This document shows positions 1-64,000 of a DNA stretch of 64,000 nucleotides, piece after piece. This stretch comes from Owenia fusiformis (Eukaryota). Under the pieces are notes generated by a model, which worked only from the letters and a program-made list of their open reading frames with translations, was not told the DNA's origin and did not search any database. The stretch spans positions 28,582,001 to 28,646,000 of the forward strand of contig CAIIXF020000001.1 in assembly GCA_903813345.2 (NCBI GenBank). The letters are read 5' to 3'. Each line of letters begins with the position of its first letter. The stretch's first letter is position 1. Made by a program: the position numbers and the translations under genes.

Positions 1-1527
1 ATTTATTTTAGAGTTTTGTCTCAGACACTTTTAAAGTGCCCAGATATCATCAAATAGCTCCTTGATATAGTTAGTGTTTCTGGGGGACTTACTCCCCCTC
101 TTGCATCTTGCACTTGCAACCCCCCCCCCCTCTGGCGCCCCCCCCCCCTTGACCCCCCCCCCCCCCCCAAAAAAAAATAAAATTGTGATTTTCTCAAATT
201 CTTTAATTGACTCATACACTTTGAAAGTGCCCAGAAAGCACCAAATAGCGTCGTAAAATTGTAAAATTTTCTAGGGGGAGTGGGCCACCTCTCACACTCC
301 AAACAAAACAATGGAAAAGTTCTGAATTTGTTTTATGTATTGTCTCAGACACTTTTAAATTGCCCAGACATCATCAAATAGCTGCTTGATAAAGTTAATG
401 ATTCTGAAAGACTAACACTTACTCGCCCTCTGGCATCCCCACTCCACCTCCCCCTCTGGCAGCCCCCTCCTTTAACACCCCCCCCCCCCAAAAAAGAAGA
501 GATTTTTCAAATTTTTTTATTGACTCATACCTTTTGAAAGTGCCCAGAAAGCACCAAATAGCATCTTAAAATTGTAAAATTTTCTTGGGAAATAGGCACT
601 TTTAGGCACAGACACTTTTAAAGTGCCCAAACTTCATCGAATAGCACCTTGATATTGCAAATTTTGATATGGGGGACAAACACTTGCTTCCCCTCTGGCA
701 CCCCAGCCCCACCTCCCCCTCTGGCACCCCTCCCCCCCCCCCCCTTTGACACCCCCAAAATTTGAAAAAAATTGTGATTGTTTTTTTCAATGCTTTTATT
801 GACTAATACACTTTAAAAGTGCCCAGAAGCACCAAATATCATCTTTAAATTGTAAAATTTTCTAGGAGAGTTAGCCACCCCTCACATCCCCCACAAAACA
901 AAATATTCTGAATTTCATGTATTGTCTCAGATATTTTTTAAGTGCCCAGACATCATCAAATAGCACCTTGATATGGTCAATATCTCTGGGGGACAACCCC
1001 TTGCTCCCCTACTGGCACCCCACCCCACTTTACCCTCTCATCCTCTTTGACACCCCCAAAAGAATTTGAAAAAAATTCACATTTTTCTTATTGACTCATA
1101 ACGCACAGGCGTACCAGATGGTTGCAAATTCGCTCCAAATACAACCAAATTTCAAAATTTTCCTGGGGGAGAACCCCCAGACCGCCCTGAATGCTCGGTT
1201 TTTTATTCACTCAACTCTTATTCCCATGGTGGTGGCTTACTTCTTAGAAACTTACACTTTGAAAGTGCCCAGAAAGCACCAAATAGCATCTCAAAACTGT
1301 AAAATTTTCTAGGGGGAGTGGACCACTCCTCACACCCCCCACAAAACAATTGGAACGTTTGGAAGTTGCATGCATTTGTTAATTCCAAACCAATATAGGG
1401 AGTAACTGACCCCCCCCCCCTCTGTCTTACGCGATTTAATTTACGCGGCAAAAAAATGACAATTTTACATTCTCTTTAGTAAGCTAAAAACCGCACCCCC
1501 CTTGGAGAAAAGTGTCTTACGGGCCTG
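1..1527 (-). mobile_element. Non-autonomous DNA-transposon-like element (truncated by window start) with ~300-bp degenerate internal tandem repeats and C-rich tracts
   Basis: Motif AAAGTGCCCAGAAAGCACCAAATAGC recurs at ~225, ~537, ~816 and ~1262. The block ends in TTACGGGCCTG (CAGGCCCGTA on -), also seen at 23703. Segment 1107-1250 recurs at 30367-30500. Confidence 0.6.
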
Positions 1528-1602
1528 TTGTGTATCTAGATATGTACATTATTAAAAGAGGGCAACACTGTACAACTCCGACAGTTTGATGCAGTCAGGT
1601 CG

Positions 1603-1692
1603 TACCCTTTGCATTCTTTCCGACTTCGCATCTCAAAAGAGAGGTTCGTCTAACTCTTCAGTAGTTTATAACTAGACTCTGCGCGCAGGGTA
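1603..1692. mobile_element. 90-bp mini element with TACCCT...AGGGTA termini (AcademH-like by TSD length)
   Basis: Flanked by GTCAGGTCG (1594-1602) and GTCAAGTCG (1693-1701), a 9-bp TSD with one mismatch. A second copy lies inverted at 9993-10084. Confidence 0.6.
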
Positions 1693-2469
1693 GTCAAGTC
1701 GCAGAGTCGTTTCAAAATCTAAGATGGCTCTCAAAGTGAGTAAGTGACATCAAGACCACAGCCTGGTCAGTTACTTTCAGTCTAAAAGCCCCCCCCCCCC
1801 CATCTGGCCGTGAGCTTCAAGCTTACTTTCGATTTGACCATTACCGTTTGAGGACCAATTAAATGATTTATAGAGATTAAAATGCACTGATCATCATATT
1901 CAAGTGGAGATTTTGCATCTAATTCAATTTAAGCAATACACCTTTCTAATAAACCTTGGTATACATTTTGCTTACACCAAAGAACCTAGAATAATTGACC
2001 AGATCGGTGATGTCATGCGAGTAGTAGGTCGTCATAAATCTGGCCAATGAGTTTTTGATGGCAAGGTTTATTGGAAAAGTCTATCGGGGGCCATAAAACC
2101 AATCGGGAAAACACTTGACATTATGCAATATATGTGAACAGTAAAGGCAATAAATAAATAATAAACATCACAATTGTACCCTTCTTATCAGATTTGATAT
2201 AACTTGCGCTTTATCTGACAAAAACAAAGGTAGTTGATTTTTTCGACGTTTTTCTAGTCCTAGTTTTTACATTTTGATCCATGAGATCAATAGATTATTT
2301 GCCATATAGAAGGGTGAATAGATGGCAGCATGTGTGTTGGTAGAAATGGTTAGGCCGGAATACATGGAGACATATGGCAAGAGTCACTTAATTTCATGAT
2401 CTTGTATTTCAATTTGGATTAACGTAAAACACCAAAAGGATGTAGCTACATGTGGATTGTGATTAAAAA

Positions 2470-3498
2470 AGTAGCCGGGACAGAACAAGTCCAAAGTCTG
2501 TATTTTTACTCTCATTTATTCACTTTTAAGAGTTAATCGACCACATTTTGCATACATATTCCCTGGAGAAATCCTAAATTAGAATTTATTTGGTTTTAAT
2601 TATGATTTATTTCTTAAATATAGGGAAACATTTAATTCTGATAGGTCTATTATCAAAATTTGCCATTTTGTGTGACAAATGCAACATTTTGACGTAATTA
2701 ATAAAAGCCCAAGTTATAAATGACATAAACAATATGGTATCTCTTATCATCCTAGTCTCTATCATCCTAGTTATTTTTTGCCAGTCGTCAGATCATGCAT
2801 TTGAAGTGTACCCCAAAGAGAAATGCATTCATTGATTGTGGTAAGTAGTGAATTGGCAAAACAATGGTGAAGCCAAACCATCATTTTGCCCCATTTTGGT
2901 GCTTATTTTTCCATTAATAGTCATTTGGTACCACCATGACATCACAATATAGCATCTGACGTCATAATATAGGTACCAAAATGAAGCACGAACTACTAGC
3001 TTTAACATATCAAATATGTCACTATTCATTTGATTAAAATGGTAACTGGAATAAGTTCAAAAGGTATGCCACTCCCTTACCCCATCCATTTTTCTCAAAT
3101 AATGTAGGTATCTTCAGGGGTCGATTTTTGGCCCCGTATTATTGAAAATACCATGTTTCGGCATACACATTTTCTCCAAAATATCTCAATTACTTAAAAC
3201 AGTTACATTTGTGCTGAATAAGAAAACATGTGCTCATCATGGATTTATTAAATCAAAAAAAGTGATTTGATCATTTACGTCAATATGTTGCATTTGCTGC
3301 ACAAAATGGCAAATTTTGATTATAGACCAATCAGAATCAAATGTTTCCCCATTTTCAACAAATATTAATTAAAACCAATAAAACTCTATGTTAGGATTTC
3401 TCCAGGGAATATGTATTCAAAATGTGGTGACTTAACTCTTAAAAGTGAAGAAATAAAAGTATAGATATAACCCTGAGACTTGTTTTGTCCCGGCTACT
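2470..3498. mobile_element. MITE with long (~230 bp) imperfect terminal inverted repeats
   Basis: AGTAGCCGGGACAGAACAAGTC at 2470 vs GACTTGTTTTGTCCCGGCTACT ending 3498. CACTTTTAAGAGTTAA...CCCTGGAGAAATCCTAA (2521-2577) is inverted at 3391-3447. A terminus fragment also occurs at ~55206. Confidence 0.8.
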
Positions 3499-3825
3499 AT
3501 TTACAAATAACACTTGCGAGACTGTTATTGGCAAGTCGGTTGCCAGTTTTCGAAATGAAGAGCGCATGTGTTTGAAAAAGAAAAACAGTTTTTAAGAATA
3601 ATATTATATAACTTTAATTAGAATGTTATCTTATATTCCGAAGAATTAAAGTTACATTCATGCGATACCCTAAAAATACAAGTGCGCCACCTTTTTGCGA
3701 TGTATACGTCAACAATTGTTGCCATGGTGGCACTCCTAATAAAATGGGGATGCTCATACACCGGGCTTATACATAATCCAAGTAACTACGATGTCGAGAG
3801 GGATGTGACTAGATCAGTTCCGAAC

Positions 3826-4090
3826 TTCATGAATCACTCGCACTAATGAAGTCAGCAATCGTAATTCTAACTTTATCTATCTTAGAGGTGATCATGATCA
3901 GCCAATTTAATCCTAATGTAGCAATATCGCCTAAAATAACAGTTTTAGAGGTGGTGCGAGTGAAATAATGGCATACATTGATTGTTAGAACAGCTTGATA
4001 TTTGCAAGATTTAGCGATATAATCATTTAAGCCTTTATAAATGTCAATGTCTAAAGTAGTCAACTGTCTGTAGACACCAGAGTAATAAGC
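3826..4090 (+). repeat. Dispersed repeat; uninterrupted paralogue of 7046-7197 + 9355-9458
   Basis: Collinear blocks ATCGTAATTCTA, ATGATCAGCC, TAATCCT.ATGTAGC, GAAATAATG, TTAGAACAGCTTGATATTTGCA and CAGAGTAA are shared. Confidence 0.75.
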
Positions 4091-5285
4091 CCCTGGTTAA
4101 TTAAGGTATCACGTCAGGTATTTTTCAAAATGTTGTGAGACGTTTCTATTGCTATTTAACAACATCAGGAAATTGGCACTTGATTCAATCAAGAATCATA
4201 CGTTGTCTCTAGAATGCTCCTCATATTAATCTTATTGTAAATAAAATAAAATAAAATTTCTTTTGATTTTGAATCTTCAAACATGTGATCGAGTATATTT
4301 ATGATCAGAAAAAAACAATATTTGTATACATCCTTTATTACATTTTTACTCACTCGGGCAGTAAATACTAAAGGGGAGAAACAATCCCCAGAGGACCATA
4401 ATACTACACGTTCACGTATAAGCTACCTTTAAAATATTTTAATTTAAATATTTTGTTTTTAGTTTTAATACAGTGCCAGCAGGTGTGAAAAGCTACCCAC
4501 TCGTGCATTTGAGAACTGCCATCTATATGATTAAATAAATATCCACGGGAATATCCTTGGCCAAGTGTGAAGTTAACTCCGTGTGCAGTCGTGCAAGGAG
4601 CGCACTAAACAAAATACTATCATGATATGGGGAGTTTTTGTCTAGCCTCAAGACTGTGTACCCCTCCCCCACCCCGTGCACTTCACATTCTTGTTCCGTT
4701 GGGAAGGTGAAGTACATGGGGGTACACAACCTCGAAGCAGGACTTGGAATAGTATAGTTTCTATATAGCTGAATAAAGCTTAAATAATAGATGTCACCCT
4801 TGTTTGCCTTTGATTTGGTTGGGCCAGACTTCCATTGACTCAGTGCTAGAAACTTGCAATAGTCACTTAATTTCATGATTTATCAAAAAGTGTTGGTCGA
4901 ATCTGTCTGAAACTCGAATGACACACTATTGGATGACCCTGTCAATGTACATATTTTGATTAAACAAGAAAATAGTGGTCGCCATACGAATAATCCAAGG
5001 TTTTAAAGAATTTTAGCATTGCACCAATGGAGATTTGGCCAAAGTCTTTTTAAAATGTCAGTGAAAATGATTTGAATTACATAACTCCATGTAAATCAAG
5101 CTATCATTGGATAAAACTTTTCACTGAATTCAAATATGTTATTAAAAAGAAATAAAAGTAAGTCATTAGAGGTAAAAAGTGCAAATCTCTTAAAATCTCA
5201 TGAAAAAAAGAATTTGCGAGAATTCACAGCTATCTAGAAACTCCTCTATATAGGCATATACTAGTAAAGTAACTAGTACTATTTA

Positions 5286-5549
5286 GGGTGTCGACTTTTG
5301 GCAATCAACCGAAGATACCTCAAGAAAAACCGGAGATTGCCGAAGATTGCCGAAGCTTTTCTTTGCAAACGAAGTTGGCCGAGGGTACCACGAATGTGAA
5401 GAGGACGCCTCTAATTGGTCAAAAATAGAGGCTCGGCATTCTCCGTCAGATTGAATCGGCAAAATTCGGTTGCATGGCTTACCTTCGGTTGTATGGCTTA
5501 CCTTCGGCTGCATGGTCCAACCTCGATTGATTGGAAAAGATGCTGTCCC
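5286..5549. mobile_element. MULE-like MITE, 264 bp
   Basis: Perfect 10-bp TSD GTACTATTTA (5276-5285, 5550-5559); GGG...CCC termini; imperfect TIR (CTTTTGGCAATCAACCGAAG vs CTTTTCCAATCAATCGAGG). Confidence 0.75.
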
Positions 5550-6512
5550 GTACTATTTACTGTAACAGTTCTGTGAGATGGACTCGGATAAAAAGGCAAC
5601 TTATCATCTCAAAGCAGTTATCATCTAGAGGCAATCTGGTTGATTTATTTACCATTGTCCAAGATGTTCCTTGTTGTGAAATCCTTATTCTTAAAATGAT
5701 AATCTGGTAAAGTTTATAATTGATTGATTTTCCCGGATCAACCTGAATCAAGACCAAATGGTCAGGGAAAGTGATCAATCTAAGACCAATGATGTAAGAC
5801 AAAGAACTTGGTTAATCGCTTAATCACCAGCGATACATCATCTTGTTTATGTTGAACAGAGACCTCGTGATTACGACAACAACGTCTATCGGAAGAAAGA
5901 GAATGAAAGGGGGAGAGAGTTGGGCCATACCTAGGTAGTCTAGGTGAGGATATAAGACACTAAGGTAAATGGCAATGGGTGGCATATTGCTTGGAGGAAT
6001 CCTCTTCAAGATACAATTGGGAGCTAGTTGATGTGTGGCTACTTACCTGACCTGTGGCTACTCACTACCTTACTTGCTTAACTGCATGACAGCTGATTAT
6101 CACTTGGAACTGTTAAACCCAGCTATGGCTATTTCTTTTTTTCGAAAAAAAGCCTAAAGGTTCTTTATGCTCTTTAAGTGCAATTATCGGGAAAAATAAA
6201 CAAAATTATCAGCGATGTTTTTCCTCGAGTGTCAACTGCTGATCTCAATTGAATATTCAATAAGTAATTACCTCATTTTGTAATGAATACCACACATGCC
6301 CAAGTGAAATAAACCATAAAAAATCTCAGACTCCATTACCACACTGTAAAATATTAAACATGATTCTTTTGTGTGTATTTCTAAACGAATACGGTTCACC
6401 ATTAGATGATATATTAAAGGTGATTTAAAATGGTTTATGGTCGCCATTGATTATGCATTAATCACAATGACAGGTTATGCCCCAGTTGTGATAAGTAATA
6501 AGTGCATGCAGT

Positions 6513-6887
6513 GTTAAAGGCCCCGTGTAAAGTTTAAACAACTTTGTATAACATTTTAGTCTTACAATAAGTAATTGGGATATAATATGTGACATTTTCT
6601 GAGTTGATTTTGAATTTGGCACATATTTTTGAAAATAGTTATTTTGAAGCATCACTAATATTTCGATAAAAAATGAATGTTTATTTTGCTTTGAAATAAT
6701 TTTTTTAATTGGTTGGAAAATAAGGAGGGAATGGTATAAAATATTTGAAAAGCTAAAGGTACATGTAAATAACTTTTTAAAGAGACATTTTTATTGGAAA
6801 ATACATATGAAACAAGTTTTTTAAGTCATGAAAAAGTATTTACAAATAATGAAAATTACATTTGGAAACATTCAATAGGGCCTTTAA
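6513..6887. mobile_element. Degenerate TTAA-flanked MITE (Kolobok-like)
   Basis: TTAAAGGCCCCGTGTAAAGTTT vs AAACATTCAATAGGGCCTTTAA. Confidence 0.45.
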
Positions 6888-7197
6888 TACTAATATATGT
6901 TCTATTCAATGCGTCAAAAGTAGCACTTATTTCAAACATAGCTTAACATCAATTTGATTTTTCAAACTTCTTATTAGATTAATTCCTGCTCTAATTATGA
7001 TGGCGTCTTCGAAATGGCTAGGATCTTGAGGAGTTTTGAATCTGATGATTCATTTGTACTCGAGGAATCAGCGATCGTAATTCTAGCTTTTTATCTTTCT
7101 TAGAGAATGATCAGCCGGTATAATCCTGATGTAGCTATAACAGCTAAAAAATATCTGATTTAGAGATGGCGCAGTGGAAATAATGACCGACCTTACA

Positions 7198-9349
7198 CAC
7201 GAGGGGAAAGAGTACCCGTGTATATACAACCTACCGCCGAGCAAAGACCCGAAGATGTCTGAAAATGTAGGGGGTGAGTTATAAACTTTTGTTTATATCT
7301 TGAATTTCTCAATATGAGAAACAGATAAAACACAGAATTGTGTGTAACTGATAAAGTTATTGTTCCAGGCACTCATGTTTGCAAAATAATGAGTACTTAG
7401 CGCAATGTTTACTATCAAATCGCTAAATTCAACTTTTAAATATTTGAATGATGATTTACATCTTGAATAAGTAACAACCATGGCTGTCTTTACTTCATTC
7501 GATTCAAAGATACAATAGGTGTAAATGTATCATATTTATTTCACTGCCATACGTTGCATATCATTGAAATCACCAGTGAAAGTTGAAAATGAAAGACCCG
7601 ATTATGTCACGAGTACGATTATATAGGACCCGAAGCTACCACCGAGCTATTCCGACTATACCATGAGTAGAACCCGATGAGGTAGTGAGTAAGCTTTCGA
7701 ATGAGCATATAATATCATGACGATATCACAAATATTCCTTTTTATCCTATGCCAAGTAGAGTTTTAGGGAGATAAGTTGGTAAGATATATCCCGTATCTT
7801 GATTTTGAGGTTTCCATATCCAGAACCTCCATATCTCCCGCCATATCTCCCGCTTCGGTGCATATCTTCCCGCACTTCACAATTATTTTTTCAAAATTTC
7901 TTTTTCAAATTTCTTTTTCAATTTAAAAAATATATATATTAAAAATTTTTGGATACATTTATCCTTTTGTTATATTGTTAAACAACACTTTTGTATTTCA
8001 AAAAGTTATCAATGTATTTAAAATTTAAAAGTGGAAATGCAATAAAATGACTATGCCCCTGAAAACTCTACTTGGTATAGGATAAAGCAGTTATGTACGG
8101 TCGGTTTGGATATTGGGTTCATCCCTCGTGAGATATGCACATCTACCTTCGGTCCCTACGGTCCCTCAGGTAGATATGCATATCTCCCTCTGGATAAACC
8201 CCATATCCAAAACCTCCCAGTACATAACCCTTATTTATTTATCATATACTCCTGGCACCGGGATATAATATAATATGATATAGTTCCTGCAGCACTATGC
8301 GTCAACGTCCTTTCCGGCAAAGTTCTTTAAAACATTGAATTCATGCTTACACTTGAATCACCATAATTTCTTATGTGTCTATGGTAAGAGTGCAACCCAA
8401 AAACATTTAATTCTGCATTGCAAGCGCCATTCTACTCAAAGAACACAACTTGAAGAATCCCAAGCTTCACAAGCTTCATATCCTCGAAACGAAAATTACC
8501 GTGATCTTTCTTTGATAATACAATACCATAGTCAAAAACATTGTAAATCCATTTTTTGCCATTTAACTCAGGCACATTAACTTTAATACTCAGTAATGGA
8601 TGGTGCTGACTGAAGTGATTTATAACTACAGTGGAAGCATTTGTACCGAGGACCTGAAATACAATGTTTCGATGTGCAGTGGTAACTGGTGATAGCCATA
8701 TTTTTTTCAGTTTCATTTATTGTTCACAACAAAATGATTCACAAATGATGCAGATTGTATGTTTATTATTTTTTCATCAGCACGTCAAAAACTCGACGAT
8801 ATAATCGGATCTCAACAGATTTTACTCAAGTAATGTTCGGATTCTGAGATCCTTTACTCAAGATATTTTCGGATCTTTATAATATTACTCGTCGATCACA
8901 TCGGGTCCGATGTCCGATAACCTCGGATCTTTTAGGACAAAGTTTAAGTGAAGATTTTGCTGTTCAAAAGTGCTATTTTGACCTAATATTTTGACACTTA
9001 ATATATTATGCATATGTACATCCATTTACCGACCCAAGTATGTCTTATGTACGGCTCATTATCAATTAAAGCGAGTATGAATTAGAAAAACAAATCGAAA
9101 ACCATTACACGTTTACCTTATCTCTTAATTTGGACATAAAAATATATTTCAACTATAATTCTAGGCCAATTGCGCCTGCTAGAACATCTTAGTAACAACT
9201 CTAACCATCCAAAGGAATTGTTAGTGACATTATATTACCTTTATTGTCCATTTTCCTACGAGATGACATTATCAAACATTTGCTCGGCGGTATGTGCGTG
9301 TCTTGCTCGGCGGTAGGTTGTATATACACGGGTACTCTTTCCCCTCGTG
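7198..9349. mobile_element. 2.15-kb non-autonomous DNA transposon, CAC termini, 47-bp perfect TIRs, 5-bp TSD
   Basis: CACGAGGGGAAAGAGTACCCGTGTATATACAACCTACCGCCGAGCAA at 7198-7244 and inverted at 9303-9349. TTACA on both sides (7193-7197, 9350-9354). It splits a repeat that is intact at 3826-4090. Confidence 0.9.
7741..8228. mobile_element. Nested inverted-repeat element with adjacent long hairpin
   Basis: TTTATCCTATGCCAAGTAGAGTTTT (7741) is inverted at 8062-8086. It is followed by a ~138-bp imperfect palindrome GTTATGTAC...GTACATAAC (8091-8228). Confidence 0.65.
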
Positions 9350-9992
9350 TTACATCATTAGAACAGCTTGATATTTGCAGGGGATTTAATAACCTTATTT
9401 ATGCTTTTTTAAATTCCAGGCTCAAAAGCAGTCTGTCTGTGGACAGAGTAACATAAGAATTGTGTCATATCAATTCATTAGCATAAATAATATGACAAAA
9501 AATCATTCCAATGTTTTCAAAAACCTAATGTATCAATTAGTTTAACGATTTCGATCCGTATCTCCTCGAACAGGATTTACTGATCCTCAAACGTTTCGCT
9601 GCTTTTTCAAAATAAAATCCACATAATGGATGTAAATAGATGAGACAACATCCATTAGTATACTCTAAAGTGGAATTTATTATTCAATTACATGCTTTTA
9701 CGCCTGATGTCAGCATCTTAAACTTTTCTTATAAAAACGTGAATTAAATCATTATAACAGGATATAAGAAACGTGTTACCACATAATACCTGCCAACTTA
9801 TTCAAACTTCTGTTTAAATCATCTTCAAGTTTAAATAAAGATCGAATCACTCATACCCAGTTGCCATGACCTGCCACAAGTAATTGAAAAGGGGATGTTC
9901 CTTAAGTTATTCTGATTCTCACATCTTTCTGTCTTCGGCTAGAAATATGCCTTCAAGAAAAAAGCCATGATTTCTCATGATAAACCTTATAT

Positions 9993-10084
9993 TACCCTGC
10001 GCGCAGAGTCTAGTTATTCTTGTATAAACTACATGAAGACGAAGTTCTCTTTTAAGAAGTGTAGTCGAACGAATGCAAAGGGTA
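9993..10084. mobile_element. Second, inverted copy of the 1603-1692 mini element
   Basis: TACCCTGCGCGCAGAGTCTAGTTA is the exact reverse complement of 1669-1692; the other end GAATGCAAAGGGTA also matches. Confidence 0.7.
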
Positions 10085-11788
10085 TGTAGCCATGTATGCG
10101 CCCACCACGCCATTCGATTTTAAGGATGCTGAATGTTTCAATGTCAATGAAAATGTTGCGACCCTGGAATTGAATATGTAACAACTTATATCCAACATAT
10201 TTCAGAAACGCACGTCACAGAATGATTAAAGACACATATGTAAGACTTCATTAATTAGTACTTTCGAATTGCTAAGTTAAATATATCTTCACGTAATGGA
10301 ATTCTATTTGAAAAAATCAAGCATTAGTTTTAAAGGCATCTTAAAAGCTGCTTAAAAGCAATATTGTTGAAATATTTATTTATTTATAAATTGTAATGGT
10401 TTGCTAATATCATCCAAAGAAGCCTTAGTTATTTAAGCTTGTTCTGTTGTTCCTTTGAAATAAAACTCAGCGTTCCATAAGAGTATTATTCTTTTAGTTT
10501 ATGCATCATTAAACACATGTAATACTTCCAGGAACACGACGCTAAATGTTTTATGATTGAAAAACAAATTAATTAATTACCTATAAATAATAGTAGATGT
10601 AGGTTGCATTAATAGATATACACATTCTTCCATTGAATTAAATTTGCAATTGTATTTAAATGTAGAATATCAGATAATTATTTGAACTCAGCATACATCT
10701 ATGATAATGAAAATAATACACATAATTAATCATAAGCCACAATAACAGAATTGAATAATAAAAGTAAGGCTAAGTGTCAAAACAAACCGGAATTCGAGTT
10801 CGAATTTTCACAATAAACAAAAATAACATTAATTGCGCGAAAATGGCAAAATTGAAAGCATGAACTGTTTCTAAATTATATTGAATTGCACGAGTACAGT
10901 GCACGCGATTCATTTATATAATTAAGTTCATGATATCTAAAAATCAAAAATAAAAACATATATTATTTGTGAAAAAGCATCGTATTTAGAAAAATCAAAA
11001 TTCTTACATTTGAAAAAGTAGTTCAGTTGTTCGGTTAATTTAGATCGCCCCAATAATGGTTTTATTTCTAAAGAGTGAAAAATGACAAGATGAAGAAATC
11101 GGTTAATCGTTTAATCACCAACAGCACATCATCTTTTTATATAGATTGAAACCTTACAATATACTATACAGGGTGGGCTAATAAAAATGGGACACTCACA
11201 ATATGTTCTATTTAAAAGAGCAGATTTGAACCAAATGTCATGAAAATTAGGGAGTATAAAGTTTGAACATTTCTGTTCATGTATGTAAACCCCAAAAATA
11301 CAAGTTTTTCATTTCATTTCTCAAAGCAAGAAATCATTTCTCAAAGCAAGAAATGTAACGTATTCGAAAACAGCTTTTAAAATTGCAGAATATCTATAAT
11401 TTTAGGTATAATTCTTTATTTGTAATTATTTTCCATCATTTTCCTCAAATCTTGCCAAATTAACATTGTTATTTTGAGCCTAGACAATCATTTTATGTTT
11501 AGGATAAAATTGTAAAAACATTGTGACTTTTTATTATAGAAACTCACGTTTAATGAGCATTCTGTATGAATTGTTCCGATAGTTAACGCATTGAATATCG
11601 AAACACATCGAGGTACTGTAAGAATGAATTGTGAATGGTCACAAAAGTTTCAGGAAGACATATATAATGTACTGTAATTATTTTTCTGGGATTGAGAACT
11701 ATTATTACAGATAGAGGCAGATATATTACACATTTTTTCATGGATTTTCAAGGTTTGCCCGGTTTCCGAGAAATTGCCGATTTAGACG

Positions 11789-14490
11789 TCAAAAAGTATA
11801 TGTTGGAAAGATTGATATAGGTAGCATCAACAGAAATAGTCTATGTATGACAATGTGTTAACGTTGATATATGCTAAGTCAACAGAAATAGTATATGTTG
11901 GAAAGATTGATATAGGTAGCATCAACAGAAATAGTCTATGTATAACAATGTGTTAACATTAATATATGCTAAGTCAACAGAAATAGTATATGTTGGAAAG
12001 ATTGTTATAGGTAGCATCAACAGAAATAGTCTATGTATACCAATGTGTTAACATTGATATAATAATGCTAAGTCAACAGAAATAGTCTATGTATAACAAT
12101 GTGTTAACATTGATATATGCTAAGTCAACAGAAATAGTATATGTTGGAAAGATTGTTATAGGTAGCATCAACAGAAATAGTCTATGTATAACAATGTGTT
12201 AACATTAATATATGCTAAGTCAACAGAAATAGTATATGTTGGAAAGATTGTTATAGGTAGCATCAACAGAAATAGTCTATGTATAACAATGTGTTAACAT
12301 TAATATATGCTAAGTCAACAGAAATAGTATATGTTGGAAAGATTGTTATAGGTAGCATCAACAGAAATAGTCTATGTATAACAATGTGTTAACATTAATA
12401 TATGCTAAGTCAACAGAAATAGTATATGTTGGAAAGATTGTTATAGGTAGCATCAAGATAAATAGTCTATGTATACCAACGTGTTAACATTGATATATGC
12501 TAAGTCAACAGAAATAGTCTATGTATAACAATGTGTTAACATTGATATATGCTAAGTCAACAGAAATAGTATATGTTGGAAAGATTGATATAGGTAGCAT
12601 CAACAGAAATAGTCTATGTATAACAATGTGTTAACATTAATATATGCTAAGTCAACAGAAATAGTATATGTTGGAAAGATTGTTATAGGTAGCATCAAGA
12701 TAAATAGTCTATGTATACCAACGTGTTAACATTGATATATGCTAAGTCAACAGAAATAGTCTATGTATAACAATGTGTTAACATTGATATATGCTAAGTC
12801 AACAGAAATAGTATATGTTGGAAAGATTGATATAGGTAGCATCAACAGAAATAGTCTATGTATAACAATGTGTTAACATTAATATATGCTAAGTCAACAG
12901 AAATAGTATATGTTGGAAAGATTGTTATAGGTAGCATCAACAGAAATAGTCTATGTATACCAACGTGTTAACATTGATATATGCTAAGTCAACAGAAATA
13001 GTCTATGTATAACAATGTGTTAACATTGATATATGCTAAGTCAACAGAAATAGTATATGTTGGAAAGATTGTTATAGGTAGCATCAACAGAAATAGTCTA
13101 TGTATAACAATGTTTTAACATTAATATATGCTAAGTCAACAGAAATAGTATATGTTGGAAAGATTGTTATAGGTAGCATCAACAGAAATAGTCTATGTAT
13201 AACAATGTGTTAACATTAATATATGCTAAGTCAACAGAAATAGTATATGTTGGAAAGATTGTTATAGGTAGCATCAACAGAAATAGTCTATGTATAACAA
13301 TGTGTTAACATTAATATATGCTAAGTCAACAGAAATAGTATATGTTGGAAAGATTGTTATAGGTAGCATCAACAGAAATAGTCTATGTATAACAATGTGT
13401 TAACATTAATATATGCTAAGTCAACAGAAATAGTATATGTTGGAAAGATTGTTATAGGTAGCATCAACAGAAATAGTCTATGTATACCAACGTGTTAACA
13501 TTGATATATGCTAAGTCAACAGAAATAGTCTATGTATAACAATGTGTTAACATTGATATATGCTAAGTCAACAGAAATAGTATATGTTGGAAAGATTGAT
13601 ATAGGTAGCATCAACAGAAATAGTCTATGTATAACAATGTGTTAACATTGATATATGCTAAGTCAACAGAAATAGTATATGTTGGAAAGATTGTTATAGG
13701 TAGCATCAACAGAAATAGTCTATGTATAACAATGTGTTAACATTAATATATGCTAAGTCAACAGAAATAGTATATGTTGGAAAGATTGTTATAGGTAGCA
13801 TCAACAGAAATAGTCTATGTATAACAATGTGTTAACATTAATATATGCTAAGTCAACAGAAATAGTATATGTTGGAAAGATTGTTATAGGTAGCATCAAC
13901 AGAAATAGTCTATGTATAACAATGTGTTAACATTAATATATGCTAAGTCAACAGAAATAGTATATGTTGGAAAGATTGTTATAGGTAGCATCAACAGAAA
14001 TAGTCTATGTATAACAATGTGTTAACATTAATATATGCTAAGTCAACAGAAATAGTATATGTTGGAAAGATTGATATAGGTAGCATCAACAGAAATAGTC
14101 TATGTATAACAATGTGTTAACATTAATATATGCTAAGTCAACAGAAATAGTATATGTTGGAAAGATTGATATAGGTAGCATCAACAGAAATAGTCTATGT
14201 ATAACAATGTGTTAACATTAATATATGCTAAGTCAACAGAAATAGTATATGTTGGAAAGATTGTTATAGGTAGCATCAACAGAAATAGTCTATGTATACC
14301 AACGTGTTAACATTGATATATGCTAAGTCAACAGAAATAGTCTATGTATAACAATGTGTTAACATTGATATATGCTAAGTCAACAGAAATAGTATATTTT
14401 GGATTGATTGATATAGGTAGCATCAACAGAAATAGTCTATGTATAACAATGTGTTAACATTAATATATGCTAAGTCAACAGAAATAGTCT
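11789..14490. repeat. Satellite array, 95-bp unit made of related 43-bp (A) and 52-bp (B) subunits
   Basis: A = TCAACAGAAATAGTATATGTTGGAAAGATTG(A/T)TATAGGTAGCA; B = TCAACAGAAATAGTCTATGTATAACAATGTGTTAACATT(A/G)ATATATGCTAAG. Copies are near-identical with occasional ABB units. Confidence 0.97.
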
Positions 14491-16350
14491 AGGCTATGTA
14501 TTTTTATGCGGAAACATTGATGTGTAACGACATCAAATATTACACTTTTGGCTGAAGAGCGAAGGCAGAAAAACGGAAACAAGACGCAAACTGAGGAAAT
14601 TTGAAAGGGGTTTAAATGACAAGTTAATTAAAAAGGGTACAGTAATCTTCATGGAACCTCAACATCATACTGAATTATCTTAGTAATTGAATGGCCTTAT
14701 AAACGATTAATCGAATAAACATTTATTCTGTACAAGACAATAATAGGTGGGGAAGCCTTTGTCTTACGTTACTGTTGTTTAATATCTTGAAACTATGACA
14801 ACCATACTAGAAGTTCTCATGATCGCTTCTTCATTGGGACTTTATTTGGTTTCTGTATGGGAAATATAAAAATAAATATCAATAATAAATAGTATGTCAC
14901 ATTAACGAGCATGGTGCGTCATCCTCGATACTGAACAAAGTGGTTTTCTACTAATTAAGGAGAATCCCACTGAATTCGACTGGAACAAAGAAATGAAAAT
15001 GTGTTTCCTAATAAACAAAAATTATCGGTCGTAGTTATGCCTTAATTACTAATTATTTGTAATTGTGCAACAATAATTCGAAAATAACGAATAGCGACAA
15101 AGAAAAGTACAAAGTAACCTAGGTAAGTTAATCCATCTGTGTATTCTTGCATCACAATAGGATTAAGAGGGATTAGTTCTGCTCATCAAACCTGTGTTAC
15201 AAATATCTAAACAGAGAAAAGACAAATCTAGGCCTCTGGAACCGGACTAAATGCAGTGATATTTTTTATCAGCATTACTTTTGGATTAGCAGGCTATTTT
15301 ATTATGGGATTAGACCGGAATAGTTAAGATTTCTCTCGCTCGCTTTTATTTCAACAATTGGTGATTCAAATTAAAGAGAACGAGTTTAGATCGCTTTGAA
15401 CGACACTCAGCTGTGTCTGCCTACCCCTACCTTTGATAAACGGTAAGTTAATGTTATTTTTTAGGTATGCTCTATTTGGGGCTTTATAAGATAGGCTCTT
15501 TCATATATTTGTAGATTTAATAGGGAAGCATTTACAAGCAAAATAATTAACTATAGAGAGCTAACAAAAAGTAATCTGTTGTAAATATTGAGATGTCACA
15601 TACATAGTTCAAACTTTAAACGTACCCTTTTAAATTCAAACATTAAATTTATAAAAGGCTCTTTCTCGAGTCTGTCAATGAAATACTTTAAATAGCTCCA
15701 CATTTTGGAAAATATAAACAAGTCAAGGATGATGGAAATGTTAATTATGTTAAGAATATCACTTTTAGGACAGCAGACAACGTCGTCTCGAGGATAAATG
15801 GATTAGAATGTGACTGAGCTGTTGTTGGACATGACGAAAATCCAACCACTTTGCTCCTAGATACAGACTACTGGCAGGTAAGAAATGTTTATGATGAATA
15901 AAAAAACAGAAAAAGTTCAACAAAAAGTTTGGCCTGATTGTCCGCCTATAGGATGATAAATTATAAAATATAGGAAATTGAACTAAAGCTTTTTCATAAC
16001 ATATTTTATTTTACTCTGACGTTTCAATTTCTTGATAGGGATTAAGACCATTCTTTCGAACGCCAAAAATATACAATATTTCATTTTTCATTTTTGTGAC
16101 AAGTATGCTAATTGGACAAGTGCAATGTATGTTTATTCAAAACATACAATTCTATTTTAATTAAATGCTTTTATTGATCAGTTCAAATTGTTCAATAAAC
16201 ACCAGTGTGATATATTATTTCATTTGTATCATCCGCTTATCAATGAAAAATTAATGATCTACGCACAGATCCCTAGCAGATAATAGGACTTTACAGTAGT
16301 AGTTCCTTAATCAAGAATTCCAGTGTCGGGACGCTCGGAATAAATTTCAG

Positions 16351-16404
16351 TGACGTCACAGTTCGACTATAAAAGCGCAACAATTGATTGCCTTCAAGTT
16401 AGTT
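16351..16404 (+). promoter_or_regulatory. Core promoter of the GPCR: CRE + TATA box + initiator-like motif
   Basis: TGACGTCA 16351-16358, TATAAAA 16368-16374, TTAGTT 16399-16404 about 30 bp downstream of TATA, ATG at 16454. Confidence 0.7.
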
Positions 16405-16453
16405 TGGATTATTGAAATACAATTCGTTACTTCTTCAGAAATTCACAAAGAAG

Positions 16454-19400
16454 ATGATTTCAAAGATGCAGTGTGTTATCAACGTTTTACTTATGGGTAA
16501 GTGAATTTAAAGTATAAAACAAAACAATCTCTAGATCTCTATCAATCATGGTCATATAAATATTGATGGATATAATTAAGGTAATGGGTTAGAACTCTCT
16601 AAATGTATAATTACTATGATTATACCTGTACAAGTCGTAAGTATTCCGAACTTAATGAGCCTTTCTAGTCTACAAGAAAATAAATGGATATTTTATCTGG
16701 TCATTGGCACACTATACAATTAGCAAACACTTATAAACGAAATAAACTATTAGAGCTTTATCAGACCTATAATTAAATGTTTCCCCACCCACTGGAAGAG
16801 GATGTCAAAGGAAGTTTATATGTTTAGCATCCCGATATGACGTCATACAAAAACTTATAAATCACGAGTACAAAAAAGGCTAGTAAATTACTAATTCAAA
16901 TTCGAAGTATTTTCACGTTGGTCTCGATATATGATATATATTTGTATACCGATATATGTTTGTCACATAATATACATTTCATCTATGAAATGTTATGTCA
17001 TGCATCAAAGTTGAGAGTTCTTTCTTGAATACAGGTATAGCACAATATCTATTGCCACAGATATATACCCATTTTACTTTCACAAATAGCCTTGCCCAAG
17101 TCGGTCTCTTTTACTTATCTTGATTTCTATCATGACCGCGGATAAGATAAGATATCAGATAAGTAAAAAAAACTTGGGCAAGGCTATTTCACAAATAGAA
17201 TATTACTTATTATAATATATACTTAATGATTAGTAATTATATTACTAATTAAGCATAAATAAAGCACATCTTAATTGAGAATAAAACAGGTAACGGAGAT
17301 CTAGCTCTTCAATTTGGAATAAAGATGTTGATTGCCCGATAAAGATATTAACTGGAGAGAAGTTTATAGCTTTCTGCAGTCAATTTCATTGTCAGTCAAT
17401 AAGCCCTGAAAAACCTATTAAACCTATTAGACTTATCTGTTCAATCAAGCTCATCGATTGCTATATGCAAACTGTGTGTATCTATTCATACCATGACTTC
17501 ATTTATAAGCAATCTGGTGCCAGTTTTATCAGATATAATTACACTCTTTGACATTTATTTATGTTTGCAATTATTAATACACTTTTGATATTCTAAGGAA
17601 AAATAAAAGTAATTAATAGACTGGAGTCTCACTCGCTGGAAATAACACTGATTTGACAAAGTACTGTTCCGTGGGGCCATTTATAAATGTTGAACGCGTT
17701 GGATTTGTTTAATGCCAAAACTAAAACAAAAAGGTAATTGTTTTTATCAAATATGAAGGCATTACACAAACATATGAATAAACAGACAACGTGACCTTTA
17801 CAAGTGGACATGACTTAAAAATGACCTTTAACTATGCGAAAATAAAAACACTCCAACGTCATCTTATTTTATGTGTTCCTGCACCGCCAATTCACAAACA
17901 AACAAACAAAATATACTTTCCAGCAAATAAGCATGAAAACATTTTATGACTAGTGTTTATAAAAAAAACTATACGATCCCGAGTGAGCACCGAGACACGT
18001 CTTTTGCTTGATGAGAGGTGTGCATTGAGAGGGATGTGTATTGGGGATGTTTTAGTCGAATGGTGTATGTGTGCTTTTGAAGGTATTTTACTCAAGGGGT
18101 GTATACAGGCTTTTGGAAATATTTTAGTCAAGGGTAGTATTCGGGTATTTGGATGTATTTTAGTCGAGGGCTGTATGCATGCTTTTTGAGGTCTTTAGGC
18201 AAGGATGTTTGAGGGCTTTTTGGAGGTATTTTATTCGAAGGCTTTTAGTCGAGGGCTTTATTGGGGCTTTTTGTCTAGGGTGTATACGGGCTTTTGGATC
18301 TCTCTATTCTGATGCTTTTTATGATTTTGCAATGTATCTGTGTGACAATCAGATGCTTTACTGATTTGTTACAGGTAATTAATACTCTGTAAATAGAAAA
18401 TAATATGATAATGAAAATCAGATATTAACACATGTTTGAACAATATAACAGGAATATCCTTGAGTTTTGGAATAATTTATTGTATTCAAAGTGCACTGAA
18501 CAATTATTCAATGAACTAAACATGAAGTTAACCATCAGAAATATTCAAAGTGATTCTAATAATTATTCAATGAACTAAAATGAAGTTTATCGTCAGAAAC
18601 CACAAGGGATGTACCTGGAATACAAAGATAAGATAGCATCTAACAAACAATATGAAGGGATTGAGTTACAGGATGTCAAATAATATTTTCTGTAATTTCG
18701 GTACCATTTGCATAGGTTCGGCTGTTTGATGCCCATTCTGTCATAAATTGTTCAGAAATTGTATGCTTTGTCCTCGTTGGTCTTGAAAAATCAAAGTATC
18801 CGGGTCTTTAAATATTCTTTCGTATGGTATATCACACAAACAGCATCCATGAATAAACAAAACGTGTTTAATGGAAATATGTCAATTAGTCACTTTACAA
18901 TCACAAACATAGAAATTAAACTAAAATAATAACTCAAAAATAGATTTCCATTTAATTGCGTTGATGTTACTTAAAAGCATCGATTCGGAATCTAAATATC
19001 GTTGTATAAATTGAAAGGTCACAACGTGGAATGGAATATAAATTGAAAAATGGAGCATTTATCAAAGATTGGGGCAGCTGTTTCTGATCTATAAAAAACA
19101 TGATACCTGAACATAGAACAGAAATTGTGATTTATTTTCAACTGTGCAATGTTACGATTTACGATATAAGTCAATGGCCTCATCACAACCAATTATAGCG
19201 GAGTTATGTATAAAGGTCCTTCAGCGTGAATACAAAAATGAAATTGTGCGCTTTAAAAATTATAAAGCAAGGTTTTTTATTAGTGATATAATGGCAGAGT
19301 CGTAACAAGAGCAGCAATTTTCCATCACTTACTTCCATAAGTTCATTAGAGAATGGACGTAAAGTCATTTTTCATTTCATGTTTCCATTTGCATTCGTAT

Positions 19401-22400
19401 GCCTAGCATCTACCAAGTTCAGAAATCGCATTAGTAAGAGTACAATATTTTCAGACAATGATTTATAAGTTACAACTATGTGAGCTCAGTATGTATATTT
19501 ATTCAACAGATCTCATTAAACATTTGTGTTAAGCTTTCCTATTCAATTAATAATGACTCTAATTATAAAACGTAATCCAACTTTATGTATTTATAGTAAA
19601 TACAGACTTCTATCGCAAGACGTAAGACATATATTCAATTCGAACTCCATCTCAAAAAATATCACAATTACGTAAATGTAAAAATGAAATATTTATAAAT
19701 ATGTCGTTGGTATAGCACCCACGGGGAACTTTTGATGGAGCATTCAGAGATCGCTCTAATGTGAATCGACAATCTTTTTACTTATTAGTAGAAACAAACA
19801 AGCCCTTTGTTGTTGCTATAGTGTGACTAGATTATTATAAATCATACGGGGAATAGGAAAACAAAAAGAGGCCAGCCAGTGAGATTGATAAAGGGGGATG
19901 ACCATTTATAGCTAGATAATTGTAACTTTAAATAACAAAAGAGAAAGGTCAACAATTGCAGTTAAAACAACTCAAACCATATAAGTACAGAGTGGGCTAA
20001 AAAGCATTTGAAATATATAGCACCACATTGTTCCTCAGTGAAACTGATAAAAAGGCATTATTTGGCTTAAGATTTATACGCACATCTACAAATATTTGAA
20101 ATTCGGTTTGAAACCAGAGGATTTTCATTTTCCTTTTGACATTTTACTCCATACATATTCAATACAACAGGCGATGCTCAATTTAGTGAAATTAGTCAGC
20201 AGATATCATTTCTACATATTTTGAGACATTTTTGTGTAAATTGGACGAACATTTTCCAAATAAGAGCAATTTTAGTAAAAAAGATGCGTCAATAAGTAGA
20301 ATCGATATGAATGTTCCATTTTTTGGCCCACCCTGTACAGTATCATGTACAAGAGAATTCATATGATATTATCTTCATTAGGCTTGATTAATCAACGTAT
20401 CCAGATCTAAAAATGTTTTTTCTAATGGCATATTACATCACAAAGCAGCAATAGTTACGCCAATAATAAGTCAATTGACTCCTTTCTTCATCAGTTTCAT
20501 AGAGGAACCATGTGCTTCTATATATTCTAAAGAATATAGCTTATAGCCCATTATATCGCACTTAGGATAGTACCAAATGTAATTCACACAATGAATAATA
20601 GAAAGTCAAAGCATACATATCAGTAAGTTAACTCTATTCAACAATTCCTTTTTATTTTCAATTTTAAAGGTCAATAAAATCCGACATTTAGTATGGTCAG
20701 GTGTAACATGAAACACAGAAACACATATTTTCAATGCCCCCGAAATACATGCCTGTAGATTCCCCTGATCTGTGTATTATTCAAACACTTAAAAAGTCTG
20801 GTTTTAACACGCATCCGTCTCACTCCTAGCCACACCTTATCCCCTCATTACCCTCTATGTCTACTCTCTACCCATCTTTCCATCCGATGAGATGTGTACA
20901 GTAAAACTTGTCTTAGTGAACACCTCTCTCTAATGAACACCTGTGTTAAGTGAACACCACTTCAAGACGTTTTATATTTACTCCTGTATAAAATCCTCTT
21001 TCTGTAGTTAACACCTGCCTCGAGTGAACACCTTTTGTCGCTTCATATGTGTTCACTCTATACAGGTTTTACTGTACTACTTTTATATGTTTACATCTGC
21101 TCCTGGGAAATGTACATGACGTATACACTTTTAAGAAGCGGTAAATCAAACACGTTATCATCAACCAGCAGAGAGGGAGATATGACTTAGGTATAATAGA
21201 TGAGCAGATTATCCACGGATTAAGCCCTTCTATTAAGACCTCCATAAAGCTCTCGTAAACGTATCTTTGAATCTAATGACCTCATTCAAATGGAACATTA
21301 GAGACTCTATTTTCCCAACCATATATGAAACAAAAGTTTAAAAATGAGACATGGAACTAATCTTTTTCCAACGGCCCCACGTAACAATTTTTAAGTGAAA
21401 TCCAGGGATCCAAAGTGTAAATCCATCCGTTGGAAGTCTAATGTGACAATTGAACCCTACCGGTATAAATGTAATGTAAAAAATGGTTGCTTCTCCATTA
21501 TTTTGTAAAATGACTTAATTATTATCTCCGAGAACTATAAATTCTATAAACGCAATGCGTTCATTGCGTTTCATTTTCATGTAAAATCTCAAAAATAGCC
21601 TGCAAACCTTTTCGCGATAGTTTAGAAGTAGAGTATTTGATGTAGGAGATTTTAAATAGTGTTTAGAGTAATATGGACATATTATCCAGGACAGAACAGG
21701 AGGACGACCCAACAATTTACTTCTGACCTTTCGTCTGTACGAGTCATCAAAATACATGAATATAAAATTACAAGACTTTTCCTTTTGTGTCTATAGCCCG
21801 TAAGCAGGGGTAAGGATCATGTAAAATGCAATCCCTTGTAACCATAATTCGTTCGTGGGCTCATGGACATTTCGGTTAGAGTCGCAGTTACCATATACTT
21901 TATAGTGCGAGTGTACAATCTCAATATATGATAAATACTGTATTGCTCTTTTCACTTTCTTTTGACTGCGTCATAATATGATTCTTCAATTCTTCCAGCA
22001 ACTTCCATAATATGCGTGGATTCGAGTACTTCGGAACCAGTTTCTGGGACAACCTTTTCACATGGCAGTACAACCATTTCATCATACACTACAACTGTTT
22101 CAACAACAAGTGCAACATTTTCAACAGATACGAATACAACACAATCAGACTCGTCCAATAAAACTGCTCTTCTACAAACAGGAGTGACACAAGATGCAAA
22201 TATAACTGAAAATGAAAAAGTAACCCAAGAAAAAGAATCAAGCACTGACCAATCAGTACTAAGCAAAATTGTTAATGGTAGTGCTGAAGAAACTACAAAA
22301 GCGTTCCCTTTTGGCAACAACGGACAGATCAATCCAAGGGAGTTTGATTTTTCAGATCTTTTTAAGAAAGGGCCTGGTCCAAATCGTACTCTCCCGAACT

Positions 22401-25400
22401 GGACAAATGGCACATCAGATCCTGAAATCAATGTAGTTCAACTCACCCTGGTGGCTATTGTATATGGACTTACATTTCTTATGGGAGCAATAGGTGGGTA
22501 GGTGAATATGATGCTATGGTCTAGTATCTAGTATTATTGACCTCTCCAAAGGTTGACTGTAAAATGTATATACCGACTATGGGGTTAACAATTGAGATAT
22601 AACTTTGAAAGTCAACTGAATGAAGAGGTCTATGTACAAGGTAGGGATAACTTACTATAAAAACTAATATACGGTACAAGGCATTAACATGCAAAATGTC
22701 TCCACCTGCCATTTGTTACAGACGCCGACCACCATTACGCCAACCTCCGCACGCCGAACACCGACCACCGAAAACCGTCCATAAATTAAAAAAGTTGGTG
22801 GTGACATAAGAGAAAACTGAACAGAAAATATTGCACTATCTAACCAATCAAAATTGAGAATTTATAAAAACAAAACACATAGAAATACATATGTGTCTGT
22901 ACAATTATAAGCCATTAAATTATATAATAGATCTGCCTCCTACATAAAAATTCATTTAAGATGTAGGGACATGATGCAAATCTCTTGTCTTGTCATCATC
23001 TTACTTATAATGACAATATTTCACATCAACGATTCTTAATGAAATTCTAATGTAAACTACTGTCTCTAACCTCTGTTTAAACAGTTTACTGTAAAATCAA
23101 ACGTACATCGAAATAAAAACAAATCAGTTTAGTCAAAATCAAATTAACTGATAAGCAAACATTTTATTGTTTAATATTAGAGTTAAATAACGATTGTGAA
23201 ACAGCGGACATGTGTTATTGGAAATCAAAATTATCGCTGAATGTGAACTATTGTATCAAAATAAATTACCTTTATATCAATGGTTTATGTAATACATATG
23301 TATGTGCTATGTTGATAAGTTATATGTTTGTGCTCTATTTTAGGTAATATATTTGTGTTGATCGCTGTCCTGGCGTTCATCAAGACCGCTGATATCACCA
23401 ATGTGTTCTTATTAAGTCTCTCGTGTGCGGACTTACTACTCATACTCGTCTGCCTACCATTCAGGGTATGTGTACATTAACTAATTTTCAATTTGTTTAA
23501 TTCTTGATTTCATTACGGAAATAGAAGCTTAAGAAAGAAAGCGCGTTAACTCCGGTTTGTGCAAAACTGGATAAAACAGTTAGATTGTTATTCGCCGTGA
23601 TGTGTTGGAAGCTTTACCATCCCATTTTCTCCTAAAGGGGAAGCATTTTATCGTTGCTGAACTATTATAGTGACCTCAGTTGATCCGACCTCTACCTACT
23701 GCCAGGCCCGTAGCCCGTAAAATTATCTCAAATGCTTATTTGCATGCTTTTTTCACAATTTTGAACAGTTTCCGCTTAATTTTTTCAAATGTAACCCTCT
23801 GGAATCTTTCAGACCTTTAGATTTAACCTTTTGTGACCTAAATAAATTAAACGTTACCAATGATTTCAAAACACATTTTTGGTGCATTCAATGCATTGAA
23901 CTTGAACTTTAACCTTGTGTGACCTCGATAGCGCAAATGTTTGCCTTGTACAATGGTGAATGACTGCCAGAAAATAATCGTATCAACCATTCACTTACAC
24001 TATGGAACACAAACTTTATTTATCTGAAAAAATAAGAACTGTTAAACAAGCAGCATGAGAATTTCCGAAATCTATGAGGTATGTGCCTCATTTAATTATT
24101 AAAACGAAATAAATTCGCGTTGTAAGAGGGAAGTAATCCTTAAGCTTTGATTTACAGAAACGCAGCTTTGTATCCAGGTTTAGACATGGTGCAAGTTACA
24201 GAGCCTTGTGATTTTTCAATTATCATATGGTCCTTCATTGGCTCAAACGCATTTCCCTTAAACTTCAAAATCAGTACTAAAAATATGATGAACATGGTGA
24301 CCCTGACATACTTTATCCTGAAATGGTTTTAATACAGTTGGACTGTCTCCAGGGGCTTAATGTCACTTTAAAATAAATATAAGAAAGTGCCTACATCAAA
24401 CACAGATAATGAGGGAATTATAGAGAAAGTGTTGGCACTTGTCGTGTTTATATTAAGAAGAATGCTCATTTACCATCTATGAAAAATCGTTTCACGTCGG
24501 TCTAAAATTAATCTCCCACTCGTGTTACTATTTGTGTCTCAGTAATGTCTGTGTAAAATGTGCTTGAATTTTGATTGATTGTCGTATTTTCTTTATTTGT
24601 CTATACGTTTCTTGTTGACCTAATATGGTTTATACACAATATATGATTTGCATGGATGTGTTTTTCCAATGTTACCCTTTGTGGTTTCTCATTACAGGCG
24701 GTTGAGTACTTTATGGATGGCTGGCACGCTCCAGGGTGGACGTGTTACATGGTGACATACTTGGTGAGGGTCAGTTTCAGTTGTTCGATCCTTACATTGA
24801 CTATGATGGCAGTAGAAAGGTAATTTGCATCGCATATGGTTCTAAAACAAATTGAATGAAGTAGACATGGGCAAGATGAAGTATATGACAAGAGGGACCG
24901 ATATTGTTTGTATGGCAACTCCACACCCCAAGAATGGCTCTTAAGTAGACTATTTTAAGGAAAGCCAAACGAAATTGTCTTATCCCATGTTCCGATTTCA
25001 CCTTAGGCTCCCGTTTTATAACTTACTTAAACTAGTTTTGAAACTTAACAGCTTCCACGTGCATTATGATCAGAGAGATGTTCCTTCCTTTTCTCTTTTT
25101 AGATACTACGCCATTTGCCACGCATTGAAGTCCAGATATAAGTCTACAACCAAGAAGGCGTGGCTCACCTGTGGTATCGTGTGGTTGGCATCGTTTGTAC
25201 TGGCACTGCCGACGTTTTTCGCCCATGTAGGTCATTTTTGCTTTCAATGGAAAAGTATGCACTCAGACCGATCATCAATTCGCATTATTAAGAGCTTTCA
25301 TGAGTTTTGAAGTATTAGACTTTTAAATCTTTATCTTTGTTTGACTTCTGAATTATGATCTGAATAAATTATTTGTATTTTTGTTGCCGCACTAACAAAC

Positions 25401-27760
25401 ACAAAATAAACGTCAAAATGCAACATATACCAGTATACAGTTAGATTTGGGCTATTTTTGCAATATTTTTGCAAGGACTTGAAAATGAAATGTTTGATTA
25501 CAGAGCACTGAAGGACAGTATTGCATCTGGTCCTTTCCCGCGCCTGACCCAGTGCTCCGCCGTCGTCTGTACTTTCTCTACTGGCTCTGTGTCCTTTACA
25601 TCATACCTTTCATCATAATGGCCTTCGCCTATCTGTCCATCAGCGTGTTCCTCTGGAGGAGTATCTCCAAGGCTGGGGGTCTCAAAGGGGGACAGACACC
25701 GCAGAATGGCACTGCACCAAAGACTACAGATGACAGTCAAGGTCGGATAAAGGTCAGTATAAATGATTACTTTGACTAACACTAAGTTACTCCTATAAAA
25801 ATTCGACCATCATCTCACCCTATGCAGACAGAGCCTGTGGGAAATATTGGGTGCGGAGCAAATGAGCGGAGGGTGCGGAGCTAACGGTCATTTTTGAATT
25901 TAAATTTGGGATATTTCTGAAACTAAGCCGTTTTGGGACTTCAAATATACCAAGATATGTGTATTTGACACCAAATATCAATACAATTGTGAAAATAGTA
26001 GTGCAATTCATTCTATAGCGACGCAGTGTGCCTTAAAACTTTCCCAGATCTATATATTTTGAAATTATCCTGTTAATACTGAGTCCCCAGCATTCATAAA
26101 AATGGTGTTCAAGGTACACTATCTATACAAATTATTTTTGCATCTTGGAAGCCAGGCAGTATCTGTGTGATTTTATAAAAATTCGGAAATGTTCTTCAGA
26201 TATGAGCCCCCTCTAAATATTGGGTGCGGAGCTACGTTTATGGAGCTATAAACGTAGCTCCGCACCCAATATTTAGAGGGGGCTCATATCTGAAGCACAT
26301 TTCCGAATTTTTATAAAATCACACAGATACTGCCTGGCTTCCAAAATGCAAAAATAATTTGCATGGGTAGTGTATCTTGAACACCATTTTTTATGAATGC
26401 TGGGGACGCAGTATTAAAAGGATAGTCTCAAAATATATAGGTCTGGGAAATATTTAAGGCATACTGCGTCGCTATAAAATGAATTGCACTACTATTTTCA
26501 CAATTTTATTGATATTTGGTGTCAAATACACATATCTTGGTATATTTGAAGTCCCAAAACGGCTTAGTTTCAGAAATATCCCAATTTTAAATTCAAAAAT
26601 GACCGTTAGCTCCGCACCCTCCGCTCATTTGCGCCGCACCCAATATTTCCCACAGGCTCTGTCTGCATAGGGTGCATCTTCCTATCACCAGTGAAAAATT
26701 CAAGTACGCAAATAAAATGATACCAAAATCAATTCAAAAGCATGATACGATCAAGCACGCTGATGTAATACCTCAGTCACATTTGATCTACGGTAACCGT
26801 ACGGCAACCGCAACTTCCCAAAATCAAGAGAAATATGCAGTTTAAAATATAGGGATAAGCAGTACGATGGAGATTCTCCATATCGATTTTGTGAAGCTAC
26901 GGCCGCCGTAGTGCCGCCATAGAGCAAAGGTGACTGAGGCGTAATCCACAATTGGTCTAAAAGCCCCACCAAGCTTGATTACTTAACAATGACTGAATAT
27001 TGACTTCCAGGTAATCAAGATGCTGATCAGCGTAATGGTCATCTTCATGATTTGCTGGGGCCCTATTCTCATTCTTGATGTCGTGGACACATTCTACGCA
27101 TTGGCTCTTGTACTTCGACCTGTAGGGACATCTAGAGAGCTGAAACTTTGGCTCCGGTTGTTGGCCTATTTCAACAGCTGTATAAACCCCATATTATACT
27201 GTTTCCTGTCCAGGTAAGTTTCTTGTTTTTTGAGCTAATTGATACTATCACACAATCAGCGTACCAATTTTGGTCCAAGGTATTTCACTTCTTTCTTCCT
27301 GAATTGAAATAGCAATGAAGCATTTTGATGAAGGATGATTTTAAACAATTATAAATCTCCCATCTTGGAAATTGATATATAGGGCCAAAGTGAAACGCCT
27401 GGTGAGAAAGATGCAGGCTTAGACATTTGAGCTAAAACCGTTCATATGCAGTCTTTAGATGTTAGAGATGCTTGAATTTTACACATCTCTGTACTTTGGC
27501 ATGCCGCCTCTTTTAGAAACTATTCTCTAATGTTTTTGAGAGGAAACTGTCCCAATGTGTAACTTGATTTTGACATCTTACAAATGTATTTTTGTAGAAA
27601 GTTCCGTCAAAGTTTCCTGAAGATTTGTGTATGTGGCAGGAAGAGCAGAAGCCAGAAATATCTAAATACCCCCAATACAACAACAACATCAACCAGTGCC
27701 TCTATGAAGGCAAACACTAATACAGCTATCTCTAATGGGGCCACCACCACAAAATTCTAG
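16454..27760 (+). CDS. Class A (rhodopsin-type) GPCR, neuropeptide-receptor-like, ~506 aa, 8 coding exons
   Basis: Exons 16454-16496, 21999-22493, 23344-23465, 24698-24819, 25103-25226, 25504-25752, 27011-27213, 27598-27760. All introns GT-AG with compatible phases (1521 nt). Motifs: GN (TM1), LSCAD (TM2), C3.25, ERY, W4.50, ECL2 Cys, CWGP, NSCINPILY, helix 8 KFRQSF, CVC. The first exon is less certain than exons 2-8. Confidence 0.92.
17087..17186. mobile_element. 100-bp hairpin mini element, TAG termini, 9-bp TSD (AcademH-like)
   Basis: TIR TAGCCTTGCCCAAGT / ACTTGGGCAAGGCTA; TTTCACAAA at 17078-17086 and 17187-17195. Confidence 0.85.
18035..18300. repeat. Degenerate ~39-bp minisatellite
   Basis: Recurring (G/A)TATTTTAGTCGAGGG...GTAT...GCTTTTG units. 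Confidence 0.7.
19986..20337. mobile_element. Tc1/mariner-like MITE (TA TSD)
   Basis: TACAGAGTGGGCTAAAAA ... TTTTTGGCCCACCCTGTA. Related termini at 11168, ~55180-55197 and 61428. Confidence 0.65.
20897..21076. mobile_element. pogo/Tigger-like MITE (TACAGTAAAAC...GTTTTACTGTA)
   Basis: Terminal inverted repeat with TA ends and internal GTGAACACC repeats. Relatives at 37945-38130, 38836-39063 and 46840-47320. Confidence 0.75.
22676..22809 (+). mobile_element. Short HINE/Helentron-like dispersed repeat (copy 1 of 5)
   Basis: ACAAGGCATTAACATGCAAAATGTC.CCAC ... GGTGGTGACATAA. Other copies at ~29399-29511, ~37134-37264, ~42751-42868 and ~45036-45185, with a 3' hairpin ATGTCACCAC...GTGGTGACAT. Confidence 0.7.
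25816..26674. mobile_element. 859-bp fully palindromic (foldback) element, CAC termini, 5-bp TSD
   Basis: CACCCTATGCAGACAGAGCC...GGCTCTGTCTGCATAGGGTG with arms matching up to the centre at ~26245. CATCT at 25811-25815 and 26675-26679. Confidence 0.93.
26846..26941 (+). repeat. Dispersed repeat shared with 56948-57031
   Basis: AATATAGGGATAAGCAGTA.GATG.AGATT...ATCGATTTTGTGAAGCTAC.GCCGC...TAGAGCAAA.GTGACT occurs in both places. Confidence 0.75.
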
Positions 27761-27914
27761 ACATTACCCGGGCTCTCCCCATTGGTACTGCTATCTATGA
27801 CGAGGCCACCACCACAAAATTATAAGCAACACCTAGGATCTCCCCATTGGTACAGCTATCTCTAAAGGGGCCCAATCACAAATTTCTAGGCATCACCCGG
27901 GATCAGCCCACTGG
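27721..27914 (+). repeat. Three 65-bp tandem copies overlapping the GPCR stop codon
   Basis: Units start at 27721, 27786 and 27851 (TAC.GCTATCT...CACAAA.TT.TA...CCCCA.TGG). Confidence 0.85.
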
Positions 27915-29060
27915 TGCATGGAACAACCATTGATCAAGTTCCAAAGCATCTTATTCAACTTATTAATCCTGATTTACCAGACAAACTTATCTAGGTCTGA
28001 GGAGATAAAGACTGGAGAGAGTCTAAGAAAACGTTTGATACATGTGTACATGTAAATCCACACCATATGTATTCCTTTCAGTCATATCAGAGTCACAAGT
28101 GGGTAGGTACGTGTGTTCATTTCATAGGACCTAAACCAGACATTTCCAGAGGGGCTTCACAGAAAATACATTAAATATACCAGATGACTAGTTGTAGAAA
28201 GATTCTGTAAAGCGATATAAGAGAATGGCAGACATGTGAGAAATTCAATGACAGATATGTTACACAGTTATACAAAACAGCTAAATATGATTGCTAAATA
28301 CATTAATATTGAATAGAGAACCATTCTTATTGGACAGTCAAGATACTGTACTTCTCACAATAGGCAATTACAACTGCCTATTAGAGGCATCCGGTCTAGA
28401 CAAGCTCCAAATGACCTTCAAGTACCTTATGTACAATTCCCGATTATTCTAATTAATGCATTTATCACAAAGAATTGTATATAGGAATGCATTTTTTATA
28501 GAAATGCATTGTACATATTGTAGATGCTGGCATCTGTGTGCAATATGTGAAATTATTTTACTTCTACTAAATCCTTATTTTCTTAAAAAGGTTTACAGCA
28601 TTGAAAAAGGTGTTCTATATTATCAATGTAATAAAAAAAAAGAAGTGATATACATAAACAATAAACATACATATACATTTGGTTGCATATTTGTGCACCT
28701 TGCTTGCAATTATGTCACCCCTATCTCTTATTTTAGCTTTGAATGGTCGATTTATTATTTCCTCCTATTGATGGAGAAAAAGATCTTGTCATTGAGATGT
28801 CCATAATTGAACAAACTGTTTACAAAAACTTATGTAAAAATGCGGGTTTATTTTCTACTAAAAATCAGAGAGCAAGTGCCAAAAAGGACACATATGTTGA
28901 CAGTTTTTGGAATATTTGGGAATATCTTCAAAATTGTATGATTTGTACATATATAAATGTATGTTATCCTTATATAATACATGCATTAAATAAATTGAAT
29001 TTGTCCTCAAAACATGTATAAATATTTTGTGTTTAAGGAAGAAAATAATAGATGTCAGAT

Positions 29061-32000
29061 CTAAGATTTCTCCTGAGATACAATTCTGGAAACTGGTAGA
29101 ATATTGAGGTTATCTTTATATTTCTGAATGTCATCAATGCCTATAGCCCTACCCCCACTTTGGCTTAGAATGTCAGATACAGATTCGTAGCTGAGAGTCC
29201 ATTCCTTCGATATAACAGATGATGTATCCCCCGAGCTAGTTACTGAGGTAGGTTTATCTTTGAATTTCTGAGTGTCCTTGTCACCGGATTCTTCATTGGG
29301 TGTTTTATCATACGCAGATATCTGTAATTCATGGAAATCATTGGTAGTAGTGATACGTGAGAGGAATCAGTATACTTTAGATAATAAAATATTTCTTAAC
29401 AAGGCATAGACTTGCAAAATGTCACCACATGCCATTTGTTACACTTGCCACATGCCAACCACAGAAGAGAGACTATAACAATATGTTACCACTTCTGGTG
29501 GTGGCATTAAAATCATCTAACAATGGAGTAACCCAATATGTCCCTTCTAAACAACTTTCCAAGATGTTTTGTGTAGCAAATAAAATCATTAATCATTCAA
29601 ATTTTATGCTTTTGCTTTCATCTGAAAGGAGAAAAATAAAGAATGAGTCATACCTGTACACTGAGTTTTCTCCTGTTGTCATTAGCCATCATGACTGTCT
29701 TATACCATGCCTTGTACTCATCTAGCTTCAGTGTACCAATCTCGGTGATCTGTGATACGAAATATTGTAATCAATAAAATGTTCATAATTTTTTTTTTTT
29801 TAATAATCATTTATTTCAAATATATACTATACATACGATAATACAATAATAACGTTTGACAAGGTTACAAGTAACATTATTGTCAAACTGAAAACCTTAA
29901 TGTAGTTACATTCATAATTTTTACTTTAGAAAGAAAGATTCATTATTTTATTTAAAATGGTCAAGTTGTCAAGTCATAAAATGGTCAAGTTGTCATGTTC
30001 ATAATTCCAGTGGTGTTCGGGTTAAAGAGCTTTTATAATATATGCATATTAACTGAAAATTGTTAGATGATAAAAATGATAATTATACATTTCTCTATAT
30101 CGATAGCTCATGTCAAAAAACTATAAATGACAATACTCAAGCAAAAAGTTCAAATATTCATACCTCTTTAGGAATTCTGTCAAAGAAGTAGAGTTGCGTA
30201 AGGATCTGGTTCCAATGTCTGTCCACTTCCTCTCCCATGTTGCTGTCCTCACATCTCTTCAGTTTCACCAGAGTGTCAATCTATAATGAATGCACAAACA
30301 AGCATATTATTGTACCATACCAAATTATCATATCATGAGGGTGTCAACCTATAATGCATTATCAAAGGCGTACCAGATGGTTGCAAATTTGCTCCAAATT
30401 TCAAAATTTTCCTGGGGGAGAACCCCCAGACAACCCTGAATGCTCGTTTTTGTTTCACTCAAATCTTGTTCCTGTGGTGGTGGCGTACTACTTAGAAAAA
30501 TAGCGCTATGCCCATGATTATGATATCATCTAATATTCTCTTTTCCAAAATGAAGCACTATTTTATATTTTAAAAATTTGATTCAAATTTTAAAAATTAT
30601 ATGTTGAAATATTACTACTACATTCAGCTATTGCCATATAAGCATAAACACAGAGATGGAAATGGGCTATAAAGTTCAGTAATGTTAATACATACAAGGG
30701 TGTCAAACAGCTCCTGTGTCGTATCAGCTACCATTTTGCCAAACTCCTTCACAAAGTTCTCTATGTGGTCATTTAGCTCACTCATACTGTAAAACATGCA
30801 AATAAATTTTTAGACTGATTGTTGTGATTTACAAAGGACAAAATCATGGACATTAGACAGAAAGGCACATTTTTGGTCACATTCATATTCATATATCATA
30901 TGTATATCTCGGCCACTCAATTTCAAAGATACACTATAGTACCAATACACTATATACCTAGTACACTATAGTCCAGATTTTAACATTCCATTCATCCTTA
31001 AAATGAGGAAACTGAAAATGATCATATCATTCTTACCTGGCAGTGGATGTCTGGCTCTGCACTGTCACTGAAAGGCCTAAGATGCCACATGTATCTCTAT
31101 GGTAAGAGAACACACCATACCCAAGCTGCTCTCTTGTGCGCAATATGTCAAAACATGGCTCCTCCATTTGCATCTAAATGGTCATAATAAATGTGCAATT
31201 ACATGTGATAAATACTTAATGGTGAATACACCAATGTACACTGAACAGAATTCTCTCCTAAAATGAGATGTCATATTTGATATGAAATTAGCATTAAGAT
31301 TGGACATACTTCAATGCTTCTATATGATCCCTAAAGAACACAAACGAATGAAACTGAGTTCCATAAAATTATCATATTCAGATAAACACAATCATGTAAG
31401 AATATTACTGACATATAGCAAATTATTTTCTACAAATTTCTACAAAAAATGAACTTACATTCAACAGTTCATTCACGACAGCCATATGTAGTGTTCCAGG
31501 CCCTGTCTGGTAGTAGTTGGTGATCCCAGTGTTACAGTCACCTTCATTGAATGTCTTAACACGGACATAGCTATCCTTAGTGGGCAGCTCCACCACACGT
31601 CGCTATAATAAATAAATACAAAGATAAAGTATGAGCTATCAAATTGTGTTTGCATAAGACACATAATACTTGCAAAAATCAATGTTGAATACACCATATC
31701 CAAGTTTTCTTTGGGATCATTCCTAAATTATGGTGATCTGAGACAGACAAGCATGAGAATGCATGCAGTAAAAGCAAATAAATAAACTTCCTTTGAAACT
31801 GCATTCAGTTAAGAGATCAGACCAAGTTCAACTAGAAAACAGCACCTCCACGGAGTAGCAAATCCCACCGAACAAAACATATTTTGATAAATAGCCGCCA
31901 TCTTGAAAATTAATGAAAGACCAAATCCGTACAATGTTATTTAAGTCATCAAGGATTATGTTTTTTGCAAAAAAATGGTGGCCATTTTTATCAAAGTTTA

Positions 32001-35000
32001 TGTTTTTTAGGAAAAATGGTAGCCATTTTGATATTCAGGTGCTACCTTGGAAATATTTTCTCAAACAGAGCTAGTTTGTGACTAAGCATCAGCATATAAA
32101 ATTTGAACAATATCTGTCCATTTGTATTTGAGTTATCAAAGATTAGGTTTTTCATGAAAAATGGCAGCCATTTTGAAATTCAGTGGCCATGTTGAAATTT
32201 TCTTCTTGAGCTGAGCTCCTTTGTCCCTAGGCATCAACATATAAAAAAGATAATGTTCTTTTATGAAAAATGGTAGCCATTTTGAAATCCAGCTGACATC
32301 TTGAAAATTCCCTCTGCAGTAGAGCTCCTGTGTCCCTAGGCATCACCATACACAATTTGAACAATATCCCTTGACTAGTATCTGAGCTCTCAAAGATTAC
32401 ATTTTTTATGAATAATGGTGGCTATTTTGAATTGAGCTGTCATATTGCAAATTCCCTCTTGAGCTGATGACACTAGCAGCTAATTACAACAAAAGCCTGA
32501 TGTCAAAGTGCCAGTATAAGCAGCAACAATACTTAATCATTTTAAATTACCTCAACAAACCCAGTGCCATGGAAAGGATCACTTGAAAACTGTTGTTAGA
32601 TGCATATTTAAATCTTTGAGGAAAAGTACATTTGGCTATATTGCATACTAACAAACATAGCCATGTCAGACTGACCTACAGTATAAAGACACAAATAAGC
32701 ATCTACTGTCAGATTGACTTTTACCATAACACAAACACAAATAAGCACGTGGATAACAGACACAAACCAGAACAACGGCAACGCCAAAGCGTAGCGAATC
32801 CCATCGAACAGAAATGGCTGGCATTTTTACAAACGAATAGCAAATATCATAAAACAACACACCAGAAAGGCCACCATTTTCAAAATGGTTGCTCACTAGC
32901 CAAGTTGTCATCAGAAGAAATAATATGCTTTTCAGTAGCCACCTCTAAAATTTTTGAAAAATCGCACACGTACTTGTAAAATAACACACATAAAAATGGT
33001 GGCCATTTTTCAAAATGGCCAACTACTCCCTAAAGTTTTATTAGACAATGTGCCATGCTTAAAGTATTCACATATCAAATATGAACAAAATTGCTCCACT
33101 ACTTTTCGAGTTATAGTAAAATACGTTAAAATGGCGGCCATTTTTCAAAAAAATTTTCAAAATGGCCGCCTTCTACCAAAAGTGTCATAGGACAGTGTGC
33201 CATGCTTATAGTATTCAGATACCAAATATGAACAAAATCGCTCCACTACTTTTCGAGTTATAGTAAAATACGTTAAAATGGCGGCCATTTTTGAATTTTT
33301 TTTTCAAAATTAGAAAGGTGTGTACTAAAGTTGCTTGCTGTTACACACGAGAAGCAGAGAAAGAAACTATTCAGATACCAAATATGAACAAAATCGCTCC
33401 ACTACTTTTCGAGTTATAGTAAAATACGTTAAAATGGCGGCCATTTTGAAAAAAAAATTGAAAAATGGCCGCCATTTTAACGTATTCTTCTACCAAAAGT
33501 GTCTTTAGACAGTGTACAATGCTTATAGTATTCACATACCAAATATGAACAAAATCGCTCCACTATTTTTTGAGTTATAGCAAAAATCGTAAAATGACGA
33601 GTAAAGGCCGCCATTTTTCAAGATGGCTGCCATGTGCTTCTTTAATATCTACATTTGTAGCATTATTAATGTCCTTTATAATTTTTTACATTTAAAACAT
33701 ATTGATATAACAGTTTTACATATTGCACCTAAATTACTGTAAAATCGGCACTAAAATGGCCGCCATTTTGAAATGAGCGGCCATTTTGAAAATCGGCTTT
33801 CGAGCAGAACTTCTACCCCCATAAGGTATATGTGTACAAAATATGAACAAAATCGGGCCAACGGTATTTGAGTTATTGCCCGGACGGACGGACGGACAGA
33901 CGGACGGACATGTCCGTACGTAAAGACGTACGTACGTACGTACGGACGGACGGACGGAGGCGTTCCCTATATCCCTCCGAACTTCGTTCGATGGGATAAT
34001 AACCGTCCACTTAGCATATGCATACATGAGGAACAGACGAAGCTAAACACATAAAGAGAGATTTAGTATCTAAAAAAAAGTTTAAAAACTAAGATGAATT
34101 TCTCTGGAAAAGCTATCATCGTGACTGGTTCAAACAGGGGTATTGGTAGGGCAACAGCATTGTTGTTTGCAAGACAAGGAGCTAATGTGCTAATCCATGG
34201 AAGGGACCTTGAGACACTTGAACAAACTGTGAATGAATGTAAACAGATTGGTGCTGAAAATGACAAGTTTCCAATGGTACAAGGTGATGTTCAGGACCCT
34301 GGATTATTGAAGAAAATATTCCAAATGGCAGTTGATGAATTTGGAAAAATCGACGTACTTGTGAATAATGTTGGATGTGTTGGATCAGATGGAACCGAAG
34401 AAAACTTTGATTTAAACATCAACGTTAACCTGAAAACACCAATATTTCTGTCGCAGATGTGCTTTCCAGAATTAAAGAAGACTCATGGAAATATTGTAAA
34501 TGTTTCCTCCGTTTATGCTGAACGCCCTAATGTCGTTGGGGCACTTTTTTACAGTATTGCAAAGGCTGGAGTAAGCCAGTTCACGCGATGTGCTGGTATA
34601 GAGTTATAGATGCCGTTTGTCCAGGATGGGTCAAAACCCACGAACTGACAAGAACTGGATTGTTTAAAAGTAAAGATGAAGAGGATGCTGAATATGAGAG
34701 AGCAACAAAGCAAGTGCCCCTCCCTGCAGACAAAAGGATTGGGACTGCTGAGGAAACTGCCAAACTTATTGTGTATCTTGCATCTGATGATGCTTCTATG
34801 ATGAATGGTGCATGTATTGTTCAGGACGGTGGGATGAGCTTGGTTGGAATTGATACAAAGACAATTGAAAAGTATAACAATTAGAAAGGTGTGTACTAAA
34901 GTTGCTTGCTGTTACACACGAGAAGCAGAGAAAGAAACTAATATAACACAAACAATGTTAATTCTGGCACATACCCTCTTATACTATACATACCCCCTCC

Positions 35001-38000
35001 ACTTCATAAATATAAAGACAAAAGATTGAAGATATGATGAGAAAAAGAATGATCATCAAAAAGATCAAGCGATCGGTTGCCGTCACCAATCTAATTTAAT
35101 CTGATTTCTTAACTCTACCAATATTCACTCTTTCTAGTATGCCTTCTGCCACATTATATGAGGCACTATCATGATTTCCTAGGACAAATCTTCAGCTTCT
35201 ACTTATTTTAAGACACTGACACAAATTTTGATGGAATGGTGTTGAACTTTTCATGCATTTATATACTATAGAGCACAGGAGCTTTCATTCTCTTAAAAGA
35301 CCACAGAAAGCATCACAACAGATTTCAGACAGTCATATGTTGGATTTTGGCTGCTTTCTGAGGATTTAAACAGGTGCATGTGTTAGGCCAATGCATTTTC
35401 TCCAGGAAAAGTACTCATAGAGATGATAAAAAATTTAGACTTTGAGACAGGGAAGGTGAAAACAAGCCACCCACATGTTTTTTTTAAAATGTTGTCCTGA
35501 TTTTCAACCCCTTCCATCCCTGCTTTTCCATTTTTTGATGCATCAATATGTTGCATTTTGAGACACAGTTAACCCCTTGAAAGGAATATATGCATTCCTT
35601 TTAGATAAAGTGGAAAACAATATTTTCAATGTTATTTTCCCATAGGGAAAACTCATGCAATCTATTGTTTTCTGCTTAATTTTGGTCACCCATAACGGAT
35701 ATCTTTAAACCCCCTGAAGGAATGCATTATTCCTTTTAAAGGGGTTAACTGTGTGTCATAACACAACATATTGATGCAACAAAAATCGACCTATTACAGG
35801 GGTAGAAGGGGTTGAAAATCAGGACAACATTTCAGAAAAAATATGTGGGTTGTTTGCACCTTCCCTGTCTCAAAGTCTATATTACTTTATCATCTCTTAG
35901 CTATGAGTACTTTTCCTGAAGGAAATGCTTTGGCCTAACATAATATGCACCTGTTCAAATCCTCAGAAAATAGCCAAAATCCAACATATGACTGTCCGAA
36001 ATCTATTGTGATACTTTCTGTCCTCCTTTAAACAAATTTTACCATTTACATTTGAGAACCATTCATTTATCAATACTTCAAGAGCATGTTATAACTTCAA
36101 TGCTAAAGTCTATGAAATATTTTTTTAATATTTGGACTATCAGCATTATATATTTTGCTTGACTTACATTTTAGATAAAGCTTTACTACATTACTACTGA
36201 GCATAAATCTGTAATTTGTATCAAATCAAATAATGATCTGAAGTTTATGTTTCTTCCATGCAAAATAAAGTTGGTGAATTTTAGGTGTGTGTTTTCAAAA
36301 CAACAAAAAAAACTTTGCCAAATTTACTTTATATCTTAGCAATCTTTATCATATTCTCTCCAATAACACACTCTGTACAAAAAATGGCCACCATTTTGAA
36401 TTGAGCAGCAATACTGAAAATTCCCCCCCGAGCAGAGCTACTACTCCCATAAGGCATAAACCTATAAAATTTGAATGAAATCTGTCAACTGGTATTTGAG
36501 TTATCGCCTAGACAGACAGAAGAACAGATGGACGGACTTCTTGTAATATATAAATACACTGCCCCACATGTTTTGATTCAGAGCAACAGAGAAGCATACA
36601 ATCTTTACATATAGATAAATTCAGACTGACAGATGGATGGAGGCCCTTACTATATCCCTACAGATATCCGTCCACTAGTATTCAAGTTATCTTCTGGATG
36701 GACGAACATCTTGTAATATAAAAATACACTGCCCCACATGTTTTGATTCAGAGCAACAGAGAAGCATACAATCTTTACACATGGATAAATTCAGACTGAC
36801 ATTTGGATATCTACATCGGACTGGTGGACAGATGAATGGACAGATGAATGGATGAACGGAAGAATGGATGGCTTGTCTACATCCATCTTAAACGGATCGG
36901 ACGGAAGAATGGATGGCTTCTCTATATCCATCTCAAACTTTGTTCGGTGGGATAATCAACTGTTACAGAATCAATGAAAAGTGTTTGACATACAGAAATA
37001 AAAAAAAACAATGTTTAAAGTACTGTCATTGCCTGATGAGATCATTATGACCTCCTGGTCACAATTATTCTTCAAAATGAGCAGTGTTTGAGCAAGAGTG
37101 AATGACTCTGCAGCTGAGCAACCGCTATTAATAAACAAGGCATTAATATGCAAAATGTCATCTCTTGCTATTTGTTATAGACGCCGACCCAAAATGCCGA
37201 ACACAATCCACAAAAGAGTTGGAGACTATAACAATATGTCAAAACTACAGGTGGTGACATAAAAATCTATTTAAGCATCCACTTACATCAGCTAGGGCAT
37301 ACCCAGGTAGAACTCTGCACTTCACTTTCTCTAAGACATAACCATACATATCTTTACACTCCTGAGGAAGCAGGTTGCCATGGAAGTAAGTTTCAACCAT
37401 TAATCTGGATTTGAACTGCTCAACCCACCCTAGCAACATTGGCAGTGTGACATCATCAATCATTTGTCGTCTGCTCACAACCGTCCAATAAGATTGCATC
37501 AGAATCTCAATTCGGACTTCTCTATAATATTTGATGTATTTCTGTTTTATTATTTATTCACACAAATTAAAGCATGTAAACATTACAACTCCATTATAAT
37601 AACACACACCTCATTTTTTAAAATGATATATTTTTGATCAAACTAATGTTATTATTCATTAATAAGTTTGAAAACACATTTTTAGCCTGCCATTTAACAG
37701 ACTGATTAGGGGGGCTAAACACAGATCATCAACATATTGATGATATGTATGTCATACAGGATATAGAAAAGATCCTCATTGTTTACCTATTAAGTTTAGA
37801 TGGTTTTATCATTTGATTGAAGTAGGTTCTTGTGAGTGTCTCTTTGACAGCACCAAAGACATCCTGGTCCACTTTGAAGCCACTGAGGTAGTCTATGATT
37901 GTCTCAAACAGTTTCTAAAATAAACAGTCAACTACAAGGTACAGTACAGTAAACCTATATATCGGAACACATCTCTTATCTGAACACCTCTGAATGTAAA

Positions 38001-41000
38001 TACTTTTTCTTGGTGCTACTTTTGACTCACATATTAAGAAGCCATAAAATATGAAGACCTGTTAATGTGAGCACTTTTGGCTGGGCACAGTAGTATTTGG
38101 ATTGTAGTCTATTAGACAGGTTTTACTGTGATATAATGTGTTGATGTAATAGCGACATATGTTTACTGTGGATTTTCATGTGAGACACAGGTTCACTGGT
38201 GAGAACATAGGGGTGTTCACATAGTGAAATAGGTATTGTCGTTGGTAATTGATTCAGTTACAAACATTTTGGGAAATCTTGTACTGATGTATTTACTTAC
38301 TGGTAATTTGTGATTAAATCCACTGACTTTCACCACAAGTCCTATATCAGTTGGTTTGAAGGAGTAACTGGAAAACAAAGATAGAGATGCCTAATGAATC
38401 TGAAGTATTTAGAATTTACAATATTGATAACTCTATGTGAAGTAGAAGTGTTTAAAGTACAGGAAATCAGCACGTGAAAAAACGGACCCATCATGGGCAA
38501 TAACACTAACAGCCTACCAGGAGTACTTTTAAACTCATTAAGTTTCTCAACAACTTCAACCCACCTGAGTTCAGCAACATCAGCAGCATAGGCCACCTCA
38601 GCCAAATTCTGCTCTAGTATTAGGATAAAGAGATCTAGGAGGACGGCATCTAGGGCAGTTTTATTCACTACAGGGCTGATAAGGTGAACATGGATGTATG
38701 CTACAATACATAATATCCAACATATAACCAAAATGCTACTTAAAGTGGCAGCAAAGAGTGCAAAGGTGTTTTTTGTTGCCCAATCAAAAGCAAACTTGTA
38801 ATATGTAAGAATCTATTCTATGACATCAAAATGCTACAGTAAAACCTATCTAAAAGAAACACCTTTGGTACCTTTAAAAGTTGTTCACTTGGAAGGTGTT
38901 CCACTTATAAAGGTTCATTTAACAATATGTCAGTTGGTCTTAGGACTCTGACAAGCATTCCACTAACATAGGTTCATTTAACATAAAGTCAGTTGGTCTT
39001 GAAATGTGTTCCACTAACAGAGGTGTTCCACTTTTAGAGGTTCACTTTACAAGTTTCACTGTAATTATAATGATATATTTGTTTACCTTTGGGAACTTTG
39101 AACTTGGAGTCCTTCTTATACCATAATTTTCCCTGAGGAGTGTCAACTATTGCAGTTGGGTACTGAAACATGAAACTCCAAACTAGAATGTTGTCTAAAT
39201 ATGTAGATCGATGACAAATAATCAGAGTCCTTGTTCTTAGACATCATAAAGCACTAATATGACCTTTATGCCATCCATAAATATTACAATTGAAATATGT
39301 AAAATTATCAGGCCAATTACTGGCTGATACATATGAACTAAATTTAAGATCTGTTGTAAGACAGGGATTGCACTACAATATCTCAAAATGCCATCATTGA
39401 TTGACAATTATCAGAATGAAAATAACATTATTCACGTATTTACCTCTGTATTCAACTTTTCTTCCACTTCCTTGAGACTAAAATCAGATGCTGTAAAGAC
39501 AAAATTAATTCAAATTAGTCAAATATTCTGCCTTGACCTGTACTGAATCTCACATGCTAGTTTACTGTTTAATCATTAAAATGCAACAGTTGATCCCATA
39601 GGCTCACTCTGTGAGCCAAAAACAATATCAAGTAAATACACAAATTGTATTAGACCAGAACTTTGACAAAACAGAATCTGGGTACCTACCTATATACTCA
39701 TTGGCTGCAGGCAGGTGGAATTCTGGCCGAGGCTGTATATCTGAAAGTTAAAATTCCAGAACTAGACACAATCTCAGATTAAAGTGGCTTTAAGGGTTAG
39801 GCATTTTTTGCTTTATTTTATCAAATAAAATTTAAAAGAGCTTACCTGCCCATTGTGATATCCAATCATCTGGTATATCTGAAAAAACATCACAATCAGA
39901 TTAGATAGCAAATAAAAAGATGCAAATCAAATGTAGCCTTTAGAAACACAAATTTGTTCAATGTGAGATGTCACTTACTGACTGCATTATAAGGTGTCTG
40001 GTACCACTTTTCTTTCTCTGTACATTCCCCTGACTCTTCAAATCTCTTGGATACTAACATTATGTTTGCCTTGGATGGAACTAAACAATTCAAACATTCT
40101 GCTATCACCTACAAAGAAATGTATATACAGATTAGACCTGAGATTTCCCAAGATGTTCATTTCATGGCGACCTTACAGTGACCTCCTTCATGACCCACTT
40201 AAAATGATGTTTTTGGCAACTGTTATAACATTGAAAATTGTCTTTGTCTTTGTTATTTGTTGAAAGATAATTCCCATTTAGTTAGAAAACATTGATGCAA
40301 TGGAATTGGAAGCAAGGCATTAGCGTTGCTAGATACTAATGCAGATCATGAGTCACAACATAAAACAGTTACCATAACAAAAGTTACATAAAACTTAAAC
40401 TCAAAATTACACGATTTTTACACAGGTCGCACAGGTACCTATGCTTGCTCTAGTGTGAGGTGTATAAATCTACCATACATCACTCTTACTGTACTTACCT
40501 TGCTGTCATAGTCCATTAAAAGGTCTTCTCCGGTGAGGTAGTGTTCTGGAGGGAATAGCTGCATGTTCTCACATAACTTCTCTACATAATCCATTGGTTC
40601 CCTCTAAATACAAGTATACAAGTGTATACAAGTGTACAACATGGGTAATAATCATGAACACACTAAGGAGAAAGATATGAATGTCATGCATTTGGCCCTC
40701 TATTGTAATCTTTACTGTTATCTCTGTTACTAGTCTTGCATCTAACCTCTAGACCTATCTCCATTACCTTTTGTGGAGTGAATGGATACAGAGGGCATAG
40801 GTGACACAAGACCTTAAAGTAACACTATATTATGATCATCAGTAGGTACTTCTATTTTTCATTATTTCTTTCTTGTATTGATTTGATGAAAAATCAAACA
40901 AAATGTTTTGTTTGTTTTGCTTAAAGTGCCAATTCGGTAATTTCCATTTATTTTTCTTTACACAAATAGATTCAATGGGTATTGGTTGGTAGAAACAGTA

Positions 41001-44000
41001 TACCAACAGACTCACATCTTCATCTGATTGTCTTTCAGTGCCAAAATAAGATTTCCCGGAAAAAAAACATGACGTCACGATCAGAACCGGTTATGGATTT
41101 TAATCCGCAATGCATTATGCAACTCGAATGTAAATTCAAAAGTGTTCATGTTATACTGTGTTCTGATTGGCCAGAAAGGAGTAATACTTCTCAAAATCAT
41201 CTCATGGTTAAATGCCTTTTGGTTGTAAGATTTTAAACAGCACTGAGTTATGTAACAGGATCAACTCAACGTGTATAGTTGCTATACTGTATTCTGACTG
41301 GCCAGAATGTAATTCTGCATGACTAGCTTTGTGTAAACGCACCACAGGGTCGGAAGCTCTAATTGAGGTATTATATTTTTCGCTCATCGGAGGAAAAATC
41401 GTGGCTCCAAAGTAGTCAAAGTTGAATCATTTCCGTACTGCATTGAATGCAGTGGCAATCAATTACACTGACACTTTATAAGCACGTTCGGAGATCATAC
41501 ACTCTAGCAAAATGTTCAAAACCTGTTCTGATCGTGATGTCATGATTGGCACTTGACATTGGGTTCCCGATTTTGAACATCAAATTTCACATTTATAGAA
41601 AGATTTACAAGAACGGTACATGGTTTGACTTTTAAGTGGTATTTACTTCATTTAAAACATGTATAAATTGAATTTTGACTCCATTAGCATCGCACAGACA
41701 CTTTAAGGGCCACCACCCTCTTTACCCTGAAGCACACTGAACTTTGCCAACCAATTTAAAGACTGATTTTCAGTAGAGTTCATAGTTCTTAATCAAAATA
41801 CTGTATAATGTTTACCTGTTCTTGCCACCTGAAACTGTTGTCTTCAATGGTTTTGATTTCACTCCATATTCTCTCACAAGGTCCCTCATTTCTCAACATC
41901 TGTATGTACTCAAACAAAACACTCAAAACCTAAAATCATAAGGTTTTGAAAACATTACTTAGTAAACCTAATCAGAAAAGAATTGACCACAAGAAAATTA
42001 TTCTAAAGAAAGAATCAATATTGAAATATAAAGAGCCCTGGTTGCAGTAATATGACGTTTGGCTACTAGGTAAGGTTCATGGGTAAAATACTGTAGATAC
42101 ACTTAATTTAGCTCCCGTTTTAATTTGACGGATTGGGGGATTCAGAAAATCCGCCAAATTAAAAATCTGTCAAATTTCAGTTTGGAATTTTTGTCCAATG
42201 CACTTCAGAAATGAAACTTCAGGGGCCCCTTTCCTGTCAACATGTCATCAATTCTACATTATTCCAAAGGAAATACAGAAAATACCTTAGTAAACACCTG
42301 TCCTAATGACATATACAAAAACTAAACTTCAGTCCTGAATCCGCCAAATTAAATATTTACACCAATATTTGAAATTGAGCAAATCTGTCAAATTAAGAAG
42401 CGTCAAAATAAGTATATGTACAGTAATTGGTCAACAGAACATAAACACAGTTTGTGCAAATAACCAAGGTCTGACTGATGCCAATGTTTAAAATAGGAAA
42501 TGTGTACCTCCTGATAATGGTCCAGGCCCTCATCAGTCAATGTTACATTTATAGAGAAGGACGCCATGGTAGTGTTGTGTTCAAACCCTGTCTCTCCATT
42601 ACCACTGTCAAGCTTCAAAGCCCATAATCTAAAAACAGATTCCAAATATCCAAATCATGCAACAAGTCTATATGTTTTCCAGCCTCTAATTACTTTATTT
42701 CCATTCTTATCAATTGTTTCTTTTATCCACTTAGACAAATGGTAATTGATAACAAGCCACTAACTTGCAAAATGTAACCCTCAGCCATTTGTTACTCCGA
42801 CCACCAGACACCGTCACAAAAAGGTTGGAGAGTATAACAATATGTCACCACTTGTGGTGGTGATATAATAACCACAACATAATGATAGGTCCCCAGCTTT
42901 GCTAATTTTTCTTTAATAATTGGGTCATTTATTGGCAATTTAACTTTACATACAATTAAACAACTTAAAAAATAGACTCACTTCTTCCTGAGGTAAGATA
43001 GGATGCTACCCTTGCCCTCGTGTCCAGTTAGCCAGCCGATATAGTGCAGTGGTTTGGTTCTTAAAAATAATGGCACAAAATACAATACATTTATACTATA
43101 TAAATATTGAATGCTTTCATTGAAATTCATATTTATGTATATAAATTTATTTTTATCTTACTACTATAGCTTGGGGTATAGATCTCAAGATTTAGTTCCT
43201 TATTTGTTTTCGCTATCTGCTAGTACCCTTATGTACCCTTATTCTTGGTCACTTCAGAATCCAATAACATAATTTATAGGCCAAGCATTGTCATTCTGGA
43301 CCATGGATAAGGCCAAGTGCTCAACAAGGTTTCAAAGGCAGTTATTGGATGAAGGAAAAATGGTCTACTCACCTATAGTACTGCAGCTGGCAGGGAAGAA
43401 CCCATGTGACTTCTATTTGGTGCACATTCTTTATTGGAACCCCTACAATATTAAATATACAAATTGAAGTCTTCCTTTCAAGTGTCCCAGCTGTGTATTA
43501 TGCTTTAACTGTACAATCAAGTGTATCCTGGTATAATATAAAAAAGATGAACATATAATAATTTACCATGACACGAAGGGTACATATATAGACCTAAGAT
43601 ATCTTTTTATGGTCTGTTGAATATTTGATTGATAAAAAAAGAACATACAATGTTGAAGTTACTATATGAACTTACATTTATACATCTTGTAGAACCGATC
43701 ATTGTTAAAGGGAGATTCCAGATTTGCGAATGATGGTTTGTCTTTTCCACTGAAATATAAATACATAAAACATTAAAATGACTACCATTACTTCAAAATA
43801 CAGGTGGAGCATTAAACCTTTATTAAAGATTACACATGAATGAAAGTCGAACTTACTTATGAGTAACAGGAGCAAATATTTCTCTCACCCATTTCTCCAA
43901 AGTATCCAAGGAATCTAAAGAAAATAGAAAGCATTAACATGACCAAATGTCATTAAAAGTTATTGCAAATGGTTAATATAAATACAGCACAGTCTCTACA

Positions 44001-47000
44001 ATTGGAAGTTGTAAGAATTTGCTGAACTCAGAATGGCGACCACTGTCCACAAATAAAAATTGACAGTAACTTTCGAAAATGTTTCAGTTTTACAGTATTC
44101 ACAGCATTCCTTATCATGTCATGTCCAACAGGTTTTTTTAAAGTTTCCTATTTCAAGATTATGCCTTTATGTGGGAACCAAACTATCTATTTCATGTATT
44201 TGGGAAATTGAGAATCAAAAATTAAGATCGAGTAAAGGCCATCTTTAAAAGTTGATGTACTACAGGTATTACAAAACAATTTCAATGACAGCCTTTTGTG
44301 TGGGGTACTAAATGTTTCTTACGTCTAGATTGTACTGCGAGAGTCATATAGTGGGAGGAGTACATGTTCTTGTGGAAAGTTTGAAGCCTCTCATAGATGT
44401 CTATGTTATTAGCTGCTGGATCTTCCTTTAGGCTTTTAGTGTTACCTAGAATAGGATCCAAACAAAAATATAAATAATCAAACCTTACCAAAAACAGCAC
44501 ATTCTTCACAAAAATACTGAAATATGAGAACAAAATCAACAATTTAATAACATATATTGTATTGTATTTTGGGCATCTTTCAAGATCTCGTAATGCTGAA
44601 CATAAGAGATATTATCACTACAAAAAGTGTTTGTTCTCCCCTCTTTCTGTAACAATCACTTGCTGTCCATTTTTCTTATTATAATAAGAATGTGCCTTTG
44701 TCTTGATTCTGTACGTACCCCACATGAATTTTCCCATGGGATGCCCAGGGGCTGCAGTCGTTCCCATCAACTGCTGCTTCTTGGCATTGTCTGATGCTGT
44801 ACTCATATCAAACTCTAAAATAATGTGATTTAATATTAGATATCCAAATCCATTGTGTGCTTGTGTTCTGCTCTAGTACAAATGTCCAATCCAGTGGATG
44901 CATCCTCTTTCTATTAAAATATTGAATAAGTTCTACAGGTACTGAAACAAGCAAATTCATTTCCTGCTTTAAAAAATGTTTTTCATTACTTCATTAAAAT
45001 CAAATTCTACCGTGCTAAATTAATTAGTAATCCAAACAAGTCATTAACCTGCAAAATGTCACCACCTGCTATTTGTTACAGATGCCGTAATTTGTTACAG
45101 ACACCAATGCTACAGACGCCAAACACCATTCACAAAAAGTTGGAGACTATAAAAATATGTCACCACTTCTAGTGGAGACATAAAAATCATTTAAATGACC
45201 ATACCACTATCAACAGCCTTTGTTTCTCTATCAACACTGTCCTGCTTCATGAGGGGCGAGATAAAGAATTGAGCAAACCTATCTAAGCCATCATAGAATT
45301 GCTGTCTTTGTATGTCAAAGTAAAACACTGTCTGAAATACAATCAAGACAATCTTACAGATCAGTTAAACAATTGTAAAAAATATTATCTTTACGACCAA
45401 AATGATTTGTTGCTCTGAGTTAGTGTTACGCATTGAATTATATAACCAAGCCTCGGTCGGTACGTTCGGTTCGAAAACTCCGATGTTCGGTTTTTTAACG
45501 GTTCGTTAATTCAGAAAAAAGTGCCGTTCGCTAAAGTAGAGGAAGCTGAATCTCGAAATCTATTTCGAAGATTTCAGCATTCTAAACGCTCAAAAGTCGT
45601 ACAAGGCCCACTGTTGGGGTTATTTTGGATTTCCAACGAGAGATGGTGTTCCTCTCCCAGGAAAGAACGATATGCCGGCTTTGCAAAATCATTATGGTAT
45701 ATGAGAAAGGTACGTGTGAAAAAATGTGAAAATTTGCTGTCTGCAGAAATAGAGTAGATCAGAGTTATACATGCTCCCGGGCCGCTTATTTATTATGAAA
45801 TCGCGCCATCTATTTATCATCGCATTAATAAAATACAATACAAAGTTAATGATTCATTTGTAAATAAAACTGACTTAGATCAGAGGTAAACATGTTCCCG
45901 GGCTGCTCATTTAAATAATGAAATCGCGCCATCTTTTTGAGTTATTTGATTTTTTACATTAAAGTGCGATAAGAACCGAAAACTGAACCAAAACCGAAAC
46001 CGAGGAGATAAAAACCTTGAACCGAACCGAACCGAGGAATTATGAAACCGTGAGAGCCCTAGTTTTGATGTGTGTAAGGTTCAACCACATAACAAATTTA
46101 ATTGTATGCAATGTAATATAACCAGAGACATATCTGTGATTTAACTAAAGAATGACAAGAATAGAAAAAATTATAGCATACCCTCTCACAGTCGGTAAAT
46201 GCATTGTCTGAGCCACCATACTTCCTGATAAACATATCAAAATCATTCTCATCTGGATATTTCTCACTGCCCATGAACACCACTGGAATAAAATATATAA
46301 TATGAATGTGAATATTATCTTTAGCACATTAAATAATGAAACAAATCAAATAAATCAGAAATGAAAAAATACTAGTGTATGTGCCTTTATTATTTGAATA
46401 TATCATATGGTAACTGTTATCATCAGGGCATCTGAACTGCTAAAGGCTTTCTGTAGTCCATGGGTTTTTCTTACAGCTAATAAACAATATTAGAATGAAT
46501 AGTGGAACTTGTTAAATTGTTGTCAAGCTGCAGCTTATGCCCATTTTGTATCTTGCAGTTCCACAAAGATATTCTAATATTTCAAAACATTGTATTGAAT
46601 TGAATTGAATTGAATAATGACTTACTGTGTTCCAAGAAATGAGCTAGACCAGGGATGTCATCTGGTTCACTAAAGCTGCCCTGCCCAATACACAGTGCAG
46701 CTGCAGACTGAAATGTTAAGATAAAATGACTCACTATAAATACATGTACAGTAAAATCTACTAACTATAAATACATGTACAGTAAAATCTACTAACTATA
46801 AATACATGTACAGTAAAATCTACTAACTATAAATACATGTACAGTAAAACCTTTCCAATCTGAACACTACTGGGACTGATCAAAAGTGTTCAGAATAGCA
46901 CAGGGTTCTCACTAGGCTTTTAGACTCCAGAGATTCTCCGGAGTCTTATATGTCTTAAACCCTTCTGCTCCAGAGTCTAATAGATTTTCCGGAGTCTAAA

Positions 47001-49072
47001 GTGTTTTTTCCAGAGTCTAATTTTACATTTTTGTCACATTATTTGCGGTAAAACTCTTGAGAAAATACATAAAACTGGATACAAACAAGTAATAGGAAGT
47101 CAAAAACATTTTACAAATAAATATTGGGATTAATGTAGCAAGATAATCTTAAAAAGTTTTTTGAAAAGTATACTAATAGGATATCTCTGAGTCTGATCTC
47201 ACATGGGGGAGATGTAGTCGCGATACCGCAAAAAAAGAAGTCACAATACCGCTAAAAATCCAGGTTCTGAAAATTTCCTGGTGAGAACCCTGTAGCAGGT
47301 GTTCACATTCAAAGGTATTTCTTAATTTATGAGTCAATCAGAGATTTATTTATACCAAGAAAAATGTTCACATGTTGATTTGCATTCAAATAAATCTGAA
47401 GTATATTTATACTTTATCTTATCTTTAAATACATCTTTTATAAACTTACAAGCTTCTCTGATGGGGAATCTTTAGCAGGTTTCTTTGAGCCTTCATTTTC
47501 ATCATCTCCCTCATCAACAGACATGTCAGAATCCTCACCATCTGCATCATCCCCACTCTCTCCATCTTCACTCTCCTCCTCTCCATCATCACTTACTGTC
47601 TCTTCTTTCTCATCTTCAACATCATCAGAGTCTTGGTCAGTTATCAACAAAGCTGTGAGGCCATTGGTCAATTTGATGCTTCTGAAATTAGAAAATAAAT
47701 GAAATTTTTGAATCAGAGTGAACCCTGAACATATTCAGCACAGGAAAACAAGAGATTTCCAGATATGCATGTATGTAATGGGAGATCAAATTATTTCTTT
47801 AGATTTTGTAGGTTATATAGTGCCACCAAACATCTAGTCTACCTCTGCTACCTGCTGGTCTATTATTATCAAGTTATTCGCACTCATAAATGCTCTTAAC
47901 AAATCTGGCTTTGTTTCTATATTCAAATTGCTAAGAAACTGAACTCTCTACCTCAAGACAGATATCAAATCATTTAAAGTCTTGAAAGGCAGAGGTTCGC
48001 TTAGTTCAACGTCGTTAAACTCAATAACGGCGTTCTTTATTATTAGGAATTTTCTTGGGGCCATTATTGAGTTTAACCTCCTTACTATTCTTTCCTTTGA
48101 TGCAAGTTCTGAATCCATCGAAACCATTTTTCCGCGATAACGTGCAACTGATACTTGACAATAATATAAAGTGACATTTCCGCATGTCCGTCATTGTGTC
48201 TGTTCGTCTGAGTGTCCCGGATCGTAAAATTAAACTACCAGCGAAACGAAATTGTTGTCAAATAGATTGATAATTATTATCGCGATTACTCGGGATAAAA
48301 AGATCAATTTTGAGGATAACAGGTATCTTTGATTAATTTATATAGCACGTATATACACGCAAAATAGTTATTAATTGCAAACCAACTGTTCGTTAATGCA
48401 GTGCCGTGATGACGGTTAATTCCTGAAACGATTTGCAATTTCGATGTTACCGAAACTGACCGACATTTTCGTCATATTCCAAACCTGTCTCCAATATTTT
48501 CGTAATTATGCATCAATAGGGTCTAAGGGGGATACGGGACGGGGTGTATGTGTTTATAAGGTATGTATGCATGCTTGAATCACATTCTTTGTGTAATATT
48601 GCCATGTTTTCAGGGTTCAATTAGTTCCGCTTGTCTAAACCTGCTGAACGATTAAATTAACGCATCAAAGGCAAAATGGTCATGGAGGTTAGACCTAGCC
48701 GGGCCATAACACATGTCAGATAAGAAACGAGGCCCGGGCTAGGTCTAATGTTGTTGGACTAAGGTTCGCTAAAACCATGGACTTCTAGGAGCTAATTAGA
48801 ACTTCGATGATGGTGATATACATGTATGCATAATGACATTATTAAACTGAGTTGACGGGTTACAAAAATGCACTGCTTCGTGGCTTCTGTCTTTCCAGAA
48901 AGATTTCCAGTTTATAGAGCTCTAGACTCTAGTCTAGAGTCTAAAGTGTTTTACAATCAATCATGGTTGCATGTATCCAACAGCAGATAACCCAGACATA
49001 CCTGTATTTCCTCTTATCATTTACAGATTTGATAGGCTCTACTGGGACATCTGATGAGTCTGCCAAAGTCAT
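29061..49072 (-). CDS. NRDC: Nardilysin (N-arginine dibasic convertase, M16A insulinase-family zinc metallopeptidase), ~1066 aa, 29 coding exons
   Basis: Exons (5'->3' on -): 49072-49002, 47681-47450, 46707-46626, 46282-46182, 45331-45205, 44814-44719, 44445-44323, 43914-43857, 43749-43676, 43442-43373, 43059-42982, 42628-42508, 41929-41816, 40603-40499, 40108-39979, 39878-39846, 39740-39690, 39490-39444, 39162-39087, 38700-38565, 38367-38301, 37914-37787, 37521-37287, 31602-31459, 31173-31037, 30786-30696, 30280-30164, 29749-29654, 29321-29061. All GT-AG and in phase (3201 nt). Motifs: DKRKYR..KLTNGL, long Asp/Glu insert (distinguishes nardilysin from IDE), GLAHFLEHMVFMGSEKYP, GHEGKGS, LRTREQLGY. 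Confidence 0.95.
32764..34002 (+). mobile_element. Inner, younger HINE/Helentron-like element with ~150-bp internal tandem repeats
   Basis: Subterminal IR ATCCCATCGAAC (32798-32809) / GTTCGATGGGAT (33986-33997); (GGAC)n/(GTAC)n microsatellite 33881-33958; terminal hairpin ATCCCTCCGAAC-TTC-GTTCGATGGGAT. Confidence 0.8.
34094..34884 (+). pseudogene. Intronless short-chain dehydrogenase/reductase (classical, FabG-like SDR) copy with a frameshifting deletion
   Basis: ORF 34094-34609 has TGSNRGIG, GDV, NNVG, NVSS and YSIAK. The C-terminal half (DAVCPGWVKT...YLASDDASMMNGACIVQDGG) continues in the -1 frame to 34884. The usual A..GIRV segment is missing at ~34606. Antisense within nardilysin intron 23. 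Confidence 0.85.
35297..36027. mobile_element. Palindromic TTAA-flanked MITE (Kolobok-like)
   Basis: TTAA at 35293-35296 and 36028-36031. Long imperfect arms, e.g. GACAGTCATATGTTGGATTTTGGCT vs AGCCAAAATCCAACATATGACTGTC. Confidence 0.85.
36540..36801 (+). repeat. Direct duplication of ~92 bp
   Basis: CTTGTAATATA.AAATACACTGCCCCACATG...AATTCAGACTGACA at 36540-36631 and 36710-36801. Confidence 0.85.
37945..38130. mobile_element. pogo/Tigger-like MITE
   Basis: TACAGTAAACCT ... AGGTTTTACTGT with GAACAC repeats. Confidence 0.6.
38836..39063. mobile_element. pogo/Tigger-like MITE
   Basis: TACAGTAAAACCT ... AAGTTTCACTGTA with GTTCCACT repeats. Confidence 0.6.
40925..41702. mobile_element. TTAA-flanked element (Kolobok-like)
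   Basis: TTAAAGTG...CACTTTAA ends; internal IR CATGACGTCACGATCAGAAC (41068) vs GTTCTGATCGTGATGTCATG (41525). Confidence 0.6.
42089..42425. mobile_element. MITE with TACTGTA...TACAGTA termini
   Basis: TACTGTAGATACACTTAATTT vs AAAATAAGTATATGTACAGTA; internal CGCCAAATTAAA repeats. Confidence 0.65.
45451..46061. mobile_element. hAT-like element, left end degraded
   Basis: Right end GTGAGAGCCCTA preceded by AACCG repeats; left side carries complementary TTCGGTT repeats. Confidence 0.55.
46733..46849. repeat. 31-bp tandem repeat (~3.8 copies) spanning a MITE terminus
   Basis: ACTATAAATACATGTACAGTAAAATCTACTA repeated; the last copy runs into TACAGTAAAACCT. Confidence 0.9.
46901..47292. mobile_element. 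CAGGG-terminated MITE with 5-bp TSD (hAT5-like), nested in a pogo-like MITE
   Basis: TIR CAGGGTTCTCACTAGG / CCTGGTGAGAACCCTG; TAGCA at 46896-46900 and 47293-47297. Confidence 0.8.
48002..48761. mobile_element. 760-bp element, TAG termini, 9-bp TSD (AcademH-like), each end forming its own hairpin
   Basis: TAGTTCAAC...GTTGGACTA; AGGTTCGCT at 47993-48001 and 48762-48770. Confidence 0.85.
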
Positions 49073-49335
49073 GATGTTCAACTTCAAGGTGGGAAATTTT
49101 TGATTTTGATTTTCCAAACTTTTCACCGGCTTTACTATTCTTGTTTTCCAGTGAATAGGTCTGTTCAGAGATACCTGATAGTTTAACAATTGAAGAAGTG
49201 TACCTTTGCTCTCTGTTGGAACTGATATATGTTCGATAAAGTAAAGCTTAGACTTCAACTTTGTAAAAAATGTTAAAAAGGTCTTCAGCGTGTGAAATAT
49301 TTTGAAGTTCAGCCGAAGCTTTCAGAACGTCAGCA

Positions 49336-49481
49336 CTGATTGGTGTACTTGTAAGCACATTGAATATTTTGACCAATCAAACTCAGTGTTACAAAGGTAC
49401 TCAAAGTTCTGACCTGCCACCTATCGTGTGTTGTCACTTCTTAAAATATACGAGAACTCGGAAGTACGTCAATTTACGTCA
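49336..49481. promoter_or_regulatory. Probable bidirectional promoter between nardilysin and the + strand gene
   Basis: Opposed CCAAT boxes (ATTGG 49339-49343, CCAAT 49373-49377); ETS site CGGAAGT 49459-49465 abutting ACGTCA, with a second TACGTCA at 49475-49481; splice donor AAG/GTGAGT at 49588/49589 on +. Confidence 0.6.
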
Positions 49482-50143
49482 ACTTTGAGTGTTTTCGTGG
49501 TGATCCTGACATTATGTATCATTATCATGAAGTACAGTATGACGGACTAATTATTGATGTCAAATTGCGAGCCATTTGAACTAAAAAGGTGAGTAGATTC
49601 TCGTTCTAAAATTTATTTTCATAACTTTTTGTCATTTTTATGATTTTATTTTGAAATGAATGATTTGGGCAAGGCAAGCCCAAATCAGATCATATTGATA
49701 AGTTTATAAGTTAGGAAGAAGAATAACTAAATTGCAATTGACTATGGGATTTGTGGAAAGATTCTGCTCATTGATTGAGTCTCTTCACATAGGGTGATAC
49801 TATTGAGCCATCAACTCGATTCGGGCCATCAACTCAAAATTTCCAGAAATTACCGACGGTTGTGATTGGTCAATGTGCAAATTGCCGTGATTTGATTGGC
49901 TAATAAACTGACTGACTGTAATATTTGATTTGATAATTGAGTTGCCGGTTATGAAAAACTGACTTGGTGGGTACGAAAAACTGAGTTGATGGGTAACAGA
50001 AAATGAAATGATGGCGCTCAAACCGAGATGATGGGTACCAGGGAATGAGAGAACAGGGACCAAATACATTTAAAATTTTGTTGGTAGAGGCACCAAGAAA
50101 TTCCAAAATTAAACCTTAGGAAATCACATCCTCTTTTTGTGAC

Positions 50144-50538
50144 TAGAGTCCATTTCACTGCTTCAGTTCGTCAGTAGAACGGCAAAAATAAGAAATTGGG
50201 AGACCATTGTGCAATAATATATGGAAAAGTATATTCATAATGTACATGAATGACATTTGTATATCTTGGATTGCTTCTAGTTTGGCTTATAAAGTGTGTG
50301 GCCTCTTATATTTGGATGTTTCTCTGCCATGTTATTTTCAATAAGATTAACATGGCTGAAATTCTTCAAATTACAAGACGACACAGGCTTATTGCACAAA
50401 AAACTAAAAAATCTGAAATATACAAATGTCATTCATGTACATTATGAATATACTTTTCCATATATTATTGCACAATGGTCTCCCAATTTCTTATTTTTGC
50501 CGTTCTACTGACGAACTGAAGCAGTGAAATGGACTCTA
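50144..50538. mobile_element. MITE with 121-bp perfect TIRs and 5-bp TSD
   Basis: TAGAGTCCATTTCACTGC...CATTTGTATAT (50144-50264) is exactly inverted at 50418-50538. GTGAC at 50139-50143 and 50539-50543. Confidence 0.9.
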
Positions 50539-50628
50539 GTGACCTGTCCTGGGTGACCTCCCCATTCATGTACCCATCTCAATTTACGTTAGCCCATTTT
50601 ATGCAAGTAAGTAACTGAACCAATAACA

Positions 50629-51571
50629 CTAGAGTTGCATTGAAGATGTGATGTCCCGGGATAATATTTTATTGAGCGTTTTCACGTCACCTAACCATGA
50701 GTCGCCAAGGGTCACAGTAGCCTTCCATTGCCTTCCAGCACCAAATACTTTAGGCTTAGATATTGACCTTTGACCTTGACCTGATTGAAATCACTGCTCA
50801 CTATACTTTTCAAGCTATACAAAGTCTGAGACAGGGTAATTTTTAACATTTGATTTTGATACCATCACTTGGTACTGGGGAACAAGCAAACCAAACAACA
50901 ACAAAAAAGAAAAAAAGCTTCTCTGAACATTTTATGTATTTCTAAATATCAATTTTTTTATTTATCAAAATTGTTTCAATTGCCGATAATGTCCTGTCAA
51001 CAATAGCAATTTGTAAAAATGTAACCGATTGATTTTTAGAAATAAATGTGAAGTATGTAAAAAAAAAACTTTGACCTTGACCAATATAATGTTTACCTTG
51101 ACCACAAGTCACCTAATCATGGGTCGCCAAGGGTCACAGCAGCCCCCGGGGTTTTAAAACACCAAATACCTAATTATTGACCTTTGACCTAGGAATGACC
51201 TTGACCTAAGGTTACCTGATTATGGGCCGCCAAAAGTCACAACAGCCCCCATATGCATCAAAATGCCAAATACCAAAATATTTACCTTTGACCTTGGAAT
51301 GAACTTGATCCATAAAGTTGATCTTGACCTCAGGTCGCCCAATCATGGGTTGTCAAGGGTCACAACATAGACCAAGGGTTTTAAAGCCAAATACCTAGAT
51401 ATTGACGTTTTACCTTGGCATGACCTTGACCTCTGACCTGGCTTCATAGAAGGCCCACCAACCTACTAAGTATGTTGACCAAGTATGAGAGCCCAAGGTC
51501 AACGGTCTAGGAGGAAATGTCTGGACAGACACAGAATAACAGACAGACCACAGTGCTTTATAGTAAGAAGA
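50629..51571 (-). mobile_element. Non-autonomous Helitron-like element with internal TGACCTT repeats
   Basis: On the - strand it begins TCTTCTTACTATAAAG, followed by a GTCT microsatellite, and ends CTAG(T). Internal ~100-120-bp repeats (CATGGGTCGCCAAGGGTCACA...TTGACCTTTGACCT). Confidence 0.7.
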
Positions 51572-52667
51572 CAAATATTGTAAACCAAAAGAAATCAGTG
51601 CATAATATATATTTTAGACATACAGTTTATGTTTAGCTACTTGCAATAAAACTGCATATTTGGCCTGCTGTATTTCTTGATTTGTGTGAACACAGTACAG
51701 TCGAGCGACTGTGCATATGTGGTGTCCATATTGTTTCGGTTCAATAAATTGGCTGACTCACAAATAAACAGGAACAAGGTCACGAAAAAAAGATAAACTA
51801 TTTAAAATGTTATACAAACTGAATTTTTAAGAATGCAGATTCTTTCAAAAGTGAAAGTGTGGGTGAAATATCATGATTAAATAGATTGACACCATATTGC
51901 CCAATTGGGTACTTCAAAAAGAGTATTTCTAAAAGAGTAATAACAGACAGTGAACTCAGCCTTTAAATGGTAAATAAAAAGCCTTTGGTATTTGTTATTC
52001 AAATAACCCAATACAATGTGCTTAATTCAAAAAGCTAACATTCATTTCTATTCAAATATTTTCATCATGGTTTTATGAATTTAATGTTGACTGGCAAGTC
52101 GTGAATTTTATTTCATTCATCCTGTAAGTATATCATGATCCTTTTTTAATCCCACACCCGGACATGATGTTTGTTTTTGTCAATGTGACCCAGTCTATAA
52201 GTCATATGTATGTTCATTCATCTGTTTCAACATGAAAGTTAATGTCTTAACTTTTTGGCAAAGCAAAACGTTGCATTATGAATTGCAAATTATTTGACCT
52301 AATGCCAAATTAAATTTACTCATTCCTAAGGCGATCAGTATATAACTCAAGCAGTATTGAATTTAAAAGTAGTACTTGATGAAACAATTAGAACTGTGAA
52401 CCATCATTGATAGTGGTATTTACGATTTAGTTTTAACAAGGAACACCATTAGAATAAGGCATGAGTCAACAGCGCCTACCTTTTTATTATGAATGGCTTC
52501 ATGTAAATTAAGACATTTAATCTTTCTTTTTTTGTATTTGAAATTATTTTTACTTCTCTGATGTCATTCCAGGAGGTGAAAAGATGTGATCACGACCACA
52601 GACCTTGGAAGTATGATATATCACTAGGATTAACCTAACCTCAAGGAGGAAGTAAAAGTCCAATATA

Positions 52668-55600
52668 ATGGCAGATGATAAAGTTGTCCCACCGTCCATG
52701 TGGAAGAATAAATTTCTACAAGCAGATGCAGCGAAACAGAACTCAGGAACTAACAATAATACCTCAAAATCATCAATTACTGCTTTACAGAACAAGTTTG
52801 GAGCTCCCCAACCATCCAAACCTTCTTCAAGCACAAGTTCAGGGAAACAATCCTTAAGCGCAAGTACAGGGCAACAATCCTTAAATACAAGTTCAGGGAA
52901 GGTTAACGCATCATGGATAAAAACAAACTCAAATACTGAAAATGTAAGTTCAGCGAGTAGCTCTAAAGTCAATTTTGGAACAAGACCTGCTTTGGGAGTT
53001 AAACCTTCTATTGGTAACAAGCCACCTGTTGTTACAAAAGATGAAACATCTGAGAAACCTTCTTGGATGAAAAATTTAAAAAGTTCATCAAGTTCCAATC
53101 TTATATCAGCTAATTCTGCCTCAAAAACTGACTGTGAGAAACCAGTGCCTGACCCACCTTGGAAAAAGAATTTATTAAAAAACAATGAAGATAAAATTTT
53201 TAAAAGACAATCAAGTCCCAGTCTTATTCCAGCCAGTAAGCCAGTAGCTGACCCACCTTGGAAAAAGAATATATTGAAAAACAATGAAGAGAAAAGTGAG
53301 TCAAGGGCAAAACCTAATAATGAGGGTATGGTCGTCCCTAGTCAAGAAACAAATCAAAATAACAAGGCACCTTGGGTCAAATCAAAGCCCTCTCTTGCTG
53401 CAGATAAGCCAGTAGCTCCAAATAAACCAACTATTCAACAGAATGTGAACTCAAAGATTACAGATGGAAAACATAATATTTCAGTTGAAACATCTACAAA
53501 GACAGAAACTCAGAAGCCTTCTTGGATGAAACCTAAGGAGAGCATTGTTGATTGTAAAAAATCTCCTACTCCTGCCAAACGTAACTTAAAGAACCAAACT
53601 CCTAAATCTCAGTCCTCTTCTTCTGTTGGTGATCTCCCAAAGACAACTAGCTCTATAAATTCTCAGTCTAAACCAAGTATTGCTCAGAAACCCTCTATTG
53701 ACAGTACAGTACCGCCAAATAATGGAGAAAAGGCATTTGGAGTAAAGTTAAGACCATCTGGGAATGCTAAGCAGCAGCCGCAGTTACATGATAAACATAC
53801 ACATTCTAGTCCAACACATAAATCTGGTCCAGAAACAACCATGTCACAAATTGATAATCAACCTAAACCCATAGCTAAACCCAGGTATTCTGGTCCTGTG
53901 GAACCATGCACAGACAAATCAAAAGGATGGGATCAAAACACGTCTACCCTTGCCCGAGTTGGATTCAAACTGTCTGATATTAAAAATGTATTAGAAATAT
54001 CTGATATAAAGGGTGGCCCATTAGGGGAAAAAGTAGGGTTGAAAAAGAAGGCCAGTTTTAAAACTAAGCGACCTATGATTGTGCCAAGAGTAAAGAAGGC
54101 TGTCAGCAAGGAACACTCTGCTGATGATAGGAATAAAATGGATGATGTTGTTGCTGAAGATAGTGAAGGTAAATATAATTTTGGTTTTGAATTTTTAACT
54201 TTCATTTTCAACTTCCTCACATTGAACAGGATCTAAAGTTAGGTGTGTTCATACTCATTAGACAGAACTGAGCGGGTTTGATCCCATAAAAGTGTTTGTC
54301 TTGCTCAATATTCCATGTGAACTGCTTTCACTCTGTCAGACTGAGTATATTATGTTACAGATGATGAGGAATATGAGGATGTCCTCGTCCCAGCACAAGC
54401 AAGTGAGAAGGTGGACCAATCTGAAGATGAAGGCTGGACTGATGGGGAATCATCCCCTCAAGCTCCTCCTAGACCCTTGCAAAAACTCAAGTATGTGTTG
54501 TTCAGAAACAATCATCTATACAAGCCCTTAACTGCAATAACCCTATCCACACACATAGCCAAGGTAGTCTTCGTCCAATCAAGACCTTCTTAGCATTGAT
54601 TACTTTGTTGTTGGATACCTAAATCATACAACATTAACTTGAACATGGACCCTTCTTGCAGTCAACGCAATCATGTTACTTTTACTTTCAAAAATCACTT
54701 TTTAGCCATGATTTGCTTGAAATAGTATATTACAAGTAGTTTAGTATAGTATATAATACAAGTAATTAAGTATAGGTAACCAATAATCTAGTCCAGACAC
54801 ATTATCAAAAAATGAGGGTTCAACATGTGAGCTCAGTACCCATGGCACTATTCATTTTTTGTCAGGCATTTGGCACTGTGTCTTTAACTTCTTCAATACC
54901 AGACAGTTTTTCATTTTTTACGTGCTTTTGCCATATTTCTATCTTATAATATATAACGTTCCATGCCCATTTTATGTCAACACCAAAAAAGTGACATATT
55001 GTTATGGTCTCCATTTTTGTGATGGTATTGTTCATTTGTAACAAATTGCAGTTTGTGACATTTTGCATGTTAATGCCTTGTTATGATATTACTAAAAAAA
55101 CACAATATTTGGCAACTGTGACATTGCATAAAACGCACAACGGATGACTGAGTTATTAAGATTTGTTTGGGTTACCTTTTTTTGGCTCACCCTGTACATG
55201 TACATAGTAGCTGGGACAGAACACTTGGTATTCAAGGGGTTAATGTCACAATGACCTGATGTTCTCATTAGATCAATATTTACAAACTGTCTCTTTTAAT
55301 ATTTGTATTTACTTAATTTATGAAATATTACATTTGGCCAAGCTCGAGCATTTAAAATACTTCCATGTGAAATATCACTGTACATGAGATGAATAAATCA
55401 TGCCTAAAGAAATGAACTGTTAACCAAGTATTTTTATATGCGGAAGATTGCGCTTAATTTCTAGACTTCTAATGCTCTGTTGAATTCTTCATAATTAAAC
55501 CATAATTTTGTTCCGCTTTAATATGATCAAAAAGAGTTGCCGAGACAGACTATTAATCTTGTGTGTACTAGACCGAAGGTATGACTTTGCATGATGTGAT

Positions 55601-58600
55601 GTCTGACTTACCAATGTTAGATATGCAGTTTAATTAAAACTGATTAGCAACAACAGCTAGAGGGCTTGTTACTTGAGAATACCAAATAAGAATACCAGAT
55701 GCAATACAGTGTCCTTTTTGACCTTTTATAAAATTGATATTTTTTATTTTATATTGATATTAATTCATCAATTCAGCAGTTGGTTAATAGTACAAAACAT
55801 ACATTATTCTAACCTATACTAAACCAGGTCTTGAAATCCCTGATTATTTACAATTTGTTTATTTTATTTCTATGAATTAGTAATACATGTATTACTTAGT
55901 GTAAAGGTATGCAATATTGCAGGAAATATCAATAGTATAACCATCTTCATGTTAATATTGTTTGTAAGTAAGATAGGTTATCTTTATCACTGCTAGCCAC
56001 CCTTTCTATTTATAAACTTCATTCTTTTGTGTACATACCAAGGATAAATATATTTACTGATAAAATTAGGTAAACAAATAAGACCAAAGTCCTAATTTTA
56101 AAAATCAATAAAACACAAGAAGACTGTATTCTGCCAACAGAAAAGAAGTGTGTCATATATTTAACACAATATTTCAATCATTACAATCAATGCCCCACTC
56201 ATCTTCATTTACTCTGCTCTAGTCCGTCTGAATGCAGTGAAGACAAAGCGAACACAAGATATACCCCACAATCCTCACATATGCTTTTAAACTTCATCTG
56301 TTTTCCCCTCCCATTGGGCTAGTTAATGCATTAGATGCAAGTTGAAAGAATCTTGATTGTCATCTTTAATCTCTAATATAGTTTCAAAAATTGTTTTTCA
56401 ACTTTAAAATTATAATTTTTTATTTTTTTTAAACATTTTTGCATTATGATGATAATTTTCTTTAAAAATGTCATTTCTATGTTGGGTAGATTCTCCCTAG
56501 AGCCCATGTTACAAGATTTTGAAAATATATCTTCCTTAATGATAATCTAAATGTTCTACATTTCAATTTTAGGAGGAAATCCTCCAAGCAGAGGCACAGT
56601 GACAAGGCCTCCTCATCAAGGCGTGCAGGTACACCAAAGGCTAGGTTCCGCTCTAATCCTGAGCTCGCAAATAGGCCACAGAGTGATTTTGACAGTATTG
56701 ACTATGAGGATGTCACTTTCCTGGTAAGTGGCCTTCATATTTGTTAATTGTTGAGTCAACCCTACATCTATCCGGGAATTGCCTTGAAACTGCTTTCAAA
56801 ATAATACCCACACCAATTTAAATCTCTAGCCAAATAATGTGAATCTTTGGGACAAGTCATTTGAAGTGATCTGTAAACTACATTTTCATTGTTAAACTTA
56901 TTCATGATAATATCTGAATTTGGGTAGGTTTCCAATATACAGCATAGAATATAGGGATAAGCAGTATGATGTAGATTTTCTTTATCGATTTTGTGAAGCT
57001 ACAGCCGCTGTAGAGCAAATGTGACTTAGGCTTTAATCACAAACAAAAAAACTTGTTTGACCTAGTTTGAAAGTACAGAAGTTAAAATAGTTATTTTAAA
57101 ATGTAAATATTATTTAACAGCGCAAGGATGAACAAGAAGATCATTGGGAAACAGATGAAGACGATGGCTATGAAGAAATTCCCGATGAAGTTCAGACAAC
57201 TGTTGAGAAACCATCCATATTCAAGAAATCTCTCCCACCTATACCCACCTCTGCAAAAATAAAAGCCAAAATTAAAAAAGCAATTAAATCAACATTGTCC
57301 AGCTCAAAATCTGACTCAAATTTGAATAAACTGGGCACATCACACCCTGGTAAACCTAGTCGGTCAATACTTCATCATGCTGCTACAGAAAGTGCACTTT
57401 CTATACCAAAAACAAAATCACCATCTGATTCTCCTAAACTACCACCAAGAAAGGCTCACTCCCCCATGTCTACGCCTCCTCCAAGAAGGCCCCCTAGAAA
57501 GCAAGCCATCAGTGAAGGTGAGAAGGTTCCCATTGGTGCAATGGATGTTAACACGAGTGGAGCTGATATTTCCATAAAGGAAAAGAAGAAACAAAATGCG
57601 ATATCAGAAGTGAACATTACTGATGGAAGGTAGATAGCATACATCATATTTTATAATTTATTTTATTCTGATTTACAATTAAGGATTTTAGCAATGAGCT
57701 CAATGCTTTGTTTGTAAAATACATCACAAGTGGATTGCTCCTTCCTTAAAGCAAGACCGAAAGAAAGGAAGGAATGAACAAACCATGAGTAATACAGTAA
57801 ATTATATACCATTGTATTCTCAATATCACAAATGCCATAACCCAACACCTTGATACGAGACTTAAAAATAAAGTATTATGCAGTTTAGCCTGACCTTGAA
57901 GCTTTGTATTTGAAATATTATGTCACTCCAAATATGGAATGTTTTAAATAGAGCTAGCTGTCAATTAAATCTAGAAATGAGAATTCCTACTTGACCCTGA
58001 TTTGGAAGATTATTGGCATCATAGAATGAACTACAGTTACTGTGGATATTTTGAACGAATTAAAACCATAATTGAACATGTGATGAATACAATAATACAT
58101 TAATTGAAATGTAATTTAATTAAAGTTTCAATTTACATGTGTCCCCAAACAAGAACATTGCCAAACATATCTTTACATACTTGAAGTATAATAACTACAT
58201 GTAATATCAAAGTACTCTCTCTCTGAATGCAATTTACCCAGTGAAGCTGAACATACTATACTTTTCAGTAACCCTATAAGACAAGGACATATTGGTCCAG
58301 GATTGGAGAAATCTAAGGAGCAGAGAAAGCTTTCCAAGTCTATGGAAGGTCTCAATATGACAGATGGACAGGAGAGACCACCCCCACCCTTACCCAGGAG
58401 AGGTATGTTTTCAGAACTACTTTTTAGTTATTATTTGAAATGGAGAATACTGTTCAAGTTATATATAATGTTTTGAAATGCTGTCATTGACATGTCTCAA
58501 ATCGTAAGATTTCAGAATTTCAGAAATTGAATAGTGAAAATCTTAATGGTGTTTTATATTCATTATATGAGATGCAAATATTGTTAACAGTGATACTCTA

Positions 58601-61600
58601 TGTTTGTATATACTGTAAATAAGTATTCTCCCTCCTTATTTAGGCCAATCTTGCATAGAGGGCACCCCTAAAGTTAAGCCACCCATACCTCCAAAACCAA
58701 AATCCCGATCATGTACATCAAGAATAGGTATCAATTGTACAGTGGATTTGATATTTCAGAGCATCATGCTGCATTATGATTTGTTGTGTCGTGCATTGTG
58801 AAATAATTTATGTACTGTATGGACCCTGCGCTGTGTGTTGATTATAATTAATTGGCATTTTTACGGAAATTTCATTGTAATGCAGCTTATTCCTATTAAA
58901 CCTGTACTTATACAGTACTAGTTTTGCCAATTATAATATAATTATCATTTTTGTTCTGCTTGTCCCCGGCCTTACATTTACATCTCATTTGAATTTATCA
59001 CTTAAGAATTCCTATGAACTTGATTTCAGTTTAGTTGTAGAAATATGAAATTGTATATACATTTGAATATGTTGGCAAAACCTTCTGTCTAAGGTCATTT
59101 GTATTAAATTGTGTTATGTGCACTTCTTTTGAACAAATAAATTGAAAATTAAACATTGGTTTATCATTCACAAAGTATCAAATATACATGTATATGCATA
59201 CAAGTATGAGTATGAGTGTAATGTCTATAGTACTATATTCCACATACAATATTACCTGTCTCGATACCCTACACACTGTTTTTTTTTCTTTGAATCATTC
59301 ATTTGTAAAAATAATCTAACAGTTGAAATCTGAAAAGCACTTGTCATCTCAAGGCCATCTTATTTGTAACAGAAAGCTTATGCCTTCAACAATTGACTTC
59401 ATAACATACCAGTATGTGTTTTTTTAAATCGTGCTTTCATGTATGCAGTTTTCAAAGAAAGGTGTATTGTCTCTTGCTTTAGTTCATTTTGCTCGTACAA
59501 ATCAGCTTTTACAATAAAGATTTTGTCTGCCAACTCTAGAGTAAATTGTCCCTTGCTTCCCCTCATTTTGCTCGTACAACCCAGCTTTTTCAGTAAAGAT
59601 TTTGTCTGCTAACTCTAGAGTATTTAATTGTCCCTTGCTTCCCCTCATTTTTTTGCTAGTACAACCCAGCTTTTACAATAAGATTGTGTCTGCTAACTCT
59701 AGAGTATATTGTCTCTTGGCTCCCCTCATTTTTGGCTAGTACAACCCAGCTTTTACAATAAGATTGTGTCTGCTAACTCTAGAGTATATTGTCTCTTGCC
59801 TCCCCTCATTTTGGCTAGTACAACCCAGCTTTTACAATAAGATTGTGTCTGCTAACTCAAGAGTATATTGTCTCTTGCCTCCCCTCATTTTTGGCTAGCA
59901 CAACCCAGCTTTTACAATAGAGATATTGTTTGTCTGAAACAGCTTTTACAATAAAGGTAGTATTTGCTCACTGTAAAGTAAATGTTCCCTTGCTTTTCTT
60001 GATTTGGCTTTCTACCAGTCCGCTTGTACTAGTGATTATGTTGCCTCAGTGTTTTGTTTGTCTGAAGGGGTCTCATGGGGCTATGATGTGATTCCCTCTG
60101 GTATGGCAAGGGACATAGAATTTAGGCCTCCTTTGCCTTTACCAAGACCTGGTGCGTCTGGTTCAATGGCCCCGCTTAACTGTAAGTTGCTCATGAAATG
60201 TGTTGTTGCTTGTAATTTGCTTGTTAGATTTGTTGTCATTTCATGTCATTTTGATTACTGTAGATTTTATAGTAGTTTTCATACTAATATTGACACAGAC
60301 TAATATTTCTTATATCTTTAAAATGATATGGTTTTCTAGTACATGTTTCTATTTCTTCTTCACCTTAACAAGTGATCATGATCATCACCATTTGTCTAAA
60401 GACGGTTAATCTTAATAAAAAAGGTTGGTTTAATGTCTGTTAAATGATTGAATTATTTGGAAGAATTAATTGCCATTTTCTTATTTGGCAGAATTCATTC
60501 TTTCGATATTCAAGTACCAGATAGAATAGGAATAAAAATAGAAAAAATAAATATTTGTTAATTACATTATTTGACAGATATTGATATTTGACCCAACCTT
60601 TTTTTCTTCTCCTGAATTACATGAAACAATCTATTTTTGTGTGATCCTATTTAGTCTTTTTTTATTTATAATATGTATTAACATGCTTTGTATTATATAT
60701 TTTAGACACTGGTTTGGATGTTGTTATACCCCCTCCCTCTGCTGCCTCTATCACTCGAGGTAAGAACAAAACTTATTCTGTTAAATATCAAACAATTTTT
60801 ACAGGTAATTTACTGGTAGTCAAAAGACAAAAAGCAGAGGAGAGAATCACAAATCCTGCTAAAGAAATATGGCTCCTCCTTTTATTTGAAAATAAGTAAA
60901 ATAACCCTGAGTATGAAATCTTTTACTTTAATGAGATGTCTCATTAATAGGCACATTTTCTGGAGTCAGAGGAGGATAAATATACATATTGAAAATCTAC
61001 ACTCCCCTGCATAAGTTTGGCAAAGATCACTTATCAAGGCTTGTTCATGATTGGTGATTTGAAAGAAATCATCTTTGCCATGAATTTCTGAACTATTGAA
61101 ATTAAGGTACAAAATTAAGGTTCAAACATGGACAGGCCTTTACATGCTATCAGATAAAATGGTTGGGAGTGTATGTTAGTAAAAAACTGGTGTAAATCCA
61201 ATAAAATGATCCAGAGTTAATTAATTACTTGTACATGCCTGTTATTAAGCATATGTTTCTTACATGTACCAATTTTCCTCTAGAGGATGGCTACATTGAG
61301 CCAGATAATCCAGGGCCTAAAGCACCAGGAAGTGTTGGGGACAGAGTCAGTTCTAGCTACCTACCCATGGACTCCAAACAAAACACCATGTCTGGTACAA
61401 ATACTCTGTAAGTACTCGTAACACAATCTACAGGGTGTCCCGAAAGTATGGGGCCCCCCTAGGCAGACATATACCAGTGTCGTCATAGTATGTGTCATAT
61501 ATTACTTTAAAGCTTATCCAAAGTTACATTGATTCGCCAAATATCATGGTTCAACTCTCAAATGTGAAAAAATTACAGGCATTTCAAAATTTAGTGTTTG

Positions 61601-64000
61601 GTCAAAATTAAGTTTAATTTTACACCAAATCACTAGTCAATGTGTCCTCCCGGGGCATCTTAACAGCAGCAATTCTTTTCGGGTCGGAGGGATATTGAGT
61701 TGGAAAAAGAGAACGGTGAGGGTAGAAACTCTAAGGAAACTCTTCTAAAGTCCCTTAACAGGTTTTAAGAGGGTTATAAAATCCACACCCCTATTTGAAG
61801 GGCTCTTAAGGTCATATCTGAAAATAATTGCTGCTGTTAACATGGCCAAGATTTAATAGTACATTGACTAGTAATGTGGTGTAAAATATATATCGAATAC
61901 TGGCTGCTGAGAAAATTTGTTTTGATTGTTTTAAAAGTTTTATCCTCTGTCATCTTTTTGTCACAGTTCAAATGAAGATTTTTGATTTCCTGAGAATATT
62001 GTTTTATTTGTGAGTATTTACCTGGAGATTTGTGCTTTTGTAATTTGTTCCAATTTTTATGTCACCATCATTGATCTCAGTAGATTATTATAGAAATCTG
62101 AAGGGAGATCAAGATGTTCAATCAGAATTGGCGTATTACAGTAATTTATTCCTTGAGTTCTTCTAATTTGACAGACGTTATTTGAAATATTTCATTCCAG
62201 TACACCAGCCTATTTAAGCCTAGTGGCTGATGGAGAGAAATCAGACACTGGAAGTGGAAAATCTACTCTTGAGCCTTTCAACTTTTCTGATATGTGGGGC
62301 AATAGACCGGAGAGTGCGCTTAGCAGTGATAGCTATGAGGAAATGGTCAGTTTATTACCTAATAAGGCCATAAGAAATAGATTCTTTTTTGCAAACTCAA
62401 GAAACACAAACTTGTTTGCTGAGAAATGTATACATTTTATGGGCATAAAAAGGGATGACATACCAATTTGCAGTGATTACAAACACATATTATTATACAA
62501 TTTATTTAAACATACCTATTATTCAAGGGTAAAAATAAGAAAATACACAATGTATGCCTGAGTAATCAATAACACTGTCAATTTTGACACACATCAAATT
62601 ATCTGCCATTTTGTCTGGTTCTGATTGAACGAAATGTGATGGTACTTCCAGTCCCTTGTGATTGCTATTTGGATGTGTTTGTTTTTCCTGATTTACTCAA
62701 AATCATGCAAGCAAGGGGATGCAAAACAGAGAATCTACTTTTTATGGCCTAATCAAAAAAGGTCAAGTTTTGATCATTGTATTCTGATAACAATGAACAT
62801 TTTATCATACCAAATGATAAAATTTAATTGAAAAATGTATGTGTTTTTAGACAAAACAATATGATTTTTTTTTATTATTATTCATTTTTATTTCAAGTTC
62901 ATATATTATAATATTTTATATCATACAATGAAAATTAAACAAGGTTAATCAATTTAACATTTGTGTTGAACTTTGAAGTAAATGTACCATATACTAGTGT
63001 ACAATACAAATACAAATATGTTACAATTATTCATAACTGTTCATATATAAACAAATGGAAAAAACACTATCATTCTTCATTTGTCATATTTTTAACAAAA
63101 AGATATAGTTGATTAAAACATATGATATAATTCTCTTGACCATTGAACTGTCATGTTCTAGGATGATGAAATGCAGATGCTCAGATCCAATAGGTTTAGC
63201 TCAAGGTTTATAGATGAACCGCTCTACCAGGTGTGGCACAGTGACTTTAACCATAGGCAGTCGATAGAGCAGAAGCTACAAGCGGATATAGGTAAGGAAT
63301 ATGGGCCAACTGGAACATAATCTATTTCATTAATGATAAACCTTGTATCCAAGATTATTTGACCAATTTAATGGTAGTACTCAAAATGGGAACTTTACCT
63401 ATTTTTTCATTTTATATTTTATCCCTTAAAATAATACTAATCAAAACCTTAACTAGATATATGTAACTGCTTTAATCGGGTTGGAAAATATCTTTTGAAT
63501 GGATGCAGAATCTTGTAGAAATGAAATATTTGTTTTGCCCCAGATAGAACAAACTCATTTAATATAATTTTGGATAATGGGTTTCTGAATTACTATTTGG
63601 AAAATGGTTTCTGAATTACTATTTCATATACTGGCATATAATACCAGGTGCACCTTAAGCATTGAACAAGTATCATTTTCCTATACATGCTGAAACGATC
63701 ATATGGTTCTTAGTCAAATTCACTGAGTCCAAAAGACCACTACATATGCTTCTGAATACAAAGACAAAACACCTATTCTATAGTGTTTGTTATAATGTGT
63801 TATAGATGAGGATGAGGAAGAGAATATATATGACACTTATGACATCAAAGATGGTGAAATATATGATGATGCCGCATCATTCAAGCCCTCGCAGTCTTTC
63901 AAAGAGGAGCCTGATGAACCAGGGACCACTGATTATAGCTTAGAAACTGCCACTTCTGCTGTATCACCTACGTCCCCAACATTTAAAGGAATGCGTACAC
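52668..64000 (+). CDS. Large Pro/Ser/Lys-rich disordered signalling protein, 5' part only; probably an ephexin-family RhoGEF
   Basis: Exons 52668-54168, 54361-54490, 56573-56723, 57121-57629, 58269-58402, 58644-58727, 60068-60181, 60706-60759, 61284-61407, 62201-62345, 63162-63291, 63806->64000. GT-AG with compatible phases; acceptor at 52572 suggests a non-coding first exon ending at 49588. The family call rests only on SRFIDEPLYQ and the terminal GMRT, resembling ephexin sequence just ahead of the DH domain. No folded domain lies in the window. Confidence 0.8.
59463..59960. repeat. ~80-bp minisatellite, about 6 copies
   Basis: AGAGTATATTGTCTCTTG.CTCCCCTCATTTT.GGCTAGTACAACCCAGCTTTTACAATAAGATTGTGTCTGCTAACTCT repeats, e.g. 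at 59701 and 59781. Confidence 0.9.
61617..61887. repeat. Imperfect inverted repeat (MITE remnant)
   Basis: ATTTTACACCAAATCACTAGTCAATGT vs ACATTGACTAGTAATGTGGTGTAAAAT; inner TTAACAGCAGCAATT vs AATTGCTGCTGTTAA. Confidence 0.65.
62366..62749. mobile_element. MITE with GGCC termini and TAA TSD (Zator- or Harbinger-like)
   Basis: GGCCATAAGAAATAGATTCT / AGAATCTACTTTTTATGGCC; TAA at 62363-62365 and 62750-62752. Confidence 0.75.

Follow-up and report, generated by a model that had tools for sequence, protein, structure and literature searches.

A split Helentron within a peptidase intron

The window, a 64,000-nucleotide stretch of Owenia fusiformis DNA, carries on its minus strand an M16 peptidase gene, one intron of which houses a non-autonomous Helentron (HINE) spanning 31830-36955, with its tandem array split by a 3.9-kb insert (Table 1). 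Outer copy and insert together account for 5.1 kb of the 5.7-kb intron, leaving 558 bp, and the insert contains an SDR gene, a very young second HINE and a TTAA MITE. Profile matches of the host gene were to Peptidase_M16 and M16_M (Pfam); the exon upstream of the intron matched insulin-degrading enzyme chains (E 1.5e-5), and the downstream exon, searched alone, gave no Pfam match. Among M16A peptidases with an HXXEH motif, nardilysin is marked by an acidic insert. The host gene encodes HFLEH and an acidic stretch (47441-47734), and its PDB matches were to insulin-degrading enzyme only. A first-pass annotation had spoken of a nardilysin intron; the intron in a Peptidase_M16 gene stands, and the gene itself is here termed nardilysin-like.

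Table 1 Features of the composite locus and its host intron (positions within the window; C7, intact SDR paralog on another chromosome).
Feature	Position	Strand	Remarks
Host exon downstream of intron	31459..31602	-	Splice sites, open frame
Host intron	31603..37286	-	5,684 bp, GT-AG, phase 0
Outer HINE, 3' part	31830..32467	-	Positions 0-716 of an 874-bp family copy
Dispersed repeat of another kind (3' tail)	32460..32550	+	SINE-like by shape
SDR 5' flank	32591..32764	+	Homologous to C7 flank, 77% over 139 bp
Inner HINE, very young	32765..33999	-	No target duplication; 94 bp before SDR start codon
62-bp exact copy of SDR end (34879-34940)	33308..33369	+	Inside inner HINE
Intronless classical SDR	34094..34884	+	Pfam adh_short, adh_short_C2; frameshifted near 34600-34612
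SDR 3' flank	34885..35125	+	C7 homologue in two pieces 2.1 kb apart
Single-copy sequence	35126..35292		No counterpart at C7
TTAA-flanked MITE, long inverted arms	35293..36031		Related pieces at 77-87% in 3 of the loci compared
Single-copy sequence ending in other-repeat fragment (~36313-36367)	36032..36367		Genome search, alignments
Outer HINE, 5' part	36368..36955	-	Positions 647-817 of the same 874-bp family copy
Two tandem inner-family-type 5' modules	36527..36808		Within outer HINE 5' part
Host exon upstream of intron	37287..37521	-	AG/GT, frame continuity; M16A peptidase, nardilysin-like

The 3' part of the outer copy runs from a T-rich end through a hairpin (~31841-31859) and a subTIR (31862-31876) into an array of ~145-bp units, breaking off 69 bp into the terminal unit. 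The 5' part comprises the terminal repeat unit, a swollen microsatellite region, a 5' inverted repeat and the second subTIR (36939-36953). The 15-bp inverted repeat noted in the first-pass annotation is exact; in family copies the perfect stretch measures 12 bp, and one C-to-T change here extends it to 15 bp. HINEs are recognised by subTIRs of 12-15 bp that lie just a few nt in from the 5' terminus but tens of nt in from the 3' terminus, and in the outer copy these distances are 2-3 nt from one end and 32-47 nt from the other. A microsatellite followed by a central tandem array is likewise present. The 3' stem-loop and 5' inverted repeat fold in both HINEs, with folding energies (taken without a shuffle control) that are weak in the old outer copy, at -1.1 and -1.8 kcal/mol, and stronger in the inner, at -5.4 and -8.5 kcal/mol. 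Insertion at TT without target-site duplication was read from the C7 empty site for the inner element and from the flanks alone for the outer. SubTIRs, palindromes, microsatellite plus array and TT site thus bear out the HINE/Helentron assignment.

The two outer ends are those of a single abundant family, of which 15 copies (754-1584 bp long) were delimited, taken from 29 loci because both of their ends are visible. The left arm departs from the consensus by 15-20% and the right arm at 21 of 138 positions. The genome holds 63 Helitron_like_N matches and Rep/helicase genes with open frames of >3,000 aa; an autonomous Helentron sharing a subTIR of at least 11 bp was not found around the ORF, over 19 kb for 3 of the 63 matches and over 3.6 kb for a further look at 5 of the 63.

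The array stops at 32467 and restarts at ~36368-36376, much as first annotated, but it does not simply resume, since ~69 bp of the terminal unit lie on both sides. That both arms end in this unit is clear from alignment scores of 98-102 and 84-92, inner units reaching no more than 76 and 66, in all four reference copies. Between the two versions of the repeated 69 bp, 12 of 60 non-CpG sites differ (20%); a divergence of 28%, as independent copies should show, is not rejected (P 0.11).

Repeats and junctions of the insert, and patches at the locus

The insert had been described as holding unique sequence, which is only partly right: its two margins, 32460-32550 and ~36313-36367, are fragments of other repeats. 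The former recurs at nine other genomic places at 78-86%. HINE is fused to this SINE-like tail at an imperfect ~7-nt microhomology on the left, and on the right the other-repeat fragment is fused to HINE at an imperfect one of ~6-9 nt; both were assessed by comparison with further copies of the repeats alongside, without a chance control. The MITE is genuine, with 87-nt arms at 90% and TTAA at each end.

The second HINE, annotated at 32764-34002, proved real, its ends lying at most 3 bp from those positions. It has 39 other scored copies at 98-100% identity, and C7 provides the empty site for its insertion. Within its array, ~48 bp of a repeat unit are replaced by the 62-bp copy of the SDR end, with microhomologies of 2-3 nt. 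The genome search placed this 62-bp sequence at these two positions only, and it is missing from all eight complete inner-family copies. Read from the sequence, the segment is an unambiguous small templated patch, drawn from 1.5 kb away into a young HINE array. The tandem modules in the outer 5' part are a probable second templated patch, from 1.2 Mb away: their closest relative, at 98% (4 mismatches in 135), is a lone decayed HINE end (G000:C1:29837209-29837377), with the next locus at 89% among the best 40 of 157 candidates scored.

The SDR gene and its paralog

The SDR had been annotated as a whole gene. Its frame, however, ends at 34609 after 171 residues, with the C-terminal third (Pfam adh_short_C2 positions 169-236) in another frame. 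Relative to the intact 269-aa paralog C7, the window copy carries a net 19-bp deletion that shifts the frame after codon 170, made up of 25 nt lost and 6 nt gained, the gained bases repeating adjacent ones. The glycine-rich cofactor motif and the catalytic YxxxK fall within the first 171 residues. A functional classical SDR has a complete Rossmann domain in one frame; the intact C7 protein matches the PDB SDRs 1xhl, 1spx and 1xkq along its full length (best E 1.5e-45), whereas in the window copy the C-terminal third is out of frame and enzyme activity has probably been lost.

In a tree of 25 sequences, C7 is sister to the window SDR with full bootstrap support; at 91%, it is the best paralog in the genome, the next reaching 76%. 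The duplication comprises gene and flanks. The 3' flank scores 118 against C7 (shuffle maximum 54), whereas the weak extension of 5' flank homology to 32591 does not rise above shuffles. Together the flanks differ from C7 at 76 of 408 positions (18.6%, ~9% per lineage). Neither the SINE-like tail nor ~500 bp of the 3' insert is present at C7, whose homology edges coincide with two other repeats; these belong to unrelated families, and the idea of a single element cut in two by the SDR was rejected. A spacing of ~700 bp between SDR and HINE, equal at both loci, is not homologous and was dismissed as a shared feature. Retroposition of an SDR transcript was also rejected, as the right junction lacks poly(A), upstream flank is included and the family is intronless anyway.

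Between the window SDR and C7, dN/dS is 0.24. Branch-specific selection was assessed by one-outgroup polarisation, by branch lengths per codon position and by a neutral expectation, rather than by a codon model. Given ~19% flank divergence, this dN/dS indicates that selection acted on the nested copy through most of its existence; as far as its sequence tells, it was long kept working and is now broken. The locus shows that selection can persist on a whole gene enclosed by HINE halves.

Copy number and mobility

The first-pass annotation held that the SDR was either captured and mobile with the element or had landed in it later. Genome searches speak for the latter. They returned no near-identical SDR, no second copy of the 3' flanks of the insert and no second locus with the same ends plus SDR (the DNA searches score best candidates only); the best match of the left arm elsewhere is 81%, among the best 40 of 939 candidates. 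A mobile composite was therefore rejected. Gene-carrying mobile Helitrons or Helentrons are known by several ends-plus-cargo insertions and an intact cargo gene, and here a single insertion and a frameshifted gene were found.

Dispersal of the SDR family by HINEs was rejected as well. In 26 other SDR loci, hand-chosen from 111 matches and mostly dispersed ones, HINE halves never enclosed the SDR, and HINE pieces occurred at 9 of the 26 as compared with 7 of 20 random loci, showing no enrichment. The random loci contained 10 pieces in 200 kb, which extrapolates to ~25,000 pieces genome-wide.

Origin of the composite

About half of our confidence goes to repair-type template switching having placed the SDR segment into a resident HINE, and the locus has the appearance of a single repair mishap belonging to a known kind, not of a gene-carrying mobile element. 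One HINE copy, the origin of both halves, would have entered the intron at a TT site, and around the same period its array would have broken in the terminal repeat unit. Repair synthesis may then have jumped by microhomology to the SDR locus, copying ~2 kb that comprised a SINE-like repeat remnant, the 5' flank, the complete gene and the 3' flank, and have rejoined the element ~69 bp early, doubling that stretch. The copied SDR, retaining its own upstream flank, would have remained, nested and antisense, under purifying selection; the young HINE and the frameshift would have come later, and the MITE may have arrived with the segment or afterwards.

This reading draws on the fact that the two arms, of one family, overlap only in the diagnostic terminal unit, that at each junction a short microhomology links HINE to unrelated sequence, and that the divergence of the 69-bp copies matches that of the SDR flanks from C7. 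The lack of daughter copies and of HINE enrichment at SDR loci agrees with it, and the two smaller templated patches fit it too. C7 is the putative donor by homology; given the parts of the insert that it lacks, this would require later losses. Several points count against template switching: a single private change is common to the two 69-bp copies; the donor would lie on another chromosome, though gap filling prefers near templates (PMC8277862); the 69-bp duplication stands in place of the small element gap usual at breakpoints in that survey; and neither an empty element nor an intron free of the composite came to light.

A doubtful but serious alternative makes the SDR the older resident of the intron, with two HINEs of the same orientation inserted on either side of it, their inner parts lost by microhomology-mediated deletion, and C7 a daughter copy or sister. 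The 69-bp copies, at 6 and 8 changes per 60 sites from the consensus with one in common, are indeed nearly independent, one-ended HINE pieces are common (5 of the 10 in random loci, two of them from one gapped copy), each junction runs into a truncated piece of a different repeat, the kind of remnant expected from deletions, and the missing outer parts at C7 are accounted for. The scheme nevertheless needs complementary halves of the same family and strand within 2 kb, both broken in the terminal unit, for which a rough density-based estimate gives ~1 in 100,000 per gene, or ~0.3 cases genome-wide, which is not negligible. The concern that the two ends stem from unrelated insertions is sustained by the near absence of shared private changes. 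By eye, C7 also appears to retain 2.1 kb of LINE-like sequence that survives in the window copy only as an A-rich remnant, a hint that of the two copies the one in the window is derived.

On a third and rather improbable reading, the SDR would have been taken up during rolling-circle synthesis or at another site and the composite would have moved once into the intron by Helentron transposition, its source since lost and no daughters surviving. The components are of overlapping age (non-CpG divergence of 10-19% between the arms and consensus or near-consensus copies, ~9% per lineage for the SDR flanks), both termini are intact at the TT site, the long Rep/helicase frames and the 98-100% identical HINE family attest active machinery, and composite or end-bypass transposition has been proposed for DINE-1-linked duplicates (PMC4067079). 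Yet genome searches found neither source nor daughter composite, and end bypass leaves cargo beyond the 3' end, not within the array (PMC6544945). The HINE beside the C7 gene was rejected as a source of the window arms: it differs from the right unit at 16 non-CpG sites, as compared with 10-17 among the 25 copies listed, and lies on the wrong side of the gene.

It is very unlikely that an assembly artefact, or a rare allele in a population with an intact nested gene, accounts for the frameshift or for the layout as a whole: selection over most of the branch does place the loss late, perhaps short of fixation, but the removal of 25 nt together with a 6-nt repetition of neighbouring bases is unlike homopolymer-type error, and 8,000 scored protein candidates held no intact near-identical SDR, only two distant paralogs labelled Owenia fusiformis (a weak test, as the C7 protein was missing too).

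Relation to known systems

Whether HINE/DINE-1 elements move genes or merely mark sites where repair and recombination drop them is left open in the literature (PMC4067079, PMC2211543). As a dated example, the present locus tilts towards the passive role; being a single locus whose gene is dead and has not spread, it illustrates the question without settling it. Literature searches on HINE gene capture in annelids, or on this locus, listed no report.

The outer element resembles the mite HINE-Mo and Drosophila DINE-1 (PMC4067079) and the oyster Cg_HINE (PMC7492417) in its subTIRs, 5' inverted repeat, 4-nt microsatellite, central tandem array and 3' hairpin, in its TT site without target duplication and in its want of coding capacity. 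As those elements are described there, it differs in being split by a 3.9-kb insert with a host gene and in having no autonomous partner of the same subTIR in the stretches examined here. Young Drosophila duplicates linked to DNAREP1 (DINE-1) are similarly dispersed, DNA-level, selected and bounded by HINE-type breakpoints (PMC2211543), whereas here complementary halves of one family enclose an intronic, frameshifted duplicate. Fillers of insect Hel1 Helitrons are internal insertions with short junction homologies, comparable to the 62-bp patch, but were amplified with their element (PMC6544945), and none is amplified here.

It is unlikely, though conceivable, that HINE arrays in this annelid serve as landing pads for templated insertion, that one of them took up an entire enzyme gene, upstream flank included, from another chromosome, that this gene then functioned in antisense within the element for most of its history, and that the composite was, or on haplotypes with an intact allele still is, movable; the last idea follows from both termini being retained in a genome with an active Helentron family.

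Single-copy, microhomology-bounded fillers are the common class in animal transposons, at ~2 per 10,000 TIR elements (PMC8277862). The locus shares with these single-copy Pack-TIRs, which arise by gap filling independent of transposition, an old degenerate element, a single copy, microhomology at both internal breakpoints and a paralogous source. The likeness is one of working only, as the element here is a rolling-circle HINE and not a TIR transposon, and what fills it is an entire gene from another chromosome. Should the rates seen for Pack-TIRs apply to HINEs, the extrapolated ~25,000 HINE pieces would give a handful of similar cases per genome.

Anatomy and age of the nested elements

Domain and structure-database matches assign the host gene, encoded by the minus strand, to peptidase family M16; its HFLEH motif and its acidic stretch, the latter a mark of nardilysin, would fit nardilysin. 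Without the composite, the host intron would measure 558 bp. The first-pass annotation had proposed a Helentron- or HINE-like outer element here, a call borne out by its layout and by termini common to its family: 15 full-length copies, chosen from 29 loci because both ends were visible, span 754-1584 bp and have both termini in common with the window copy. In minus-strand order, the element comprises a 5’ subterminal inverted repeat (subTIR) with an inverted repeat, a microsatellite, an array of ~145-bp units, a 3’ subTIR, a hairpin and a T-rich end, and the 15-bp inverted repeat at its ends matched exactly. Mite, Drosophila and oyster HINEs, as described in PMC4067079 and PMC7492417, have the same layout.

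In the 499.5-Mb genome, the best match to 31860-32000 reached 81% (best 40 of 939 candidates scored) and the arms are 15-20% away from the consensus; judged by this divergence, the copy is old. On an 874-bp family copy, the left arm corresponds to positions 0-716 and the right arm to 647-817, and the overlapping pieces of both arms match the terminal unit best (4/4 reference copies), so that ~69 bp of this unit occurs twice, once per arm. The interruption of the array noted earlier stands, whereas its simple resumption does not, since these ~69 bp are doubled across the insert. The doubled copies differ at 19/69 sites (12/60 non-CpG) and have one private change in common. By alignment, the HINE passes at the left junction into the 3’ tail of a second repeat, SINE-like in shape, over a 7-nt near-match; at the right junction, the terminal unit begins directly after a fragment of yet another repeat, with a match of similarly short length. 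The outer 5’ region also contains two tandem modules whose nearest relative, among the 40 of 157 candidates scored, is a solitary degenerate HINE end at a distance of 1.2 Mb (98%, 4/135 mismatches; next locus 89%).

The second related element noted within the outer one proved to be a HINE of another age: among the best 40 of 1,611 scored, the 39 other copies are 98-100% identical to it, which marks it as evidently very young. It lies 94 bp ahead of the SDR start codon, and the intact SDR paralog on contig C7 supplies its empty site, where a target duplication is absent. In its array, an exact 62-bp copy of the SDR end replaces ~48 bp of one unit, a patch found in none of the eight other complete copies (8 of 11 loci; the remaining three lack an end). 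The MITE was likewise confirmed, with TTAA on both sides and relatives at 77-87% identity.

Coordinates of features (window positions unless prefixed; window, G000:C1:28582001-28646000; G000, assembly GCA_903813345.2; C, contig; L, locus).
Feature	Position	Strand	Details
Host intron	31603-37286	minus	GT-AG, phase 0
Outer HINE	31830-36955	minus	arms 31830-32467 and 36368-36955
Inner HINE	32765-33999
SDR	34094-34884
MITE	35293-36031
Homology with C7	~32614 to 35125		inner HINE excepted
Tandem array	11791-14491		2.7 kb
Short dispersed repeat	37126-37274, 29390-29514, 22676-22730, 42751-42871, 45034-45194, 54970-55082		six copies
LINE-like fragment	L022:5275-7420 (G000:C7:4263275-4265420)
203-residue frame	L021, G000:C7:4253324-4253932	minus
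Frameshifted SDR	L095:4235-5760 (G000:C7, ~5152200-5153800)
HINEs upstream of Rep/helicase ORFs	L183:1-760; L188:5676-6233

A broken SDR with a history of selection

A genome search for the SDR family gave 111 matches among 143 scored candidates; a protein collection search yielded two distant members only, among 8,000 scored candidates. The closest relative is the C7 paralog (91% identity; next 76%), which is intact, 269 aa long and resembles PDB 1xhl and 1spx; the two are sister genes with full support in a tree of 25 sequences. The window copy is not the whole gene first described: relative to C7, 25 nt are missing and 6 nt repeating neighbouring bases have been added (net loss 19 bp), and its frame ends after 171 residues, the remainder lying in another frame.

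The pair differs at 30/177 synonymous and 27/606 non-synonymous sites (dN/dS 0.24, Fisher P 2.5e-7), and at 76/408 non-CpG sites in the flanks. Assuming equal rates, a neutral window branch would carry ~52-56 non-synonymous changes, for which even all 27 are too few (P <=1.3e-4). Polarisation with one outgroup assigned 8 synonymous and 11 non-synonymous changes to this branch, with 11 unassigned (P 0.046). From the non-synonymous deficit against neutrality, we infer that the nested SDR was under selection for most of its history and broken late.

The family is intronless, with ~100 copies in clusters and as singletons over at least 12 large contigs. At L095, another frameshifted SDR lies between two inner-family HINEs, one of which has its 5’ end ~150 bp upstream of the SDR while the second has its 3’ end ~90 bp downstream; there the termini face the SDR, the reverse of the window layout.

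Mobility and origin of the composite

Genome searches with 34870-35292 matched only itself and the 62-bp window copy (2/2 candidates), and those with 36032-36400 itself and three 36-56 bp pieces (4/4). HINE pieces occurred at 9/26 SDR loci against 7/20 random 10-kb loci, and in 0/26 did a HINE enclose the SDR. The suggested mobility of the SDR with the element gained no support: these searches revealed neither a further full copy of the 3’ insert parts nor an enclosed SDR, a result excluding recent daughter copies only, because the DNA searches ignore common words and overlook diverged copies (34870-35292 missed the C7 flank). Capture of the SDR followed by a single move of the composite is rather unlikely.

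At C7, 2.1 kb separates the two 3’ homology pieces. This stretch, behind the intact SDR, includes what reads by eye as the degraded end of a LINE-like ORF2 followed by an A-rich tail; the LINE-like fragment is single-copy by DNA search and interrupted by an old outer-family HINE that sequence comparison placed no nearer to the window arms than other family copies. The homology edges coincide with two mutually unrelated repeats, and C7 lacks the SINE-like tail and ~500 bp of the window 3’ insert. A cysteine-rich open frame of 203 residues, whose beginning resembles a signal peptide, lies ~8.5 kb away from the SDR on C7.

The explanation we favour, at about an even chance, is repair-type template switching, by which the resident outer HINE would have taken up the SDR segment. 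It would account for the complementary arms, junction microhomology, single copy and smaller patches at the locus, and for doubled 69 bp as diverged as the SDR flanks. Against it, the doubled copies are nearly independent, the candidate donor C7 is on a different chromosome, and parts of the window insert are missing there. Two independent half-elements flanking a resident SDR gene are a less likely alternative, slightly ahead of capture and a single move; the arms, as noted, are complementary.

In animals, the fillers carried by old transposons are usually single-copy and bounded by microhomology (PMC8277862). DINE-1 sequence is found beside functional gene duplicates of recent origin in Drosophila (PMC2211543), filler acquisition is demonstrated for insect Helitrons (PMC6544945), and HINE capture is a prediction (PMC4067079). 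A search of paper listings brought up nothing that treats the present locus or the capture of genes by HINEs in annelids.

Rep/helicase frames and other repeats

No autonomous partner sharing the outer HINE subTIR was found in the Rep/helicase stretches examined. Open Rep/helicase frames are numerous, clustering on contig C13 and on unplaced contigs, many of them small; dozens of Helitron/Helentron Rep domains in frames of 2,000-3,400 aa suggest that this machinery was recently active. At two of three loci examined (L183 and L188), an inner-family HINE sits immediately upstream of a Rep/helicase ORF in the same direction, a placement that could reflect insertion next to the termini of autonomous elements.

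Elsewhere in the window, the six copies of a short dispersed repeat show 69-87% identity, and the tandem array is built of 43- and 52-bp subunits with 95-bp and higher-order periods.
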